From assembly GCA_963817895.1 (NCBI GenBank), contig CAWFQB010000005.1, positions 288,001 to 352,000 of the forward strand: a stretch of 64,000 nt of DNA, in the 5' to 3' direction. The stretch comes from an uncultured Chthonomonadaceae bacterium. GTDB taxonomy: Bacteria > Armatimonadota > Chthonomonadetes > Chthonomonadales > Chthonomonadaceae. The stretch's first letter is position 1. The number at the start of each line of letters is the position of its first letter. Positions 1 to 64,000 of the stretch are shown in pieces. Below the pieces are notes generated by a model. That model was not told where the DNA came from. It ran no database searches and saw nothing but the letters and a program-made list of their open reading frames with translations. A program made the position numbers and the translations under genes.

Positions 1-13
1 TCCTAGCGCTTAC

Positions 14-412
14 ATGGATGCGGGAGCCGACGCCGAGGACGAGATAGAACTGCCGCCCCTCACCATTGCGGACGTGCTGGCGCAGGTGCGTCCCGGTGAG
101 GATTTAACGCAGGCGGCAGAGCGTAATGAACTGAACGCGCTTCGCAGCCGCGCGGCGGGATCGGAGCCGATCCCACAGGATTTGAGCGGGCGCGGCGTTC
201 GGCAGTTCCTCGCAAGTCTGGGTATTACGATGAGTCGGCGAGTGGAAAACGCTTTTCGCAATACCGCCATTCTGCTGGCGCAGGGTCGGCAGCAGAACAT
301 GGCGCAATTGGCCGCCACGCGCCGCCAGCGTTCCGCCTCCCAACATTCCACTTCCAGACCTCCGGTATCGGAACGTTCTGATTCTGACAAGGATTCTGTT
401 TCGGAACAATAG
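14..412 (+). CDS. Hypothetical protein, probably 5'-truncated by the window edge; first visible gene of the IrrE-NurA-HerA-SbcDC operon
   Basis: The frame is open from the window start. The stop lies 11 nt before the next ATG. No recognisable domain. Confidence 0.6.
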   Translation: MDAGADAEDEIELPPLTIADVLAQVRPGEDLTQAAERNELNALRSRAAGSEPIPQDLSGRGVRQFLASLGITMSRRVENAFRNTAILLAQGRQQNMAQLAATRRQRSASQHSTSRPPVSERSDSDKDSVSEQ

Positions 413-423
413 GATTTTCGCCC

Positions 424-1152
424 ATGACCACCGCCCTGTTCCCGAAGAACATTGACACCGTCATAGCCCACTTGTACACACAATCGGACGCCCCGTTGCC
501 GACGCTTCAGCGTCCCATTGTGTCGCTATTTGATTTGACGCGCGCCTATAGTCTGGTCTGCCGGGAACTGCCTGGCCTGACCAGCCATATCGCGTCCGAA
601 TTTCTCCTGCGGCGCAACGGACTTGTCTCGCCTTTGAAAGAAGCCAATCACATTCCGCTCGCCGGTTTTCTCTATGCCACAACCGATTTCGGTAGCATTT
701 TCGTGGAAAAGAACGATCCCGTGGTACGGCGACGCTTTTCGGTTGCGCATGAAATCGGACACTATCTGCTGCATTTTCTGCCTCTACTGAAGGCATCGGC
801 GAACGGAAGCGGAAGCGTTGCCGATTGGATTACGGATGCTTTTGTCGGCGTGGACAAAGAAGATGAGGCGCGTGCCACATCGAACGGGCATATTGCCGTA
901 ACGCTGTCGGAAGGAGTTCCAATTCCACAGACGCCATTTGAGCAGATGGAGCAGGAGGCCAATGAGTTTGCCGCCCGCCTGCTAATGCCTGCCGATTTGG
1001 TCACGTCCCTGGCGACACAATACGGCGTCCGCTATCGTAATGAGGAGCTGTCTTGGCGGCTTGCCACGGAAATGCTGGTCAGCCATGCTGCCATGCAATG
1101 GCGGCTGCGTCATCTCAACATTTTTGCAAGTCTGAACGCCGACCGGAATTGA
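424..1152 (+). CDS. ImmA/IrrE family Zn-metallo-endopeptidase (peptidase M78-like)
   Basis: RRRFSVAHEIGH (HExxH) and EQEANEFAARLLMP motifs. Confidence 0.92.
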   Translation: MTTALFPKNIDTVIAHLYTQSDAPLPTLQRPIVSLFDLTRAYSLVCRELPGLTSHIASEFLLRRNGLVSPLKEANHIPLAGFLYATTDFGSIFVEKNDPVVRRRFSVAHEIGHYLLHFLPLLKASANGSGSVADWITDAFVGVDKEDEARATSNGHIAVTLSEGVPIPQTPFEQMEQEANEFAARLLMPADLVTSLATQYGVRYRNEELSWRLATEMLVSHAAMQWRLRHLNIFASLNADRN

Positions 1153-1193
1153 CAAGAGCGTCTATTTGCCCCAAATACCGCACGGAGAGCCGA

Positions 1194-2252
1194 ATGGGAC
1201 TGGAATTTTTACGAAACTACGGTGCGCAACGCGTCCAAAATTATCCCGGCTTGCCGACGATGATCGGCGATATGCAGGCCGCCAATGACGAGGACAAACA
1301 GCGCATTAACCTGGATTACGAAGTGGCGCGCGATCAGTGGCAGGCGCAAAACACGGCGGGTGTGGCGGCAGATACGACTGCTTTCACCGAGGGACCATGG
1401 TGTCCGCGATGCTTCATAGACGGTAAGGATGTGGGGCGCACAGTAGCCTGGCTGCGCAGTAAGGAGGGCTATCCTGTTCCCGTGCGCCTGGCGGAAATCG
1501 GCGCGCTGGCGATGCAAAACGAGAACGGCTGTCTGCGGCGCGATTTTCATTGCGTAGAGCGTGTCATTTCCATGATGGCGGATGCGTTTCCCTGGGAGGA
1601 TGTGGAAGCGTTCGCAATGGAATTGCAGGCCGCGGGGTTTCGGCTGCTGATATGTGGGGCACCTCCGAAGGATGCCAATCCCTACGATTTCGAGATTATG
1701 CGCCAGGCCACATACAGCCGTACTATGAGTGAGATGATCCGGCTGGAACGGGTAGCCCTCAACCAGTGCTGTAATGCGCCGACTGTAATTGATGGCCGAT
1801 TGGAAACGCGCGCCGGGGCATTCGCGCACCATCAGGATGCGGTTGTCGGATTGATAAAGACTCACTCGCGCAACTTTCTGCATACGCAGGGCTGGAACAC
1901 GCTTTATGATTTGACCCCTGGCCAGCGTACGCCTGTATTTCAGTTGGAAGATGATAGCGTCAGTGTGGTAACGTGGTATCTGCGCATAGACGGCGGGCGC
2001 AGCGACATGCCGAACTGGGGCATTGTGCGCGTAGAAGCGCCGCGCCTGTTGTTCGAGCAACAGATGGGGCAGGACTGGAACTATATCAATCAACTCTCGC
2101 GCCTGCTGTGCCGCTACCGTACGCGCGATGCCGGGTATGGGCGGTCCGCCGTTACTATTCACCCCATTCAGCGGGCCGAAGAAATGCTCGGTTCCCTTTT
2201 CACCAATGCGGACACATTAATCAGCCGCTTTTATCATCTCACGAATCTGTAA
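1194..2252 (+). CDS. nurA: NurA-like nuclease (RNase H fold)
   Basis: Motifs FIDG, VIDGRL, VGLIKTH, TWYLRI and C-terminal PIQRAEEML. Directly upstream of a HerA ATPase. ATG 1194 follows GGAG. Confidence 0.75.
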   Translation: MGLEFLRNYGAQRVQNYPGLPTMIGDMQAANDEDKQRINLDYEVARDQWQAQNTAGVAADTTAFTEGPWCPRCFIDGKDVGRTVAWLRSKEGYPVPVRLAEIGALAMQNENGCLRRDFHCVERVISMMADAFPWEDVEAFAMELQAAGFRLLICGAPPKDANPYDFEIMRQATYSRTMSEMIRLERVALNQCCNAPTVIDGRLETRAGAFAHHQDAVVGLIKTHSRNFLHTQGWNTLYDLTPGQRTPVFQLEDDSVSVVTWYLRIDGGRSDMPNWGIVRVEAPRLLFEQQMGQDWNYINQLSRLLCRYRTRDAGYGRSAVTIHPIQRAEEMLGSLFTNADTLISRFYHLTNL

Positions 2253-2402
2253 ACTGTTTGCTGCAATTTTGTCTCCGGTCTGTAACAAAAGCAGGAACTG
2301 AAGGGAATATCTCGCATCGGGCGCGGAATTTGCTGTTTGAAGCGAACGCTCCAAAATATCCTCGTCTTAACAAAAGCGCGAACAAGAAAGAAGCGGGTCA
2401 CT

Positions 2403-4319
2403 ATGGCAGAGATTTTGAATGCAGAGATTCTGGAAGCAATCGGAAATGGAACGGCTGTTGTGGAAACCAGCGCAGGCAGTCCGGCGTCAGCGGATTTCGC
2501 GACAGAGTTGAAATCGCGTGGGCCGGTGTCGCGGCCGGATGGGCGATTGTGCGTGGGGCGCGTAGGAGCGCCGCCAACACAGGAAGCCACCAGCGAAGAA
2601 TTTTGTTTCTGGGTTCCGCCGGATGCGTTGGTGGAAAAGTCGCAAATCGTGACGTGCATGAGCAGGGTTGCGGGGCAGAAGTACACGTACTATGCCATTG
2701 TGGATGAGGTGCATCGGTGCAGCCGCAAGCGCAGCATGGGACATGAGGTGGATGAGGCCGACAACGACCTGGATTACGAGCCGCCGTTTGAAAGCGAAGG
2801 TTACACGTATGCCACCGCCACTATCCTGCGCGTGGAGCCGATGGCGCTCACCCCGCCCCGCGAACGCAGCGACGTGATGATGGGCAATGAAGCGGATGTG
2901 GAAAAAGCCTACAGCGCGGATGAAATCGCTCCCGGCAGCCGCCTGGCCGTTGGACTGGTCAAAAATGGAGGCAATCGCATAGCGGGACCGGGCTATATAG
3001 ATACAGACTACCTGCTCGGTGCAAATGGGGGCCACCTCAACGTCAACGGCGCGGCGGGACGGGGAACCAAATCCAGTTTTCTATTGTGGATCAACTGGCT
3101 GCTTTTGGGAGAAGCGCGGCGGCAGGAGGCCGCAAACCCTACGCGCAAAAACCGGCTTCGCATCGTGCCCATCATTCTCAACGTCAAAAACTTCGACTTG
3201 TTCTACATTGATCGCCGCAGCGTGAAGTACGAACCGGACAAACATCTGCCGGACTGGCAGGCGATGGGGTATGATGACCCTCAACCGTTTACCGACGCGG
3301 TTTATTACGCCGCGCAGCAACGGGATACGAACCAGGCCGTTCCCACCGGGCGCGCGAGTGGGGTTATGCCTTACAGCTGGAGCCTCAAAGATGTTATCGT
3401 CGAAGGGCTGATGGAATACTTGTTCGCCGAAGCGGACGCGAACGATGTCAACTTCAGCGCCCTGATTCTGGACATTCAGGACTGGCTCACACGAACGCAA
3501 CCCCGTAATGCGGGCAGCGTTGCGTTTACCCTGCGTTCCGACGGACCTCAGACATTTCGCGCACTGCTGGATTGGGTAAACGCGCAGGCGGCAGCAAAGG
3601 ACGAGACTCGCGTTGTGAGTTCGCACCATACAGCAACGTGGAAGAAACTGGCGAGGCGTCTCATCAAATTGATCTATGAATGTCAGGGGGCGTTGCGCAC
3701 CGAAGACAACAATGGCAATCCGCTGGACGTGCGGCGAAGCGATACCAGCGCCCCCATTGTGGTAGACCTGGCCGCGCTTGCTGGCGAGTCTATGATGCAG
3801 CGTTTTGTCGTGGCGACAATCTTCAAGCAACTTGTCGCCGAGCGCACGGGCGCGAAAGCCATCGGGGGCTTGATCTACCTGGTGACGCTGGATGAACTCA
3901 ACCGCTTTGCGCCGAAAGGCGCGAAAGACCCCATTACACAGTTGATTGAAAAAGTGGCGGCGGAAATGCGTTCTCAGGGCGTAATATTGCTGGGTGCGCA
4001 GCAGCAGGCTTCACGAGTCAGTGAGCGCGTCATTGAAAATGCGGGCATACGGGTGCTTGGCAAAACCGGCGTCATTGAACTTGCTGCAACCGCATGGCGC
4101 GGCCTGTCCGACAGCGCCCGGAGCAAGGCGGATCGCCTGCCGCCGGATGAAAAATTGATTTTACAGGACAATTTTCGTGAGCCGATGCACGTCAAAGTTC
4201 CGTTTCCCGTCTGGGCTATGAATCCGCAGGAGGCGCTTTCCGCCCCGCCCTCCTCCCTGTCCACACCCGGCGCATCGTCAGTAGAGACGGACGATCTGGA
4301 CGGCCTGCTAGCGGATTGA
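2403..4319 (+). CDS. herA: HerA/FtsK-superfamily ATPase with N-terminal HAS-barrel-like region
   Basis: HLNVNGAAGRGTKSS (variant Walker A), LVTLDELNRFAP (Walker B), MRSQGVILLGAQQ (Arg finger/Gln motif). Start could extend to TTG 2337. Confidence 0.85.
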   Translation: MAEILNAEILEAIGNGTAVVETSAGSPASADFATELKSRGPVSRPDGRLCVGRVGAPPTQEATSEEFCFWVPPDALVEKSQIVTCMSRVAGQKYTYYAIVDEVHRCSRKRSMGHEVDEADNDLDYEPPFESEGYTYATATILRVEPMALTPPRERSDVMMGNEADVEKAYSADEIAPGSRLAVGLVKNGGNRIAGPGYIDTDYLLGANGGHLNVNGAAGRGTKSSFLLWINWLLLGEARRQEAANPTRKNRLRIVPIILNVKNFDLFYIDRRSVKYEPDKHLPDWQAMGYDDPQPFTDAVYYAAQQRDTNQAVPTGRASGVMPYSWSLKDVIVEGLMEYLFAEADANDVNFSALILDIQDWLTRTQPRNAGSVAFTLRSDGPQTFRALLDWVNAQAAAKDETRVVSSHHTATWKKLARRLIKLIYECQGALRTEDNNGNPLDVRRSDTSAPIVVDLAALAGESMMQRFVVATIFKQLVAERTGAKAIGGLIYLVTLDELNRFAPKGAKDPITQLIEKVAAEMRSQGVILLGAQQQASRVSERVIENAGIRVLGKTGVIELAATAWRGLSDSARSKADRLPPDEKLILQDNFREPMHVKVPFPVWAMNPQEALSAPPSSLSTPGASSVETDDLDGLLAD

Positions 4320-4332
4320 AAGGAAAACGCTG

Positions 4333-5667
4333 TTGAAACTGCTGCATACCGGCGACTGGCATATCAATGCCCGCCTGGGAAATCGCTCCCGATCGGAGGA
4401 AATTTTTACGGCGATGGGGGAAATCGCCGACTTGCTGGAAACGCACAGGGTTGACGTGATGATTGTGGCAGGCGACCTGTTTCGGGACCCGCACATGGAT
4501 AAACGGGAAACCGGCGAAGTCGTCGGTCGTATCAAATCCTTGTTTGGACGATTTCTGGAGCGCGGCGGAACTATTGTCGCCATCACGGGCAACCACGATA
4601 GCGAAATCGCCTGCCGGACATTGCGTGACACGCTCGCCCTTGCGCCCGCAAAGCCGACCCCACTTACCAGCATCCTGCCATCAGGCAGGCTATATATCGA
4701 AACCGAACCCAAGCGTATTCGCCTTGCCGATTCGGAGGGCGGAATTGTGCAATTTATCCTGATGCCGTATCCGAATTCTATGTATTTACGCGGCGAAACC
4801 ACACACGCGGTGGGCAATGCCGCGCGCAACCGCGCCATTTATGAGAAATATCAGCAGGCGGTCACGCGCCTGACCGAGACGCCCGCTTTTGACGACACGT
4901 TACCCGCCGTGTTCGTCAGTCACATTCATGTGCGGGGCGTCAATGCCAATGCCCGTACCGCCTACGAGGTGAGCGAAGCCGAAGACGTTATCTTTGAACC
5001 GGGCGATATTCCCACACACTTCACATACGTGGCTTACGGACATATTCACGACGCCCGACAAAAGCCCACAGCCAATGCAGAGCATGTTCGCTATTGCGGC
5101 AGCATCGTGGCTTTGGACGCGGGTGAGCGCGACGATGTGAAAAGCGTCGTCGTGTTCGACATTACGGGCGGCAAAGCCGTTAACATCAAGGAAATTCCGC
5201 TTTCCGCGCCCAAATTCATTCATGAGATCACGCTCAACGCGGAAACAAGGGATCATGAACGCCTGGCGGAACTGTTCCCTCACATCGCGCCCGACCGCGA
5301 TCTGGTCAAGTACAATGTGGTTTATACGCCGGGCGTACATAACCTTGCAGACATCGAGCGCGCCGTTCAGGATACGTTTCCCGGCTGGTATGCGCGCAAG
5401 TTGGCTCCTTCCCAGGAGGCCATAACAATATCAACTCCGCTGCCGCCCCGTCGCAATGTAGAAGCAAACATCCGCGAGTATATCACGGCGCATTACGACG
5501 CAGGCATTACAAACGAGAAGAACGAGGTTAAACGTCTTGCCGCCGAGGCCGAGCGTGATGCGCTTTTGGAGTTGGCGATGGAGTTGTGGCATGAATGCAG
5601 CGCCGAAGCGGTAGTCTGCGGGGTAGAAACGGCAATCGGGGAAACGGCAAGAGAGGTGGCGCAATGA
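4333..5667 (+). CDS. sbcD: SbcD/Mre11 metallophosphoesterase nuclease
   Basis: HTGDWH, AGDLF, ITGNHD, SH and YVAYGHIH motifs. AAGGA RBS before the TTG start. Confidence 0.93.
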   Translation: MKLLHTGDWHINARLGNRSRSEEIFTAMGEIADLLETHRVDVMIVAGDLFRDPHMDKRETGEVVGRIKSLFGRFLERGGTIVAITGNHDSEIACRTLRDTLALAPAKPTPLTSILPSGRLYIETEPKRIRLADSEGGIVQFILMPYPNSMYLRGETTHAVGNAARNRAIYEKYQQAVTRLTETPAFDDTLPAVFVSHIHVRGVNANARTAYEVSEAEDVIFEPGDIPTHFTYVAYGHIHDARQKPTANAEHVRYCGSIVALDAGERDDVKSVVVFDITGGKAVNIKEIPLSAPKFIHEITLNAETRDHERLAELFPHIAPDRDLVKYNVVYTPGVHNLADIERAVQDTFPGWYARKLAPSQEAITISTPLPPRRNVEANIREYITAHYDAGITNEKNEVKRLAAEAERDALLELAMELWHECSAEAVVCGVETAIGETAREVAQ

Positions 5668-8525
5668 TTCCAACTCGTATTCGGCTTCAAGGGTTTCTCA
5701 GCTATGGCAGCAACGCGCAGACGCTGGAATTCGGCGATTCGCCGATGTGGCTGCTTGCCGGCCCTAACGGCGCGGGCAAATCTTCGGTTTTCGACGCCAT
5801 TCAGTTCGCCCTGTATGGCTCCCACCGGGACGGCAAAACAGGCTTCGACAATCTGATTCATAAAGGGCAGGATCGGTTCGAAATTGAGGTTGAATTCATC
5901 GCCAATGACCGAACGTTTTGCGTAAGGCGTTCGCGCGACAACCGAGACAACCAAACCTGTGAAGTATTCGAGGTGACAGGCGAGGGCCCGAACCGCAGCC
6001 TGAAAGCCCTTCCCGAAGTGGGCCGCGCCACGCTGACGCAATGGGTGCAGTCCACGCTGGGCATGACCGAAGAGACGTTTGCCGCCTCTACGCTGCTCAA
6101 ACAGGGTGGCAGCGACGCGCTGATCGAGGCCGATAAAAACGAGCGATTCAAGATGTTGAGCGAACTGGTGAATTTGTCGGATTACGACCGGCTGTACAGC
6201 AAGGCAGACGCGCTGCACAAACACTGGAAGGGAAGGCAGGAAAGCGCGAAACGGCGCATGGACGCGATTTTCGCGAACGGAGATAGCGGGTTGAAGGACG
6301 CGCGGCAGGAAAGCGCGGCGCAGGAGCGGCAGGCGCAAAAACAGCAGCGTATTCTGGATGCCTCCAAACGGCTGTTAAGTCGTCTGGGCGCGCGCAAAGT
6401 CCATGCGCAGAATCTGGTCAAACTCGTCCGCGAGGAGCAGGAACTGCAAACAGCCATCAAGGAAGCCGCGCCCACTCTACAACAGGAAGCGCAGATTCAG
6501 GCAGACTCGGCGCGTTGGAATGGCCTGCGAACCGCGCTGCCCATCCTGCGAGAACTGCGCAGTGGACTGGAAGCGCGGGCGCGCTGCGAAGCCGACCTTG
6601 CCGCCAATGCGCCCAACCAGGATTCCTGGCAGACAGGGCTTGCCAGCCACTACCACTTGCCGGAGGAAACGGACGGACTGCTGACCATACTGCTTACAGC
6701 AGTAGAAGCGGAGGAATCCGCGCTGACCGCCACGCAAACCGCCCTGCCCTGGCTGCGGATGTTCGCGGAAGCGCGCGCGGAAGGGCAACTGGCGAAGCAG
6801 GTGCATGATCTGCAAAACGCTCGTTCCAGACAGATCAGCCGCATTAGAACCCTTGTGGAAGCGAAACTACAGGGCGCGGATCAGGCGAAAACCGATGCTG
6901 AACGACTGGCGCAGGAACAGCGCGACGCCTGGCGGAACGCGCAAATGCAGGTAAAAACGGCGCAGGAACGCGCCCATCAAATGGACGCGCTCGACGGTTC
7001 ACCGGCCTGCGACATCTGCGGACAGGAACTATCCCCCCTTCATCTGGCTACAGAGCGCGAACGCCGAACAAGCGCGCAGCAGATGGCGGAAGCGGCATTG
7101 CTGGAAGCGGAGTGCGCGTATCGCGCCGCTCAGGAAGCGCAGCAGCAGGCGCAGACACGCTGCCGTCTCTGGCAGGGGCGGCAGCAAATGCTCGATACAA
7201 AGTCCGGTCAGTTGGAAGCAGACAAGCGCGCTACTAACAGCGATTACAAACATGCCCGCGCCAACGCGCAAAACGCGCTGAATGCCCTCGCCGGTCTCAG
7301 CGATAACTACGCGGCGGCGATTGGAATTGCCGCGCAAGCTGTTCTCGACAACAGCCTGGAATGGCTGGACTCTACCTATCCCACCGATAAGGATTGCGCC
7401 CACTTGCTGCGGCAGTGCGCCCGGCTGCCGCAAACCCGAACCATTCTGGAAGCGGTACGCGGCCTGTCACAAAGTGACAGCAAAATCAACCAGAATCTGT
7501 GTCTGCTTACAGACGAGTGGCGGCAGGAAGTGATGGAACTGGACGCAAACCGCCTGAAAACCAGGATCATCGGGTGGGACAGGGAAACAGCGGAACTTGC
7601 GGGCGCGGATACCCGGTTGGCGTTGCTGACTACAGCGAAAGATAAGCAGGTGGCCCGCCAGTTGCGTCTTGAGCGTATCGGCGTGGATAGACAGGAGATT
7701 CTTTATCAGGCCGAATGTGACGCGGACGCGCTCGATCTTGAAAGCATTGAATGTCGGATGCGTTACGCTGATGCCCGACAGATTCAGGCGCAAACGACGC
7801 GCGAAAACGCGCTGAAGCGGCAGCAAACGCTGGAGGAGAACAGCCTCGCGTACTGCCGGGAGCGCGAGGATTGGAAATCCGCCGAATTAAAGGCCGCGCG
7901 CCACAAGAAACTGGCCGAACTGATCGGGCCTGTCGGCCTACAGCGCGAACTGCTGTGGGAAGCGGAAAGAGGCATTCTGGCCCATGCCAACGAAACTCTG
8001 GAAACGCTTTCCGACGGACAACTCCGTCTGCAACTGCGCAGCGAGATGAACGAGCAAACCGCGTCGGATGGCGTGAAGTTCAAAAAAATCGCCAAATCTC
8101 GCTTGAAGGAAGCCTTCGACGTGGTGTGCTGCAACAGTGAAATTGGCGGGCATGGCATCGGACTGGCGTTTCTGAGCGGCAGCCAGAAGTTTCGCGTTGC
8201 CGTCAGTTTGGCTCTGGGCATAGGGCAGTATTTTGGGCGTGAGGGACAGGGAGCGCAAGCGGTTATCATTGACGAGGGGTTTGGCAGCCTGGACAAGCAG
8301 AACCGGGACGTGATGATTGCCGAACTTCAAAAACTAAGCGGCAAACTCAAGCGCATCATTGTTGTCTCACACCAGGAGGAGTTTCGAGACGCCTTCGAAT
8401 ATCGCTACGACATTCGCCTGGATAAGCATAATCACGCCTCTATAACCCAAATGGTGACGCCGCTGCATCCGGCGGTGGACGAAAGCGATACAAACGCGAT
8501 GGCAGAAAATGAGCGCAAAATTTAA
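5664..8525 (+). CDS. sbcC: SbcC/Rad50 SMC-family ATPase
   Basis: GPNGAGKSS Walker A, long coiled coil with CDIC zinc hook (~7008-7019), LSGSQ signature, IIDEGFGSLD Walker B/D-loop, VSH. ATGA overlap with sbcD. Confidence 0.95.
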   Translation: MIPTRIRLQGFLSYGSNAQTLEFGDSPMWLLAGPNGAGKSSVFDAIQFALYGSHRDGKTGFDNLIHKGQDRFEIEVEFIANDRTFCVRRSRDNRDNQTCEVFEVTGEGPNRSLKALPEVGRATLTQWVQSTLGMTEETFAASTLLKQGGSDALIEADKNERFKMLSELVNLSDYDRLYSKADALHKHWKGRQESAKRRMDAIFANGDSGLKDARQESAAQERQAQKQQRILDASKRLLSRLGARKVHAQNLVKLVREEQELQTAIKEAAPTLQQEAQIQADSARWNGLRTALPILRELRSGLEARARCEADLAANAPNQDSWQTGLASHYHLPEETDGLLTILLTAVEAEESALTATQTALPWLRMFAEARAEGQLAKQVHDLQNARSRQISRIRTLVEAKLQGADQAKTDAERLAQEQRDAWRNAQMQVKTAQERAHQMDALDGSPACDICGQELSPLHLATERERRTSAQQMAEAALLEAECAYRAAQEAQQQAQTRCRLWQGRQQMLDTKSGQLEADKRATNSDYKHARANAQNALNALAGLSDNYAAAIGIAAQAVLDNSLEWLDSTYPTDKDCAHLLRQCARLPQTRTILEAVRGLSQSDSKINQNLCLLTDEWRQEVMELDANRLKTRIIGWDRETAELAGADTRLALLTTAKDKQVARQLRLERIGVDRQEILYQAECDADALDLESIECRMRYADARQIQAQTTRENALKRQQTLEENSLAYCREREDWKSAELKAARHKKLAELIGPVGLQRELLWEAERGILAHANETLETLSDGQLRLQLRSEMNEQTASDGVKFKKIAKSRLKEAFDVVCCNSEIGGHGIGLAFLSGSQKFRVAVSLALGIGQYFGREGQGAQAVIIDEGFGSLDKQNRDVMIAELQKLSGKLKRIIVVSHQEEFRDAFEYRYDIRLDKHNHASITQMVTPLHPAVDESDTNAMAENERKI

Positions 8526-8555
8526 GGGGCGCGTTCGTCATAAGCGTCCTTTTAT

Positions 8556-9488
8556 TTACCTCGGCACGGGTATTTTCTCCAAGCCTTCTTCAATGATATG
8601 GGAGGATTGGACGCCGCCGTAACGGGCTTTGGTGTCGAGCATCAGGCGGTGGGCGAGGACGGGAACGGCGAGGGCGCGAACGTCTTCGGGCAGAACGTAA
8701 TCGCGGCCTTCGAGCAGGGCGCGGGCTTGACTCGTCCGGTACAGGGCGAGCGAACCGCGTGGGCTTGCGCTCAGGCGCAGGCGGGGATCGGTTCGCGTCG
8801 CTTCCACAAGGCGCAACAGGTACTCCGCCACGCTGCGCTCGACCCGCACCCGCTTCACCTCCTGCTGCGCCTGAAGGATTTCCTGACAGGTGACAATGGG
8901 AACCAGCCGGTCGAACGGATCGGTTTCGTTGTGGCTGAACAGGATTTCCAGTTCGTCCATAAACGCGGGATAACCCAATGTAACGCGAACGGCAAACCGA
9001 TCCAACTGCGCTTCGGGCAGGGGGTACGTGCCGTGAAAGTCGGTCGGGTTCTGCGTGGCAATCACGAAAAACGGTTGGGGCAAATCGCGCCGCCGCCCCT
9101 CAATCGTAATCTGGTTTTCGCTCATCACTTCCAGAAGGGCCGATTGGGTGCGCGGGCTGGTGCGGTTGATCTCATCGGCCAGCAGCACATTGGCGAATAC
9201 CGGCCCCTCTCGAAACTCGAACACGCCCTCTTTCGGACTGTAAAAACTGCTGCCCGTAATGTCGGCGGGCAACAAATCGGGCGTAAACTGAACGCGCCGA
9301 AATATGCCGTCAATGGAACGCGCCAGCGATTTGGCGAGCGTGGTTTTGCCGGTTCCCGGCACGTCTTCAAGCAGCACATGCCCGCCCGCGAGCAGGGAAA
9401 TCAGCGTCAGGCGGATGCTGTCGGGTTTGCCGCGTATCACGCTTTCAAGATTGTTTTGAATGTTCTGGATGGGTTCGGAAAGCAGCAA
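8556..9488 (-). CDS. moxR: MoxR family AAA+ ATPase
   Basis: LLEDVPGTGKT, RVQFTPDLLPADITG, LLADEINR, ATQNP and LPEAQLDRF. Confidence 0.96.
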   Translation of the reverse strand: MLLSEPIQNIQNNLESVIRGKPDSIRLTLISLLAGGHVLLEDVPGTGKTTLAKSLARSIDGIFRRVQFTPDLLPADITGSSFYSPKEGVFEFREGPVFANVLLADEINRTSPRTQSALLEVMSENQITIEGRRRDLPQPFFVIATQNPTDFHGTYPLPEAQLDRFAVRVTLGYPAFMDELEILFSHNETDPFDRLVPIVTCQEILQAQQEVKRVRVERSVAEYLLRLVEATRTDPRLRLSASPRGSLALYRTSQARALLEGRDYVLPEDVRALAVPVLAHRLMLDTKARYGGVQSSHIIEEGLEKIPVPR

Positions 9489-9548
9489 GTATCACCTTTT
9501 CAACAACGGACGATAAATAAAGCCAAACGGTGGATGAAGCAAACAGGT

Positions 9549-9803
9549 CTACATATCTATCCAGTAGCCCAATCCGGCCTGCCGGATAGCGTCCTCGCGT
9601 ATTTTGTAGGCCAGGTTCGGTTCCACGCGCTTTTTCTCCAGTATCTCCACCGCCTCGGCTTCAAACAGTTCGGTGTCGCAGGCGGGGTCGGCCAGCATCT
9701 CGTCGTACTCCTCCTGCGTCAGATGATAAAACACGCCCGCGCCGGATTGGGCGCTCCGCCCTCCGCCAACCGCCGCTTTCCCCGATTCTCTGATTTTTTT
9801 CAT
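9549..9803 (-). CDS. Small hypothetical protein (84 aa)
   Basis: AAGGAG RBS before ATG 9803. Plausible helical acidic sequence with no known motif. Confidence 0.5.
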   Translation of the reverse strand: MKKIRESGKAAVGGGRSAQSGAGVFYHLTQEEYDEMLADPACDTELFEAEAVEILEKKRVEPNLAYKIREDAIRQAGLGYWIDM

Positions 9804-9860
9804 TGTCCCATTCTCCTTCTTTGTTCTGAGATTGCCCCCCGCGTCTCCGCCTGTCCCCAA

Positions 9861-9921
9861 CCCCTTCCCCCAGGTTGCGTATTTCAAAGCGAAGCAGAAA
9901 TACGCAACCTGGGGGAAGGGG
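9861..9921. repeat. Perfect 25-bp inverted repeat with 11-nt loop (REP-like hairpin)
   Basis: CCCCTTCCCCCAGGTTGCGTATTTC at 9861-9885 and its exact reverse complement at 9897-9921. Confidence 0.9.
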
Positions 9922-10003
9922 GAGCTACTTGTTTTATCCGGTAAGGCGAACGTAGTTCACAGGGGTTGTTCGGAGTTAATATCCAATATCTCGTATCTCG
10001 TAT

Positions 10004-12142
10004 CTACTCTTCCCTTTTCCCTTTTCCCTTTTCCCTCACCCCCTGCTCCAACCGGCTTAACTGCGCGTTGAGGCTTGCGAGGGCCGGCACATCGGGAAGG
10101 GGGCCGAAGCGGGAAGCGTTGTAGGCGCGAATGAAAGCGGCCAGGGCTTCCGCATCCAATCCGGCGACCTGCGCGGCGGCCTGCCCGGATGCGCCGGTTA
10201 CATATTCCAGCCAGGTGAATTCAGGCGGGCAGACCAACCCGACATTATGGCACAAACGCTCGAAACGCGCCGCCATTCGCGCCAGTTCCTGAGCGGGGGC
10301 GGCATACGCGAACTCCGTCATGCGAGTGGGACGGACGCGCCGCCGTTGCCGCTGCCATTGCCATGCGAGAACCAGAAACGCGATTACGCCTGCCACAATC
10401 CCGGCGCGTACTGCCTGCGGCCCCTTCAGCCAGTCCAGCAATCGCCCCCACGTATCCGAAAACCATTCCCGCAGCCGCGTCCAGGGCGGAATTGGGTACT
10501 CGTCTTCCAGTTTGTCGGGGCGGCCATTGCCGGGTGTGGCGTCTACGGTCAGCCAGCCCTGTCCGTCAATCCAACACTCGGCCCAGGCATGGGCGTCCCG
10601 CTGCCGAATGATGGTCGCGCCCCTGCCATCGCCCTCGTGCGCGTAGTATCCGATAACGTAGCGCGTGGGAACATTCACGCAACGCAGCAGGATAGTGGCC
10701 GAAGACGCGAAGTATTCGCAGTGCGCCGCGCCCTTATGCAGCAGAAACTCTGAAACAGGGTCCGCCTGTCGGGGCAAATGGTACGTCAGGCTGTATTTAT
10801 GGTTCAGTATCAGATAGCGCTCGACGGCATCGGCGCGGGCGCGCGGGTCGGCGATATTCCCGGCGATTTCACGCGCCAGTTGACGCACGCCCGGCTCGAT
10901 ACTATCCGAAACTGTCAACAGTTTTTGGCGGTACGCGGCATCCGGGGGCGCGGCAAACGGCCCCTGATACAGTTCTTCCGAACCAATGTCCAGACCGTAG
11001 GATGTCAGGCCGCGCTTGTCGGTTTGCAGCGGCCCACCTTCGCCCGGCCTCCATGTCACGCTTTCCGTGTCCAACGGTTCGAAAGAATGGGTCGAAAGCG
11101 GTTCGCACAACAGGCCGAGATTGAAGGCCAGCCGCTCGACAACTACATGCGCGGGCGCGGAAACCCCGCTATTCCTGCCGGACGCGCTCATTTGCGCTGC
11201 CGGCAGAGCCGTAGCGTCTACGGGCGTTCGCGAGGCGAGAGATGGCTCCCACGCGCCAAGTTTGTACTCGGAAAACGCCATCGCGCGCCAGTGCGTGGGA
11301 GCATCCCCGCCTGTAATGCGCAATACCCGTTCGGGCGTCCCCTTCAGATCATCGGTGTTGCCCAAACGCGGCGTCGTGGATAATCCAACCCGCGGTGACG
11401 ACATGCGCTCGTTCAGAAAACGTATTCCCCATGCGGTCAAACCTACCCGGTAGTAGCGAAACGTATAATGCAGCCCCGTGCCGAGGGCCAGCGCGGTTCC
11501 CATCGCCACGCCGAACACGATTTGCCGCGTCAGAGAAACATCTGTTTTTCCGGCGCGAACAGGGGGCGCTTCCACAATGCCGATGCCGAACAGCGTGGTT
11601 TCGGGAGGGACGGGCAGGCGATACTGGCGGATGGACAGCACAATCAGCAGCATGTACAGGGGCGCGCAAAACGCGATATAGGGCAGATGCGCCGCGTCTT
11701 CCGTAATGTCGCAGGCGATAAGAAACACCAGCCCGGACAGCAGAATCACCACCACGCCGCTGCCGCCCCCCTCCGGTCGCTGCTTCCACAATTGCAATAC
11801 GAGTTCCGCCGCCAGCAGTTCCCCCGCCCAGTTGAACCGGAAATCGAAAAAGGTGTTTGCCAGATTGTCAGGGCGCATCGCGTCCAGAGTGAGAATCACG
11901 CCAAAGATGACAAGGCGCAGCATCCACAACGCGCTGTTGTTTGTCAGGCGGGCGGAAGAACGCTGCGAGGCCAGCAGTCCGACAAGCAGAAGCGGCACCA
12001 CAAAAGACTGCCCCTCGCTGATCCACAGCGTAACAAACGCAAGCAGTGTCGCCGCCAGCGCCGTCCAGTGCAGGCGGAGAAGAGGTTGGTGGTTGGTGGC
12101 TGGTAGTTGGTGACGGGTGGTTGGTGATTGGTGGCTGGTCAC
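10004..12142 (-). CDS. Membrane transglutaminase-like protein (DUF3488/TgpA-type)
   Basis: Multiple N-terminal TM helices, GAAHCEYFAS (Cys), DAHAWAECW (His) and VDATP (Asp). The GTG 12142 start after GAGGAG is inferred. Confidence 0.9.
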   Translation of the reverse strand: MTSHQSPTTRHQLPATNHQPLLRLHWTALAATLLAFVTLWISEGQSFVVPLLLVGLLASQRSSARLTNNSALWMLRLVIFGVILTLDAMRPDNLANTFFDFRFNWAGELLAAELVLQLWKQRPEGGGSGVVVILLSGLVFLIACDITEDAAHLPYIAFCAPLYMLLIVLSIRQYRLPVPPETTLFGIGIVEAPPVRAGKTDVSLTRQIVFGVAMGTALALGTGLHYTFRYYRVGLTAWGIRFLNERMSSPRVGLSTTPRLGNTDDLKGTPERVLRITGGDAPTHWRAMAFSEYKLGAWEPSLASRTPVDATALPAAQMSASGRNSGVSAPAHVVVERLAFNLGLLCEPLSTHSFEPLDTESVTWRPGEGGPLQTDKRGLTSYGLDIGSEELYQGPFAAPPDAAYRQKLLTVSDSIEPGVRQLAREIAGNIADPRARADAVERYLILNHKYSLTYHLPRQADPVSEFLLHKGAAHCEYFASSATILLRCVNVPTRYVIGYYAHEGDGRGATIIRQRDAHAWAECWIDGQGWLTVDATPGNGRPDKLEDEYPIPPWTRLREWFSDTWGRLLDWLKGPQAVRAGIVAGVIAFLVLAWQWQRQRRRVRPTRMTEFAYAAPAQELARMAARFERLCHNVGLVCPPEFTWLEYVTGASGQAAAQVAGLDAEALAAFIRAYNASRFGPLPDVPALASLNAQLSRLEQGVREKGKGKREE

Positions 12143-12177
12143 TGTCTCCTCTTCTCCTCTTCTCCTTTTCTCCTTGT

Positions 12178-13629
12178 CTAAATTTCTTCCACGCCGGACA
12201 GAAAATCGCTTTTGGACAGGACCCGGATGCCGCCGGGAAGGGCGTCGGCGTCCGGGGCGAGCGTACAGGCCGTGTCGCGGACAACCAGAACGCGAACCGC
12301 AGTTCCCTCGCGCCTTAAACGGTCTACGAACGCGCGGCGGGTTTCGTCCCAATCCAGAAACAGGCAGACAATCGTGGTGATTTGCGCGAGATTGGCGGCG
12401 ATTTCTGGTTCCAGCGTGGCGAACGGCTCGTCGGGGCTGCCCTCCACGCAGGCGAGAATATCCAGAATCTGATCCAGATACGCGAGACTGCGTCCGGCTG
12501 TGAGATGGTACAGGTTCGGTCCGGCGGCGAACAGGTCTACGATGTAATCGGAACGCGCCATGAAATCGCTGACCGCTGCGGCCAGGCTGACGGCTCGCTC
12601 GAAGTTCTCCTCCTGCGCCAGCAACGCCTTCACGCTCAACAGTTTGCCATTGATGCGGTCGGGCGTATACGTGTCCATGACCACGCCCACGCGCAGGAAA
12701 TACTCTTCGCGGTATTCGCGCACAATGGGCAGGTTCAGCCGCGCGGTCGCCCGCCAGTCAATGTCGCGCACGTTGTCGCCCTCACGGTATTCGCGGTTGC
12801 CCAGATACTCGAACGACTTGCCCAGACTGGACGCGAGCGCGACGCCGCCGGGCTGATAGCGCAGGCTGGTGGGGATTTGCAGGCGCGTCAGGGGCGTAAA
12901 GGCGGGATACACAAGCGCGTCATGGCGCTGCGCATACGTTCGGAAGGCGCGTATCAGGCCGAACGGAAAGTCGCACTCCACCCGAAAGCCGCGCCACGTA
13001 TACAGGCCGCGCCGGTCACAGCGGATGCCGATACGAACCCGCGTTTTCTGGCCCCGCGCAAGAGGCGGCAGGCGCAGTCCGTCTTCGGGAACCGAATCAA
13101 GGGCGCGGGGCAGGCAGTGCGGAATCAGGGTCATAGTCGCGCCAAGCAGGTTGCGATGCTGGCGGATTTCCACGTCAACGGGCAGCGTTTCGCCCGCCCG
13201 GATGCGCTCGGCATGGTGGGCAACAAGAGCCACGCGGGGCTTGAACAGCAGGGCGCAAACCAGAGCCGCGAACCACACGCCGAAAGCATAGGTGAACGGC
13301 ACGTAGATTTGCAGGTCGAGGGAGTTGGAGCCAATGGTCATGCACACGAGGGAAAGCGTGAGGAACCAGCGACTGGCCTGCGTGAAGCGATACGTGAAGA
13401 AGCGCCACGCCCACCGCGAGATAGCGCCGCGAAACAGGGGATGCGTGGAAATGTCTTTGGCGCGCGAAGCGGACGGCCACCCCGCCGCCAGTATCTGCTG
13501 GTTGGTGAGCGGGCGGCGGCGAACGGGCCGGGGAATGGCGGTTGTGACGGGCGGCAGGGACATGGATAAGTTGGAAAGCGCGCGCCGCGAATCGGGCGCG
13601 GCGTTCCTCACAGGCAGAACGGCAGCCAA
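12178..13629 (-). CDS. DUF58 domain protein (MoxR-associated, vWA-like)
   Basis: EYLGNREYREGDNVRDIDWRATAR and FERAVSLAAAV motifs. Typical MoxR/TGase context. Alternative start ATG 13563. Confidence 0.9.
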   Translation of the reverse strand: MAAVLPVRNAAPDSRRALSNLSMSLPPVTTAIPRPVRRRPLTNQQILAAGWPSASRAKDISTHPLFRGAISRWAWRFFTYRFTQASRWFLTLSLVCMTIGSNSLDLQIYVPFTYAFGVWFAALVCALLFKPRVALVAHHAERIRAGETLPVDVEIRQHRNLLGATMTLIPHCLPRALDSVPEDGLRLPPLARGQKTRVRIGIRCDRRGLYTWRGFRVECDFPFGLIRAFRTYAQRHDALVYPAFTPLTRLQIPTSLRYQPGGVALASSLGKSFEYLGNREYREGDNVRDIDWRATARLNLPIVREYREEYFLRVGVVMDTYTPDRINGKLLSVKALLAQEENFERAVSLAAAVSDFMARSDYIVDLFAAGPNLYHLTAGRSLAYLDQILDILACVEGSPDEPFATLEPEIAANLAQITTIVCLFLDWDETRRAFVDRLRREGTAVRVLVVRDTACTLAPDADALPGGIRVLSKSDFLSGVEEI

Positions 13630-13921
13630 TTCGGTTGCGGTGCAGATGTCGCGAACAGCGCGTCCTTTGCCTCCCCAGTTCAGGCAAATGTAACACCTGT
13701 GTTGACGGAAAAGGTTCTAACACCACATACGCGCTGCACCGCGAAAACGTTGCTTGCTACGCCGAGAGTTCCTATCTGGTGGTTATTGACGTTGCCTGAA
13801 CAGTGTTCAAAGGAGGAATTCCGGTTTCTGCGGTGAATTGATAGTGCGAAACTGTGCGCAGTTTCGCTGGTCGCATTCTGCTGTGGCCTCGGCGACACCA
13901 AGCAAAGGAATGAACCTGACC

Positions 13922-16900
13922 ATGCCCAAAATTTTCGATAACATTGACCTTCCCCTGCTGCCTGCCCTGCAAGACACCCTCGCCGTTTCTGAGCGCGCCG
14001 ATTTTTGCGTGGGCTATTTTAACCTGCGCGGCTGGAAGCGGCTGGACGGCTATCGTGGAAGAGTGGGCGGGTGGGGAGGGGCATTGCTGCCGCCTGCTGG
14101 TGGGGATGCAGCGCGCTCCCGACGACGAATTGAAAGCGGCTGATGTCCATCGATGGAAGCCGATGGCGACATGGACAACCAGACCGCCATTCGGATGAAA
14201 CGGAAGCTGGCCGAAGATTTCAGAACGCAGTTGACGGTCGGCGTTCCTACCAATGAAGATGAAGCGGGGCTAAGGCGGCTGGCGGCGCAGATCAAGGCGA
14301 AAAAGGTCGTGGTCAAGCTGTATCTGCGCCATACGCTTCATGCCAAACTCTACCTGATGCACCGCCCTGCGGATCCCGTCAACCCTATCATTGGCTACCT
14401 GGGCAGCAGCAACCTGACGCTTTCCGGCTTGCAGCATCAGGGCGAATTGAATGTGGACGTGCTGGACCACGACGCCGCGCACAAAACTGGCGAAATGGTT
14501 TGGGGAGCGTTGGGAAGACCGCTGGTGTCTGGACATTTCCAATGAACTGGTGCAGGTGATTGAGGAATCGTGGGCGCGGGAAATTCCCATTCCCCCTACC
14601 ATATCTACGTGAAAATGGCTTACCATCTGTCGCAGGAGGCGCGGGCGGGGCTGGCGGAGTTTTCCATTCCCAAAATCTTCGGCAACAAACTTTTCGATTA
14701 CCAGGCGGCGGCGGTGAAGATCGCCGCCCGGCATTTGAACAAGCGGGGCGGCGTCCTGATCGGCGATGTGGTGGGATTGGGCAAAACGCTGATGGCGACC
14801 GCGCTCGCCCGGATGATGGAAGAGCAGGGCATGGAAACGCTGATCCTCTGCCCCAAAAACCTGGTGGCGATGTGGGAGGACTACCGCACGAAGTATCGAC
14901 TGCGGCGCTCAAAGTGCTGTCGGTAACGCAGGCGGTCAAAGCGGCTGCCCGCCGACTGCGCCAAGCCCCTGCCGTCGTTATCGCCTTGTCTTGATTGACG
15001 AAAGCCATAACCTGCGCAACCGGGAAGGCAAGACGTACCGGGCGATTCGGGAGTACATCGAGCGCAACGAAAGCAAAGTGATTCTGCTGACGGCCACGCC
15101 GTACAATAAAACCTATCTCGATCTGTCCAACCAACTGCGCCTGTTCGTGCCGGAAGAGCGCGACCTGGGCATCCGCCCGGAAGCCCTGCTGCGGCAAATG
15201 GGCGAAGTGGAGTTCGTCACGGCGGCATCAGGCGGGCATCCGGACACTGGCCGCCTTCGAGAAGAGCGACTATCCCGACGATTGGCGCGAGCTGATGCGG
15301 CTGTACATGGTGCGCCGAACCCGCTCGTTTATCATGGACAATTACGCCCGAACGGATCTGGCGACACAGCGCAAGTACCTGCTGTTCGACAATGGCGAAC
15401 GCTCTTATTTCCCCGACCGCGCGCCCCGAACCGTGCAAGTTCGCCCTGGACGCGCAATACGAGGCGTTGTACGCGCAGGAGGTTGTGGATACCATCAACG
15501 GCCTGTGCCTGCCCCGCTATGGATTGGGCAATTACGACAACATTCCAAGCCGGACAAGCCGCCCACAGCCGGCGGAGACGGCCGCGCTGAAAGATCTGTC
15601 GCGGGCGGGCAAGCGGTTGATGGGGTTTTGCCGCACCAACCTGTTCAAGCGGCTGGAATCGAGCGGGTACGCCTTTCTGCTGTCCGTCGAGCGGCATATT
15701 CTGCGCAACTATATTTTCCTGCATGCCATCGAGAACAACCTGCCGCTGCCCATCGGGACGCAGGGGGCCGACCTGCTGGATACGGACATGAGCGACGACG
15801 ACGCGGAGGACACGGCGACGGGCGAAGGGATGTTTGCCTCAGAAGAGGACGACGAGGCGGCGGAGACAGGCGACGGAAATTAAAACGCAGGCATTGCGGA
15901 CCGAATGAGGATTTCCGCAAGCGAGCGGCGCAGGTGTATGCGCTGTATGCGGGGGCCGTACAAAAAACGGTTCAAGTGGCTGTCCTCGCGCCTGTTCCAA
16001 AAACAACTGGCGGACGATCTGCAAGTCGGACGGCGCCGCGCTGATACAGATTTTGGGCAAATGCGCGCAGTGGGACGCCAACCAGGACGCTAAAATGCTG
16101 GCGCTGCGGCAACTGCTCGCCAAAGATCGGCCCAACGACAAAGTGCTGGTGTTCACGCAGTTTGCGGACACGGCGCAGTATCTGTACAAAGAGATGGCAA
16201 GCGCGGGGAATTCGAGCATGTTGCCGTGGCAACGGGCGGAAGCGCGGACCCCACGGAACTGGCGTGGCGGTTCAGCCCGCGCAGCAACGGCAAAATGGCG
16301 GGAAGCGAAGGCGGCGGGGGAACTGCGCGTCTTGATCGCCACCGATGTTCTGTCGGAAGGCCAGAACTTGCAGGATGCGTTTGTGGTCGTCAATTACGAT
16401 CTGCCCTGGGCGATCATCCGCCTGATACAGCGCGCGGGCCGCGTGGATCGTATCGGGCAGAAGGCGGAAGAGATTTTGTGCTACTCGTTCCTGCCGGCAA
16501 AGGGCGTGGAAAAGATCATCAAACTGCGCAGCCGCGTTCGGCAGCGGCTGGCCGAAAACGCCGAAGTGGTCGGCACGGACGAGGCGTTTTTTGAGGACGA
16601 CAAAAGGGGGCGCAAAATCCTCGATCTGTACCATGAAAAGGCGGGCGTTCTGGACGGGGATGAGGACGGCGAAGTGGATCTGGCGTCGAAAGCGTTCCAG
16701 ATCTGGAAGAACGCGATCGAAGCCGATCCCGGCCTGCAAAAGACGATCACGGGGATGCCGCGATGTGGTGTATTCCGCCAAAGCGCACACGCCAACACTG
16801 CGGACAGCCGGAAGGCGCGCTGGTGTTTCTGCGGACGGGCGAAGGGAACGACGCGCTGGCGTGGATTGACAAGGAACGGCGAGAGCGTCACCGAGTCGCA

Positions 16901-17340
16901 GTACGCGATTTTGCGGGCCGCCGAGTGCGTCGCCCGATACGCCTGCCGTGCCGCGCCTGAAAACGCACCATGAACTGGTGGCGAAGGGCGTGGAGCATAT
17001 CGTGCGCGAGGAGCGTAATGTGGGCGGGCAGCTGGGCCGTCCGTCCGGGGCGCGTTTCAAGACCTATGAGCGCCTGAAACGTTATGCGTACGCAGGTACG
17101 CGGACGGCCTGTTCGACTACGCCGGAACTGCACCGGGCCATCGAGGAGATTTACAAGTACCCCCTGACCCAAACGGCCACGGACCGCATCAACAGCCATC
17201 TGCGCACCGATGTGACCGACGACATGCTGGCGCAACTGGTCATTCTGCTGCGGGACGAAAACCGGCTGTGCGTGATCACGGAAGAGCAAAGAGCGGAAGA
17301 GCCGCGCATCATCTGTTCCCTCGGATTGGTAAATCAATAG
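13922..17340 (+). pseudogene. PLD-nuclease + SNF2-type helicase fusion (restriction-like), split by about 10 frameshifts (real decay or sequencing error)
   Basis: Successive frames give MPKIFDNID...[15 protein letters not shown] and GSSNLT (PLD HxK), DVVGLGKT, IDESHN, LLTATP, DVLSEGQNL and QRAGRVDRIGQ. Confidence 0.85.
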
Positions 17341-17356
17341 ATGGGATTTCGCGTAC

Positions 17357-17854
17357 ATGGATTTAGCGCAACAAAAAGAAAAGTTCAGTGATGCCTATCT
17401 ACAGGCTGTTGCCGCCGTTGCAGGCTACGGCCTTGCCAAGCCTAATCCCGATACAGACAGCGTGGATTGGGTTATTTCGGCGAGGGGAGTGGGTGACACG
17501 CTTCGCCGTCCGCGTTTGGAAGTGCAGTTAAAATGCACCGCTCAGAATATTGTTCGGGAAACTCATCTTCATTTTCCACTGGAAATCAAGAACTACAACG
17601 ATCTGCGACATCCGAACCCGCTCACGCCCTGTATTTTGATTGTAGTGACAGTTCCCGACAACATTGAAGAATGGATTGCTCACTCCGAGGCGGAACTTTC
17701 TCTACGGCGTTGCGGCTATTGGGTATCCTTATGCGGCGAAGCGGAAGTTTCCAACAACTCGAAAGTGACTGTTCGCGTGCCGCGTATCCAGATGTTCACG
17801 CCGCAGGCATTGCAAGCCATGATGCGGCGTATCAACAGCGAGGGAAGATTATGA
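17357..17854 (+). CDS. DUF4365 domain protein (PD-(D/E)xK-like fold)
   Basis: KEKFS.AYL.AVAA.AGY, DTDSVD, LEVQLKCT and LRRCGYWVSL pattern. Confidence 0.8.
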   Translation: MDLAQQKEKFSDAYLQAVAAVAGYGLAKPNPDTDSVDWVISARGVGDTLRRPRLEVQLKCTAQNIVRETHLHFPLEIKNYNDLRHPNPLTPCILIVVTVPDNIEEWIAHSEAELSLRRCGYWVSLCGEAEVSNNSKVTVRVPRIQMFTPQALQAMMRRINSEGRL

Positions 17855-19041
17855 TCGCTTCCATAAATGACGCAGCAACCCTGCGTGAAATCAGACCGAA
17901 CGAAATGGCTGCTTACCTACACAGTCATGCCTGGAAACAGGTGGAACAGATTGGCGACCGCGCTACTGTCTGGACGGCAAGCGCGAATGGGAGCGGCGAT
18001 TATGAAATTTTGCTTCCCTCGGATGTCACGTTGAACGAGTACGCCCGCCGCATGTCCGAAGCCCTGCATACGCTGGAAGTCGCCGAACACCGTTCCCAAC
18101 TTAACATTGCGCGCGATATTGCGGCAATCACATCGGACGTGCTGCGCGTTCGGCTGGCACATGGGCTGATAGAAAATGGCACATTGCCTCTGGAACTTGG
18201 CGTTGCGATGGTGGAAGGGGCGCGCGATCTGGCGCTGGCTGCGGCCTGCGCTGCGGCGCGTCCACGCGCTTTGTACACGGCGCGCAAACCTCAGGAAGCA
18301 ATCAACTATATGGACGGCCTGCGCATGGCGCAAACGGAGGAGGGCAGCTTCGTTCTTAACATCCAATCGCGCGTTCCCCCGCGCTTGCAGACCCATTTGT
18401 TCGAGGACGCGCCCGCGCTGTGGGAAGAACCTTTTGAGCGGCGCGCGTTGTTGACGCTGACCGGCGCGCTCACGGCAGTACGTCGGGCTGTCACTGCTGC
18501 CGCGTCGTCAGGGGATTTTCAGCCGTTTCAGGATGCCGTTCGTTCCGGCGTGAGCGCCAATTTATGTGACGCGCTGGTAGGGTTGAGCATGGACAATACG
18601 GCAGAAGAGGTGTCCCTGAAAATCAGTTGGTCGCCGACGCGAACGGTGGCGGACAAGACGCCGACGGAGTTTCAGTTCCGGCGCGATACATTCCCCCTGT
18701 TGCGCGAAGCATCGCGTATGCTTCGCGAGTCGGCTCCCATGGAAGATATGTCCATTCTCGGCACTGTAACTGCCCTGCGTCGCGAAGACAATGCAGACAC
18801 GGGAAAGATCACGCTTTCGGCATGGGTAGAGAATTCATGGCGGCAAGTTCGCATGGATTTATCTGATGACGATTATCGCAAGGCCCTGCAAGCGCATGAT
18901 GAACGCGATTTTGTGCAGTGCGTAGGTGAGCTGACAAAGGAGAACCGCAGGTACTTTTTGCGCAATGTGCGTGATTTTACCCTGATGAAATACTTTGCGG
19001 GCGAGGATATAGACGAAGCTGATCCGTTTGCCGATGAATAA
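17851..19041 (+). CDS. Conserved hypothetical protein, DUF4365 partner, with possible C-terminal OB-like domain
   Basis: Intact 396-aa ORF with ATGA overlap to the DUF4365 gene. Motifs QTEEGSFV and GVSANLCDAL. Confidence 0.75.
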   Translation: MIASINDAATLREIRPNEMAAYLHSHAWKQVEQIGDRATVWTASANGSGDYEILLPSDVTLNEYARRMSEALHTLEVAEHRSQLNIARDIAAITSDVLRVRLAHGLIENGTLPLELGVAMVEGARDLALAAACAAARPRALYTARKPQEAINYMDGLRMAQTEEGSFVLNIQSRVPPRLQTHLFEDAPALWEEPFERRALLTLTGALTAVRRAVTAAASSGDFQPFQDAVRSGVSANLCDALVGLSMDNTAEEVSLKISWSPTRTVADKTPTEFQFRRDTFPLLREASRMLRESAPMEDMSILGTVTALRREDNADTGKITLSAWVENSWRQVRMDLSDDDYRKALQAHDERDFVQCVGELTKENRRYFLRNVRDFTLMKYFAGEDIDEADPFADE

Positions 19042-19070
19042 ATTTTATCCGAGTTGAGGGCTAATTGAGC

Positions 19071-22000
19071 ATGAACATTACCAAAGTACGCGATTATTTG
19101 CAGGCGTTTGATTTCAAGCTGCTGTTTTTAAATGAAATCGGTTGGGATCAACGCAAACAGAGTCTTTCCGTTGAAGCGGGCAAGCAAACGTTTATGCTCG
19201 AAGCCGTTGCCGAAAAGAAGGGCATGGTGGCCTTTGTCTGCGCGCCCGGATAAGGACGGCTTTATTCCGCTTCAGGCCACGCGGCGCAAAATCGAGCATC
19301 TGGTCGCGCAAAGCGTCCGCGAGCATATCATCATCTACACGGACGCGAAACAGTCGGCGCAGGTGTGGCAGTGGGTGCGCCGTGAAAAGGGCAAGCCCGT
19401 CGTGGCGCGGGAAATGCCGTTTTACGCCGGGACAGTTCGGGCGATCTGCTGATCCAGAAATTGCGGGCATCACAGTGGAGATGGAGGACGAGGACGAGCT
19501 GACGCTGGTCGTTCAGACCGGGCGCGTGCGGCAGGCGTTCGATGTCGAGGGCGTAACGCAAACGGTTTTATGACCGCTTCAAGACGGAACACGCCCGCTT
19601 CCTGACGGCCATTGCAGCCCGACCTCCCTGCCGGATGCCGACCGGACATGGTACACGTCGGTGATGCTGAACCGCCTGATGTTCCTGTACTTCATTCAGA
19701 AAAAGGGCTTTCTGGCGGGCGATGACAAACTATCTGCGGAACCGCCTCAAAACGGTACAGGCGCAGCACGGCAGCGACAAGTTCTTCACCTTTTATCGCC
19801 ATTTCCTGATGCGCCTGTTTCATGAGGGATTGGGCCAGCCGACGCACAGCCCGGAACTGAGTGCGCTGATCGGCAAGGTTCCCTACCTGAACGGCGGCCT
19901 GTTCGCCGAACACGCTATCGAGCGCAAATGCCGCGAGCAGAACATCGAAATTCAGATTGAGGATGCCGCCTTCGAGCGCGTGTTCGACGTTCTTCGATGA
20001 CTTCGACTGGCATCTGGACAATCGCCCCAACAAGGCGGGCAACGAGATCAACCCGGACGTGCTGGGCTATATCTTTGAGAAGTACATCAACTACAACGAG
20101 GCGGGGCAGAAAGAGAACGGCGCGTACTACACCAAAGAGGACATCACCGAGTACATTTCGCGCAGCACGATTCTGCCATATCTGCTGGACACGGCGCGGG
20201 ACAAGTGCCGTGTCGCATTTGAGGACGAGGGTTCGGTCTGGCGGTTGCTGCGCGACAACCCGGACAAATATATTTTCGCGGCTGTCAAGCACGGCATGGA
20301 CAACTGCCGCTTCCGCCCGAAATCGAGGCCGGAATCGCGGACGTGAGCAAGCGCGACGGCTGGAACAAACCCGCGCCGAGCGGCGAAGACGCCATCGCCC
20401 TGCCGACGGAAATCTGGCGCGAAGTCGTGGCGCGGCGGCAGCGGTGTGAGGAACTGCGAAAGAAACTGGCGGCCGGGGGAGATGGAATCGGTCAACGACC
20501 TGATTACCTACAATCTCGACATACGGCAGTTCGTGGCGGATATCATCGCCGGAGTACGAGGGCGCAGATTTGATACAGGCGCTGTGGCGGGCCATCAAAA
20601 ACGTCCGCGTTCTCGATCCGACGGTGGGCAGCGGCGCGTTTTTGTTCGCCGCGCTCAACATTCTGGAACCCCTGTACGAGCAGTGCCTGGAACGCATGGA
20701 AACGTTTGTAGGGGATGTAGATCGCGCCGGGGGCGCGCAACATGGACACCGAAACACCGGGCGTTTCGGGAGGAACTGGCGCACGTCAACGCGCCCGAAC
20801 ATCCGAACCGCGCCTATTTCATCTTCAAATCCATCATCGTCAACAACCTTTTCGGCGTGGACATCATGGAGGAGGCGACGGAAATCTGCAAGCTGCGCCT
20901 GTTCCTGAAACTGGTCGCGCAGGTGGAACCGGATATGTCGAAAGCCAACATGGGCGTGGAACCCCTGCCCGATGTAGATTTCAACGTTCGGGCTGGTAAT
21001 ACTCTCGTTGGCTATGTCAACAAGGAGGATATGGATCGCCTGTGGGCTGCGACAGGCCAACTACCCTACGACCGCGACCCCGAACTCAAGCAAAAGGTAC
21101 GCGAGTACAGCCTGCTGCTGGCCGATTTTCGTAAACAGCAATTGGGCCTGCCAACCCCCAAATCGGTTACGAAAGAGCAGGTAGAACGCGCCGCCCGCAT
21201 TATCCGCGAGGGTGAATACTCGAACCGACCGGGCAACGCGAAGACCAATCCGAGCCTGAACAACGACCTGTGGAACCTGTACAAGACATCAGGCAAACTC
21301 GCAATGAACGTGCCGCAGGACAAATTCAACGACACGCATACGCCCCTGCACTGGTTCGTAGAATTTCCCGAAGTCATGGCCGCAGGCGGCTTCGACGTAA
21401 TCATCGGCAACCCGCCCTACGTCGAGTACAGCAAAGTACGGAACGACTATACCATTTTAGGCTTTCAGTCTCTTGATTCCGGCAATTTGTATGCGTATGT
21501 TATCGAAAAATGCTTAAAGGTACAAAAAATCGGAGGGCGAATTGGAATGATTATCCAACTATCCGCATTTTGCACCCCTCGCATGATCTCATTTCAAGAT
21601 GTTTGGTTTGCTCAGGTTCAAACCTCACACTTGTCATTTTTTGATGATCGTCCCGGTAAACTCTTCGATGGGCTTGAACATATTCGCGTTGCCATCACAA
21701 TTGGACAACGGGGAAGCAAAAGCGATTTTGTCGCAACTACACAGTACACCAAGTTTGCGACAGAGGCTCGTCCAACATTATTCGACTCCTTGCACCTGCA
21801 ACATAATCTCTATCCCCGGCATGGAAGCAGCGTTCTGAAAGTGTCCGCAAAAGAAGAAAATAGCATAATCCGCAAGATGTGGGGAGTTGGGGCAACGTTG
21901 TCAAATTACCTTCAAGAAGGCGAGAACGACAATTTTGTATACTATGGATACGGCTATGGCTACTGGGGCAAAATTCTCAACTACAAGTCGTATTTCAAGG

Positions 22001-22449
22001 GAGAAAAAGTGTCTGTCTCAACGGGAGATAAGTACATCTATGGCAAACCCGACGTAGACAGGGATGTGATTGCGGCTGTCATGAACTCCTCGTTGTTCTA
22101 CTGGTTTTAAATCAATTATAGTGATGGACACAACTTCACGAAGCACGTCATTGGTTCAATGCCGTTTGTGTACCCAAACGAAGACGTGCTGTGTCAGTTA
22201 AAGTCCGTCTGTTCGTTGTTGATGAGTGACCTCCAAAAGAACGCCCGTCGTAAAACTGCCAACTATAAGGCAACGGGACAAGTCATCTATGATGAGTTCG
22301 TACCTAAGCATAGTAAATCGATCATTGACAAGATAGACCGGGTGCTGGCGAAGCATTACGGGTTTACGGACGCGGAACTCGATTTCATCCTGAATTACGA
22401 CATCAAGTATCGCATGGGGCGTGGGGGCGAGGACGGGGCGGACGGGTGA
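19071..22449 (+). pseudogene. Eco57I/type IIG-like N6-adenine DNA methyltransferase with C-terminal target-recognition region; multiple frameshifts plus an in-frame TAA at 22108-22110
   Basis: VPYLNGGLF, INPDVLGYIFEKYIN, GAYYTKEDIT, VLDPTVGSGAFL (motif I), GGFDVIIGNPPY (motif IV) and C-terminal IDKIDRVLAKHYGFT..ELDFI.NYDIKYRMG. Confidence 0.88.
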
Positions 22450-22463
22450 GCGGGGGAACGGGG

Positions 22464-22701
22464 GTTTCTACCCTCATCCGGCCTCCGGCCACCTTCTCCC
22501 TGCAAGGGAGAAGGCAAATGTGGAAGTCTGGTGGGTTATGTTGGGGATGGGAGAGTGTAATAGTTTTGAGTGCGGGGCGTTTGTTTGGGGAATGTGGAAG
22601 TCTTGCGCTTGTAAGAAAGGTATTATTAACGCACCCAACTACCACATTAGCCTTCTCCCTTGCAGGGAGAAGGTGGCCGGAGGCCGGATGAGGGTAGAAA
22701 C
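22464..22701. repeat. Inverted pair of 52-bp REP-like palindromic units (REPIN-like), left of DUF559
   Basis: GTTTCTACCCTCATCCGGCCTCCGGCCACCTTCTCCCTGCAAGGGAGAAGGC at 22464-22515 and its exact reverse complement at 22650-22701. Confidence 0.92.
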
Positions 22702-22804
22702 TCCCAATCGCGAGACAACTTCCAGCATCCCTCTCCAGTTCCAAACACGCGCAGGGTAGAGGCTTCCAGTTACGAGACAACCCTCTGCCGGGAAAGACAA
22801 CCTC

Positions 22805-23194
22805 ATGCCCGACGAGAAACGCCTGCGCATCCAGCCACAACTCACCGAACGCGCCCGCCAGTTCCGCAGGCCCCTCACGCCCATGGAAACCCGTCTGTGG
22901 ACACATCTGCGCGACCGTAAATGCGACGGATACAAATTCCGCCGTCAGGTGGTACTCGACAAATATATCGCGGATTTCTACTGCGCGTCCGCCCGCCTGC
23001 TCGTGGAAGTGGACGGCAGCTCGCACAACGGCACGGTCGAGCGCGACACCGCCCGTGACGAATGGCTCGCCCTGCGCGGCCACCACACCCTGCGCGTCAC
23101 CAATACCGACGTGCGCGACAACCTCCCCGTCGTCCTTACCCTCATCGCCCAAACCTGCGCCCATCTGGAACCGACCCCCGCCGCGCAACCATAA
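22805..23194 (+). CDS. DUF559 / Vsr-like endonuclease domain protein
   Basis: ARQFRR..TPME..LW..LR, YKFRRQ, YIADFYC, LLVEVDGSSH, DTARDEWL and LRVTN.DV. Confidence 0.92.
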   Translation: MPDEKRLRIQPQLTERARQFRRPLTPMETRLWTHLRDRKCDGYKFRRQVVLDKYIADFYCASARLLVEVDGSSHNGTVERDTARDEWLALRGHHTLRVTNTDVRDNLPVVLTLIAQTCAHLEPTPAAQP

Positions 23195-23197
23195 GCC

Positions 23198-23390
23198 TCT
23201 ACCCTCATCCGGCCTTCGGCCACCTTCTCCCTGCAAGGGAGAAGGCCAAACTGTTAAATGCGCGGTTAAACAGAAACCGGGCAAAAATGAAAAATCCTAC
23301 GCCTGAACTAACCCCACATCCAACCCACCAGACTCCCAATTTAGCCTTCTCCCTTGCAGGGAGAAGGTGGCCCCCGACGGATGAGGGTAG
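23198..23390. repeat. Second inverted pair of the same REP-like unit, right of DUF559
   Basis: Forward copy 23198-23246 and a slightly degenerate reverse copy 23344-23390. Confidence 0.9.
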
Positions 23391-23685
23391 CCCCCTCCAA
23401 TTTCCAAAAAACTTCTTGGAGATACTTCTAAAATCCCGGTCGAATGTAAATATACCAGGATTGCCAGAACAGAATACCGTCCCCACAAACAAGGAAGGGA
23501 GGTGAAGCCGATGCCTGTCCACATCGGCGCGCCTTAACACTTTCGAGGTCACGACGCCTCTACCTAAAAACTTGACACAATGAGACCGAGTGCTGGAAGC
23601 GCTGCATTGCCACTATTTCGACAACGTCTCTACATATTTCTCCCTTTTAGCCAACGCCCTGCTGGAGAAAGCAGATCGGCAACTG

Positions 23686-24459
23686 TCACCGAAAGCCATT
23701 TGCCAGCGAGCCGATAACCAGCGTCCAGCCATTCGCGAGGACAAACAATAGCAGCTTGGCGGGCAGGCTGAACGTGGTGGGCGGAACCATCATCATGCCC
23801 ATGCTCATCAGGGTACTCGCGATCACCATGTCTATCACCAGAAACGGCAGATAGATGTAGAATCCGATGATGAACGCGGTTTTCAGTTCGCTGCTAATGA
23901 ACGCGGGAATTACGGTCATAATGCTGATGTCGTCCACTGTGTTGGGGCGCGGCGCATGGGACAGCTTCAGGAAGAACGTCATGTCACTGGTGTACGTTTG
24001 CCGCAGCATGAACCCGCGCAAAGGCTTTTCCGCTTTGTCCAGCGCGACCGGCAGCGTGATTTTGTTGGCGAAGTAGGGCTGCAAAGCATCGTCGTTGATT
24101 TTGCCCAGTGTCGGCTGCATCACGAAAAACGTCAGGAACAGCGACAGTCCGACCACAATCTGATTCGGCGGAATCTGCGGCGTTCCAAGCGCGGAGCGCA
24201 GGATAGAAAACACGATGATGATGCGCGTAAACGCCGTCGTCATAATCAGAATGGACGGGGCCAGCGTCAAAATCGTCATCATCATCAGGATTTGCAGCGT
24301 GACCGCGACATCCTTCGGGTTCTGCGACGTGCCGACACCGAGTTGAATTTTGGGCATCGCCATGTTCTGCGCATACGCCTGCGTCAGCGAGGCGAACAGG
24401 CAAAACAGAATTGCAAAGCACAGCGCCAACAGTTTCGATTTAGAAAGTTTCGTTTTCAA
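23686..24459 (-). CDS. fliP: Flagellar export pore protein FliP
   Basis: LAPSILIMTTAFTRIIIV, PPNQI, PAFISSELKTAF and MGMMMVPP. Confidence 0.97.
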   Translation of the reverse strand: MKTKLSKSKLLALCFAILFCLFASLTQAYAQNMAMPKIQLGVGTSQNPKDVAVTLQILMMMTILTLAPSILIMTTAFTRIIIVFSILRSALGTPQIPPNQIVVGLSLFLTFFVMQPTLGKINDDALQPYFANKITLPVALDKAEKPLRGFMLRQTYTSDMTFFLKLSHAPRPNTVDDISIMTVIPAFISSELKTAFIIGFYIYLPFLVIDMVIASTLMSMGMMMVPPTTFSLPAKLLLFVLANGWTLVIGSLANGFR

Positions 24460-25733
24460 TCGTCAATCTCCACTTCCCGCGCCGTCCGCAAACGGCGCGC
24501 GTTGTTGCCGACGCTCTGGCCGGTTTCGCGCATCAGGTCTTCCAGCGTGGACACGGCGGCAGTCGCGGGCAGGTCCTCCTGCTCATAGTCCAGCGCGTCC
24601 ATATCGGCGGCGGCGGCATGAAGCAGGTCGCGAAAATCGCCGGAACCCGCGCTTTCGTTCTGTTCAAATTCGGCCAGCAGGTTTAAGCCTGTGGGGGACG
24701 CCCCCAACAAAAACACGCGCCCGCGCACTTCCAGCAGATGCACGTTCGCGCCCCCGATGGGCATGCTTTCCAGCAGGCGAAGGCTGCTTCCCGCCGCTTT
24801 GCGCGCGTTGTTCAGGTGGAACCCGCCCACCAGCGCGTTCCAGATGCCGCCCGAACCCCGGTTTTGCCTGCCCTGCGCTTTGCCGCCTGTGGTTCGAGAA
24901 GCGGCGGTCAGCGCGGCCGGCAAGCGTCCCGTCTTCGCCCTGAAATCGCTGCAACAATTTCAAGCAACCCATAATTACCAGCAGAACCGGCAGCAGGTAC
25001 GCGATCATCTTCCACGAGTCGCCCACAGATGCCATCGGGTTATCCTGCGTGTGGTCGCCCGTAGATTTACCATTCAAAATGGGATCATCGGGGGCAAAGG
25101 TGTCGGGTTTAGTCTGCGCCAGTAAGGAGGGAGTTTCGATTTTCGATTGTTCGATTGTCGATTTTCGATTGGGGATTGGGGGCGGGTTGCAGTGTTTGGC
25201 ATGTTGGCTGCGCTTGTAATCGGTTTTGCGCTTGCAGCAGTGGGCGCGGGGACAGGGGCGGGAACGGAAGACAGCGCGGAAGGGGGCGCGGGAACCGTCG
25301 CCGAATTCGGAGCAGAGGACGGCGCAGCGGCTGTTGGCGTTGACGCCGAAATGGCAGGCGGCGCAGGTTTGGCGGCGACAGGCGCCGGAGTCGGCGTCCG
25401 CGGACGCGGCTGGTATGTACAGGAGCGGACGCAGACTTGATGGACGCAGGCGAGGTTGGCGTCAAACCTCCTCCGGCGGGCGCGGAAGCAGAGGATGGCG
25501 ACGGCGTTGTTTTGTTTGCTTTGGGCGCGGAAGTAACAGCGGATGCCGCCCATGTTTGGCAAGCCAGTTTTTGCGCCACTCCTGCGCCCATTTCTCGTTG
25601 CGTGGGAACGGGGATGGGAAGGGGCTTGCGCGTTTGCCGGCAAGCCGCTCACCACAACCGCAAGCGGCAGCATCAGAGCAGCCGTTCTAACCGCCACTCG
25701 CAAATCCACAATCGGCAATCGGCAATCAAACAA
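24456..25733 (-). CDS. fliO: FliO/FliZ-like protein with long Pro/Ala-rich N-terminal region; frameshifted, start uncertain
   Basis: TM segment YLLPVLLVIMGCL, then LRLLESMPIGG..VHLLEVRGRVFLLGAS...LNLLAE. Lies between fliN and fliP. Confidence 0.7.
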
Positions 25734-25763
25734 TCAACAATCGGAAATCGGTTTGCATCGGAC

Positions 25764-26767
25764 TTAACGGCCCTTTCCCAGCCCGGCAAGGCGATCCGCG
25801 TGGCTGACGATTTCCGTCAGGCGAATTCCGAAGTTGTCCTCGATAACCACCACTTCGCCTTTGGCAACCAGCCGTCCGTTGACCAGCAAATCTACCGGTT
25901 CGCCCGCCACCCGGTCAAGTTCCACGATAGACCCCATCGCCAGTTCCAGCACATCTTTAATCAGCATCCGCACCCGGCCCAATTCCACAGTGACATCCAG
26001 CGGAATGTCCATAATCATGTCCATGCCGCGCGGCATAACGCTTTCGGAAGAGGTTGGGAAATTGGCAAAATGGCGGCGCGCTGCCACCCCCCACTGGCAT
26101 GCCCCCCGGCATACCGGGAGCCGCCCCACCCAGGCCACCGATGTCATTGAGCATGGCCGCCAGATCGTCTTCGCTCAAGCCGTCGCCCTCGGCTCCGTTC
26201 GACGGCGCGGCAGCCAGGCTGCGCGCCCATTCGGGCGTGACCAGCAGCGTGGCTTCGGCCTCATGCAGTCCGACAATGGAAAGCGAAAGATGCGCTTCGA
26301 TAATGTCGCCGTCCAGCGCGAACACGGGCGGGAGCAGCAGCGGGCCAGCCTGCGTGTTGCACGACTCCACTTCCACGTTTTCCCCGGAACGGGCGGCCAG
26401 CAGGGTCGCCACACTGCGGATGCTGCTTTGCATGGCGGCAGTCAGCAGTTTTAGTTGTGCCTCGTCCAGCGTTTCTTCCGGTTCGCTGCCATCCTTGCCC
26501 GCCATCAGGTCGGCAAAAACAAGCGCGGTGGGAAGCGACAGCAGCAGCAGGCTCTCCGCGCCGAACGGCTGGCCCAGACTGAAGACGGTGGACAGCATAC
26601 TCTCTGTCCGCATCATCACGTCCTGCATGGGAACGGTCGCTACCTGCTCCACGCTGATGGTAAGGTCATTATTGAGAGAGTTCGGAAAGCGTCATCGCCA
26701 GACTGACCGTCAATCCGGCCAGAGGCTCCTGAAACGCGCTTAATTCGCTATTGGAAAGTTTGGACAT
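25764..26767 (-). CDS. fliN: Flagellar motor switch FliN/FliY-type protein (CheC-like + SpoA domain); frameshifts near 26670 and 26050
   Basis: C-terminal IMDIPLDVTVELGR...VDLLVNGRLVAKGEVVVIEDNFGIRLTEI. ATG 26767 follows GGAG. Confidence 0.85.
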
Positions 26768-26862
26768 GGGGAAACTCCAGGGAGTAGGGGAGCGAGGGAA
26801 AATGGGCTGATTTGCAGTAGGAAGGGAATTTTCTTACTCCCCATTCCCTGCTCCCTACTCCC

Positions 26863-27920
26863 TCATCCCTTCTCTTCCGTGCTGATGCGGCTGATGTGAA
26901 CCGCCAGTTTTTTGCCGCGCACGCCGGGATTGGCGTGGAATTTGAGGTTATTGTCTATTAGCACGTCTACTTCTTCGTCCTTCAGGCGATCCAGCGTCAC
27001 CACATCGCCGACCTGCAAGTTCAGCAGATGCTCGACGGAAATCTCCGTGCTGCCCAGGCGGACGGCGCAGGTGATGCAGGTTTTTTCCAGGCGACGGGCC
27101 AGGACGCCCGCGTATTTGCCCGTGTTCTTTTTGATACTGCTGGAAAACCACCGCTGCGCGCTGAGTTTGGACGTGATGGGTTTAAGCAGCAGATAGGGGA
27201 TGCAGATGCTCATGGCTCCGCGCTGTTCGCCCACTTTGATTTCGAACAGAATGGACACGACAACATCATTGGGCGGCACGATTTGCACGAACTGCGCCTG
27301 CGTCTCCATAATCTCGCGCTTGGGCGTGAACTGCGCGATGCCCTCCCACGCGGTATGAAAATCCTGCAGGGCGCGATTGATGATGCTTTCCGTCAGCGCT
27401 TTTTCGATGTCGGTCAGCGCGCTGTTCGCTTTCACCATGCTGCCCGGCCCGCCGAGCAAACGGTCAATCATGGACAGAATGATGTTGAATTCCATCTCCA
27501 GAATGGCCTGTCCCGCAAGCGGGGCCATGCTGAACACGTTGATGATACTGCTGTTCAGCGAACGCATGTACTCGTCGTAGGGGATCTGCTCGACAGAGAC
27601 AAGGTCTACGTGGGTGGGAACGCGCAGGTACGCGGACAGGGAACTGGCGAACAGCCGCGCAAAGGTTTCATGCAGCATTTGCAGGGTGCGCAGTTGATCT
27701 TTCGCGAACTTGTCGGGGCGGCGGAAATCGTACATTTCGTACGCCACCGGACCGCGTATTTCGCGCTTGGCGGAGGAAGCGAACGCGGGAGCGGATGCGG
27801 GAGAGGCGCGCGCGTTTCTGCTCGATGGGCGCATTCGCCGGGAGCGGCAGAATCATTTGAATCGCCAGTCAGCGACGCCAGCAGCGCCTCGATTTCAGCC
27901 TGGGAAAGTATTTCAGCCAA
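26863..27920 (-). CDS. fliM: Flagellar motor switch protein FliM; frameshifted in the 5' linker
   Basis: N-terminal ILSQAEIEALL (CheY-binding), YDFRRPDKFAKDQLRTL and DRLLGG.G. Confidence 0.95.
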
Positions 27921-28166
27921 CGGGGTTCCTTCACAATGGATGCGGTAACGGTTCAGTGTAACGGTTTCAATGCAGAGGGCGAGCGGGAGAGAACAGGGAT
28001 GCCGCGCAAAGGCCCGGTTTGCGAGTTCGCGTATTGTCCCTACTCATTGTCGGCGCGATGAGGAGGTAACTTAAGGCCGAATTTGGAGAAAAAGCGGAAG
28101 GTGAAGAACGGAAGCAGAACGAATCAAGTAAATCAGATAGGAGAATAAAACGAGGTTTCAACGAAC

Positions 28167-28961
28167 ATGTCTTCTATATCTTCAGAATCCGATGAACGAT
28201 TAAAAAGGTGGCTGGCGCAAATTCCGCGCCACGTCAAAATACAAAGAGCCACCAAGTTTTGCGCTTGTTGCGCAGCCGTCGCGCTTGTTGTCACAGGAGG
28301 TTCTAAACATCACGCTGACAGGGGATGGAACTACGATTTATTCGCGTTCTGCCTGTGTGCCAGCGCAATAGCATTGATGTATGTACACGGTTTCAGCATT
28401 GTTGTTGTGAGCAGGGGATGTAAACTTCTAAAGTCGCGCAATCATGCTGAGATGCCGGGGGCGGTTGGGTGTCTGTGCGAAGCGTTTGCCCTTGAAAACT
28501 TTACGCAGGGCAAACGATCCATAAACCCGCTGGCTGATGCGGTTTGTTTCGCGCTGGTGAAATCCCTGCCCCACCTGCAAACAAAGGAATGGGAAGAGCT
28601 GACCCCACACCAACGCTCTTGTTTGCACAACATTTTATACATCGGCAACAAGACGCCGGTTGAACAGCTATATGGGATGCGATTGGTACATGCCGTGCTG
28701 TCCACGTTAGAGCGTGTCGGGGATGAAACCTCCCTGAGCCACGTACAGAATGTTGCGGAACAAACAGTAAATCCCTATTTACGGCAGCTTGCTTTGGACA
28801 GCGCGGCAAGTATACAGGCGCGGGTTCAGCGCGATGAGTCCTCTCAATCGCTATTGCGCCCCTCAGCATCTGCGGCTTCTTTAGACACTCTGTTACGCCC
28901 TGCTTCCGGCACAACGCAGCCAAAACCGGAAGCAGCCAACCAACTGTTGCGGCCCCTGTAA
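28167..28961 (+). CDS. Membrane protein with HEAT-like helices and triple LLRP tail (paralog 1)
   Basis: Two N-terminal hydrophobic segments, LERVGDETSL.HV and LLRP x3. Confidence 0.75.
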   Translation: MSSISSESDERLKRWLAQIPRHVKIQRATKFCACCAAVALVVTGGSKHHADRGWNYDLFAFCLCASAIALMYVHGFSIVVVSRGCKLLKSRNHAEMPGAVGCLCEAFALENFTQGKRSINPLADAVCFALVKSLPHLQTKEWEELTPHQRSCLHNILYIGNKTPVEQLYGMRLVHAVLSTLERVGDETSLSHVQNVAEQTVNPYLRQLALDSAASIQARVQRDESSQSLLRPSASAASLDTLLRPASGTTQPKPEAANQLLRPL

Positions 28962-29040
28962 GTGGCGTAGGGAACAGCGTTGACAGGTAGGATCACACTG
29001 CTGGAATGATGTTACAGAGTTATGGGAAACAGGGGCTGCT

Positions 29041-29988
29041 ATGAACAATTTACTTCCTGTTGTACGTTCAAAACATACAATGAAGCCGTCACAATCCACG
29101 CCGACAGCATTCGCCAGAGTTGGGCGAGCTATTAGCCTACAGAAGTTATCCACACAGGCTTTCCTTGTATGGTTTATGTCTAACTTGATCTATACCGTTT
29201 ATACGATAGGAAGCCCAAAACCATACATTCCTTCCCACTCTAACCCGTTCCTTTTAACTTTGTTTGCCTTTTTGACCTTGAAGACCGCTCTCGCAATACG
29301 CATCAACATATTGTTTCAAGGGAACCATCTTTCGGATGAAATCGAATATATAGACGATCCGAAATACCTCGGCTGCCTGCTTGATGTGATAGATACCGCG
29401 AATACGGAGAAGCGCACCTCCCTGTTGTCTGAGCGAGGAGTTCCCGATGCTATCCATAATGCTGTCAAACGCTTGTTGCGCCAGATGGATGAGGAAGATT
29501 TGTCTGCGCTGAATAGCCGACAGCGGATGCAGTTGTTTAAGCTTCTTTTGCCTGCCCACAATCTTAACCTGGAAAAGCGCTACGATCCTCAATTAGCGCT
29601 CATTCTTCTCAGAGTTTTAGAAAGAATGAGAACCCATGAGGCCCTCCCTTATGTGCGCCGGCTTGCTAAACGATCTGACATGCAATTAGCGCTTCGCGCA
29701 ACGGCTCAACAATGCCAGGCTTGTTTGGAGGAGAGGCTGGCGCAACTGCAAACGGATCAAATGCTCCTGCGTCCATCAGCCGCTTCCACACCTCCCGATA
29801 TGTTGCTGCGTCCCGCTTCCGGCACAACGCAAATACAGTTTGAAACGGCAACACAACTGTTGCGCTCTTCCATAGAGGAAGCGTCTTGCGCCTCAAACTA
29901 TGACAATGCGTTTTTGCGTGACATTGAACTGGCCCCGCTGCAAGAGCCGACGCAAAACGCGCAGATTGGACAGCGGGCCGATGCGTAG
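29041..29988 (+). CDS. Membrane protein with HEAT-like helices and LLRP tail (paralog 2)
   Basis: Two TM segments, LGCLLD, AVKRLLRQM and LLRP-LLRP-LLRS. Confidence 0.75.
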   Translation: MNNLLPVVRSKHTMKPSQSTPTAFARVGRAISLQKLSTQAFLVWFMSNLIYTVYTIGSPKPYIPSHSNPFLLTLFAFLTLKTALAIRINILFQGNHLSDEIEYIDDPKYLGCLLDVIDTANTEKRTSLLSERGVPDAIHNAVKRLLRQMDEEDLSALNSRQRMQLFKLLLPAHNLNLEKRYDPQLALILLRVLERMRTHEALPYVRRLAKRSDMQLALRATAQQCQACLEERLAQLQTDQMLLRPSAASTPPDMLLRPASGTTQIQFETATQLLRSSIEEASCASNYDNAFLRDIELAPLQEPTQNAQIGQRADA

Positions 29989-30067
29989 ATCACGTTTTGG
30001 CAGGCGGAGGGATAGACGTTAGAGGAACAACGCGCTTGACCGGGATACGGCCCGCGTTCTGAAACAA

Positions 30068-30964
30068 TTGCAATGGCTTGGGCGTCAGCGCAATATCATA
30101 CCATTGGCATGGCTCACTTTCCTGGGCGGCGGATTAGTTGTAAGTCTATACGAATATTGGCGACATTTGACGCATGATAATCCTGTTAATCATGTTTATT
30201 TTGCGGCTATCATGAGTTTAATGCTTGCCAGCTTTATTCTCTTTCAGCTCTCTTACTTTGATGTCGCCAGACGCACCGCTATCATCTCCGTTCTGGATGA
30301 GATTGACGACATGCAGGCGCTGGGAGCGCTTGTAGACGCTTTAGATGTCGTCAACACCCGAACCAATTCGGGACTTAAATCTCCCGCTTTTGACGGGAAG
30401 CGAGATGTGCCGAATGGGGTTTCGGATGCGGTAAAAAGGCTGCTGCGGCAGATGCAGCCGGAAGATGTCTGCTATCTGAACGGCAGGCAGTACACGAGGC
30501 TGCATCGCGCCCTGTTCCCGATCTTATCTCCGTATGGGTTCCGAACAATCTACGATACCTTCCTCGCCTTGCAAGTCGTTCGGGTATTGGGGCGTATCGG
30601 CAATCGGGAATCCCTCTCCTACCTGAATCGTCTTATCAAGGCTCGTGATACGGAAGATCAGATGCGGGAAGAAGCGCAGAAAAGTCTGGCGTTGATTCAG
30701 GAGCGTCTGGCCCAACAGCAGCAAGCGAGCGACGTTCTGCTGCGTCCGTCTACGGCGATGGAGTTGCCTGAAATACTGCTGCGCCCGGTTTCCGACAGTT
30801 ACCAGGCCAACCCCGAAGCGGAAAAACTGCTGCGCCCCTCCTCCAACGTTTCTTCTATCGCAAACCGCGATAACGCCTTTTTGCAAAATTATGAGCCGCT
30901 CCTGCCGCAAACGCCCGCGCAGCAGGTACAAATCGGCACACAAACAACAGAAAACGAGCCATGA
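30068..30964 (+). CDS. Membrane protein with HEAT-like helices and triple LLRP tail (paralog 3)
   Basis: Two TM segments, LGALVDAL, AVKRLLRQM and LLRP x3. Confidence 0.75.
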   Translation: MQWLGRQRNIIPLAWLTFLGGGLVVSLYEYWRHLTHDNPVNHVYFAAIMSLMLASFILFQLSYFDVARRTAIISVLDEIDDMQALGALVDALDVVNTRTNSGLKSPAFDGKRDVPNGVSDAVKRLLRQMQPEDVCYLNGRQYTRLHRALFPILSPYGFRTIYDTFLALQVVRVLGRIGNRESLSYLNRLIKARDTEDQMREEAQKSLALIQERLAQQQQASDVLLRPSTAMELPEILLRPVSDSYQANPEAEKLLRPSSNVSSIANRDNAFLQNYEPLLPQTPAQQVQIGTQTTENEP

Positions 30965-31077
30965 CGAGCAGCGCGGAATAGAGCAGCGTGGCTGTCTTCT
31001 ACCTTCTGTATTCTATCTCTGTCTTCCACCCTCTTTTTGCAGGATTGCCCGTTTCCCCTGTCGAACTAAACGGCACT

Positions 31078-32142
31078 ATGATCCCAGTGATACTTTTCCT
31101 TCTCTTCTTCGGCTTCATCATCTATGCCGGTATCGCGGCCAATCGGCAGTTGATTCAGAAACGGCAGGGATTTACGGCGCAGATGGATGCGCTGGCGACG
31201 CAGATGAACGGCCTGTACGCGCAGAGCCGCGCACTCGACCCTGGCACAATCGGGCGCGTGGACGAAGCGCGGGCCGCTGTGGATGCCAAACTCAATCAGG
31301 CGCGAAGCCTGCTGACGGCTGCGACCAAAGACCGGCATTTTGAGCGTATTCAGCGTATTCTCGCGCAGGTACAGGCCAAACTGGGGAATGTGCAGGCGGG
31401 TATCGGGCGGGCGCAGGCGCGGGCGGACGCCCGCGTTCAGCGGCAAACCGAAGCGGAACAGCGCCGGACGGACGCGCGACAACAGCGGCAGGAGGAATCT
31501 CGCATGGGAAAAGCCACGCAGCGGGTCAGCAGAGGCTCGTTCGCGCCGCCCGCGCAAATCACGAACGCGCAAACCGATTGGAACACGATGCCCACGAATG
31601 AACGCGGCGTATGTTTCTTCTGCTCCCGACCCTGTCTGCTGCGCGAACTGACGCCCGTGACCGTTCCCATTGGCGGACAGGCGCGGCAGGTTCTCGCGTG
31701 TCCGCAGGATTTAACGGCAATTCGGGCGGGAAACCTGCCGCCCATCCGCGCTTTCGAGAGGAATGGGCAGCGCGTTCCCTGGTACGCTTACGACCGCTAC
31801 AACCCCTACCACGACTACTACATTGACCATTTTGACCAGGACATTTATCTGAACCGCTTTGCCTTCGACATGATTGAGTCGATCTACTGGAATTTCAACA
31901 CACCTTATGCCTATGACAACGGCCCCGCGTATGTGTTTTCCCCGCAGGCCGAGCCGTATCAAGACTACATGAGCGCGAACGCCGCCGGTTCCATAGACCC
32001 CAACCAGAATGTCGGCGGCATGGATTTTACCAATGATGGCAGTGGCGTAGGCGGCGTAAATTTTGGTGACACGGCAGCCGGAGTGGGCGGCGTGGATTTC
32101 GCAGGTAATGCCGACTTTGCGGCGGGGCAGGATGTATCCTGA
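31078..32142 (+). CDS. Hypothetical membrane-anchored protein (coiled coil, CxxC..C cluster, GGxDF-repeat tail)
   Basis: N-terminal TM, Gln/Ala-rich helices, CFFCSRPC...LACP, Tyr/Asp-rich segment and VGG[MV][DN]F repeats. Confidence 0.75.
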   Translation: MIPVILFLLFFGFIIYAGIAANRQLIQKRQGFTAQMDALATQMNGLYAQSRALDPGTIGRVDEARAAVDAKLNQARSLLTAATKDRHFERIQRILAQVQAKLGNVQAGIGRAQARADARVQRQTEAEQRRTDARQQRQEESRMGKATQRVSRGSFAPPAQITNAQTDWNTMPTNERGVCFFCSRPCLLRELTPVTVPIGGQARQVLACPQDLTAIRAGNLPPIRAFERNGQRVPWYAYDRYNPYHDYYIDHFDQDIYLNRFAFDMIESIYWNFNTPYAYDNGPAYVFSPQAEPYQDYMSANAAGSIDPNQNVGGMDFTNDGSGVGGVNFGDTAAGVGGVDFAGNADFAAGQDVS

Positions 32143-32166
32143 GAGACAATATACAGGGAGGCAACT

Positions 32167-32871
32167 ATGATCCATACTTCCTTATTAGGAATCGGCCTTT
32201 ATACTATGCCGGAGGCAGCCCGTCTCCTGCGCGTTGATTCTCGTACCCTGCGGCGTTGGGCGGAGGGGTATTCTCAAGTTTCACAGATAAGCAGACGTGC
32301 CGCCGACCCTGTAATCCATCGCGACCTTGTCTCTCTTGAAGGAGAGGCTCTATTGACATTTACGGATTTGCTGGAATTGTACATGGTGGCCCTGTTTCGC
32401 AGTGAGAACGTCAGCCTGCAAACAATCCGGGCTGCCGCCGACAAAGCGGCGCGGCTTTTTGATACCAATCACCCCTTTGTGGTGAAACAATTTGAAACGG
32501 ATGGGCGGCATATATTTGCCACCTTAGAGGAGGAGGGTATTGCAGGGCTGACGCAACAGCAAATGATTGCTGATCTAAATCTGAGCCAAATGGTCATTGC
32601 CAGTATTGTGCGTCCCTTTTTCCGCAGGATTGAATTTCAGGACTCTGAACCTATTCGTTACTGGCCGATGGACAGGGAGGGGCGCGTGGTACTCGACCCT
32701 CAACGCGCCTTTGGAAAGCCGATTGACGCGCTCACCGGCGTTCCAACCGCCGCTCTTTATGCAATGGCGCGCAACGGCGAACCTTTTCAAAGCGTTGCGG
32801 ACTGGTACGAGATTGACGTTGAGGCCGTAGAAGCCGCTGTAAATTTTGAACACTCCTTGAAGGCGGCATGA
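32167..32871 (+). CDS. HTH + DUF433 antitoxin (VapB45-like)
   Basis: GLYT..EAARLL....TLRRW HTH, LTF.DLLE and VVLDPQRAFGKP...GVPT. Confidence 0.85.
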   Translation: MIHTSLLGIGLYTMPEAARLLRVDSRTLRRWAEGYSQVSQISRRAADPVIHRDLVSLEGEALLTFTDLLELYMVALFRSENVSLQTIRAAADKAARLFDTNHPFVVKQFETDGRHIFATLEEEGIAGLTQQQMIADLNLSQMVIASIVRPFFRRIEFQDSEPIRYWPMDREGRVVLDPQRAFGKPIDALTGVPTAALYAMARNGEPFQSVADWYEIDVEAVEAAVNFEHSLKAA

Positions 32872-33248
32872 CCTACTTTTTCGATAATAATATCTCACCG
32901 AAATTGGTCGGCATTCTCAAGCTGCTTGACGTGGACGTATTGCATTTGAAAGACGTTTTTCCTGAAAACGAGAAGGATGTAGATTGGCTGCCACGCGCCG
33001 GGGAAGAAGGTTGGATAGTTGTCACTGTTGACCATGCTATTCGTCACAGAGCAGCAGAGTACGAGGCGCTGAAACGAAGCCGCGTCACCGTGCTGTTCCT
33101 GGCAAAAGGATTTTTGAAACGTACCAGGTGGCTGCAAGCGCAATGGCTTGTAAGCAAGTGGCCCAAAATTGAGGAGCAAGCCCAAAAGCTCCGACCTGGA
33201 ACCCTTATGGAAGTGAATGACAACGAAAAATTTGTTCCATTCGCGTAG
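32868..33248 (+). CDS. PIN-like toxin (VapC45/DUF5615-like)
   Basis: FFDNNIS, KDVDWL and GWIVVTVDHAIR. ATGA overlap with the DUF433 gene. Confidence 0.85.
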   Translation: MTYFFDNNISPKLVGILKLLDVDVLHLKDVFPENEKDVDWLPRAGEEGWIVVTVDHAIRHRAAEYEALKRSRVTVLFLAKGFLKRTRWLQAQWLVSKWPKIEEQAQKLRPGTLMEVNDNEKFVPFA

Positions 33249-33284
33249 TCTGTTTGTGTTTGTGGCGCAGAATGGAGTTCTCTT

Positions 33285-34370
33285 ATGACGCGGCGACCTC
33301 GCCTGCTGTTTTATGCCGTGAACGGGTTGGGATTGGGACATGTCACGCGCTTGATCGCTATTGCCCGTCAGGTTCGGCGACAGGTTCCCGAAGCGGAAAT
33401 CGTGTTTTTGACCTCGTCCGAGGCCGAAAGCGTGATTTACCGGGAAGGCTTTGCCGCGTTCAAAGTGCCTTCCAAAACCCTGCGCGCGGAAGCCAATATT
33501 CGCCCCGCCACGTATGCCCGCCTGCTGCAAACCCTTGTTCTCAACCTTGTGGCCGCGTTCAACCCGCATGTGCTGATTGTGGATACATTTCCCGCCGGTG
33601 TGATTCAGGAACTGCTGCCTGTCTTGCGGTGGGACGGGCGCAAGGTATTTGTGTACCGGGCGCAGCGGCTGGAAATCGCCCACTCGCCCCTGATGCAGAA
33701 CACGCTGCAACTGTATCACCTTGCCATTGTGCCGCACTATGAGAATGAGGAAGACACGCCCCTCCCCGATGGCCTGCCCGCCGTATGGACAGGGCCGATT
33801 CTGATACGGGATCGAAGCGAGGCTAAATCTCGCGAAGACGCCCGCCGGATACTGAACCTGCCTTTGGACATTCCCATTGTCTACATCACGTTCGGCGGGG
33901 GCGGGGATAAAGAGATGAACCGCGCCCTGCATCTGGCAACGGACGCGCTTGCCGGTTTAACGAATGTGCATCTCGCGGTCGCCTGCGCGCCTTTATATCG
34001 AGGCGATATGCCGCGCTCTGCGAATATTACCCTCGTGGATTACTACCCGATGGCTGAATTATACGCCGCTTTTGACGCCGCTATCTCCGCGACAGGCTAT
34101 AACACCACGATGGAACTGCTGCATCATGGCGTACCCACCGCGTTTATCCCCTTTGCACGACAGGTAGACGATCAGGAGGCCCGCGCCCGCCACATTGCCG
34201 CTGTCGGAGCCGGATTGCTGCTGCCCATTCTGGAAGCCGAACCCTTGCGCAACGCGGTGACGCGCCTGCTGGATTCGGAAGTCGCCGGGGAAATGCGCCT
34301 TGCTGCTCAGGAACTGGTTCCCGACAGCGGAGCCGAACGCGCCGCAACAGCGATATTGAACTTGCTTTGA
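33285..34370 (+). CDS. GT-B glycosyltransferase (GT28 C-terminal-like)
   Basis: NGLGLGHVTR, ITFGGGGD, ATGYNTTME and DDQEARA. Confidence 0.9.
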   Translation: MTRRPRLLFYAVNGLGLGHVTRLIAIARQVRRQVPEAEIVFLTSSEAESVIYREGFAAFKVPSKTLRAEANIRPATYARLLQTLVLNLVAAFNPHVLIVDTFPAGVIQELLPVLRWDGRKVFVYRAQRLEIAHSPLMQNTLQLYHLAIVPHYENEEDTPLPDGLPAVWTGPILIRDRSEAKSREDARRILNLPLDIPIVYITFGGGGDKEMNRALHLATDALAGLTNVHLAVACAPLYRGDMPRSANITLVDYYPMAELYAAFDAAISATGYNTTMELLHHGVPTAFIPFARQVDDQEARARHIAAVGAGLLLPILEAEPLRNAVTRLLDSEVAGEMRLAAQELVPDSGAERAATAILNLL

Positions 34371-34393
34371 ACTTATTTGAAGTTGGAGTTGAT

Positions 34394-35158
34394 TCAGGGT
34401 TGAAGTTTGCGGAGGAGGGCGGCGAGTCGTTCGGGGTCGTCGCGGAGCAGAACGGCGAGTTGCTTGCCCGCCCGCACCAGAAAGGCGAATTCGTGGTCAC
34501 GGCACTCATAAATATGGAACAGGCAGGCGGCAAGCAGTTCGTCGGGGTGAACTTCCGAAGAGGCGGACAGCATCTGGCGGACGAAATCGGGGGTTTCGGA
34601 AAGGGCGCGAGTTTCCAGACAATCGCAGGCTTCTACAAACGCATGTAGGCGCGGCGGGAAGGGCGGCAGGCCGGGACGAACGCGCCCGTTGCGCACATAG
34701 CCGAAGGGAATGGCAATAAACTCAGTTGCCAGCAGATCGAATATCTGCGGCTGTTCCCGTTGCAGCGCGTCCTCTTCCAGCCCATAGGCCGAAGCGCGGC
34801 GACCCAAATCCGCGCTTCCGGTCGAGGACGCGCAAACCAGAGCGTATAAAGTCTGTTCGGGAACGCCCGCGTCCAAAGACGCGATAGGCGTGGCAGGCGG
34901 ATCGGCAAACGGGTCTTCATCCTCCCTTAATGCCGCAGACGAGGAGGACGGCAGCCCGTTGGAACCGGGCGCAGTTGTAACAGGCGCGGCGTGGGCAAGC
35001 GCGGCGGGTACGCGGGTTCCGGGCGGCATCACCTTTACGAACGTGCCAAGCGCGGGCGGCTGATGCAGGCGCGTTCGCGGGCATTGCGCCACAAAACGGG
35101 TGGTGCTCGCCTCGATGATTTCACCGACTCTGCCGGAGGAAAGGAGTGAATCTGGCAT
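34394..35158 (-). CDS. Stand-alone HAS-barrel domain protein
   Basis: GEIIEASTT.FVAQC, PPALGTFVKV, YALV, REQPQIFDLL.TEF and PP.PPRLH.FV, resembling the stand-alone HAS-barrel proteins I recall from cyanobacteria and Chloroflexi. Confidence 0.7.
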   Translation of the reverse strand: MPDSLLSSGRVGEIIEASTTRFVAQCPRTRLHQPPALGTFVKVMPPGTRVPAALAHAAPVTTAPGSNGLPSSSSAALREDEDPFADPPATPIASLDAGVPEQTLYALVCASSTGSADLGRRASAYGLEEDALQREQPQIFDLLATEFIAIPFGYVRNGRVRPGLPPFPPRLHAFVEACDCLETRALSETPDFVRQMLSASSEVHPDELLAACLFHIYECRDHEFAFLVRAGKQLAVLLRDDPERLAALLRKLQP

Positions 35159-35166
35159 AAAAGCGT

Positions 35167-35814
35167 TCAGGGATGTATCGTAATAACAGAGTGCGCCGGA
35201 ATAGCAGGCATGTCGGCGGGAAACGACAGGTTGTGAGCGCGCTGATAAAAGGAAGCCCGCTTTGCGGATTGCGCTTTCACTGTGTCGCCCGCATCGTTCA
35301 CCACTTGCGCGTGTGGCAGATAATGAATGTCGGCAACAGACTTCGCCCCGCCCGCGTTGCGCAGTTCGCCGATTTTGCGCGGCGCCGAGCCGATAAACGT
35401 CTCATACAAATCTATGTCGCAGTTTTCGCCCAGGCAGTCTTTCGCTTCGCGCCACGCGGACAGGGCGATACGATCCATGTTCCAGGGTTCCAGACGGGCG
35501 GGACACATCAGCTTGATGCGATTACGCGCGTGACTAATCTCCTCAAAGCGGGCGCGGACGGCCATTTTTGGCTCGTGCATACGAAAACGCTCCGTAAACC
35601 GTTCGGCGAACAAATCCTGGCGCTGTGCCGAAGTCATGGGCGGCTTATCCCCCGCATGGGCGGCAATCTCCTGATGAATGGCGGCAGGAACCGGCGACTG
35701 CATCAGGGCGGCGTCCATCGGATCCGCCTCGGCGTCATGGAGGGACGCGCAGTACGCGCAGAACATGGCGACGCTTACCACTCCCATTATGCCAGGAAAC
35801 CAGATTTGTTTCAT
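35167..35814 (-). CDS. Hypothetical exported/membrane-anchored protein
   Basis: Hydrophobic N-terminus and GAGGAG RBS before ATG 35814. Confidence 0.7.
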   Translation of the reverse strand: MKQIWFPGIMGVVSVAMFCAYCASLHDAEADPMDAALMQSPVPAAIHQEIAAHAGDKPPMTSAQRQDLFAERFTERFRMHEPKMAVRARFEEISHARNRIKLMCPARLEPWNMDRIALSAWREAKDCLGENCDIDLYETFIGSAPRKIGELRNAGGAKSVADIHYLPHAQVVNDAGDTVKAQSAKRASFYQRAHNLSFPADMPAIPAHSVITIHP

Positions 35815-36194
35815 TCTCACGCTCCTCTATGTGAAGCCCGTTAAGCCCGATACCCCCAACAGCACAGCGCAGTATACTCATATTGTACGCGATTGCCCCG
35901 CAATGCTATTCAATTTATCGGGAGGGGCGCGAAATTCCTGCGTCTTTTTTATAAAATATTGAAAAATAGTTGTGGCGCAAACGCCCGCAAACCGGGAACA
36001 AACCATCGTTCCGGGCCGTCTTCTACACCTAAGCGAACAGTTCGCTTTTTGCTGCCCCTCCCTTTCGATGTTTTCAGGCGGCAGCCACCCTTATAGCCTC
36101 CGCCACCTCGTGACATTCCGTTTTGTTTTTCTCACGCGGGGCGCTGAACGCCGTTCCCACCGGAACGCAACCGCATTATCAGGAGAAATCGCGA

Positions 36195-36512
36195 ATGGCA
36201 CGAAAAGCATCACCCACCCAACCGTCACAAGCCCCCGCTGAGATGGAAACCGACAGCAACGAACAGGGATCGGAACACGGAGGGCGCGGCTGGCACGGTA
36301 ACCCCGAAGGCCACGCTTCCGCAGGGCGCAAAGGCGGCGCGAAAGTGTCTCAGGACCGCGAACACATGGCTGAAATCGGCAAAAAAGGCGGCTCCCGCGT
36401 GGCGCAGGACCGCGAACACATGGCTGAAATCGGGCGCAAGGGCGGCGCGAAGGTGTCGCAGGATCGCCAGCACATGGCCGAAATCGGCAAAAAAGGCGGC
36501 GAAAGCCGTTAG
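36195..36512 (+). CDS. KGG-repeat general stress protein (GsiB/YciG-like)
   Basis: Repeated QDREHMAEIG[KR]KGG units and AGGAG RBS. Confidence 0.93.
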   Translation: MARKASPTQPSQAPAEMETDSNEQGSEHGGRGWHGNPEGHASAGRKGGAKVSQDREHMAEIGKKGGSRVAQDREHMAEIGRKGGAKVSQDRQHMAEIGKKGGESR

Positions 36513-36546
36513 GAATTATTCACCACCCGCCTGTGTCTCTGTGTCT

Positions 36547-37149
36547 CTAGCCGCAGGCAGGTGGTTCGTTAAATTTACAGGGCAGGCGGAGGGCGCGGCG
36601 CAGGCGGTCGTAATACTGGCGGTGCGGGATTTCGATTGCGCCCAGGCTTTGCAGGTGCGGCGTCAGGTATTGCACATCCAACAGCGTGAAGCCCCGCTCA
36701 TTCAAATGTGATACTAGAGCGTGAAGGGCCACTTTGGAAGCGTCCGTTTCCCGGTGGAACATGCTTTCCGCCATAAACGCGCCGCCCAGACTCACTCCAT
36801 ACGTTCCCCCGACAAGCTGCCCATTGCGCCAGGTTTCCACACAGTGCGCTTTGCCCATGCGGTGCAGTTCTCCATACAGGGCGATGAACTCTTCCGAAAT
36901 CCACGTTCCCTCTTCCCGGTCGGCGCAACCGCGCATCACGCCCTCAAAGTCCGTATCCACGCGCGTCTCAAACACGCCCTGCCGAATGGTTCTGGCAAGC
37001 GAACGCGACGTGTGAAATCCGTCCAGCGGCATAATCGTACGCGGGTCGGGCATGTACCAGCGCAGTTCGTCAATGTCGTCGTGGTACATCGGAAAGATGC
37101 CCCGACGGTACGCGAATTCAATTCCGGCAGGCGTGAAGGTTAGGAACAT
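36547..37149 (-). CDS. aat: Leucyl/phenylalanyl-tRNA--protein transferase
   Basis: AYRRGIFPM, PDPR, TWIS, LVGGTYGV, ESMF..TDASKVAL and DVQYLT.HL.SLGA. Confidence 0.95.
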   Translation of the reverse strand: MFLTFTPAGIEFAYRRGIFPMYHDDIDELRWYMPDPRTIMPLDGFHTSRSLARTIRQGVFETRVDTDFEGVMRGCADREEGTWISEEFIALYGELHRMGKAHCVETWRNGQLVGGTYGVSLGGAFMAESMFHRETDASKVALHALVSHLNERGFTLLDVQYLTPHLQSLGAIEIPHRQYYDRLRRALRLPCKFNEPPACG

Positions 37150-37162
37150 GGCAGGTAGGGAT

Positions 37163-37229
37163 GAGATACGAGATACGAGATACGAGTAAAAACTAGAGCC
37201 TCGTATCTCGTATCTCGTATCTTGTATCT
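37163..37229. repeat. Inverted heptamer tandem arrays (GAGATAC)n / (CTCGTAT)n
   Basis: Three or more copies at 37163-37186, mirrored at 37200-37229. The same heptamer occurs at ~9990-10005. Confidence 0.85.
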
Positions 37230-37566
37230 AAATCAAACAAACCGGCAGCGTGAACGTCCCATCGGCATTGGGCGGGAAGGGGACGGTTTGGGTGACGGCG
37301 GATGTGTTCAATGGGCCGTAGATGTGCGGGTAGGTGCCGCCATTGGCCGCGAGTTCATATTTGATTTCGGATTGTACCTGATGGGCATCAATGACAAGCA
37401 GAATGAGATTGGTTTGTCCGTGAAAGAAATTTATGGCCGTCTTCGCCGCCTGCGCGGGCGTGGAACAGTGGATAAAGCCTTCGGTGTCTAAACTTGCCGC
37501 GCGGTACTCCCCGCTCGTCTGCGCGGTTTGCCAGTCTTCAGGCGTACAAATATGCAGCAGCGTCAT
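37228..37566 (-). CDS. DUF952 domain protein
   Basis: SLDTEGFIHCST and YPHIYGPLN..AV. Confidence 0.93.
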   Translation of the reverse strand: MTLLHICTPEDWQTAQTSGEYRAASLDTEGFIHCSTPAQAAKTAINFFHGQTNLILLVIDAHQVQSEIKYELAANGGTYPHIYGPLNTSAVTQTVPFPPNADGTFTLPVCLI

Positions 37567-37782
37567 ACGTTCTCCCTGTTGTTTGCGCTTGTTGAAATTA
37601 TATACGCCTGTGTTTACGCGCTTGTCGCGTCCGGCGCGTTAAATATCCGAGGGTTATTAAGGTGACGGCGCGTTTATGGCGCGCGTCCATGCAGGAATCA
37701 TCCCTGCGCAAGCGCAATACTGTACTATTCTACACTGCTTTTCAAAATTGTTCCAAAACTGTTTTCAAGGGAGTTTGTCTCG

Positions 37783-40700
37783 ATGTTGATTGGACTTTCC
37801 GCTTTGCTGCTACATGCCATGCCTGTGGCGCGTCTTCATGCCGCGCCCCGCGCCGATATGCGCGTTGCAAATCTGCGCTGCGAGTATCTGCCGAACCCGC
37901 TTGCGATTGAAACCACGCGCCCGCGTTTGTACTGGACGCTTGAGTCGAAACAGCGCAATCAGACGCAGTCGGCGTATCAGATTCTGGTGGCAAGCGCGCC
38001 CGAAGAACTGAAAGCCGACCGGGGAGATTTGTGGGACAGCGGCAAAGTTGTGTCCGACCAGTCCATTCACGTCGCGTATAACGGGAAGCCGCTCCATTCC
38101 GGGCAGGCCGCGTGGTGGAAAGTGAAAACCTGGGACAAACAGGGGCGCGAGTCGGCGTTCAGTTCGCCCGCGCATTGGGAAATGGGCATGTTGTCGCCGG
38201 GGGATTGGAAAGCGCAATGGATCGGGATGCCCGCGTCTGCCGCTGCCAACAACGCGAATATCTGGCAGAACGCGAAATGGATATGGTATCCCGAAGGCAA
38301 CCCGCGCCAATCGGCTCCGGCAGGAAACCGCTTGTTCCTGCGCTCTTTTCCGATACGCGCGAACGCGACCGTAGCAAAAGCGGAACTCATCGGGATTGTG
38401 GACAACTCTTTCGAGGCGTTCGTCAATGGCAAGCGCGTTGGTTCGCAGTCCGGCTGGCAATCCCCCGCCCGCATAGACATTAAAGACAGGCTGAAGCCGG
38501 GTGACAATACCGTCGCCCTTGTCGCCAACAACACGGATGGGCCGGCGGGCCTTGCGGCTGTGGTTTCCATTACCTACGCGGACGGCAACGTAACTCGCGT
38601 CGCTACCGGTAAAGACTGGCAGGCAAGTAAGGACGAGGCGAAACCCAGCAGTTCCGCAAGCGCGACTGCCGCCCTGCTTCCCGCGATGGAAATCGCCAAC
38701 ATCGGGGACGCGCCCTGGGGGATGCCGGGAGGAACGGCGATAGACCGTCCTGCCCCCTATCTGCGCAAAACTTTTACCGTTGGCAAGCCCCTGCGTTCCG
38801 CCCGCGTGTACGCGACCGCGCAGGGATTGTACAAACTCAGTTTCAACGGCAAGCCTGTCAGTCAGGATATTTTCCGCCCCGGCTGGACGGATTACAACAA
38901 GCGCATTCAGTACCAGACGTATGATGTGACCCATCTGCTGCAATCCGGCAACAATGCGGTTGGCGTTGTATTGGGTGACGGCTGGTTCTGCGGGCATGTC
39001 GGATTGACGGGCGGCAACAACTACGGGACGCAGCCCCGCGCCTTTGTCCAACTGCATCTCACCTACACGGATGGCACATCCGAAACCGTCGTTTCCGATG
39101 GCTCGTGGAAAGCCGCAAATGGCCCCATACTGCGCGACGACCTGCTGGACGGCGAAACCTACGACGCTCGCAAAGAAATGCCCGGCTGGAATACGGCGGA
39201 GTTCGATGACCATTCGTGGCAGCAGGCAGAGGAAGAAAAGGAGAAAAGGAGAAGAGGAGAAGAGGAGACAAATCTCTCCACTCTCCACTCTCCACTCTCC
39301 ACTCTCCTCGTGAGCCAGCCTGACCAATCAGTTGAGAAGGTGGAGGAGTTGAAGGCGCGGAGCGTGGCGGAAAAACCGAAGAGCGCGTATGTGTTCGATC
39401 TGGGGCAGAACATGGTGGGATGGGCGCGGATTAAGGTAAAGGCGGAAGCGGGAACGGTTGTCCGGGTCCGGTTTGCCGAAATGCTCAACCCCGATGGCAC
39501 GATTTATACCACGAACCTGCGCGGGGCGAAGGCGACGGACTATTATACGTGCCGGGGCGGGGGAAATGTGGAAACGTGGGAGCCGTCGTTCACCTTTCAC
39601 GGCTTCCGGTATGTGGAATTGACGGGATTGGACAGTAAACCGGGATTGGATGCCGTGACGGGAGTGGTGATTACGTCCGCAACCCCTCCGGCGGGAACCT
39701 TCGCGTGTTCCAGCCCGCTTGTCAACCAATTGCAGCACAACATCGTGTGGGGACAGCGGGGCAACTATCTGGAAGTGCCGACGGATTGCCCGCAGCGCGA
39801 CGAGCGATTGGGATGGATGGGCGACGCGCAGATTTTCGTTCGCACCGCCACGTACAACAGCGACATTGCCGCGTTTATGACCAAGTGGACACAGGACGTG
39901 GTGGACGCGCAATCGCCGGACGGAGGATTTTCGGACGTGACGCCACGCATGGGCGACAGGTCGGACGGCGCTCCTGCCTGGGGCGACGCGGGCGTTATCG
40001 TGCCCTGGACGATTTACCGCTGCTACGGCGACACGCGACTGGTGGCGGAGCGTTACCCGGCCATGCAAAAGTGGATCGAATACATCCGCTCCGCCAATCC
40101 CGATTTCATCTGGCGCAAACGGGCCAACAACAATTTCGGCGACTGGCTCAACGTGCAGTCCGACACGCCCCGCGAAATTCTGGCGACCGCGTACTTCGCG
40201 TATGACACCAAACTGATGGCGCAGATGGCGCGGGCAATTGGCAGGGAAGAGGACGCGAAACAGTACGAAGCGTTGTTCGCCAACATTAAAGCCGCGTTCA
40301 ATCGGGAGTTCGTCGGGGTGGACGGCAGAATCAAGAGCGACACGCAGACGGCGTATGTGCTTGCTCTGCGGTTCGGATTGCTGCCGGAAGCAAAGCGCGA
40401 AATCGCCGCCCGGTATCTCGTGGACGACATCGTAAACAAGCGCAAGGGTCATTTATCTACCGGGTTTTTGGGAGTCGGGTATTTGACCCCAACCCTGACG
40501 CAGACCGGGCATCTGGATGTGGCGTATCGCCTGCTCAACAATGACACGTATCCGTCATGGGGCTATTCCATCCGGCAGGGCGCGACGACAATCTGGGAAC
40601 GCTGGGACGGCTGGACGGAAACCAAAGGCTTTCAAGACCCTGGCATGAACAGTTTCAACCACTATTCGCTTGGTTCGGTTGGGGAATGGATGTATGCCAG

Positions 40701-41067
40701 TGTGGCGGGTATTGACCTCGACCCCACGCAGCCCGCGTACAAGCACAGCGTTCTGCATCCGCATCCCGGCGGCGGCCTGACGTATGCCCGCGCCACGTAT
40801 GACAGCATACACGGGCGCATCATCAGCGATTGGAAACTGGAAAACGGCCAGTTCGCGTACCGCATCACGGTCCCCGCCAACACGACCGCAACGGTTTACG
40901 TGCCTGCGTCCACTGCCGAACAGGTGATGGAGAGCGGCAAACCGGCGGGCAAAGCGGAGGGCGTAACATTCGTTCGCATGGAAAACAACTGCGCTGTCTA
41001 CGAAGTCGGGTCAGGAGTTTATACATTCACCGCGCCCCAAACTGCCGACAGCCTTGCGCAACGCTAA
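37783..41067 (+). CDS. Secreted alpha-L-rhamnosidase (GH78)
   Basis: Signal peptide, LRCEY..NPL, DLWDSGKV, FDLGQNMVG, PTDCPQRDERLGWMGD, ATTIWERWD and MNSFNHY. Confidence 0.96.
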   Translation: MLIGLSALLLHAMPVARLHAAPRADMRVANLRCEYLPNPLAIETTRPRLYWTLESKQRNQTQSAYQILVASAPEELKADRGDLWDSGKVVSDQSIHVAYNGKPLHSGQAAWWKVKTWDKQGRESAFSSPAHWEMGMLSPGDWKAQWIGMPASAAANNANIWQNAKWIWYPEGNPRQSAPAGNRLFLRSFPIRANATVAKAELIGIVDNSFEAFVNGKRVGSQSGWQSPARIDIKDRLKPGDNTVALVANNTDGPAGLAAVVSITYADGNVTRVATGKDWQASKDEAKPSSSASATAALLPAMEIANIGDAPWGMPGGTAIDRPAPYLRKTFTVGKPLRSARVYATAQGLYKLSFNGKPVSQDIFRPGWTDYNKRIQYQTYDVTHLLQSGNNAVGVVLGDGWFCGHVGLTGGNNYGTQPRAFVQLHLTYTDGTSETVVSDGSWKAANGPILRDDLLDGETYDARKEMPGWNTAEFDDHSWQQAEEEKEKRRRGEEETNLSTLHSPLSTLLVSQPDQSVEKVEELKARSVAEKPKSAYVFDLGQNMVGWARIKVKAEAGTVVRVRFAEMLNPDGTIYTTNLRGAKATDYYTCRGGGNVETWEPSFTFHGFRYVELTGLDSKPGLDAVTGVVITSATPPAGTFACSSPLVNQLQHNIVWGQRGNYLEVPTDCPQRDERLGWMGDAQIFVRTATYNSDIAAFMTKWTQDVVDAQSPDGGFSDVTPRMGDRSDGAPAWGDAGVIVPWTIYRCYGDTRLVAERYPAMQKWIEYIRSANPDFIWRKRANNNFGDWLNVQSDTPREILATAYFAYDTKLMAQMARAIGREEDAKQYEALFANIKAAFNREFVGVDGRIKSDTQTAYVLALRFGLLPEAKREIAARYLVDDIVNKRKGHLSTGFLGVGYLTPTLTQTGHLDVAYRLLNNDTYPSWGYSIRQGATTIWERWDGWTETKGFQDPGMNSFNHYSLGSVGEWMYASVAGIDLDPTQPAYKHSVLHPHPGGGLTYARATYDSIHGRIISDWKLENGQFAYRITVPANTTATVYVPASTAEQVMESGKPAGKAEGVTFVRMENNCAVYEVGSGVYTFTAPQTADSLAQR
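39238..39308. repeat. In-frame short-tandem-repeat insertion, (GGAGAAGA)n followed by (CTCTCCA)n, inside the rhamnosidase
   Basis: Encodes KEKRRRGEEETNLSTLHSPLSTL. Positions 39238-39270 are identical to the minus strand of 12143-12175. Confidence 0.85.
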
Positions 41068-41331
41068 ATGAGACAGTAATGGAAAATAAGCGCTGAACAC
41101 CCGGTACCTACCTGTTGCGTTGCACGCTCGCTTTCGGGAACCTTTTGCGGACGGCTTGCGTCACACGCGCAGTTAGCTCTGACGCTGACTGAAAAGATGT
41201 GTTTTACCCGACGCCTGAAACTAAAGCCGCCGTTTTCGTTTTGTCGCGTCGGTTTGCGTGATCCACTCTGCATGTTAATCAAGAACACCCTGCGCGGCAG
41301 GCGCGAACCTGCGCGACAGGAGGAGAAAACC

Positions 41332-41790
41332 ATGAGCGACAATACGATTCGACAGGATGAAGTGGTCAATGAAATCCACAATGATACCCATCACGACGCC
41401 AAAGTGGGCGGCGAACTCGGTGGCATTGGCGGAGCCGTGACAGGATTGGCGGCGGGCGCGGTGGCCGGACCGGTGGGCGCGATTGTGGGCGCGGTGATCG
41501 GCGGCGTGGCGGGCGCGCTTGGCAGCGCGGCAGCTGTGGACGCGGTTGACAAGATTGACGACGATACCACTATCTCCGGGCTGGGCCATCACACAACGGC
41601 CACTATTGGCGGCGCGGCAGACAATGTTGCCGACCATGTGACGCACCCCGCCGGATACGTTCCAGGCGTTCAAACGGGTGGCCATGCCATTGATGGCTCC
41701 GGCGCTGCCGATACGCGCGGCGTCATGGAGAAGGCGGCGGACACCATCACCGGCGACCATATTGACGACAAGACCGGACGACCGGTTTAG
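41332..41790 (+). CDS. Glycine-zipper hypothetical protein
   Basis: AGGAG RBS and GGIGGAVTGLAAGAVAGPVGAIVGAVIGG. Confidence 0.8.
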   Translation: MSDNTIRQDEVVNEIHNDTHHDAKVGGELGGIGGAVTGLAAGAVAGPVGAIVGAVIGGVAGALGSAAAVDAVDKIDDDTTISGLGHHTTATIGGAADNVADHVTHPAGYVPGVQTGGHAIDGSGAADTRGVMEKAADTITGDHIDDKTGRPV

Positions 41791-42008
41791 GTGTCAGGTG
41801 TTGGGTATCAGGTGTCAGGGAGAACTAATTGTATCAAGTTGAGTCTGTGATTTGCAACAGCGCAGTCCCTGACACCTGATATCAACACCTAATACCTGCA
41901 TCTCACAACAGGCCATTCTTGTATCCACAGGAATGGCCTGTTTGTTTGCCGGTTTATGTAGAAAGTTTTGTGTAAGGCGCATACCCAACACCCAATACCT
42001 GACACCCA
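41789..42008. repeat. Degenerate heptamer arrays (CAGGTGT)n / (ACACCTG)n
   Basis: Array at 41789-41820 with complementary arrays at ~41867-41898 and ~41982-42008. Confidence 0.75.
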
Positions 42009-42065
42009 AACCTCGAATTTACCCTTTCCCCGTAACTTGCGCCCCTCCCGTTCGTCATAAAAAGT

Positions 42066-42095
42066 GTGACATTCCCGTTTCGGAGAGAGTATAAT
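42066..42095 (+). promoter_or_regulatory. Putative sigma70 promoter for the MacAB-like operon
   Basis: GTGACA-N18-TATAAT, 40 nt upstream of ATG 42136. Confidence 0.45.
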
Positions 42096-42135
42096 ACTTT
42101 ATACGTGTAAACCTTTTTGATGTTCAGGAGATAGA

Positions 42136-44208
42136 ATGACTACTGCCCCCGCGACGGCCCCTGTCGCAATGAAGCGCAAAACGCGGCGTAAATCACGCGC
42201 AATGCCCATAGTAATTTCGGCTGCCCTTGTCGGCGGCCTGGGTTGGTTCGGCTGGACGAAGACCCATCCCGCCGAAGACGCGAATAGCAAGCTGCTTACG
42301 GCTCCGGTCACGCGCGGCGATATTGTAGAAGCGATTTCCGCAACCGGAAGCATTACCGCGCAGACGGGCGCACAGGTTAAAATCGGCTCGCAGATTACGG
42401 GAACCATTCAGCGGCTGTATGCCGACGTGGGCAGTTTTGTCAAAGCGGGACAGCCCATTGCCGTGCTGAACCTGCCCGATCTGGAAGCGCAGGTCAATCA
42501 GGCAAAAGCCAGCTACGCGCAGGCGCTTGTCAATCAGCAGCAGGCGCAGACCCGACTGGCGCAGCAGAAAACCACGCTCGGCATGACGCAGGCGCAGAAC
42601 AACAGCGCGGTCATCGAAGCGCAGGCGGCTTTGCGCGCGGCGCAGGCGCGGCAGTCTGCCGCCACTTCCGCCGCCACGCAGCAGGGCGAACAGACGCCGC
42701 AGGATGTGAAACGGGCGCAAAACGCCCTCAGCGTATCCCGCGCCGCGCTTTCTACCGCGCAATCCAATTTGAAACAGGTGCAGGCCAGTATCAATCTGCA
42801 AATCGCCACCGCGCAGGAGGGATTGACGCAGGCGCAGGCCACCTACAAAAACTCCGCCGCCAACCTGACGCGGCAGCAGCAGTTGCTCGGCAAAGGCTTT
42901 GTCGCCCAATCCATCGTGGATCAGGCGCAGGCGCAGGCCAGCGTGGATCAATCCAAAATCGAGTCCGCGCAGCAGAATATTGATCTGGTCAAGGCGAAAG
43001 TGGCCGCCGACCTGCAAACCGCGCAAAATCAGGTGGCGCAGGAGCAGCAGAACGTCGAATCGGCGCAATCCTCGCTGACCCTCGCGCAAACCGGCAAATA
43101 TACCGTCAGCGCGCGACAGGCCGACCTGCAAAACGCCATTGCGCAGGTGAATCAGGCCCGCGCCACGCTCGTCACTGCCCGCGCCAACCTGACGCAGATT
43201 GACATCAAGCAGCAGGACATTCAGCAGGCCGTGCAGGCCGTGCAGGTGGCGGCGGATGCCGTGCGCGTCGCCAAATCGCAGGTGGATTACCAGAACGCGC
43301 AGTTCGCCAAAACCATTATTCGCTCTCCCATTTCCGGCACGGTCTTGCAGCTCGCGTCGCAGCAGGGAGAAACGCTGGCGGCGGGATTGAGCGCGCCGAC
43401 CCTGATCGTCGTGGCCGACCTGAACCGCCTGCAGGTAGATACCTACGTAGACGAAACCGACATCGCCAAAGTGCATCTGGGGCAGGAAGCCGATATTACC
43501 GTAGACGCTTTCGCCAAGCGCCCTTTCAAGGGCAAAGTGACGAAAATCGCGTCCGGTTCCACGATCCAGAACGGCGTTATCACCTACGATGTCACGCTTT
43601 CCATTGAAAAGGAGAGCCGGGGTGGGGGTAAGCAGGGACGAGGCGGAATGGGCATGGATAAATCCGGCGGCGCGGGCGGAATGGGCGCGGGAACCGGAAA
43701 GGGTATGCGTCCTGAAGGCATGGCGGGAGGACCGCCGCCGACCGGCGGAACGGGCAATCGCCCCGGCACTCCCGGCGCATCAGGCGGACAAACCGCCGAT
43801 GGCGGAAGCGGGCGTTCGCAGGGCGGAGCCGATGATGGCGGGGCATCGTCGGGCGGTCGTCGGGTGGATGTGACAAAGCTGCTCAAGCCGGATATGACCG
43901 CCAGCGTCGCCATTCAGGTCGGCAAGCACGAGAACGTGCTGCTCGTGCCTTCCGAAGCCGTAAAGCAGGGATCGCGCGGCGCGACCGTCAACGTCCTGAC
44001 AAAGAAGGACGGCAAAGACGACATCGCCGCGCGCCCTGTGAAAACCGGCAGCAGCGACGGCGTGAACACGGAAATCCGCGATGGCGTGAAAGAGGGCGAC
44101 ATCATCGTCCGCGCCGGAATGCAGGACCCGAACCGCCGACAGATGGGACCCGGTTCGCCGTTTGGCCCGAGCAAGGGCGGTGGCAAGGGCGGCGGAAAGG
44201 GCGGGTAA
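42136..44208 (+). CDS. Efflux periplasmic adaptor subunit (MacA/HlyD-like) with long coiled coil and Gly-rich insert
   Basis: N-terminal [33 protein letters not shown] and [11 protein letters not shown]. Confidence 0.92.
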
Positions 44209-44213
44209 TCATA

Positions 44214-45035
44214 ATGATTGGCACAAAACAAAACACGCCCAATTTTACCGCAGTGACGGCAAAAGGCGCGCTCCCGGACAACGCGCAACCTATGTTGCGC
44301 CTGCATGACATTCGCAAAACTTATGTGATGGGCGATCAGGTCGTACCCGCGCTGGCCGGGTTGGATTTAGATATTTATCCCGGCGAGTTCGTGGCGATCA
44401 TGGGGCCATCCGGTTCGGGCAAATCCACGCTGATGCACATCATCGGCTGTCTGGACGCGCCCACCTCCGGCTCCTACCAACTGGACGGCATCGAAGTCGC
44501 GGATATGGACGATTACGAACTCGCCCATATCCGCAACCGGAAGATCGGCTTCGTGTTTCAGGGCTTCAACCTTCTGGCGCGCACGACTGCGCTTGAAAAC
44601 GTGGAATTGCCCATGCTGTACGCCCGGCGCAAAGATCGAACCGAACGCGCGATTGCCGCTCTGGAGCGCGTGGGACTGGGCAACCGCATAGACCACAAGC
44701 CCAACGAACTTTCGGGCGGGCAGCAGCAGCGCGTCGCCATTGCCCGCGCCCTTGCCAGCGAACCCCTGCTGATTCTGGCCGACGAACCAACCGGCAACCT
44801 TGCCAGCGTTCAATCCGAAGAGATCATGCAGGTGTTTCAGGAACTCAATGATGAGGGCATCACGCTCATCATGGTCACGCACGAACCCGAAATCGGACGC
44901 CATTGCCGCCGCACGGTCTATATCAAGGATGGGCGCGTGGTCGCCGACGAACCCGTTCAGGATCGCCTGATGGCAAAAGACGTGCTGGCCGAAATGGCGG
45001 CGGAACGCGAACGTTTGGCGTCAACAATGACGTAA
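44214..45035 (+). CDS. ABC transporter ATP-binding protein (MacB/LolD-like)
   Basis: [24 protein letters not shown] and [10 protein letters not shown]. Confidence 0.96.
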
Positions 45036-45037
45036 AG

Positions 45038-45157
45038 GCAGGTGTCAGGTATCAGGTGTCAGGTGTCAGGGCAGACCTTTTCTCGTTCCCTTGTACCAGT
45101 GCAACGCAAGGAGAAATGGCTTTCCCTGACACCTGACACCTGATACCTGACACCTGC
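45038..45157. repeat. Perfect 34-bp inverted repeat built of CAGGTGT heptamers
   Basis: 45038-45071 is the exact reverse complement of 45124-45157, including the CAGGTAT variant unit. Confidence 0.9.
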
Positions 45158-45169
45158 ATGGAGCCTTCC

Positions 45170-46445
45170 ATGAACCTGCTAGAGAGTTTGCGAGTCGCCA
45201 TGCGCGGACTTGCCAGTAATAAAATGCGGACGATGTTGACGATGCTGGGCATCATCATCGGCGTGGCCGTCGTGATTCTGGTGGTTGCCATCGGGCAGGG
45301 CGCGACGCAGCGCGTGACGGAAACCATTAACCAGTTAGGAACCAATCAGCTTTCCATCTGGCCGGGGCAGTCGCATATCCGCATCAATGCGGTTACGAAG
45401 TCCAGCGGCGCGACAGCAACAGGTTCCACAAGCGGCGGAGGTGGTGGCGGTTCCACGCTGACGCTCCTTGATGCGAACTTGATCGCGAAAAACTTTCCGG
45501 AAGCGGTGGCGGCAGTGGCCCCGCAGGTGCGCGGTAATGCGCAGGTGCGTTTGGAAAACAAAGACGCCAACACCAATATCACCGGCTCCACAGTGGAATA
45601 CCTGCAAGTCAGCAACGCGGATGTGGACAGCGGACGGTTCTTTACGGAAAATGAGCAGGAGGGCAGCCAGAAGGTCTGCGTGGTCGGACATAGCGTTTCG
45701 GAAAAACTGCTCGGCGATGCCAGTATTGATTTGACCGGCAAAGATATTCTTTTGAACCGCATCGGCTTTCATGTCATCGGTATGCTGAAACCCAAAGGGT
45801 CGGGCGCATGGGGGCAGGATCAGGACGACGTGATTATCATTCCGATTACAACGGCCATGAATCGCGTTTTGAACCGTCGCTTCCTCAACTTTGTCGCTAT
45901 CAGCGCGACAAGCCAGAAGATGATGCCGCTTGCGCAGGAGCAGATTTCCGCTTTTCTACGTAACCGCCACCATTTGCAGCCGCCGTTCCCCGATAACGAC
46001 GACTTCAACATCCGCAGCCAGACGGAACTGATGGAATCGCAGCAGAGCGTGACCGGAACTATGACCACTCTGCTTAAGCGCGGTTGCTGTCATTTCGCTT
46101 GTCGTCGGCGGCATCGGCATTATGAACATCATGCTCGTGTCGGTCACGGAGCGAACCCGAGAAATCGGAATTCGCAAAGCCATTGGAGCCACGCCCCGCG
46201 ACATTTCCATGCAGTTTATCATCGAAGCGACGATTATTTCCCTGCTTGGCGGGCTGCTTGGCATCTGCCTGGGCGTGGGCGGCGCAGCCATCTTATCGCG
46301 CATCGCGGGCTGGAATACGGTTGTGAACTCCACCGCTGTTCTCGCGGCTCTTGTCGTCTCGGGTGGTATCGGTATCTTCTTCGGCATCTACCCGGCCAGC
46401 AAAGCCGCCGCCCTGCACCCGATAGAAGCATTGCGCTATGAGTGA
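45170..46445 (+). CDS. ABC transporter permease (MacB/FtsX-like); one frameshift near 46078
   Basis: [16 protein letters not shown]. After the shift: [29 protein letters not shown]...PIEALRYE. Confidence 0.92.
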
Positions 46446-47665
46446 TCTGAAGCCGGGAATGTTTCACGCCCTGACGTACCGCAATTTCCGGCTGTTCTTC
46501 TACGGGCAACTGATTTCGGTCGCGGGAACCTGGATGCAGGACGTGGCCCAGAAGTGGCTCGTCTGGGAAGTGACGCACTCCCCGAAGTGGCTGGGCATTG
46601 TATCCGGCGCGAACGCGATTCCATTTGTCGTATTTGCCGTATGGGGCGGGCAAATCGCGGATCGCTATTCGCGCCGCGTAATTCTGGTGTGGACGCAAAC
46701 CATTGCCATGCTGCTCGCCTTTGTTCTTGCCCTCCTCGCGTCCCATGTTTCTCCCATTTCGCTTCAGGCGTGGCATATCGCCGTGATTTCGGGCTTGTCG
46801 GGGATTGTCAACTCGTTCAATATGCCCGCGCAACAGGCGTTCGTCGTGGACATGGTGGACGACCGCAAATTGTTGGGCAACGCGATTGCGCTCAATTCCC
46901 TGCGCTTTAATGTGGCTCGTATTCTTGGCCCGATTCTCGCCGGAATTGTGCTGGTCAAAGTCGGCTCGTCCGCGTGTTTTTTCCTCAACGGCGTGAGTTT
47001 CATCGCCGTGATTATCTCCCTGCTGATGATACACCTGCCGCCGTTTTCCCCTGCGGAAAATCGCGGCTCGGTTCTGGATGGCTTCCGCTATATTCGGGAC
47101 AATCACAGCATTTTGCGCGTGATGCTGCTCATCGGCTCGGCCAGTATTTTCACATGGCCGCTTTCCACGCTGTTTCCCGTGTTCGCGGATATGTATAACG
47201 TGGGTTCGCGGGGATATAGCGCGATGATGGCGGCGAACGGACTTGGGCGCGGCGCTTGCGGGTTTGGCTCTGGCGTGGGTGGGAACGCGGGTTTCGAGCA
47301 AAATGAAGGTGTACGGCGGCGCGGCTTTGTTCTGCCTGTCTCTTCTGCTGCTGTCGTGGGCGGGGCTGTACTGGGTTGCGCTCGCCTGTTTGGTGTTGAG
47401 CGGCTTCGCCATGATCGTGTTCGGCATCAGTTCGCAGATTAAAGTGCAGGAGGAGGTTCCCGACGAGTTGCGCGGGCGGGTGATGGCGGTCTATTCCCTT
47501 GTGTTCAACGGCCTGTTTTCGATTGGCGGTCTGGAAATCGGCACTCTCGCGGAACATCTTCATGCGCCTGTCGCCGTGCGCCTGAACGCCGTTATTGCGT
47601 TTGTCATCACAGGCGCGTTGCTCGCCTGGAGTCGGGTGGATCAGCCGAAAGCAGCAGTTAATTAA
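46438..47665 (+). CDS. MFS transporter (DUF894/MFS_3-like); one frameshift near 47245
   Basis: [18 protein letters not shown] and NAIALNS..FN.ARILGP. After the shift: [13 protein letters not shown]. Confidence 0.9.
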
Positions 47666-47811
47666 CCACCCGCTACGCTAGAGACACAGAGACACAGAGG
47701 AAAAGACAATGCGAGAAAGAGAAGATGCGTACTTTTTACGGTACTTCTCTCTTCTCCTCCCCTCGAATTGGTTCCCTCTGTGTCTCTGTGTCTCTAGCGT
47801 AGCGGGTGGTT
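47664..47811. repeat. Perfect 37-bp inverted repeat containing AGAGACAC octamers, between convergent genes
   Basis: AACCACCCGCTACGCTAGAGACACAGAGACACAGAGG at 47664-47700 versus 47775-47811. A related half-site lies at ~36521-36566. Confidence 0.9.
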
Positions 47812-47813
47812 GA

Positions 47814-48977
47814 CTAACTACTTATTGCCCCGGCGATGGCGTTTGCGAACAGGCGGCGCATCCGCAGCAATCCGTTCCCATCGTTTTCCGTTTCATAGAC
47901 GACGCGATTGGTCAGCATCAGCAGAGTCACGTCTACATCGGGGTCGTACATAATGAGGGTTCCCGTAAAGCCCGAATGCCCGAACGTCCGTTCCGAAAAC
48001 AGATCGCCTTTGGGCAGATAGCCGTTAGGATACGCGAAATAGCCAATAGTGTGGGCGTTGATGTCGGGCTTGGTCGGGTCGGTCTGGCAGGTGGCAGCGA
48101 GATGGCGGGCAAGTGGGCCGAGGACGGGCGGCAATCCTAAATGATCGGCGTTGGTTTCGTGCCGGAAGGACAGGATGAAGCGCAGCATGTCGGGCGCGCT
48201 GGAAAAAATGCCCGCGTGTCCCGCCACGCCTTTCATGCCATGCGCGTTGGGGTCATGCACATCGCCGACAAAGCGACTTGAAGGTGCGCGAATGCCGTCC
48301 TTCAGATCGCTTCGGCCTGTTGCGGCAATACGGGGATACAGGGCGGGCGCGGGATTGTAACCACTGCTCGACATACCCAATGGCTTGAAAATGCGCTCCT
48401 GAACCAGAACATCCAACGGCTTGCCCAACACCCGCTCCACGATATAACCGATGGTAATGTAGCCTAAATCGCTGTACAGATAGTTCATGCCGGTGGGGTG
48501 GGCAAGGGGCGTGGCGAGGATTTGCGCCAGCGGTTCGCCGTTTTCGGTTTTGTACACGGCTTTCCACGCGGGCAGGCCACTGGTATGGGTGGCAAGATAG
48601 TGAATGGCGACCGGGCCAATCGGCGCTTTGTCGGCTTCGGGCAGAATTTGCCGAACCTCCTGATTGAGATGCAGGCGGCCCTCCTCCACGCATTGCAGCA
48701 GCAGGGTAGCCGTGAACGTTTTGGTAATCGAGGCCATATCGAAAATGGTATCGAGCGTGGCGGGAAGGGGCGGGATTGCGTCCGGTTGCGCGATACCATG
48801 CGCCCCCTGCGCCGCAATCATGCCATGCCGAACGATAAGGTACGTGACGGCAGAGTATAGATGATCCGTAACGCCCTTTTGCAGCATCGCATCGGCGGCT
48901 TGCAAATAGTCTGCGCGAAACCCGAGCGCTTTCGGCGGTTTGACAAGATCATGTAAGTTTAGGGTAGATGGATTCAT
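47814..48977 (-). CDS. Serine hydrolase, beta-lactamase class C/esterase family
   Basis: FDMASITK (SxxK), THTSGLP, YSDLGY, AGHAGIFS and FGHSGFTGT. Confidence 0.93.
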   Translation of the reverse strand: MNPSTLNLHDLVKPPKALGFRADYLQAADAMLQKGVTDHLYSAVTYLIVRHGMIAAQGAHGIAQPDAIPPLPATLDTIFDMASITKTFTATLLLQCVEEGRLHLNQEVRQILPEADKAPIGPVAIHYLATHTSGLPAWKAVYKTENGEPLAQILATPLAHPTGMNYLYSDLGYITIGYIVERVLGKPLDVLVQERIFKPLGMSSSGYNPAPALYPRIAATGRSDLKDGIRAPSSRFVGDVHDPNAHGMKGVAGHAGIFSSAPDMLRFILSFRHETNADHLGLPPVLGPLARHLAATCQTDPTKPDINAHTIGYFAYPNGYLPKGDLFSERTFGHSGFTGTLIMYDPDVDVTLLMLTNRVVYETENDGNGLLRMRRLFANAIAGAISS

Positions 48978-49017
48978 GGTTGATTTTGTTCTACAGGGTA
49001 CAACTTCTGCCCGTCGG

Positions 49018-49221
49018 CTACGCTTCTTCCAGTTTCATGTCCGCCAGCGTCTCAGCCGTCACAAAACGCTCTAACAAAGTATCCAGCAACTCCTCATTGG
49101 TGATACTACGCACTTTAATTTCGGCCTGTTCGGGCAACTCTCCGAACTTGACGCGCATCTGTTTCAGAAGCACATTTCGCGCTTTCTTGACCATGACGCG
49201 CTCTTCAAATAAATCTACCAT
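49018..49221 (-). CDS. Putative in-frame nested small protein (67 aa; RpnS-like antitoxin)
   Basis: GGAGGT at 49234-49229, a 7-nt spacer and an in-frame ATG at 49221. Confidence 0.55.
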   Translation of the reverse strand: MVDLFEERVMVKKARNVLLKQMRVKFGELPEQAEIKVRSITNEELLDTLLERFVTAETLADMKLEEA

Positions 49222-49902
49222 TTCTGCTACCTCCGATTCCTCAGATTGTGAGACAAGGCTTTCATACTCCGATTCTTCATCCGTATTCAAGGTGAGATAC
49301 GTCTCAATCAAGTTCGTCAACAGCACTTGCCGCGCTTCATCTACTCCGCTGCTGATAACCTGCTGCAAACTCACAAGCTTTTGCGCGGCGCGTCCGAGGG
49401 AAAGCGGCTGCATCAGGGCGCTTAATGCCGGAGCAAGGGGGTTGTCGCTTTCGATGTAATCCTCGGCTTTGAGTTCCGGCAAGCCGACGGCGGCATACTC
49501 GAAGGTGAGAATATCCTTTTCGAACAAACTCTCCACATACGTCTCGTAGGTAATACCGCCCGTTCCCGGCACAATGTAGAGGACAATCGGGAACACGCGC
49601 AGTTTGTAGCGCAACCTCAGCAGCATGTAATACTCGAACATGCGAAAGCGTACTTCACCCCGTCGTACCGCTTGCGTTTCCACATGGATCAAGACCAGTT
49701 CCGGCTCACCATCAAATGTAGGAACGATGGCGATGGTATCGGCGCGGCGGACGCTGCCTTCCGGCACATCGGTAAACAGTTCCACGTTCGGGAAGGTCGC
49801 CTCCACCCAATTCAGGCGCGCGGCTACATCGGGATAGAACAACAGCATGAATTCGGGCAGGAACGCTCGCAGCAGTTCCTTGAACAATTGATCGTGTGCC
49901 AT
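49018..49902 (-). CDS. Rpn/YhgA-like PD-(D/E)xK nuclease with DUF4351-like C-terminus
   Basis: HDQLFKELL, RRAD, LIHVETQ, RMFEYY, PIVLY and C-terminal KFGELP. GAGGT RBS before ATG 49902. Confidence 0.85.
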   Translation of the reverse strand: MAHDQLFKELLRAFLPEFMLLFYPDVAARLNWVEATFPNVELFTDVPEGSVRRADTIAIVPTFDGEPELVLIHVETQAVRRGEVRFRMFEYYMLLRLRYKLRVFPIVLYIVPGTGGITYETYVESLFEKDILTFEYAAVGLPELKAEDYIESDNPLAPALSALMQPLSLGRAAQKLVSLQQVISSGVDEARQVLLTNLIETYLTLNTDEESEYESLVSQSEESEVAEMVDLFEERVMVKKARNVLLKQMRVKFGELPEQAEIKVRSITNEELLDTLLERFVTAETLADMKLEEA

Positions 49903-49939
49903 GTATACCTCATACCGACGCGATTCATAGTGGGAAATT

Positions 49940-50983
49940 TCAACACTCAACATTCGCCGCAGAGTTGAGACGGTCGGCAATCGTTCGTACCACTTGCGCG
50001 GTCTGTTCGCGCGCCCGGATGATGATGTCTATTTTTTCGCCCGCGAGGGAACCGGCCACGTAGATATTCGGCACACTCGTTTCAAAGGTTTCGGGATCGC
50101 GGGCGGGGCGTCCGTCCGGTTCCACGCACAGGCCGAGATGGTCGAAAAAGCGGGTGTCGGCGCGTTGCCCGATGACGGCGAACACGAAGCGGGCAGGTAC
50201 GGAGTACGGTTCGCCATTCGCCTGTCCCCGATGCGGATGTTCCGCGTCGTAGGTAAACGGCTGAAGCCACGTTTGCTGCGGTTCGATGCAGGCGACGCTG
50301 ACGCCCGTATGCAGGTTCACCTTTTTATCGTCTACGGCAAACTGCAGGTCGCGCACCACGAACGGGCGCAAATGACTCTGATACTCGGCGGGCGGGCGGC
50401 GCATGGCATAAGTGACGCGCGCTCCGGCTTCCGACAGAGCAAGGGCGGCGTGAACGGCGGAATTGCCCCCGCCCACAACCAGCGCATCTATGCCGAAATA
50501 CTCGGTCGGCTCATGGAAGCGGGAATAAACGTGCGGCAAGTCCGCGCCGGGGCAGTTCAGGCGGTTCGGCACATCCCACACGCCGGAAGTCAGCAACAGG
50601 GTTCGGGCATAGTACACGCGCTCCTCGTCATGGTTAGGTTCCAGCCGCGTCTGAACCACAAACACTCCGCCCTCGCGCCGAACGCGCGTAATGGACTCCC
50701 ACAGGGATAAGTTCAACCGCTTGTACGCGGCGACTGCCCGGAAATAGGGCAGAATGTCCTCGCGGGTGGGCTTGTCGCCGCCGCGCATAGGCAAGGGTAC
50801 GCCCCCGACGGTCATCTCATCCGGCGGCGAAAAGAAGCGCAGGTTTTGCGGATACTCCACAAACGAGTGCGCCAACCCGCGCCGGTCCACAATCCGGTGC
50901 GATAATCCGAGTTCCTGCGCGCTGCAAGCCGCCTGCAACCCGGCCGGTCCCGCCCCGATGATAAGAATGTCGGTTGTTGCCAA
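49940..50983 (-). CDS. YpdA-like FAD/NAD(P)-dependent oxidoreductase (putative bacillithiol disulfide reductase)
   Basis: IIGAGPAG, YP....FFS, KPTREDIL.YFR, VVGGGNSA and FETSVPNIYVAG. No CxxC. Confidence 0.8.
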   Translation of the reverse strand: MATTDILIIGAGPAGLQAACSAQELGLSHRIVDRRGLAHSFVEYPQNLRFFSPPDEMTVGGVPLPMRGGDKPTREDILPYFRAVAAYKRLNLSLWESITRVRREGGVFVVQTRLEPNHDEERVYYARTLLLTSGVWDVPNRLNCPGADLPHVYSRFHEPTEYFGIDALVVGGGNSAVHAALALSEAGARVTYAMRRPPAEYQSHLRPFVVRDLQFAVDDKKVNLHTGVSVACIEPQQTWLQPFTYDAEHPHRGQANGEPYSVPARFVFAVIGQRADTRFFDHLGLCVEPDGRPARDPETFETSVPNIYVAGSLAGEKIDIIIRAREQTAQVVRTIADRLNSAANVEC

Positions 50984-51001
50984 ACAAGTTTCCTGAAGTA
51001 A

Positions 51002-52143
51002 CTCACCTTACGCAGGCGCACTCATGCCTTTGAGCAGTTGTAGTTCGCGGTAGGCGCTGGCAAGGGCCGCTTTGTAGAGCCTGCCTTTCATCGCAAAATG
51101 GTTCAAGCGCGTCTGCAAACGCAGACTTTCCAACTTCACATACGCCCATAAACAGGCGAAGATATGGTTGCTCTGGGTCCGAATAGTTTTGGTCGGCGAC
51201 TTGGCGAAACTCGCATTGCTCTTGACCGATTTGTGATACTCTTCCACTTTCCACCGTTTTTGGTAGATCGTCTGGATGTCGCAACCGCTTAACGTCGTGT
51301 CACTCGTCACGAGATAGAGAACGCCCTGGCTGCCGTCCTTGTTTGTAAAGACCTGCTTACACAGCAGAAGGGGGAAGTTTACCCCCTCCAGCCAGATGTT
51401 CAATACGGCGTCCGCTTCGCAGCAAAGCGAGGATACGGGCATATAGCGGCCTGCCAACTTGTCTTCCTGGGACAAAGCCACCTTGCGGTTGGCCTTAATC
51501 GGGAAGATAAAGTCGGTTTTGCCTTCGTTTTTGAGGTGCATCATCGTTTCTGCCGCGCTGAACCAAGCGTCGGCCAGGACATAGCGAAAAGGCAATTGGT
51601 TCTTCTGACATTGCGCCACCATCTCGCGCAGGTATTCGTTCTTGGTCTTGGGACACACTCGCTTGGGTTTGCCCGTCTTCTTATGCGTTTCCCAAGCCGA
51701 CTTTTGGATCAACTCGAAGGCAACGGGCAGAGCGGCAGTGGGCGCGCGATACAAACAGGTCAGAATGTTGATGCCCTTCACGTTGCGGTTGAAGCAATGA
51801 TCCCAATGCCAGCAAATGAGTTCGCTTTCATCCGTATAGAGTTTTTCTTCGATGCTGTCATCGAAGACCAGAACTGCGTCTTCACATTGTACCTGCCGTA
51901 CCAAGGGTTTGACCAGATGCCACAGGTCCGAAGAAGTGAAGTCACGTCCTGACAAGAACCGCGTGATCTTGTCGTGGCTAATCGCGCCGTCGAGCAGGGT
52001 GGAAAGGCCCGTCGCGGTAGTCAGGCCGAACGAACAAAGGAGATAGTCTGAGTAAAGGTCCAGAAGTTGTTTGTCCATGACACTATTCTACCGTCAACAA
52101 CAGCAAATCTGTGACTACAAACTGCTCGCCTGCGTAAGGTGAG
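51002..52143 (-). mobile_element. Complete IS701-like insertion sequence with 17-bp TIRs and 8-bp direct repeat
   Basis: CTCACCTTACGCAGGCG at 51002-51018 is inverted at 52127-52143. TGAAGTAA flanks both ends (50994-51001 and 52144-52151). Confidence 0.92.
51008..52078 (-). CDS. DDE transposase (IS701 family-like)
   Basis: SHDKITRFL, VFDDSIEEK, VLADAWFS and YQKRWKVEEYHKSVK. Confidence 0.93.
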   Translation of the reverse strand: MDKQLLDLYSDYLLCSFGLTTATGLSTLLDGAISHDKITRFLSGRDFTSSDLWHLVKPLVRQVQCEDAVLVFDDSIEEKLYTDESELICWHWDHCFNRNVKGINILTCLYRAPTAALPVAFELIQKSAWETHKKTGKPKRVCPKTKNEYLREMVAQCQKNQLPFRYVLADAWFSAAETMMHLKNEGKTDFIFPIKANRKVALSQEDKLAGRYMPVSSLCCEADAVLNIWLEGVNFPLLLCKQVFTNKDGSQGVLYLVTSDTTLSGCDIQTIYQKRWKVEEYHKSVKSNASFAKSPTKTIRTQSNHIFACLWAYVKLESLRLQTRLNHFAMKGRLYKAALASAYRELQLLKGMSAPA

Positions 52144-52208
52144 TGAAGTAAGTAGTAAGTAGTAAGTAGTTGATAGCTCCCACCTTTCCATCAACTATCA
52201 ACTATCAA

Positions 52209-52646
52209 CTACTTACTCTCCTGTTCAAACGCGCGCAGGGCTTGCAGCATCAGGGGCAACAGCATGTCGCTGGTGACGGGTTTGATGACATAGCCGCTGA
52301 CGCCCAGATCGGCGGCCTGCGAACGGTATTCCTCGTCACTGAAAGCCGTCAGCATCACGATGCACAGCCGCGCTTCGGCCAGAATACGCCGCGTGGCCTC
52401 CATGCCGTCCATGATGGGCATACGCACATCCATCAGCACGATGTCGGGGCGTTCGCGCAGGGCCAGTTCCGACCCGTCGCGCCCGTTGATGGCCGTGCCG
52501 ATAATCACCAGACCGGCGTGGGTAAGAGTGCGCCGCAGTTGCATTTGCGTGACGCCCTCGTCCTCCACGATGATAACGCGCCTGCCGTTGAGTTCCCGCC
52601 GCGCCTCCTCCAGAGTTATCTGCGGCCCGGTCGTAATACTCTCCAC
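52209..52646 (-). CDS. Single-domain response regulator (PdtaR/AmiR-like receiver without ANTAR); start uncertain (GTG 52646 or ATG 52736)
   Basis: IIVEDE, PDIVLMDVRMP.MDG, MLTAFS and GYVIKPV. Confidence 0.88.
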   Translation of the reverse strand: MESITTGPQITLEEARRELNGRRVIIVEDEGVTQMQLRRTLTHAGLVIIGTAINGRDGSELALRERPDIVLMDVRMPIMDGMEATRRILAEARLCIVMLTAFSDEEYRSQAADLGVSGYVIKPVTSDMLLPLMLQALRAFEQESK

Positions 52647-52650
52647 GCTT

Positions 52651-55478
52651 TCAAGCGGCGTCAGGATATTCAGGGAAGGTGATGGCGACTCGCCCCCCCC
52701 CGGCTGTGACGGACCGGACTGGCTGGCCTGAACCATTGGAAGCCGCCGGACTGATGTAGCCGGTGTCGCCTGCCGGGTCGGTTTCCGTTCCCGGGTTGCT
52801 GGTTCCCGCGCCGAACTCGAGGTGGCCCTGCAAGTCGCTTTCCGTAAGGGTGCGGACGAGTTCGAGGCCAAGATTGGCGTCGTGGAAGATGTTGAAGTCG
52901 GGCGCGAAGCCCCGTCCGGGGTCGGTGACGACGAGGACGGCCTGGCCTTCGCTATGGCGCAATTGGATGAGGATGGCATTTTGTGGCTTTGGCTCCTGAG
53001 ATCGTTCCAGTCGGGCAGATTTAGATGAAAGACGAGATGGCGCGGCATTAGCCGGCAGCGCATTGGAAATCGGCTGACCGTGCTGCTGCGCGTTGCTGAC
53101 CAGTTCCGTGACAATCAGCGCAAGCGAAATGGCGACTTTGGCCGGGACAACCAGCGTGTCGGCGTCCAGTTCCAGCGGCAGCGCGCCCGGAATACTGCGG
53201 TAAGTGGCTTGCAGCAGGTCTACCAGCCGCTGGAGCGCGTTCCCGGCATCCACCTCGTTGAAGTCCGTATCCTGCGTCAGCAGGTCATGCACGATGGCGA
53301 TGGCTTTGATCTGATACAGGCGGGCGCGCACGGCTTCGGAGGGAACCGCGTCGCCGCAGGCGTCCAGTTCCATTTCGATGAGCGCGGACACCTTTTGCAG
53401 ATTGTTCTTGATGCGGTGGTGCGCCTCCTGAATGGCGACAAGCAACTGTTTGTTGCGCCGCTCCACCATACTTTCGTGTCGCTGCGCCTCCTCCCGCGCG
53501 TGTTCCGCCGACAGGCGCGCGGTTTGCGCTTCCTGAAGAGCGATTTGCAGCGCGCGCTTGCCGGTCCGTCACCTCTATCGCCAGCATTTCCAGGCTCTGC
53601 TGCTGCGTGGCGACTTCAGATTGCAGGGTCTGACGAGCGCGTTTCATCGCGACAAGATTGGTCACGCGGGCGCGCAATTCCTCGGGCGCGAACGGCTTCA
53701 TCAGATAGTCCTGCGCGCCGGTTCGCAGCAGGCGAACCCGCAGGTCGTCATCGGCTTTGGCGGTCAGCAGCAGAATCGGCAGATTATCCAGTTGCGGGTG
53801 CGTCCGCAGTTCCGCCACCATCTGATCGCCGCTTTTACCCGGCATCATAATGTCGCTCAATATCAGGTCGGGACGCAGTTCCAATGCGCGTTCCAGCCCC
53901 TCATTCGCCATTGTACGCCGCTTCAGTGCGATACGCGGGCGACAACGTTTGCGAAATAAATCGGCTCATTTCGCGATTGTCTTCCACGATCAGAACCAGC
54001 GGCTGCCCCGTATTCTGCGTAATGGCTTCGGCTTCTTCCCGCGCCCGCAGCTCGTCCAGCGTTTGTATCATCACATTGTCGAGCGATCCGGGTAGCGCGG
54101 AAGCCGGAACCGACGCGACCACATTCCACGCCGAGCCATGACCGGGAGGAGCGGACGGCACGCCTTCGGCAACCTCCCCGGCGGCATTATCCGTCGCTAT
54201 CGAATGTCCGTCACTTGTTCCCACATCAACGTTAGGATTTTCCGTCCGTGTTGTATTCTTGCTATCGCCAGCTTCATCGGCAGGTGGAGTTACCGTCACG
54301 CCCTCCGGCGCGAAAATGGGAATCCGCATCCGAAACAACGCGCCGCCGCCCGGAGCCTCGCGCAGGGTAACGGCTCCCCCGTGCAATTCAACAAAATCTT
54401 TGACGATGGCAAGCCCTAATCCGGTTCCCTCATGTTGGCGCGTGGCGGAAGCGTCCGCCTGCCGGAAACGGTCGAAAATGGCTTCCCGCAGCTCATCGGG
54501 AACGCCCGGCCCGTTGTCCTGCACTTCAATGGCGACATCGGTATCCTCATAAGCCATTCGGCAAACGATTTGCCCCCCGGCGGGAACGAACTTGACCGCG
54601 TTGGAGAACAGGTTCAGCAGGACGCGCTGCATTTTGTCGCCGTCCAACTGCGCCACCAGCGTCGGGGGCGCGTCCAGCGTAAAGGTCAAGCCGCGTTCGG
54701 CAATCACGGACTCAAAATGGGACGCGAGGACGTGGGCGGTTTGCGCCAAATCTACTTCCGCGTAGCGTACCTTCATTTTGCCCGCTTCCATGCGCGCGAT
54801 GTCCAGCAGGTCATTGACGTGTTTAAGGACGGTTCGGGCGTTACGGGAAACCACTTCCAGGTCGCGGCGCTGCGTGTCGGTGAGATTATCCCCGGCCAGC
54901 ACGTTGCTGATCGGCCCCAGTATCAGAGCAAGCGGGGTGCGCAGTTCGTGGCTGACGTTGGCGAAAAACTCCGACTTCAGGCGATCCACTTCCTTGACCT
55001 GCTCGTACAGCGTGTTCAGTTCGCTGTTTTTATGCGATAATTCCTCCCGCAACTCGGCGATCATGTGCGGGCCTTCCACAATCAGGGAAAACTTGTTGTG
55101 ATGGGCGAGAAATATCCAGGCGGGAATAGTCGTCAGCCAGTGCCACATCGTTTCAAAGCGGTATCCGGGCCACAGCACTGTGGTGATTCCCGCCAGGAAA
55201 TGCCCGCCCGAGCAGGTGACAAAAATGCCGAGCAGGGCGTTGCCCATGAGTGTGCGGGGAATGTGCGACGTGCGCTTCATGCGCTGCCAGATGAGCAGGG
55301 AAACCAGGGCATACGCCAGCGCGATCACCCAGTTGGCTCCCACATACGCTCCGACCCAGATATGGTCGCCCAGAAAGCAACCGCTGTGGGGCGCGTAGCC
55401 GTTGCCGGCAAGCCACTGGACAAATTGCAGCCAGAACCCGCCCGCGCTGGACGGCAATGGCATGGAATCGTGGTTCAT
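52651..55478 (-). CDS. Hybrid sensor kinase: 3-TM ethylene-receptor-like sensor + HisKA/HATPase + receiver + HisKA_2/HATPase; frameshifts near 53910 and 53563
   Basis: FFANVSHELRTPL, NLFSNAVKF, DNGPG, GTGLGL; LIVEDN...PDLILSDIMMP; EAHHRIKNNLQ, ELVSNA, DPGRG, LGLELV. GAGGT RBS before ATG 55478. Confidence 0.85.
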
Positions 55479-55812
55479 AGATACCTCTAAAGAAGACAAC
55501 CTGAAGAGATTGCATCAAGGCAAACCGATACGTGGAGCGACAAAGCGGCCAGATTAAGAACGTGTAAGCTGTTGAAAACGAAACCTGCGCTGTTCGCCAA
55601 TCCTGCTATTACGCATAAACCGCGTAAATTCCTGCATAGATTTGGCATACCTTAACCTCTCGCCGAAAAAAGTAGGGGAAGAGATTAATATTGCTTTAAG
55701 AGCCTATCGCCATAGGCCGGGTACTGAAAGTACCCGGCAGGAAAGTGCAAGCGTCTTTCAGACGCGGAGACCACACTTATTGGGATAGGCTCTTCGAGCA
55801 GGGGCTGAAGAG

Positions 55813-56202
55813 TTACGGGGTTACGGTCAATTGTTGAACATAGGCGCGTAGAGCCTCTAGTTGAGCAGACGAAAGGCGGTTCTGGAAAGCCGGCATTTGT
55901 CCCCGCCCGGTCAAAACAAGATGGTTCCAATCTGACGAGGAAAGCGCGTTGGCCGCGCTCAGGCGCATGGCCGGGGTCGCGCCGCTGCGGTCATTACGCC
56001 CATCCGCGCCGTGACAACTGACGCAATAGGTTGTATATAATGCCTGACCGTCCGGCTGTTCGGCAGCCGGTTTCGATGGCGCGCAGCCTGCAATGATAAT
56101 GCAAGCAAAGCCTACTACGTAAACCGGCATACAAAATGCCGGACATGCAGGCATCCAGCCAATCGTCCTGCGGACGAGGAATAGAGTATGAGGCTTGTTC
56201 AT
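55813..56202 (-). CDS. Class I c-type cytochrome, probable lipoprotein
   Basis: IIAGC lipobox, LY...CVSCHG (CxxCH) and GRGQMPAF (axial Met). Confidence 0.88.
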   Translation of the reverse strand: MNKPHTLFLVRRTIGWMPACPAFCMPVYVVGFACIIIAGCAPSKPAAEQPDGQALYTTYCVSCHGADGRNDRSGATPAMRLSAANALSSSDWNHLVLTGRGQMPAFQNRLSSAQLEALRAYVQQLTVTP

Positions 56203-56418
56203 GTCTTGAAACCTGCTCAATTGGTTGCGGTAGCAGACGGTTTACTCCGACTCAATGCACTGAGGCATATATACGCTGAGAGTTTTTCGTCCGCAGGGCA
56301 ATTGGCCGCAGGCCTGCGTATCCGGCAAAAAGATTTAGATGGTACAGGCTGGTTGGCGCAGCAACAAAATGAATCCCCGGTCGCAGACCGGTTGGCGGAA
56401 CGCCCATAGCCGGGGCGT

Positions 56419-58356
56419 TCACACCTCTGAGGCGCAACGAAACCCGACCTCAGCACTCCTGTATACATGCTCGTGCTTGAAACGGTATGCGGCGCGGAAG
56501 TTTAAAGTATCAGTGTAGGGAAGGCGCCACGAGCCGCCCCGCACGACGCGGGACCTGGCCCGCTCTGGCCTCTGTGGGTTCTTATTCGGCAGGTTTTTGT
56601 AGTAATCAGCGACGTGCCAGTCCGCGCACCACTGCCAGACATTTCCGGCCATGTCCAATAAGCCATAGGGACTTGCTCCGCCTGGGAAACTACCTACCGG
56701 AGCCGTGCGGCCTGCATCGCCGTAACTCTTGTTAGAACACTGTAAGCGGCTATTGTCCCATTCATTGCCCCAGGGATATTTACGACCATCCACGCCCCTC
56801 GCCGCTTTTTCCCACTGCGCTTCTGTCGGCAAATACCCGCCCGCCCACTTACAGTAAGCGCTCGCGTCCTCCCAATCCACATTCACCATCGGATGGTCGT
56901 CCTTCCAGTCCAACTCAACTCGCTTACTCCCCAAATACCCACTGAGCTTGTCCGGCATTTTACGATGTGTGCTGTTACAGAACTCGCGGTACTGTGCCAC
57001 TGTCACCAGATTTTTGTAGATGTAGTAGGCATCCAGATTTACGGTATGGCGTGGATTATATTTCAGGCCGTCGTCACCCATCAGGAACTCGCCTGCGGGA
57101 ATCAAAATCATCTCCGCGCCGTCTTTGGGATTGAGCTTTGTCGCCGGGTTTAGTTTCGACGGCTCCGGCACACTTTGCACAGGTACGCTATCCCCGGCAG
57201 GGGCGTTTTTCGGCGTTATCGAACTGAAATGGCCTGCCACGCTCACATTGAGTTTGCGGCGTGGCTTGACCCATTGCTTCGGGAAAGACGGAGGAACGAC
57301 AGCAGGCATAGACATAGGAGGCAAAGGCGGCACATCGGTAACTTCATACTCTTCTGGCTCAACCGATTTCGGAGTATCTGTAGAGATTATCCCTGCCGCT
57401 ATCGGCTCCGGCGCATGGTCGCCACCCCGTATTCCCTTTACCGTATCCAACGCGTTGTCCAACGCCCGCCGGTAGGCCGTTGTCGGAACCTGATACGGCA
57501 GCAGCCCTTGTACCTGGTGGAGAAAGTACCAGCGGGCGGGCAAGGGTGTCGGCTCCAGATACACCACTACAAAGTGACAGGCGTTGCTCTGTCCGCTTTT
57601 CTTCCACCGCTCGAACCCTATGTACACTTCCGCGAACACCTCAACGGAAGCAGCGGCGCGAGGCGTGAGAAACAACAAAAACACGGCGCACTTTTCCAGC
57701 GCGTCCCCGATGGAACCGCGCCAGTTGCTTCCGATGGGAATGCCCTGATCGTACCAGATACGATAGCCCGCCTGATGCAGTCGCCGGATTTGCGGGAACA
57801 CAAGGGCGCTGTCCTTATGCGAGTAACTGACGAAAATGAACGGCTTCTCGCCAAGATAGGCGTCAAACGGCGTCTGCGCCTGCGTTGCTTCCGGCAGCAC
57901 GCGGCGCAGTCCCTCATGGTACAGGGCTTCGCTCAATGCATGGCGGTGAAGCGATGTCTGATCGTGTAACAGCCGTTTCAAGACCGGTTTGGGTTCCGTC
58001 GGCTCCAGATACACCGCTGCAATCGGCCTGGCCTCGTCAACGGCAAGTTGGATTTCATGGCGTGCGTTTCCAAATCCGGCCAGACGGGGAGAGACAAATA
58101 CCAGGAACAGCGAACAGTTCAGGATCGCCGTTTCTACCGCAGCCGTTCGCGCGTCCCCGGTTGCCGTGCCGTCGTCGTACCACACGCGATACCCTGCCTG
58201 ATGCAGACGCAACAGTTCCGGGTATACAAGGGCGCGGTCTTCCGGCGCGTGGCTGACAATAATGTAGGGTTCGTTGCCCACATAGGCTGTGAAAGGCGGA
58301 GACGGCTCATCCATTGGTGGCGTATCGTTCATAACAACTGTACTCACTTCAATCAT
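56419..58356 (-). CDS. Tandem TIR-TIR + formylglycine-generating-enzyme (FGE-sulfatase/CLec) domain protein
   Basis: Two repeats of AY.G..P.I.VS[HY]...D...V.P...RLHQAGYR.WYD.G. Then IPAGEFLMG, DHPMVNVDWEDA, LPTEAQWEKAARG, DMAGNVWQW, RGGSW and GFRCA. Confidence 0.92.
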   Translation of the reverse strand: MIEVSTVVMNDTPPMDEPSPPFTAYVGNEPYIIVSHAPEDRALVYPELLRLHQAGYRVWYDDGTATGDARTAAVETAILNCSLFLVFVSPRLAGFGNARHEIQLAVDEARPIAAVYLEPTEPKPVLKRLLHDQTSLHRHALSEALYHEGLRRVLPEATQAQTPFDAYLGEKPFIFVSYSHKDSALVFPQIRRLHQAGYRIWYDQGIPIGSNWRGSIGDALEKCAVFLLFLTPRAAASVEVFAEVYIGFERWKKSGQSNACHFVVVYLEPTPLPARWYFLHQVQGLLPYQVPTTAYRRALDNALDTVKGIRGGDHAPEPIAAGIISTDTPKSVEPEEYEVTDVPPLPPMSMPAVVPPSFPKQWVKPRRKLNVSVAGHFSSITPKNAPAGDSVPVQSVPEPSKLNPATKLNPKDGAEMILIPAGEFLMGDDGLKYNPRHTVNLDAYYIYKNLVTVAQYREFCNSTHRKMPDKLSGYLGSKRVELDWKDDHPMVNVDWEDASAYCKWAGGYLPTEAQWEKAARGVDGRKYPWGNEWDNSRLQCSNKSYGDAGRTAPVGSFPGGASPYGLLDMAGNVWQWCADWHVADYYKNLPNKNPQRPERARSRVVRGGSWRLPYTDTLNFRAAYRFKHEHVYRSAEVGFRCASEV

Positions 58357-58610
58357 TAGAAATCTTGCGCGCTATTATTCTATTCGCCGCGAAAAACGGG
58401 AATCCCTGCCTTTTTTGAGAAGTTGGAGAAGTTTTGGCTGTGGACAGAAACCGGTAAAATCAGATACAATAACAGAACGCGGACAGGCAAACAAATTATT
58501 CGCGTTCATTCGCGTGTATTCGCGGCTATTTTCAAGTCTTTTGGCTTGACAGCGCAACCTCTCCGGCGGTTGCGCTGTCCTATCTATACTATTTTCAACA
58601 GGAGGTTGCA

Positions 58611-60440
58611 ATGGCAGGCAACTGGCAGCGTACCATCAACTGTGGCGCGCTCACGGCGGCAAATGACGGCACTACAGTGACGCTCAACGGATGGGTTCAC
58701 CGGCAGCGCGATTTCGGCGATCTGGTTTTCATTGACCTGCGGGATCGAACCGGACTGGTGCAGGTCGTGATTGATAAAAACGACGTTCCCGAACTGGTCG
58801 CCCTTGCCGGCAGCCTGCGCAGCGAAACCGTGCTGAGTGTGCGCGGCGTGGTTCGAAAACGCGCGCCGGGACGCGAAAACCCCAAACTGGCAACGGGCGA
58901 AATCGAAGTGGCGGCGCAGTCCATTGACGTGCTGAACGCTTCCAAAACCCTGCCGTTTCCGGTCAGCGACGAAGAGCAGATGGTCAACGTAGACGAAACT
59001 CTGCGCCTGAAGCATCGCTATATTGACCTGCGCCGTCCCAAAATGTACCAGATGCTCGAATTGCGGCACAAAGCCATTAAAATCATTCGGGACGTGATGG
59101 ACGCGCAGGGCTTTCTCGAAATCGAAACGCCCATTTTCACCAAAAGCACGCCCGAGGGCGCGCGGGATTATCTGGTTCCGTACCGCCTTCAGCCGGGGCA
59201 GTTTTATGCCCTGCCCCAATCGCCGCAGCAGTACAAGCAGCTGCTGATGGTGGCCGGCTGCGAACGGTATTTCCAGATCGCGCGCTGTTTCCGCGACGAG
59301 GCGCAGCGGGCGGACAGGCAGCCGGAGTTTACCCAACTCGACGTGGAAATGTCGTTCGTGACGCAGGAAGACGTGTTGCAGATCATCGAGCAGGTAACAA
59401 CGGAAGTGGTCAGCCGGGTCAGTACAAAAACGATGGTCACGCCGTTTCCGCGCCTGACGTATGACGAGGCGTTTCGCTTATACGGCAACGACAAGCCGGA
59501 TATGCGCTTCGGCCTGACGCTGGTGGATCTGGGCGACATTGTGGCGGCATCGGGTTTTAGCGTGTTTCAATCGGCATTGGAGGGTGGCGGGCAAATCAAG
59601 GCCGTTCGCTATCCCGGCGGCGCAAGCCTGTCGCGCAAGGAAGTGGACACGCTAGGCGAATTCTGCAAGGAGTTCGGCGCTAAGGGACTGGCGACGATTG
59701 CCGTAACCGACCGGAACGCGACTCCGCTTTCATCCGGCGTGAAATCCGCGATTGCCAAGTTTCTGACCGAGGAGCAGTTGGAGCAGGTACTCGCGGCGTG
59801 TGAGGCGGAGACGGGCGACCTGATCGGCATCATCGCCGACCCGAAAAAGTCGGTTGTCGCCAATGTCCTGTCGCGGCTGCGGCTTGAAATCGGGCGGCGT
59901 TTGGGGTTGCGCGACCCGAACAAGCTGACGTTCTGCCTGGTCACAGACTTTCCGCTCGTGCAGTGGAACGAGGACGAGCAGCGTTGGGACGCGGAACACC
60001 ACCCGTTCACCATGCCCTACGAGGAGCATCTGCAATACTTCGACACCGATCCGGGCAAAATCCGGGCGCAGTGTTACGACCTTGTGTGCAACGGGCAGGA
60101 ATCGGCGTCGGGCAGTATTCGTATCCATCGCCCCGACATACAGGCGCGGGTTTTCGACCTGTTGGGCATCAGCAAGGAAAAGCAGCAGGAGCGGTTCGCG
60201 CACATTCTGGAAGCGTTTTCTTTCGGAGCGCCGCCGCACGGAGGGTTCGCGTCGGGCATTGACCGCCTGATTATGAACCTGCTGGATGAGCCGAACATCC
60301 GCGAAGTAATGGCGTTCCCGAAAATGGGAGCGGGCTTTGACCCGCTGATGGACGCGCCCTCCGACGTGGACGAAGCGCAGTTGCAGGAACTCGGCCTGCG
60401 CATCGTGCCGCATAAAAAAGAGAGTCAGGAAAAAGGTTAG
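58611..60440 (+). CDS. aspS: Aspartate--tRNA ligase
   Basis: FIDLRDRTG, TPEGARDYLVP, LPQSPQ.YKQLLM, ARCFRDE..RADRQPEFTQLD, HHPFT and GAPPHGG. AGGAGG RBS. Confidence 0.98.
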   Translation: MAGNWQRTINCGALTAANDGTTVTLNGWVHRQRDFGDLVFIDLRDRTGLVQVVIDKNDVPELVALAGSLRSETVLSVRGVVRKRAPGRENPKLATGEIEVAAQSIDVLNASKTLPFPVSDEEQMVNVDETLRLKHRYIDLRRPKMYQMLELRHKAIKIIRDVMDAQGFLEIETPIFTKSTPEGARDYLVPYRLQPGQFYALPQSPQQYKQLLMVAGCERYFQIARCFRDEAQRADRQPEFTQLDVEMSFVTQEDVLQIIEQVTTEVVSRVSTKTMVTPFPRLTYDEAFRLYGNDKPDMRFGLTLVDLGDIVAASGFSVFQSALEGGGQIKAVRYPGGASLSRKEVDTLGEFCKEFGAKGLATIAVTDRNATPLSSGVKSAIAKFLTEEQLEQVLAACEAETGDLIGIIADPKKSVVANVLSRLRLEIGRRLGLRDPNKLTFCLVTDFPLVQWNEDEQRWDAEHHPFTMPYEEHLQYFDTDPGKIRAQCYDLVCNGQESASGSIRIHRPDIQARVFDLLGISKEKQQERFAHILEAFSFGAPPHGGFASGIDRLIMNLLDEPNIREVMAFPKMGAGFDPLMDAPSDVDEAQLQELGLRIVPHKKESQEKG

Positions 60441-60850
60441 CCGCGAAACCGCGCGAATGAACGCGAATAGCAGAAAACAAGAACCCGCAACAGAAAACTG
60501 CCTTCTGTCTGCGGTTTCTTGCTACTTGCACAACTGAGGGATGCAAAATCCGATACAATTCAAGTGTCACTGCCTGAATCCTGCTAGGCTAAGAAAGCAG
60601 GCAATTTGATTGCTGCGGCGCGGTTTTCCTTCGTTCCTTTTCCTGCCCTCCCGTAAATTTCACATAATTTTCAAATTAGAGCCGATTCTAACGACATTGG
60701 CACGAATCTTGCAAGTAACTCTTCAGGCGTATTCTGAATGTATTGTGTTTCTCCATGTCAAGAGAATAGACTGGCCTCTTCGGAATGTTTTTCCTACAGA
60801 GATTTCAGGTTTATGTCGCGAAAACGCGCGTTTGCAGGGTATAACTTTTT

Positions 60851-61915
60851 ATGTCAAATTTATTGATTACGGGTGGATGCGGCTTTATCGGCTCCAATCT
60901 GGCAGTTGCGCTGGCGGAACAGGGACATGCCGTTACCTGCTTTGACAACCTTTCGCGGCGCGGCTCGGAAGTTCTGCTGGCGCGAATTCTGGAGCATGGC
61001 TGCCGGTTCGCGCACGGCGACATTCGCAGCCCGGAAGATTTGGGACGGATAGCAGGCGACTTCGACATCATGATCGAGTGCAGCGCGGAACCGTCCGTTC
61101 TTGTCGGAACGCGGGGCGCGGACGCCACGTACATGCTCAACAACAATCTCGTCGGCTCGCTCCACTGCTTCGAGTTCGCCCGACAGCGCGGCATGGGCAT
61201 ACTGTTTTTATCCACATCCCGCGTGTATCCCTATCCCGCGCTCAACAAACTGCATTTCAACGAGGGTGAAACTCGCTTTGAATATGCTGATAATCAACCC
61301 GGCGTCAGCGCGAGCGGCGTTGGATTGAATTTTCCGCTGGATGGGGCGCGTTCTCTGTACGGCGCGACCAAACTGGCATCCGAAATCATCCTTCAGGAGT
61401 ACAGCCGCCAGTACGACTTGCCCTGCATCATCAACCGGTGCGGCGTGGTTGCCGGTCCCTGGCAATTGGGCAAAGTGGATCAAGGCGTGTTCACGTACTG
61501 GCTGGCGCAGCACGTTTTCGGCAAAAACCTGAAATACATCGGCTTTGGCGGCAGGGGCAAACAGGTGCGCGACCTGCTGCATGTTGCCGACCTGACCGCC
61601 CTGATCGCAAAGCAGATTGCGGTCATCGGCAATTACCGGGGGCAGGTGTTCCATGCGGGTGGGGGCGCGAACGGTAGCCTGTCGCTGCTGGAAACCACGC
61701 GCCTGTGCCAGCAAATTACAGGCAAAACCGTTGAGGTTACGCCCGACGCCGTAGACCGTCCCGCCGACGTGATCTGGTACGTCACCGACAATGGCGCGAC
61801 GGAATCCACGTTCGACTGGAAGCCGACGCGCGATCCTGAAACGATTTTGACGGATATTTTTCACTGGCTGGACGCGCATCAGGCGCAATTCCAGAAGTTT
61901 ATGGGAGGCAAATAG
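60851..61915 (+). CDS. NAD-dependent epimerase/dehydratase (CDP-paratose 2-epimerase-like)
   Basis: [17 protein letters not shown] and GKQVRDLLH. Confidence 0.92.
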
Positions 61916-62988
61916 TGGCAGTAGCGATAGTGACCGGTTCCGCCGGCTTGATTGGCAGTGAAGCGGTGCGATATTTTAGCGCGAAAGGGCTGGATGTCGT
62001 GGGCATTGACAACGACATGCGCAGCTACTTCTTTGGTAAGGAAGCGTCCACGCAGTGGCAGCTAAGTCAGTTGACCGCTTCCCTGCCCAATTTTACCAAT
62101 GAAACCGCCGACATTCGTGATTTTGAGGCGATTTCTAAAATTTTCCAGAAGTACGGCACTGATGTAAAGCTGATTGTGCATACCGCCGCGCAGCCTTCGC
62201 ACGATTGGGCCGCCCGCGAACCGTTTACCGATTTTACCGTGAACGCCAACGGCACACTGAACCTGCTGGAAGCCACGCGCCAGTTCTGCCCCGAAGCCGT
62301 GTTCATTTTCACGTCCACTAACAAAGTGTACGGCGACACGCCCAACCGCCTGCCCCTTTTAGAACTCGATACGCGCTGGGAAATTGACACGGCACATCCC
62401 TATTACGCCGAAGGCATTGACGAACACATGTCCATTGACAACAGCAAGCACTCGCTATTCGGCGCGTCGAAAGTGGCCGCCGATGTGATGACGCAGGAGT
62501 ACGGGCGCTATTTCGGCATGAACACGGGCGTGTTTCGGGGCGGCTGTCTGACAGGGCCGGGACATTCGGGCGCGGAACTGCACGGCTTTCTCGCCTATTT
62601 GATGAAATGCGCCGCCACCGGCAAGGAGTACCGCATCTTCGGCTACAAGGGCAAGCAGGTGCGCGACAACATCCACAGCCACGATCTTGTCAGCCTGTTC
62701 GACCACTTCTATCAGAACCCGCGCCAGGGCGAAGTGTACAATGTCGGCGGCGGGCGGTTCAGCAACTGTTCCATGCTGGAAGCCATTCAGATGTGCGAAG
62801 AGATTACGGGCAATAAAATGCACACGCAGTACGTGGACGACAACCGCATCGGCGACCACATCTGGTACATCAGCGACATGACGAAATTCAAAACGCACTA
62901 CCCGGCCTGGACGCACACTAAAAACGTGTCCGACATTCTGAACGAGATTTATACGTATAACAGGGATCGCTGGTCAGAAGCCGCGTGA
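61915..62988 (+). CDS. NAD-dependent epimerase/dehydratase (CDP-paratose 2-epimerase-like)
   Basis: [32 protein letters not shown] and GKQVRDNIH. Confidence 0.92.
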
Positions 62989-62997
62989 GGGTCAGGT

Positions 62998-64000
62998 TTG
63001 AAAACCCTCAAACGTCCTGAAAACTGGATAGCGGCGCTGGCGATATTCTTGTGGCTGCGGCTGATACAGGCGCCGTATGTCGTTGATTATGTCTCCAAAG
63101 GGACCAGAATTGAGGGTTCCTGGCGCTACTGTAACGCCTATTTCCTGAGCCACCATTTTCGTGTCGGCACGGATTTTGTTTTCCCGACCACGCTGTTGGG
63201 ATACTTCTATAGCAGCACTTACGACGCGGGTTTGTTCTGGCAGTGCTGGGCATGGCAGTTGACGCTCAACGGCCTCCTGGTTTTTAATCTGTATCGGATG
63301 TGCCTGCTGTATCCGGACAGGCGGCGACAGGCCGGATTGCTGCTTGCCTGCGCGCTCCTGCTTCCTCAGTTCCCGGACGTGAGCTACACCGTTCTGCTGA
63401 TTACAGGCAGCTCCATGCTGTTGTTTGCGGATGAGGCGCAGCCGGGACAGAAAACACTCAATATTCTGAATACGCTGGCGCTTATTCTGATTTCGCAGGT
63501 TAAAATCACCTTTCTGATGCAGGCGCTAGTTATTGTGATTGCCGCCGCATATCGGCATTGGAAACAGAAACGCCCCTGCTGCTGTACATGATTGGTTCGC
63601 TCGTTGTGTGGGTAGGGCTGTATCAGCCTTTGTCCGGCCTGGGCGAAAGCCTGCGTAATCTGCTCTCGATTACGGGCGGCTACAATAACGCGATGGGACT
63701 GGAAGCGAGTCCCTTCCGGGTCGCGCTGGGATTTGCGGGGCTTTGCCTGCTTCTGTCCGCGTTGTTTCCCGTCGCCAGGTCGTTTGGCAGGCGTGGCCTT
63801 TGGGGAGGAGCGTTGCTGACGTTTCTCCTGCTGCAAATGTGGAAGCAGGGGTTTGTGCGCAATGACGGCCACGCGATGACCTTTTATTGCCTGCTGATGG
63901 CGCTTTGCCCGTTGCTGCCTGTTTATTTTGGCGCGCATCGTTCGCTGACACGTTCCCAGGTGGTTGGCCTGGTTGTGTGCGCGCTGCTGAGTTTGACCGG
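62998..64000 (+). CDS. Polytopic membrane protein of a surface-glycan locus; frameshift near 63580, runs off the window
   Basis: Hydrophobic ORF to 63591 continues in another frame (YMIGSLVVWVGL...WKQGFVRNDGH) to the window end. Confidence 0.6.

Follow-up and report, generated by a model that had tools for sequence, protein, structure and literature searches.

In archaea, the genes nurA, herA, mre11, and rad50 form the end-resection operon. Gene neighborhoods related to the one analyzed here may appear in the study of the FtsK-HerA superfamily by Iyer et al. (2004). NurA-HerA(-Mre11-Rad50) resection is described for archaea, Deinococcus radiodurans (PDB 7F6D; PMC9960219), and Oceanithermus, the last with the bacterial order hepA(herA)-sbcD-sbcC in a nurA-hepA lineage (PMC5448004). 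HerA-family motors are also combined with an enzyme, in a defense context, in the Sir2-HerA and DUF4297-HerA anti-phage systems. Two stress switches are known on the regulatory side. In the first, exemplified by the CapP-CapH, IrrE(PprI)-DdrO, and ImmA-ImmR pairs, an M78 peptidase with an HExxH-plus-Glu site belongs to a regulator located ahead of effector genes. The second is the proteolysis of anti-sigma factors of the ECF type. The CalpL-CalpT-CalpS proteins of type III CRISPR systems, like TPR-CHAT/Csx30/CASP-sigma, form a trio of protease, anti-sigma factor, and ECF-like sigma factor in a defense setting, and CalpL cuts CalpT in the sequence LAAA, thereby exposing a degron (10.1101/2024.05.08.593097). 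In Myxococcus xanthus, defense genes are controlled by the ECF sigma factor DdvS and the anti-sigma factor DdvA, which binds its regions 2 and 4 (PMC11506125). The cassette analyzed here joins the two switches in a wiring that we did not find described, and no description of the seven-gene unit was found in the literature searched, subscription journals and bioRxiv supplements lying outside the search.

The cassette comprises, in this order, genes for a sigma factor, a small protein, and an M78 peptidase followed by nurA, herA, sbcD, and sbcC. It lies at the start of the window, i.e., the whole stretch of 64,000 nucleotides that was analyzed, and extends upstream of it. The ECF sigma gene is located upstream of the window (L001:7129-7738), and the gene for the predicted anti-sigma factor (225 residues) begins some 265 nt ahead of the window, at L001:7735, so that only its 3' part (1..412, plus strand) falls inside. 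The next genes, on the same strand, encode an M78 zinc peptidase of the ImmA/IrrE/CapP family (424..1152; 242 residues), a NurA-family nuclease of the Deinococcus/Thermotoga type (1194..2252; 352 residues), a HerA ATPase/translocase of the Deinococcus type (2403..4319; 638 residues), the SbcD/Mre11 nuclease (4333..5667; 444 residues), and the SbcC/Rad50 ATPase with its zinc hook (5664..8525; 953 residues). The original prediction correctly recognized six co-directional open reading frames, separated by 11, 41, 150 (84 from TTG 2337), 13, and -4 nt, with intact catalytic motifs in the peptidase, NurA, HerA, SbcD, and SbcC, and a complete NurA-HerA-Mre11-Rad50 set encoded by one co-directional run. 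It placed the peptidase at the head of the operon, a position that belongs to the ECF sigma gene, and it took the frame at 14-412 for a whole gene. A separate 132-residue product of that frame was rejected, since the longer frame starts upstream of the window. The reported lack of frameshifts holds for the six genes within the window but not for the sigma gene, in which the frame changes near profile positions 179-186, in the last helix, and from there on is continuous with that of the following gene. This change is probably an assembly error; with the sigma gene frameshifted in this genome, this copy of the cassette may be inactive. A true sigma/anti-sigma fusion was rejected, as the two are fused only here and in one other, frameshift-rich locus. 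Scans for sigma-70 promoters and terminators gave matches at chance level only. The next operon in the window is convergent to the cassette.

The cassette recurs across several bacterial phyla (the HerA phylogeny is a quick tree only). All seven genes occur together in 46 of the 57 genome loci and 42 of the 45 metagenome loci with enough flanking sequence, and herA is followed by sbcD and sbcC in 63 of the 67 genome loci with flank. This stable bacterial nurA-herA-sbcD-sbcC block stands against a 2026 review denying such a block. The linkage of the peptidase, on which the original prediction relied, is conserved: a peptidase gene is found upstream of herA in 56/65 genome loci and 55/56 metagenome loci, among those where herA is preceded by 2.3 kb or more of sequence. 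Within the host phylum, the cassette is present in 10 of 301 genomes and in none of the 17 others of the host family, and HerA was not found in two congeners (91% and 97% complete). Two plasmid records also carry it. A search for a second sbcCD, as had been suggested, detected one elsewhere in the host genome, so that the idea of the cassette as the sole sbcCD of the host was rejected. The cassette is thus accessory and patchily distributed rather than a core housekeeping locus common to kin, being patchy in the phylum, absent in congeners, and accompanied by a second sbcCD. With the peptidase linkage conserved and this second sbcCD present, the two findings named in advance as contradicting the original prediction, a peptidase not adjacent in homologous loci and a sole sbcCD, do not apply.

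The sigma factor has regions 2 and 4 only, in about 200 residues, which is the ECF type. Modeled together, the sigma factor and the small protein gave a complex score of 0.79, versus 0.02 for the best of three controls; the mark was reached by 116/157 solved complexes and 2/215 mismatched pairs, counts that are only rough with the alignments used. Runs agreed in at least 80% of the contacts, with a partner pLDDT of at least 69, and placed residues 8-79 of the small protein on regions 2 and 4, from which the first 80 residues are predicted to bind the sigma factor. Resemblance to ECF/anti-sigma pairs of known structure may lie behind this score. In 10 of 10 loci fetched, the N-terminal domain of the small protein also occurs at the start of membrane-type proteins whose genes directly follow those of related sigma factors. 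It would thus be an anti-sigma domain so far lacking annotation, which membrane anti-sigma factors use as well. The cassette protein itself is soluble and has no conserved cysteine in its alignment. Foldseek returned no match for its model at E = 0.001 or better, and in a further fold search the best result (Z = 6.5) aligned residues 1-95 alone with generic helices, the C-terminal half being barely covered, so that the fold is shown neither to be new nor to be known. In the Atlas, the model resembled unnamed clusters (0.90-0.94) and an HTH_31 cluster (0.88), the latter a lead only. For the ECF groups described in PMC7826278, IrrE and M78 are absent from the main text, and IrrE, M78, HerA, NurA, and SbcC are absent from the searched part of the supplement. 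DdvA differs in that it sits in the membrane and has a zinc-bound domain, whereas the cassette anti-sigma factor is soluble and co-encoded with a cytoplasmic peptidase. No relation to CalpT was detected.

The peptidase matched PF06114 (E = 1e-14) and the PADLOC capP model (E = 2e-18). Its zinc site, formed by H109-E110-H113 and E176 (HExxH + Glu), is invariant in 63/63 members, and an invariant arginine seven residues before the first histidine occupies the position of CapP R90 and IrrE R85. Unlike CapP and IrrE, in which a GAF domain provides the single-stranded DNA (ssDNA) groove, the cassette peptidase has no such domain: 2 to 28 residues separate L231, at the end of the HTH-like part, from the C terminus in the 63 members. 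The cysteine switch of CapP is also absent, with any cysteine in the loop in only 6/63 members; the loop is acidic (21% versus 14% overall). IrrE needs this domain for activation by ssDNA, and PprI deprived of it neither binds nor responds to ssDNA (PMC10904395), a point against carrying this trigger over to the cassette peptidase. No match to a SAVED domain was found in the peptidase, an M78 enzyme rather than a CHAT protease or, like CalpL, a SAVED-Lon protease activated by cyclic oligoadenylate, and it has no nucleotide-messenger sensor. In contrast to the CapP, IrrE, and ImmA loci, there is no adjacent HTH repressor: no HTH family was detected in the small protein by Pfam (62 members scanned) or by comparison with PDB sequences. 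Gating by a protease, as originally proposed, is supported, but the partner of the gate is the predicted anti-sigma factor of an ECF sigma factor. With the anti-sigma factor as the likely substrate, cutting would switch on an activator.

The small protein contains conserved candidate cleavage motifs, F-R and A-x-R; CapP likewise cuts before an arginine (F82-R83). The small protein also shares a buried LAA motif with CalpT: in 51/62 members, LAA falls within the 6-residue stretch up to R196, and the LAA-x-R stretch is modeled as a helix. A cut before the conserved arginine would leave AA in 42/62 members and AT in 18/62, the present copy being among the latter; moving the cut back by one residue would leave AA in 38/62, and no register gives AA in more than 42/62, an uneven fit to an exposed degron.

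A motif, TGTAAC-N18-GAAT, precedes the sigma gene in 39/63 homologous loci (at least 10 bits), compared with 0/63 herA-internal regions and 3/63 reverse-strand regions, and is predicted to be the private promoter of the cassette sigma factor. In the host, the site before the sigma gene (G000:C5:287034-287061, outside the window) is the best of 35 genome-wide matches at 15 bits or more, and a second copy at the nurA/herA junction (2281..2309, plus strand) ranks fourth; similar junction sites occur in 4/65 loci. In the split cassettes G273 and G033, the detached herA still has the motif. No copy precedes the sbcDC genes detached in G306, and L015 has only a poorly fitting site ahead of herA.

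The effector enzymes were assigned as follows. NurA was identified by a profile of 63 homologues, which matched Deinococcus NurA (7F6D_H; E = 2e-9) and 1ZUP (E = 7e-4); the fold from the single sequence reached a pLDDT of only 35. The motifs are D76-G77 and D200-G201, with D76 and G201 invariant among homologues. Pfam gave no match for NurA or HerA. HerA matched Deinococcus HerA (7F6D_B; E = 3e-39), with Walker A at 216-224 and Walker B at 493-498; the Walker A lysine and the Walker B Asp-Glu are invariant in 35/35 members. Its start is most likely ATG 2403, because homologues begin there. SbcD scored 101 bits with TIGR00619, above the cut-off, and has the motifs DWH, GDLF, GNHD, SHIH, and GHIH. 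SbcC matched TIGR00618 (E = 3e-32) and has Walker A at 33-40, the zinc hook CDIC at 449, LSGSQ at 837, and IIDEG at 868. Unlike the HerA proteins of Sir2-HerA and DUF4297-HerA, two cassette HerAs were unmatched by the PADLOC HerA models, although in the same check a neighboring canonical HerA gave matches to 16 families, of which 14 are HerA. The cassette further differs from these systems by its NurA and SbcCD partners and by three added regulators. No relatives of its HerA were found in viral contigs.

The defense context that had been suggested is supported: defense genes (E = 1e-9 or better) flank 18/57 cassette loci versus 1/39 random loci (Fisher p = 4e-4; p = 3e-3 after collapsing linked sets, the loci not being independent), a strict defense neighbor being absent in 39/57. 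CRISPR-Cas genes stand beside 7/57 loci, two of which have cas4/cas1-cas2 58 to 82 nt downstream of sbcC. Four loci are followed by Wadjet genes at a distance of 27 to 199 nt, and one is followed by a Piwi gene.

The reading that we favor, to which we give about an even chance, is that the cassette is an inducible anti-invader system, with a protease-gated sigma switch, a private promoter, and an output that degrades DNA ends. The small soluble protein would hold the ECF sigma factor inactive until it is cut by the M78 peptidase, possibly around one of the conserved motifs, LAA-x-R or F-R, with exposure of a ClpXP-type tail. The freed sigma factor would then transcribe nurA-herA and sbcCD from the predicted promoter, and NurA-HerA and SbcCD would degrade free DNA ends, presumably those of linear phage or plasmid DNA. 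Transcription may read through into downstream defense genes. A dedicated nuclease-motor output of this kind sets the cassette apart from CalpT-based systems, just as its own sigma factor, anti-sigma factor, and peptidase, its patchiness, and the second sbcCD of the host set it apart from the NurA-HerA resection operon, which it resembles by encoding the same four enzyme families side by side. The weakest link in this reading is what activates the switch, for which ssDNA or DNA ends are no more than a guess.

The same sigma switch could instead command an accessory, damage-inducible system for double-strand-break repair, which would resect chromosome ends for homologous recombination, be useful to desiccation-prone soil bacteria, and have defense genes as neighbors through shared insertion hotspots. 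We consider this unlikely, even though these four enzymes make up the resection set of archaea, with Deinococcus NurA-HerA as nearest relatives, and although the relatives that have been characterized function in repair: Thermus hepA mutants are UV sensitive, hepA being needed for UV survival (PMC5448004), and IrrE controls a repair regulon (PMC10904395). The splitting of the cassette over two sites in two genomes of the host phylum, as if domesticated, and the presence of the full small protein in 22/121 genomes of one planctomycete family also fit repair. However, no wider regulon was detected genome-wide in the host, where 41 motif matches were obtained at N18 versus 29 to 46 at other spacings, cassette sites excluded, and no repair gene was recognized among the translated starts after the top motif sites. 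A LexA match was found in 5/5 carriers searched, and the host has LexA and an AddA-like gene in addition to its other sbcCD. Of the 20 loci that are followed within 200 nt by a gene on the same strand, 10 have a Wadjet, CRISPR-Cas, or Argonaute locus starting with that gene, which also argues against repair.

That adjacency raises another explanation, in which the cassette is a helper of neighboring immune systems: its sigma factor would drive the downstream defense operon, and its enzymes would supply fragments for CRISPR spacers or Argonaute guides or finish DNA cut by Wadjet or restriction systems. The CRISPR-Cas, Wadjet, and Piwi genes adjoining some loci are consistent with this, as are the coupling of CRISPR activation to DNA repair genes by Sulfolobus Csa3a (PMC5587795) and the control of a defense island by DdvS/DdvA (PMC11506125). 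We regard it as quite improbable, since the partner systems vary by locus, most loci have none, and the next operon here is convergent. Finally, a peptidase with a different target or a scaffolding role, the sigma factor being freed otherwise, would agree with the characterized M78 substrates found in the literature, all HTH repressors, but is very unlikely in view of the seven proteins (40 to 53% identical mutually) in which the complete small protein and the complete peptidase are naturally fused, the 4-nt stop/start overlap of the two genes in 40/62 loci, and the lack of a detected HTH repressor in the cassette.

A more specific form of the anti-invader reading, possible if doubtful, is a self-amplifying alarm for DNA ends. 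Basal NurA-HerA and SbcCD at invader ends would activate the peptidase, through a product or the engaged complex, unmasking a degron on what would be a new family of soluble anti-sigma factors, and the sigma factor would raise expression of the cassette and of the defense genes behind it. If so, no M78 peptidase that targets an anti-sigma factor would have been known before, nor any immune role for the complete four-protein resection machine of archaeal type. The cassette opens to test both sensing by an M78 peptidase without a GAF domain and the immune role of that machine. Its cultured carriers include Thermogemmatispora, Calothrix PCC 7103, and Zavarzinella.

Inspection of the reading frames and motifs bore out the original prediction's description of six open reading frames with catalytic motifs, separated by gaps of 11, 41, 150 or 84, 13, and -4 nt: the tail of a small-protein gene, the peptidase gene (424-1152), nurA (1194-2252), herA (2403-4319), sbcD (4333-5667), and sbcC (5664-8525), all on the plus strand. 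The peptidase belongs to Pfam family M78, and CapP is both its closest PADLOC model and its closest solved structure. HerA has no match in Pfam and matches Deinococcus HerA (E 3e-39); NurA gave no match when searched as a single sequence, and a profile of 63 sequences retrieved Deinococcus NurA (E 2e-9). SbcD scored above the TIGR00619 cut-off; SbcC matched TIGR00618, but under its cut-off. Containment of the unit in the window, which spans contig positions 288001-352000, did not hold up, as the cassette extends upstream to an ECF sigma gene and the 5' part of a 225-aa open reading frame whose tail occupies positions 14-412. The host gene matched positions 1-186 of the sigma profile in one frame and profile positions 179-200 in another, indicating that the gene changes frame and is fused to the next open reading frame. 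Among the examined loci, this fusion was seen only at the present locus and at comparison locus L048. The frame break is likely an assembly error, since the same assembly splits other genes, including the housekeeping sbcC and the locus at 13.9-22.4 kb.

The gene-neighborhood survey proposed with the original prediction found the upstream peptidase to be conserved. A HerA alignment search gave 136 matches in genomes and 244 in metagenomes, and the survey covered the best 80 of each. Among these, sigma, small protein, peptidase, and nurA occurred together in 51/63 genome and 50/53 metagenome loci with at least 3.6 kb upstream, and the full seven-gene set in 46/57 and 42/45 loci, respectively, with both flanks available. 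Searches with the small protein placed a sigma gene before it and peptidase-nurA after it in all eight full-length matches found elsewhere in the host phylum and in 8/8 from one cyanobacterial family, several of these genomes being already in the HerA set, so that the two sets overlap. Cassette HerA matches covered eight phylum labels among those listed. The cassette is real, conserved, and apparently undescribed. Archaea are known to carry the four enzymes as an operon, and for bacteria the order hepA-sbcD-sbcC is on record in Oceanithermus (PMC5448004); a 2026 review denies stable bacterial synteny (PMC13748450). Protease/anti-sigma/sigma trios are already known from type III CRISPR (10.1101/2024.05.08.593097), and a Myxococcus defense island is described as controlled by an ECF pair (PMC11506125). 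Our search of the openly accessible literature listed no description of the seven-gene unit, nor of any M78 peptidase combined with an ECF/anti-sigma pair. The cassette resembles CapP-CapH in placement and CalpL-CalpT-CalpS in logic, yet is a member of neither.

The small protein matched no consistent Pfam family across 62 members, and the 120 homologues listed were all unnamed or "hypothetical." Its model comprises two helical parts and is confident (pLDDT 88, pTM 0.53). For comparison locus L002, the sigma-small protein complex scored 0.79 versus 0.02 for the best control, a mark reached by 116/157 solved and 2/215 mismatched pairs in a benchmark that is only roughly applicable here; solved ECF/anti-sigma complexes may account for part of this pass. 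Contact agreement between runs was at least 80%, partner pLDDT was at least 69, and residues 8-79 of the small protein touch sigma regions 2 and 4 in the model. Anti-sigma factors usually combine an N-terminal sigma-binding domain with a membrane segment and are encoded directly after their sigma gene. Independently of the complex model, the N-terminal domain of the small protein heads longer proteins directly after a related sigma in 10/10 loci fetched from 58 matches listed, and these proteins carry a membrane-like hydrophobic segment, as judged by eye. Such membrane-type proteins, whose N-terminal domain has no Pfam family, follow ECF sigmas in Ktedonobacterales (L232-L241); in cyanobacteria (L216-L218, L222, L223, L226, and L227), the domain is fused to proteins that by eye are response-regulator-like or sigma-like. 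The whole small protein is fused to the whole peptidase in 7 of the best 150 library matches, as well as in L023 and L180. This comparative evidence supports well a predicted sigma/anti-sigma/peptidase wiring, which we consider probable.

The zinc ligands and R102 of the peptidase are invariant in 63/63 members, an arginine being common at this position in the M78 family. The ssDNA-binding residues CapP R90 and IrrE R85 are reported at the same position (10.64898/2026.05.16.725639). The 63 peptidases lack both a GAF domain and a cysteine switch, the position of the latter being occupied by an acidic loop of 21 to 63 residues; PprI lacking GAF is reported not to be activated by ssDNA (PMC10904395). 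Conserved anti-sigma residues include F174 (61/62), R175 (46/62), A194 (61/62), and R196 (61/62), with LAA shortly ahead of R196 in 51/62. CapH is reported to be cleaved at F82-R83 (10.64898/2026.05.16.725639), and CalpT within LAAA, which exposes a degron (10.1101/2024.05.08.593097). An AA end after the predicted cut would occur in at most 42/62 anti-sigmas for any single register.

A candidate promoter motif lies upstream of the sigma genes, where TGTAAC was among the top hexamers (24/64; shuffles, mean 5 and maximum 10). A matrix trained without the host genome and scored by leave-one-out reached at least 10 bits in 39/63 upstream regions, versus 3/63 on the reverse strand and 0/63 inside herA, the latter control being coding DNA and the seed pattern having been drawn by inspection of the same sites. 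In the host genome, the best site precedes the sigma gene and the fourth lies before herA (2281-2309). A looser pattern was not enriched at any spacing across this genome, so no wide regulon was seen. In genomes G273 and G033, in which herA-sbcD-sbcC is detached, TGTCACA-N17-GAAA is present on both pieces; these account for 2 of 5 genome hits in each (reversed controls, 1 and 0), counted with a pattern derived from these very sites. As counter-evidence, the site of L015 fits the motif poorly, and the detached sbcDC of genome G306 has no motif site.

Neighbors (175 of 184 called genes, up to two per side) were scanned at 57 of 59 dereplicated loci, leaving out near-duplicates and sbcC fragments, with Pfam matches classed by hand. 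The suggested check for defense-island enrichment was positive: CRISPR-Cas, restriction-modification, Wadjet, BREX, Argonaute, DUF4007, or DUF4011 neighbors (E 1e-9 or better) adjoined 18/57 cassette loci versus 1/39 random loci from ten genomes, nine with cassette genes (Fisher p 4e-4, or 3e-3 with linked sets collapsed, a significance still inflated by kinship). A co-directional next gene at most 200 nt away was found at 20 loci and opened a defense locus in 10 of them. Defense is the output that we favor, with about an even chance of being correct. Repair is a less likely output, and helper roles are more doubtful still.

A further seven loci adjoin a TGT/QueC/DUF6884 cluster that recurs from locus to locus, in some cases next to another NurA-HerA. 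At L004, L005, L011, L018, L023, L061, L082, and L118, the cluster genes noted were divergent TGT, QueC, PTPS, and DUF6884, joined at some loci by an additional NurA-HerA pair of canonical type; the cluster looks like a deazaguanine DNA-modification system. In the window, genes for a MoxR-type ATPase, a 461-aa protein, and a transglutaminase-like protein (8556-13629, minus strand) converge on sbcC, and past this operon, 5 kb downstream of the cassette, lies a broken restriction-modification-like locus. This fragmented PLD/helicase and Eco57I-type methyltransferase locus (13883-22449) has many frame breaks; in its middle lie a DUF4365 gene that is intact and a match to PDC-M02B (E 4e-126). Short repeats at about 9855-10040 and 12085-12196 have many copies genome-wide and in congeners. 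Immediately ahead of the cassette, L151 carries an HTH gene paired with a second M78 peptidase gene (5407-6722); archease and RtcB precede that of L066 (5167-7088).

The cassette is accessory in its distribution. The host has another sbcCD, a point that the original prediction had proposed to check, so the cassette is not its sole copy; it also has LexA and an AddA-like gene (match below cut-off). The small protein was found in 10/301 genomes of the host phylum, in 0/17 other genomes of the host family, and, at full length, in 22/121, 4/121, and 7/201 genomes sampled around three carriers (carriers included). No cassette HerA was found in two congeners of the host. In a congener, G261, upstream genes are syntenic up to the cassette edge and different genes follow; two overlapping genes for 376- and 304-aa proteins at this site (L191:1670-3711) matched nothing in Pfam or PADLOC. 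Of 72,556 plasmid records, two carry the small protein together with a close HerA, and the one inspected has all seven genes. A quick HerA tree of 41 rows was restricted to complete genome loci, minus four that are frameshifted; in it the window HerA clusters with Chloroflexota and Acidobacteriota rows, outside the five-row Armatimonadota clade, a placement that suggests transfer, short of proof. At L061, L063, L075, and L077, the regulator trio and nurA score as in the main group. Scores of herA, sbcD, and sbcC at these loci are low, and their herA rows stand apart in the tree as a divergent clade, a pattern that suggests module exchange.

Follow-up and report, generated by a model that had tools for sequence, protein, structure and literature searches.

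Among the genes of an uncultured Chthonomonadaceae bacterium, a small predicted nuclease gene of the DUF559 family lies between inverted pairs of a dispersed repeat that has the layout of a three-stranded DNA fold. Gene and repeat are found together in many other bacteria as well, E. coli among them, which makes it likely that the enzyme makes cuts at these repeats and helps them spread. The explanation toward which we lean is that the DUF559 nuclease recognizes the folded repeat and nicks beside it, and that repair then spreads the repeats and at times moves the DNA enclosed between them. Repeats of this class (BoxC/PIT/TM) are described from more than 260 bacterial genomes and are tied to local instability, with no known origin or partner given in the available part of that report (PMC4666352). 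DUF559, for its part, is a common domain of unknown function that is present in E. coli K-12 as ycjD, and the link merges both puzzles into one assay, feasible in a laboratory strain. The repeat class is already known, as is the kind of system (RAYT/REPIN, Ssn/SRM); what is new, within the literature covered, is the pairing of such repeats with a Vsr-fold DUF559 nuclease. Our search of mostly open-access literature returned no paper tying DUF559 or ycjD to triplex or palindromic repeats; the supplementary list of TM-flanking genes of PMC4666352 may name ycjD.

The window, by which we mean the whole 64,000-nucleotide stretch of DNA that was analyzed, contains at 22467-23390 four units of ~50 bp arranged in the order > < gene > < around an intact DUF559 gene, just as the sequence-only reading had described. 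The features of this cassette are the following.

22467..22518, - strand: repeat unit 1, a member of subfamily A that is predicted to form a class II intrastrand triplex at 22471-22514, with arms in the order (- strand) pyrimidine arm, 5-nt loop, purine arm, 12-nt linker (mini-hairpin), mirror (third) arm
22519..22646, no strand: spacer of doublet 1; 136 nt from hairpin core to hairpin core (genome-wide mode 102)
22647..22698, + strand: repeat unit 2, inverted relative to unit 1; predicted triplex at 22651-22694
22747..22784, + strand: decayed fragment that matches the outer end of unit 2 at 63% over 38 nt and, in inverted orientation, the outer end of unit 3
22805..23194, + strand: DUF559 gene, 129 aa; Vsr/I-Bth0305I-like predicted fold, with the predicted active-site residues E28, D57, D70, H74, and D81 conserved
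23198..23249, - strand: repeat unit 3, beginning 4 nt past the stop codon; predicted triplex at 23202-23245
23250..23340, no strand: spacer of doublet 2; 99 nt from hairpin core to hairpin core
23341..23390, + strand: repeat unit 4, whose linker is a variant of 11 nt and whose predicted triplex spans 23345-23387
23396..23650, + strand: adjoining "tail" repeat with a ribosome-binding site, an 8-codon ORF, and a stem-forming 3' part

The hairpin CCTTCTCCC-N5-GGGAGAAGG is present in all four units and the GGCC-N3-GGCC mini-hairpin in three, the linker of unit 4 being a variant; both features had been proposed earlier and both hold. Unit 1 shares 96% identity with unit 3 (52 nt) and is 92% complementary to unit 2 (79 nt). 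Within the spacer of doublet 1, semi-conserved arm extensions border each unit. The outer units had been read as ~80-bp terminal inverted repeats of a 930-bp element because of ~30 bp of extra similarity, but the same extension is found on the inner unit 2 and on doublets that enclose no gene, and it therefore marks ordinary doublet arms. The cassette has no element-specific terminal inverted repeats of the kind that mark an insertion sequence, composite transposon, or MITE. In agreement with the earlier reading, there is no transposase inside the cassette, and no target-site duplication is visible at either of this genome's two cassettes. The partial copy between doublet 1 and the gene is likely the leftover of an earlier unit. 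An Rfam scan of 22300-23700 identified no family, only chance miRNA-shaped matches from the long inverted repeat. Upstream, the cassette is bordered by the end of an Eco57I-like methylase region and downstream by a convergent fliP. The methylase region (19132-22449) is itself fragmented: several short ORFs occupy 19132-20449, and a stop codon interrupts the frame at 22108-22110. It represents either a pseudogene or a sequence error.

The "tail" repeat abuts the cassette and may or may not be part of it. Its core (23490-23650) belongs to a family with 47-48 copies in this genome, at 74-93% identity, and many in the relatives G001 and G002. A strong ribosome-binding site precedes an ORF of exactly 8 codons in all 42 copies that have the site; TAA and TGA stops interchange, and the stem-forming 3' part shows some compensatory changes. 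Five copies directly adjoin subfamily A units, and 12 of 47 have a triplex motif no more than 700 bp away; the family has no Rfam match. We consider it a candidate leader-peptide or structured RNA element.

The repeat of the cassette has the BoxC/PIT/TM-type class II triplex layout and is dispersed genome-wide. On one strand, the third arm mirrors the purine arm: a G faces each G, and each A faces either A or T. A detector that requires 9 triads in this layout and tolerates one mismatch finds 341 motifs in the 7.5-Mb genome, as compared with 5 when the genome is reversed and 0 when it is shuffled locally, which places the dispersed family far beyond chance; all four units of the cassette have 9/9 triads with no mismatch. 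The units are thus BoxC/PIT-type triplex motifs instead of the REP-type units first proposed. The 341 motifs fall into subfamilies A (44), B (125), C (54), and a long-loop group (114), with 4 unassigned. A relaxed search raises subfamily A to 45 units, which form 20 inverted pairs (40 units) and 5 singles; the spacer measures 99-112 nt in 17 of the 20 pairs, the cores are 93% alike, and, of the 44 motifs from the stricter detector, 38 lie outside crude ORFs. The second linker of subfamily A, 11-12 nt with a mini-hairpin, falls outside the short-loop definition (1-6 nt, TTA or CCG), to which subfamily B mostly conforms, TTA and CCG being its commonest second loops.

Several observations bear on whether subfamily A adopts the fold, which from its layout is predicted to be a triplex. 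The mini-hairpin linker shows compensatory change, with GGCC/GGCC in 27 copies and GGGC/GCCC in 11. At free positions, with the first five triads used as the anchor, the third arm has A or T in 28 of the 35 cells that face an A, and G in 34 of the 53 that face a G, across 22 distinct types; this is modest support for the triad rule because the types are related rather than independent and include decayed copies. ViennaRNA folds the unit into two hairpins only. The repeats beside the closest DUF559 homologs have loops of 22-24 nt, to which a perfect-stem hairpin finder (loop up to 12) is blind. For the E. coli motif, the accessible sections of the source report a triplex in vitro and no stable triplex detected in vivo (PMC4666352).

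Doublets also bracket genes unrelated to DUF559, namely ankyrin, WD-like, and NACHT-HEAT genes. At G000:C6:373823-375992, three doublets of subfamily A are interspersed with two ankyrin-repeat genes, and the near identity of the last two doublets points to a tandem duplication with repeats at its ends. At two further places (L131:1560-1800 and G000:C14:652730-653000), a sequence resembling the 3' half of a tRNA, with an intron-like interruption, sits beside a repeat doublet. This interrupted form would be comparable to the group I introns in tRNA-Leu; ARAGORN called no gene on L131.

The 129-aa product of the enclosed gene scores 114 bits with the Pfam profile PF04480 (DUF559), whose cut-off is 20.6. 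Apart from DUF559 it has only a sub-threshold match to MTES_1575, with no match to PF03852 (canonical Vsr), and profile and structure comparisons show no GIY-YIG (cd10448) domain. Its AlphaFold model (mean pLDDT 79) matches in Foldseek NGO0050 (3HRL; E 4e-8) and the catalytic domain of I-Bth0305I (3e-5), with Vsr a weaker match (prob 0.97). I-Bth0305I itself, a homing endonuclease, is larger and binds DNA through a separate domain. The protein is 40% identical to E. coli YcjD and 35% to 3HRL. Among 38 of the 42 homologs found, four fragments or fusions being left out, E28, D57, E68, D70, and D81 are invariant and H74 is at least 90% conserved, and the spacing of E28-D57-D70-H74 equals that of the predicted active site of Caulobacter VsrA, E73-D102-D115-H119, as given in the available text (PMC12907096). 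On the strength of the model and these residues, the protein is likely a metal-dependent nuclease of the Vsr-like PD-(D/E)XK type. The genome's two DUF559 copies are 83% identical (dN/dS 0.175, dS 0.63), and the gene is under purifying selection. Set against the dS of 0.63 between the copies, the 93% similarity of the repeat cores makes it likely that renewal of the repeats outpaces divergence of the gene. Pro-rich C-terminal tails (for example NPGPSP) occur in several homologs (P0005, P0006, P0008, P0015, P0016, and P0018); in P0005, this tail is the flanking repeat read in frame.

The Vsr-like fold and active site would also suit a role in very-short-patch repair, in which DUF559 nicks T:G mismatches as Vsr does and its closeness to repeats is incidental or arises from mismatches in imperfect hairpins. 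Caulobacter VsrA, a DUF559 protein, provides the only genetic data we have seen on such a protein: according to the sections available, it damages DNA in the absence of a cytosine methyltransferase and, as a hypothesis of mismatch repair, has been suggested to be a very-short-patch enzyme, with no in vitro activity reported (PMC12907096). We judge this role very unlikely here, as it predicts no physical linkage to repeats, the protein lacks a PF03852 match, and a separate canonical Vsr gene exists elsewhere in the genome, 11 kb from any motif. A nuclease that cuts at folded repeats, our preferred reading, would, if true, offer an alternative interpretation of the DNA damage by VsrA.

This genome encodes two strong DUF559 genes and one weak match within a longer frame. 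The four-unit layout is complete at both strong genes, and the weak match lies 2.2 kb from the nearest motif. In other genomes, the strict detector places a motif within 400 bp of 45 of 78 DUF559 genes: 19 of 28 in the order (12 of them on both sides), 15 of 28 in the phylum, and 11 of 22 in other phyla. A relaxed detector with an 8-triad option raises these counts, at the same distance, to 20/28, 20/28, and 16/22, respectively. The order set comprises the 30 of 43 matches that had a locus, minus this genome's own two, and the phylum set comprises the best-scoring 30 loci minus two duplicates. Eight of ten DUF559 loci from a plasmid collection, picked for taxonomic spread from 43 records with their flanks unseen beforehand, have a motif as well, and a Shinella DUF559 gene from this collection has a doublet with the purine and third arms of subfamily A. 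Motif density falls away with distance from the gene, from 54 in 22.8 kb near to 3 in 40.2 kb far in the order set (own loci included), from 42 in 21.5 kb to 1 in 40.4 kb in the phylum, and from 15 in 17.1 kb to 3 in 49.2 kb in other phyla.

As a control, we scanned 30 loci of Uma2 from the same relatives, nine of them, which had no tblastn placement, over their whole length, and found a motif anywhere in none (0/30). Within this genome, 459 of 6522 crude ORFs (7.0%) have a motif within 400 bp and 17 (0.26%) have one on both sides; this ORF set holds an overlapping antisense ORF in place of the window's DUF559 gene. Because kin are not independent, the linkage counts overstate the statistical strength. 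The enrichment of repeats beside DUF559 genes across phyla, which the sequence-only reading had named as a check, is nonetheless strong.

The same control bears on whether the repeats owe their spread to a different enzyme (RAYT, IS200/IS605, Ssn, or IS110), with the DUF559 linkage a by-product of shared variable regions. The genome does contain three Y1_Tnp (RAYT-like) genes and three GIY-YIG matches, but the former are 1.8, 6.2, and 16 kb away from any motif and the latter 7-23 kb, and Uma2, which belongs to the same variable gene pool, is never accompanied by a motif. A RAYT as mobilizer in this genome is accordingly largely refuted, a REP-associated transposase does not explain the repeats, and we regard the involvement of any such other enzyme as barely plausible. 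Two of the Y1_Tnp genes (G000:C5:223662-224000 and C2:68237-68578) bear inverted palindromes of their own and are likely ordinary RAYT loci with separate repeat families.

Whole-genome counts point to the association of the repeats with DUF559 as well. In a set of 151 genomes from the phylum, we called repeat-rich those in which a single triplex pattern is matched 20 times or more, overlapping matches entering the count twice. This holds for 37 of the 69 genomes with a strong DUF559 match and for 9 of the 82 without one, although related genomes are not independent. The trend persists in three size classes and in 10 of the 12 families having both states. A strong DUF559 match is absent from 9 of the 46 repeat-rich genomes, and 32 of the 69 DUF559-positive genomes are poor in the single pattern searched. 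For five repeat-rich genomes, one with ~550 pattern matches, an alignment search run without a positive control gave no match to DUF559. Two genomes, G021 and G132 (97% complete), have ~550 and 230 triplex-pattern matches, respectively, and no DUF559 was found in them; they may have another partner or may have lost DUF559 recently.

The pairing is looser at the level of subfamilies. Both cassettes here are flanked by subfamily A only, and no DUF559 gene adjoins the larger subfamilies (125, 114, and 54 motifs) in this 81%-complete genome. Co-variation of repeat and protein, a further check that had been suggested, is not one-to-one: DUF559 proteins that are 79-83% identical adjoin three different repeat subfamilies, and any recognition would therefore have to be of the fold and the shared purine core rather than of one sequence. 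In a tree of 81 DUF559 rows, the label "motif nearby" is clustered and not confined to one clade (18 changes, against 25.8 when shuffled); many of the rows labeled "none" carry 8-triad versions, so we draw no claim of co-evolution.

The pairing extends to E. coli K-12, in which a TM repeat lies ~170 bp from the 3' end of ycjD, and the allele with TM and ycjD is present in 3346 of 5426 E. coli genomes. The alternative allele carries eefRABCD, according to the available text (PMC12817139), and in the one strain of this allele examined, the motif and ycjD are both absent. Comparison of L069:3164-3821 with L196 shows a 658-bp block of TM and ycjD in place of the 7.9-kb eefRABCD operon of other lineages.

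Among close relatives, all Chthonomonadaceae, cassette loci differ, and DUF559 is patchy (22 of 41 genomes). All seven genes of the clade that includes the window's DUF559 (support 99/91) are motif-flanked, each with different neighboring genes. The genome's second cassette splits an hsdM-hsdS operon on the opposite strand; its hsdS side has no counterpart in 5 relatives. Relatives share fliP with the window and have other genes downstream, so there is no clean empty allele for the window's cassette. Of 54 repeat loci in G001 and G002, 6 were without a central motif and 29 without a two-sided match, leaving 19 sites with two-sided synteny; this genome has no motif at 11 of these (5 near-empty) and a motif at 8, of which two have a different subfamily at the same place. 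Such presence and absence, together with subfamily swaps at orthologous sites, indicates that units appear or disappear at a site and that one can replace another there. The 5 near-empty sites, whose flanks are only ~80% identical, show no target-site duplication or sharp insertion boundary.

At the site of the G002 cassette, this genome retains the outer units, with a "tail" repeat in place of DUF559. Such a site would be expected if the repeats served merely as a landing pad, spreading and decaying through host replication slippage and recombination, with DUF559 a hitchhiker akin to a homing endonuclease that inserts at repeats or becomes trapped between them and makes none. The closest characterized fold is indeed that of the homing endonuclease I-Bth0305I, repeat-rich genomes without DUF559 exist, doublets bracket other genes too, and TM instability is ascribed to replication and repair in the accessible part of that study (PMC4666352). 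This account, however, leaves unexplained why repeat-rich genomes so often carry DUF559, why doublet spacing is fixed at ~102 nt, and why Uma2, a similarly small accessory gene, is never caught between repeats, and we consider it unlikely.

A domesticated role like that of Ssn deserves mention alongside, in which DUF559 cuts repeat-bearing single-stranded DNA, restricting or steering the recombination of incoming DNA, and the spread of repeats is a side effect. The architecture resembles NTS-ssnA-NTS, for which the available text reports cleavage near the hairpin and an effect on transformation as demonstrated (PMC11893778); the gene is under purifying selection; and in the genus, restriction-modification genes adjoin the cassettes in 3 of 4 cases, the G002 site being the exception. 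The gene is not kept at one locus within the genus, however, and its shifting position and patchiness fit a mobile element better than a fixed host function. We hold this role to be improbable, although its biochemistry overlaps with that of the explanation we favor.

That favored explanation would proceed in four steps. The DUF559 protein would bind the folded purine strand while the DNA is transiently single-stranded; it would nick beside the folded repeat; repair of such nicks from another copy would seed or overwrite repeat units; and two units would now and then mobilize the DNA that they enclose, the nuclease gene included. We infer the formation of the triplex by subfamily A, the binding and cutting by DUF559, and the copying step.

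Proteins of the same family or fold have been described, although not in this setting. YcjD, NGO0050 (3HRL), Caulobacter VsrA, and I-Bth0305I (3R3P) share the predicted active site, and no link to flanking repeats is reported for them in the available text (PMC12907096). On the side of the repeats, the comparison begins with BoxC/PIT/TM, with which the units here share the class II arm order, an intergenic location, inverted pairs, and presence or absence among relatives, insofar as these are set out in the accessible sections (PMC4666352). The commonest second loops of subfamily B, TTA and CCG, resemble those of TM types A and B, whereas subfamily A differs in its 11-12-nt mini-hairpin linker and in being nearly always paired (40/45), again relative to the accessible description (PMC4666352). 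In those same sections, Holder et al. 2015 report no link of TM to mobile elements and name no partner protein, and the word "nuclease" is absent from the main text (PMC4666352).

The unit also matches dispersed intergenic DNA in 241 plasmid-collection records, mostly from Rhizobium, Sinorhizobium, and Shinella. These matches may correspond to the named CIR/RIME families, and Chen and Shapiro 2003 reportedly mention ORFs flanked by CIR/RIME repeats, in which case the link would be partly in print. Alphaproteobacterial CIR/RIME are described in the available text as dispersed intergenic repeats (PMC2229807), and the unit here is likewise dispersed.

The sequence-only reading had likened the locus to a RAYT/REPIN element. 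The inverted doublets at fixed spacing bear out this likeness; the protein family, the tag, and the type of unit do not. REP units carry a tag, GTAG or CGTC, on the 5' side of the hairpin. The units here have no tag 5' of the hairpin; of the subfamilies, A alone has GTAG, which there lies 3' of the third arm. The gene between the repeats is DUF559 rather than an HUH Y1 transposase, and the genome's RAYT-like genes have other palindromes. Common to both systems, as far as the accessible account of REPtrons extends, are the inverted doublets that bracket the gene and the many gene-less doublets of fixed spacing (PMC3733652).

A likeness in organization is also seen to Ssn and its NTS/SRM repeats, in which a small single-domain nuclease gene is likewise flanked by its own dispersed hairpin repeat, at similar linkage rates (71% any, 42% both sides) in the available text of Chenal et al. 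2025 (PMC11893778). Unlike Ssn, which is a GIY-YIG enzyme, the protein here is a PD-(D/E)XK, Vsr-like one, and the repeat differs from those of Ssn in being a three-arm polypurine motif (PMC11893778, from the sections available). That available text mentions neither DUF559, Vsr, BoxC, nor triplex (PMC11893778). Overall, it is possible, though less likely than not, that DUF559/YcjD proteins are widespread nucleases that read a three-stranded fold rather than any fixed sequence and are the missing mobilizer of BoxC/PIT/TM and likely CIR/RIME-type repeats, overwriting repeats in place and moving enclosed genes. If so, they would be a rare natural structure-specific reader of triplex DNA, a possible single-stranded DNA tool, as Ssn is, and a third class of repeat-nuclease system beside RAYT/REP and Ssn/SRM.
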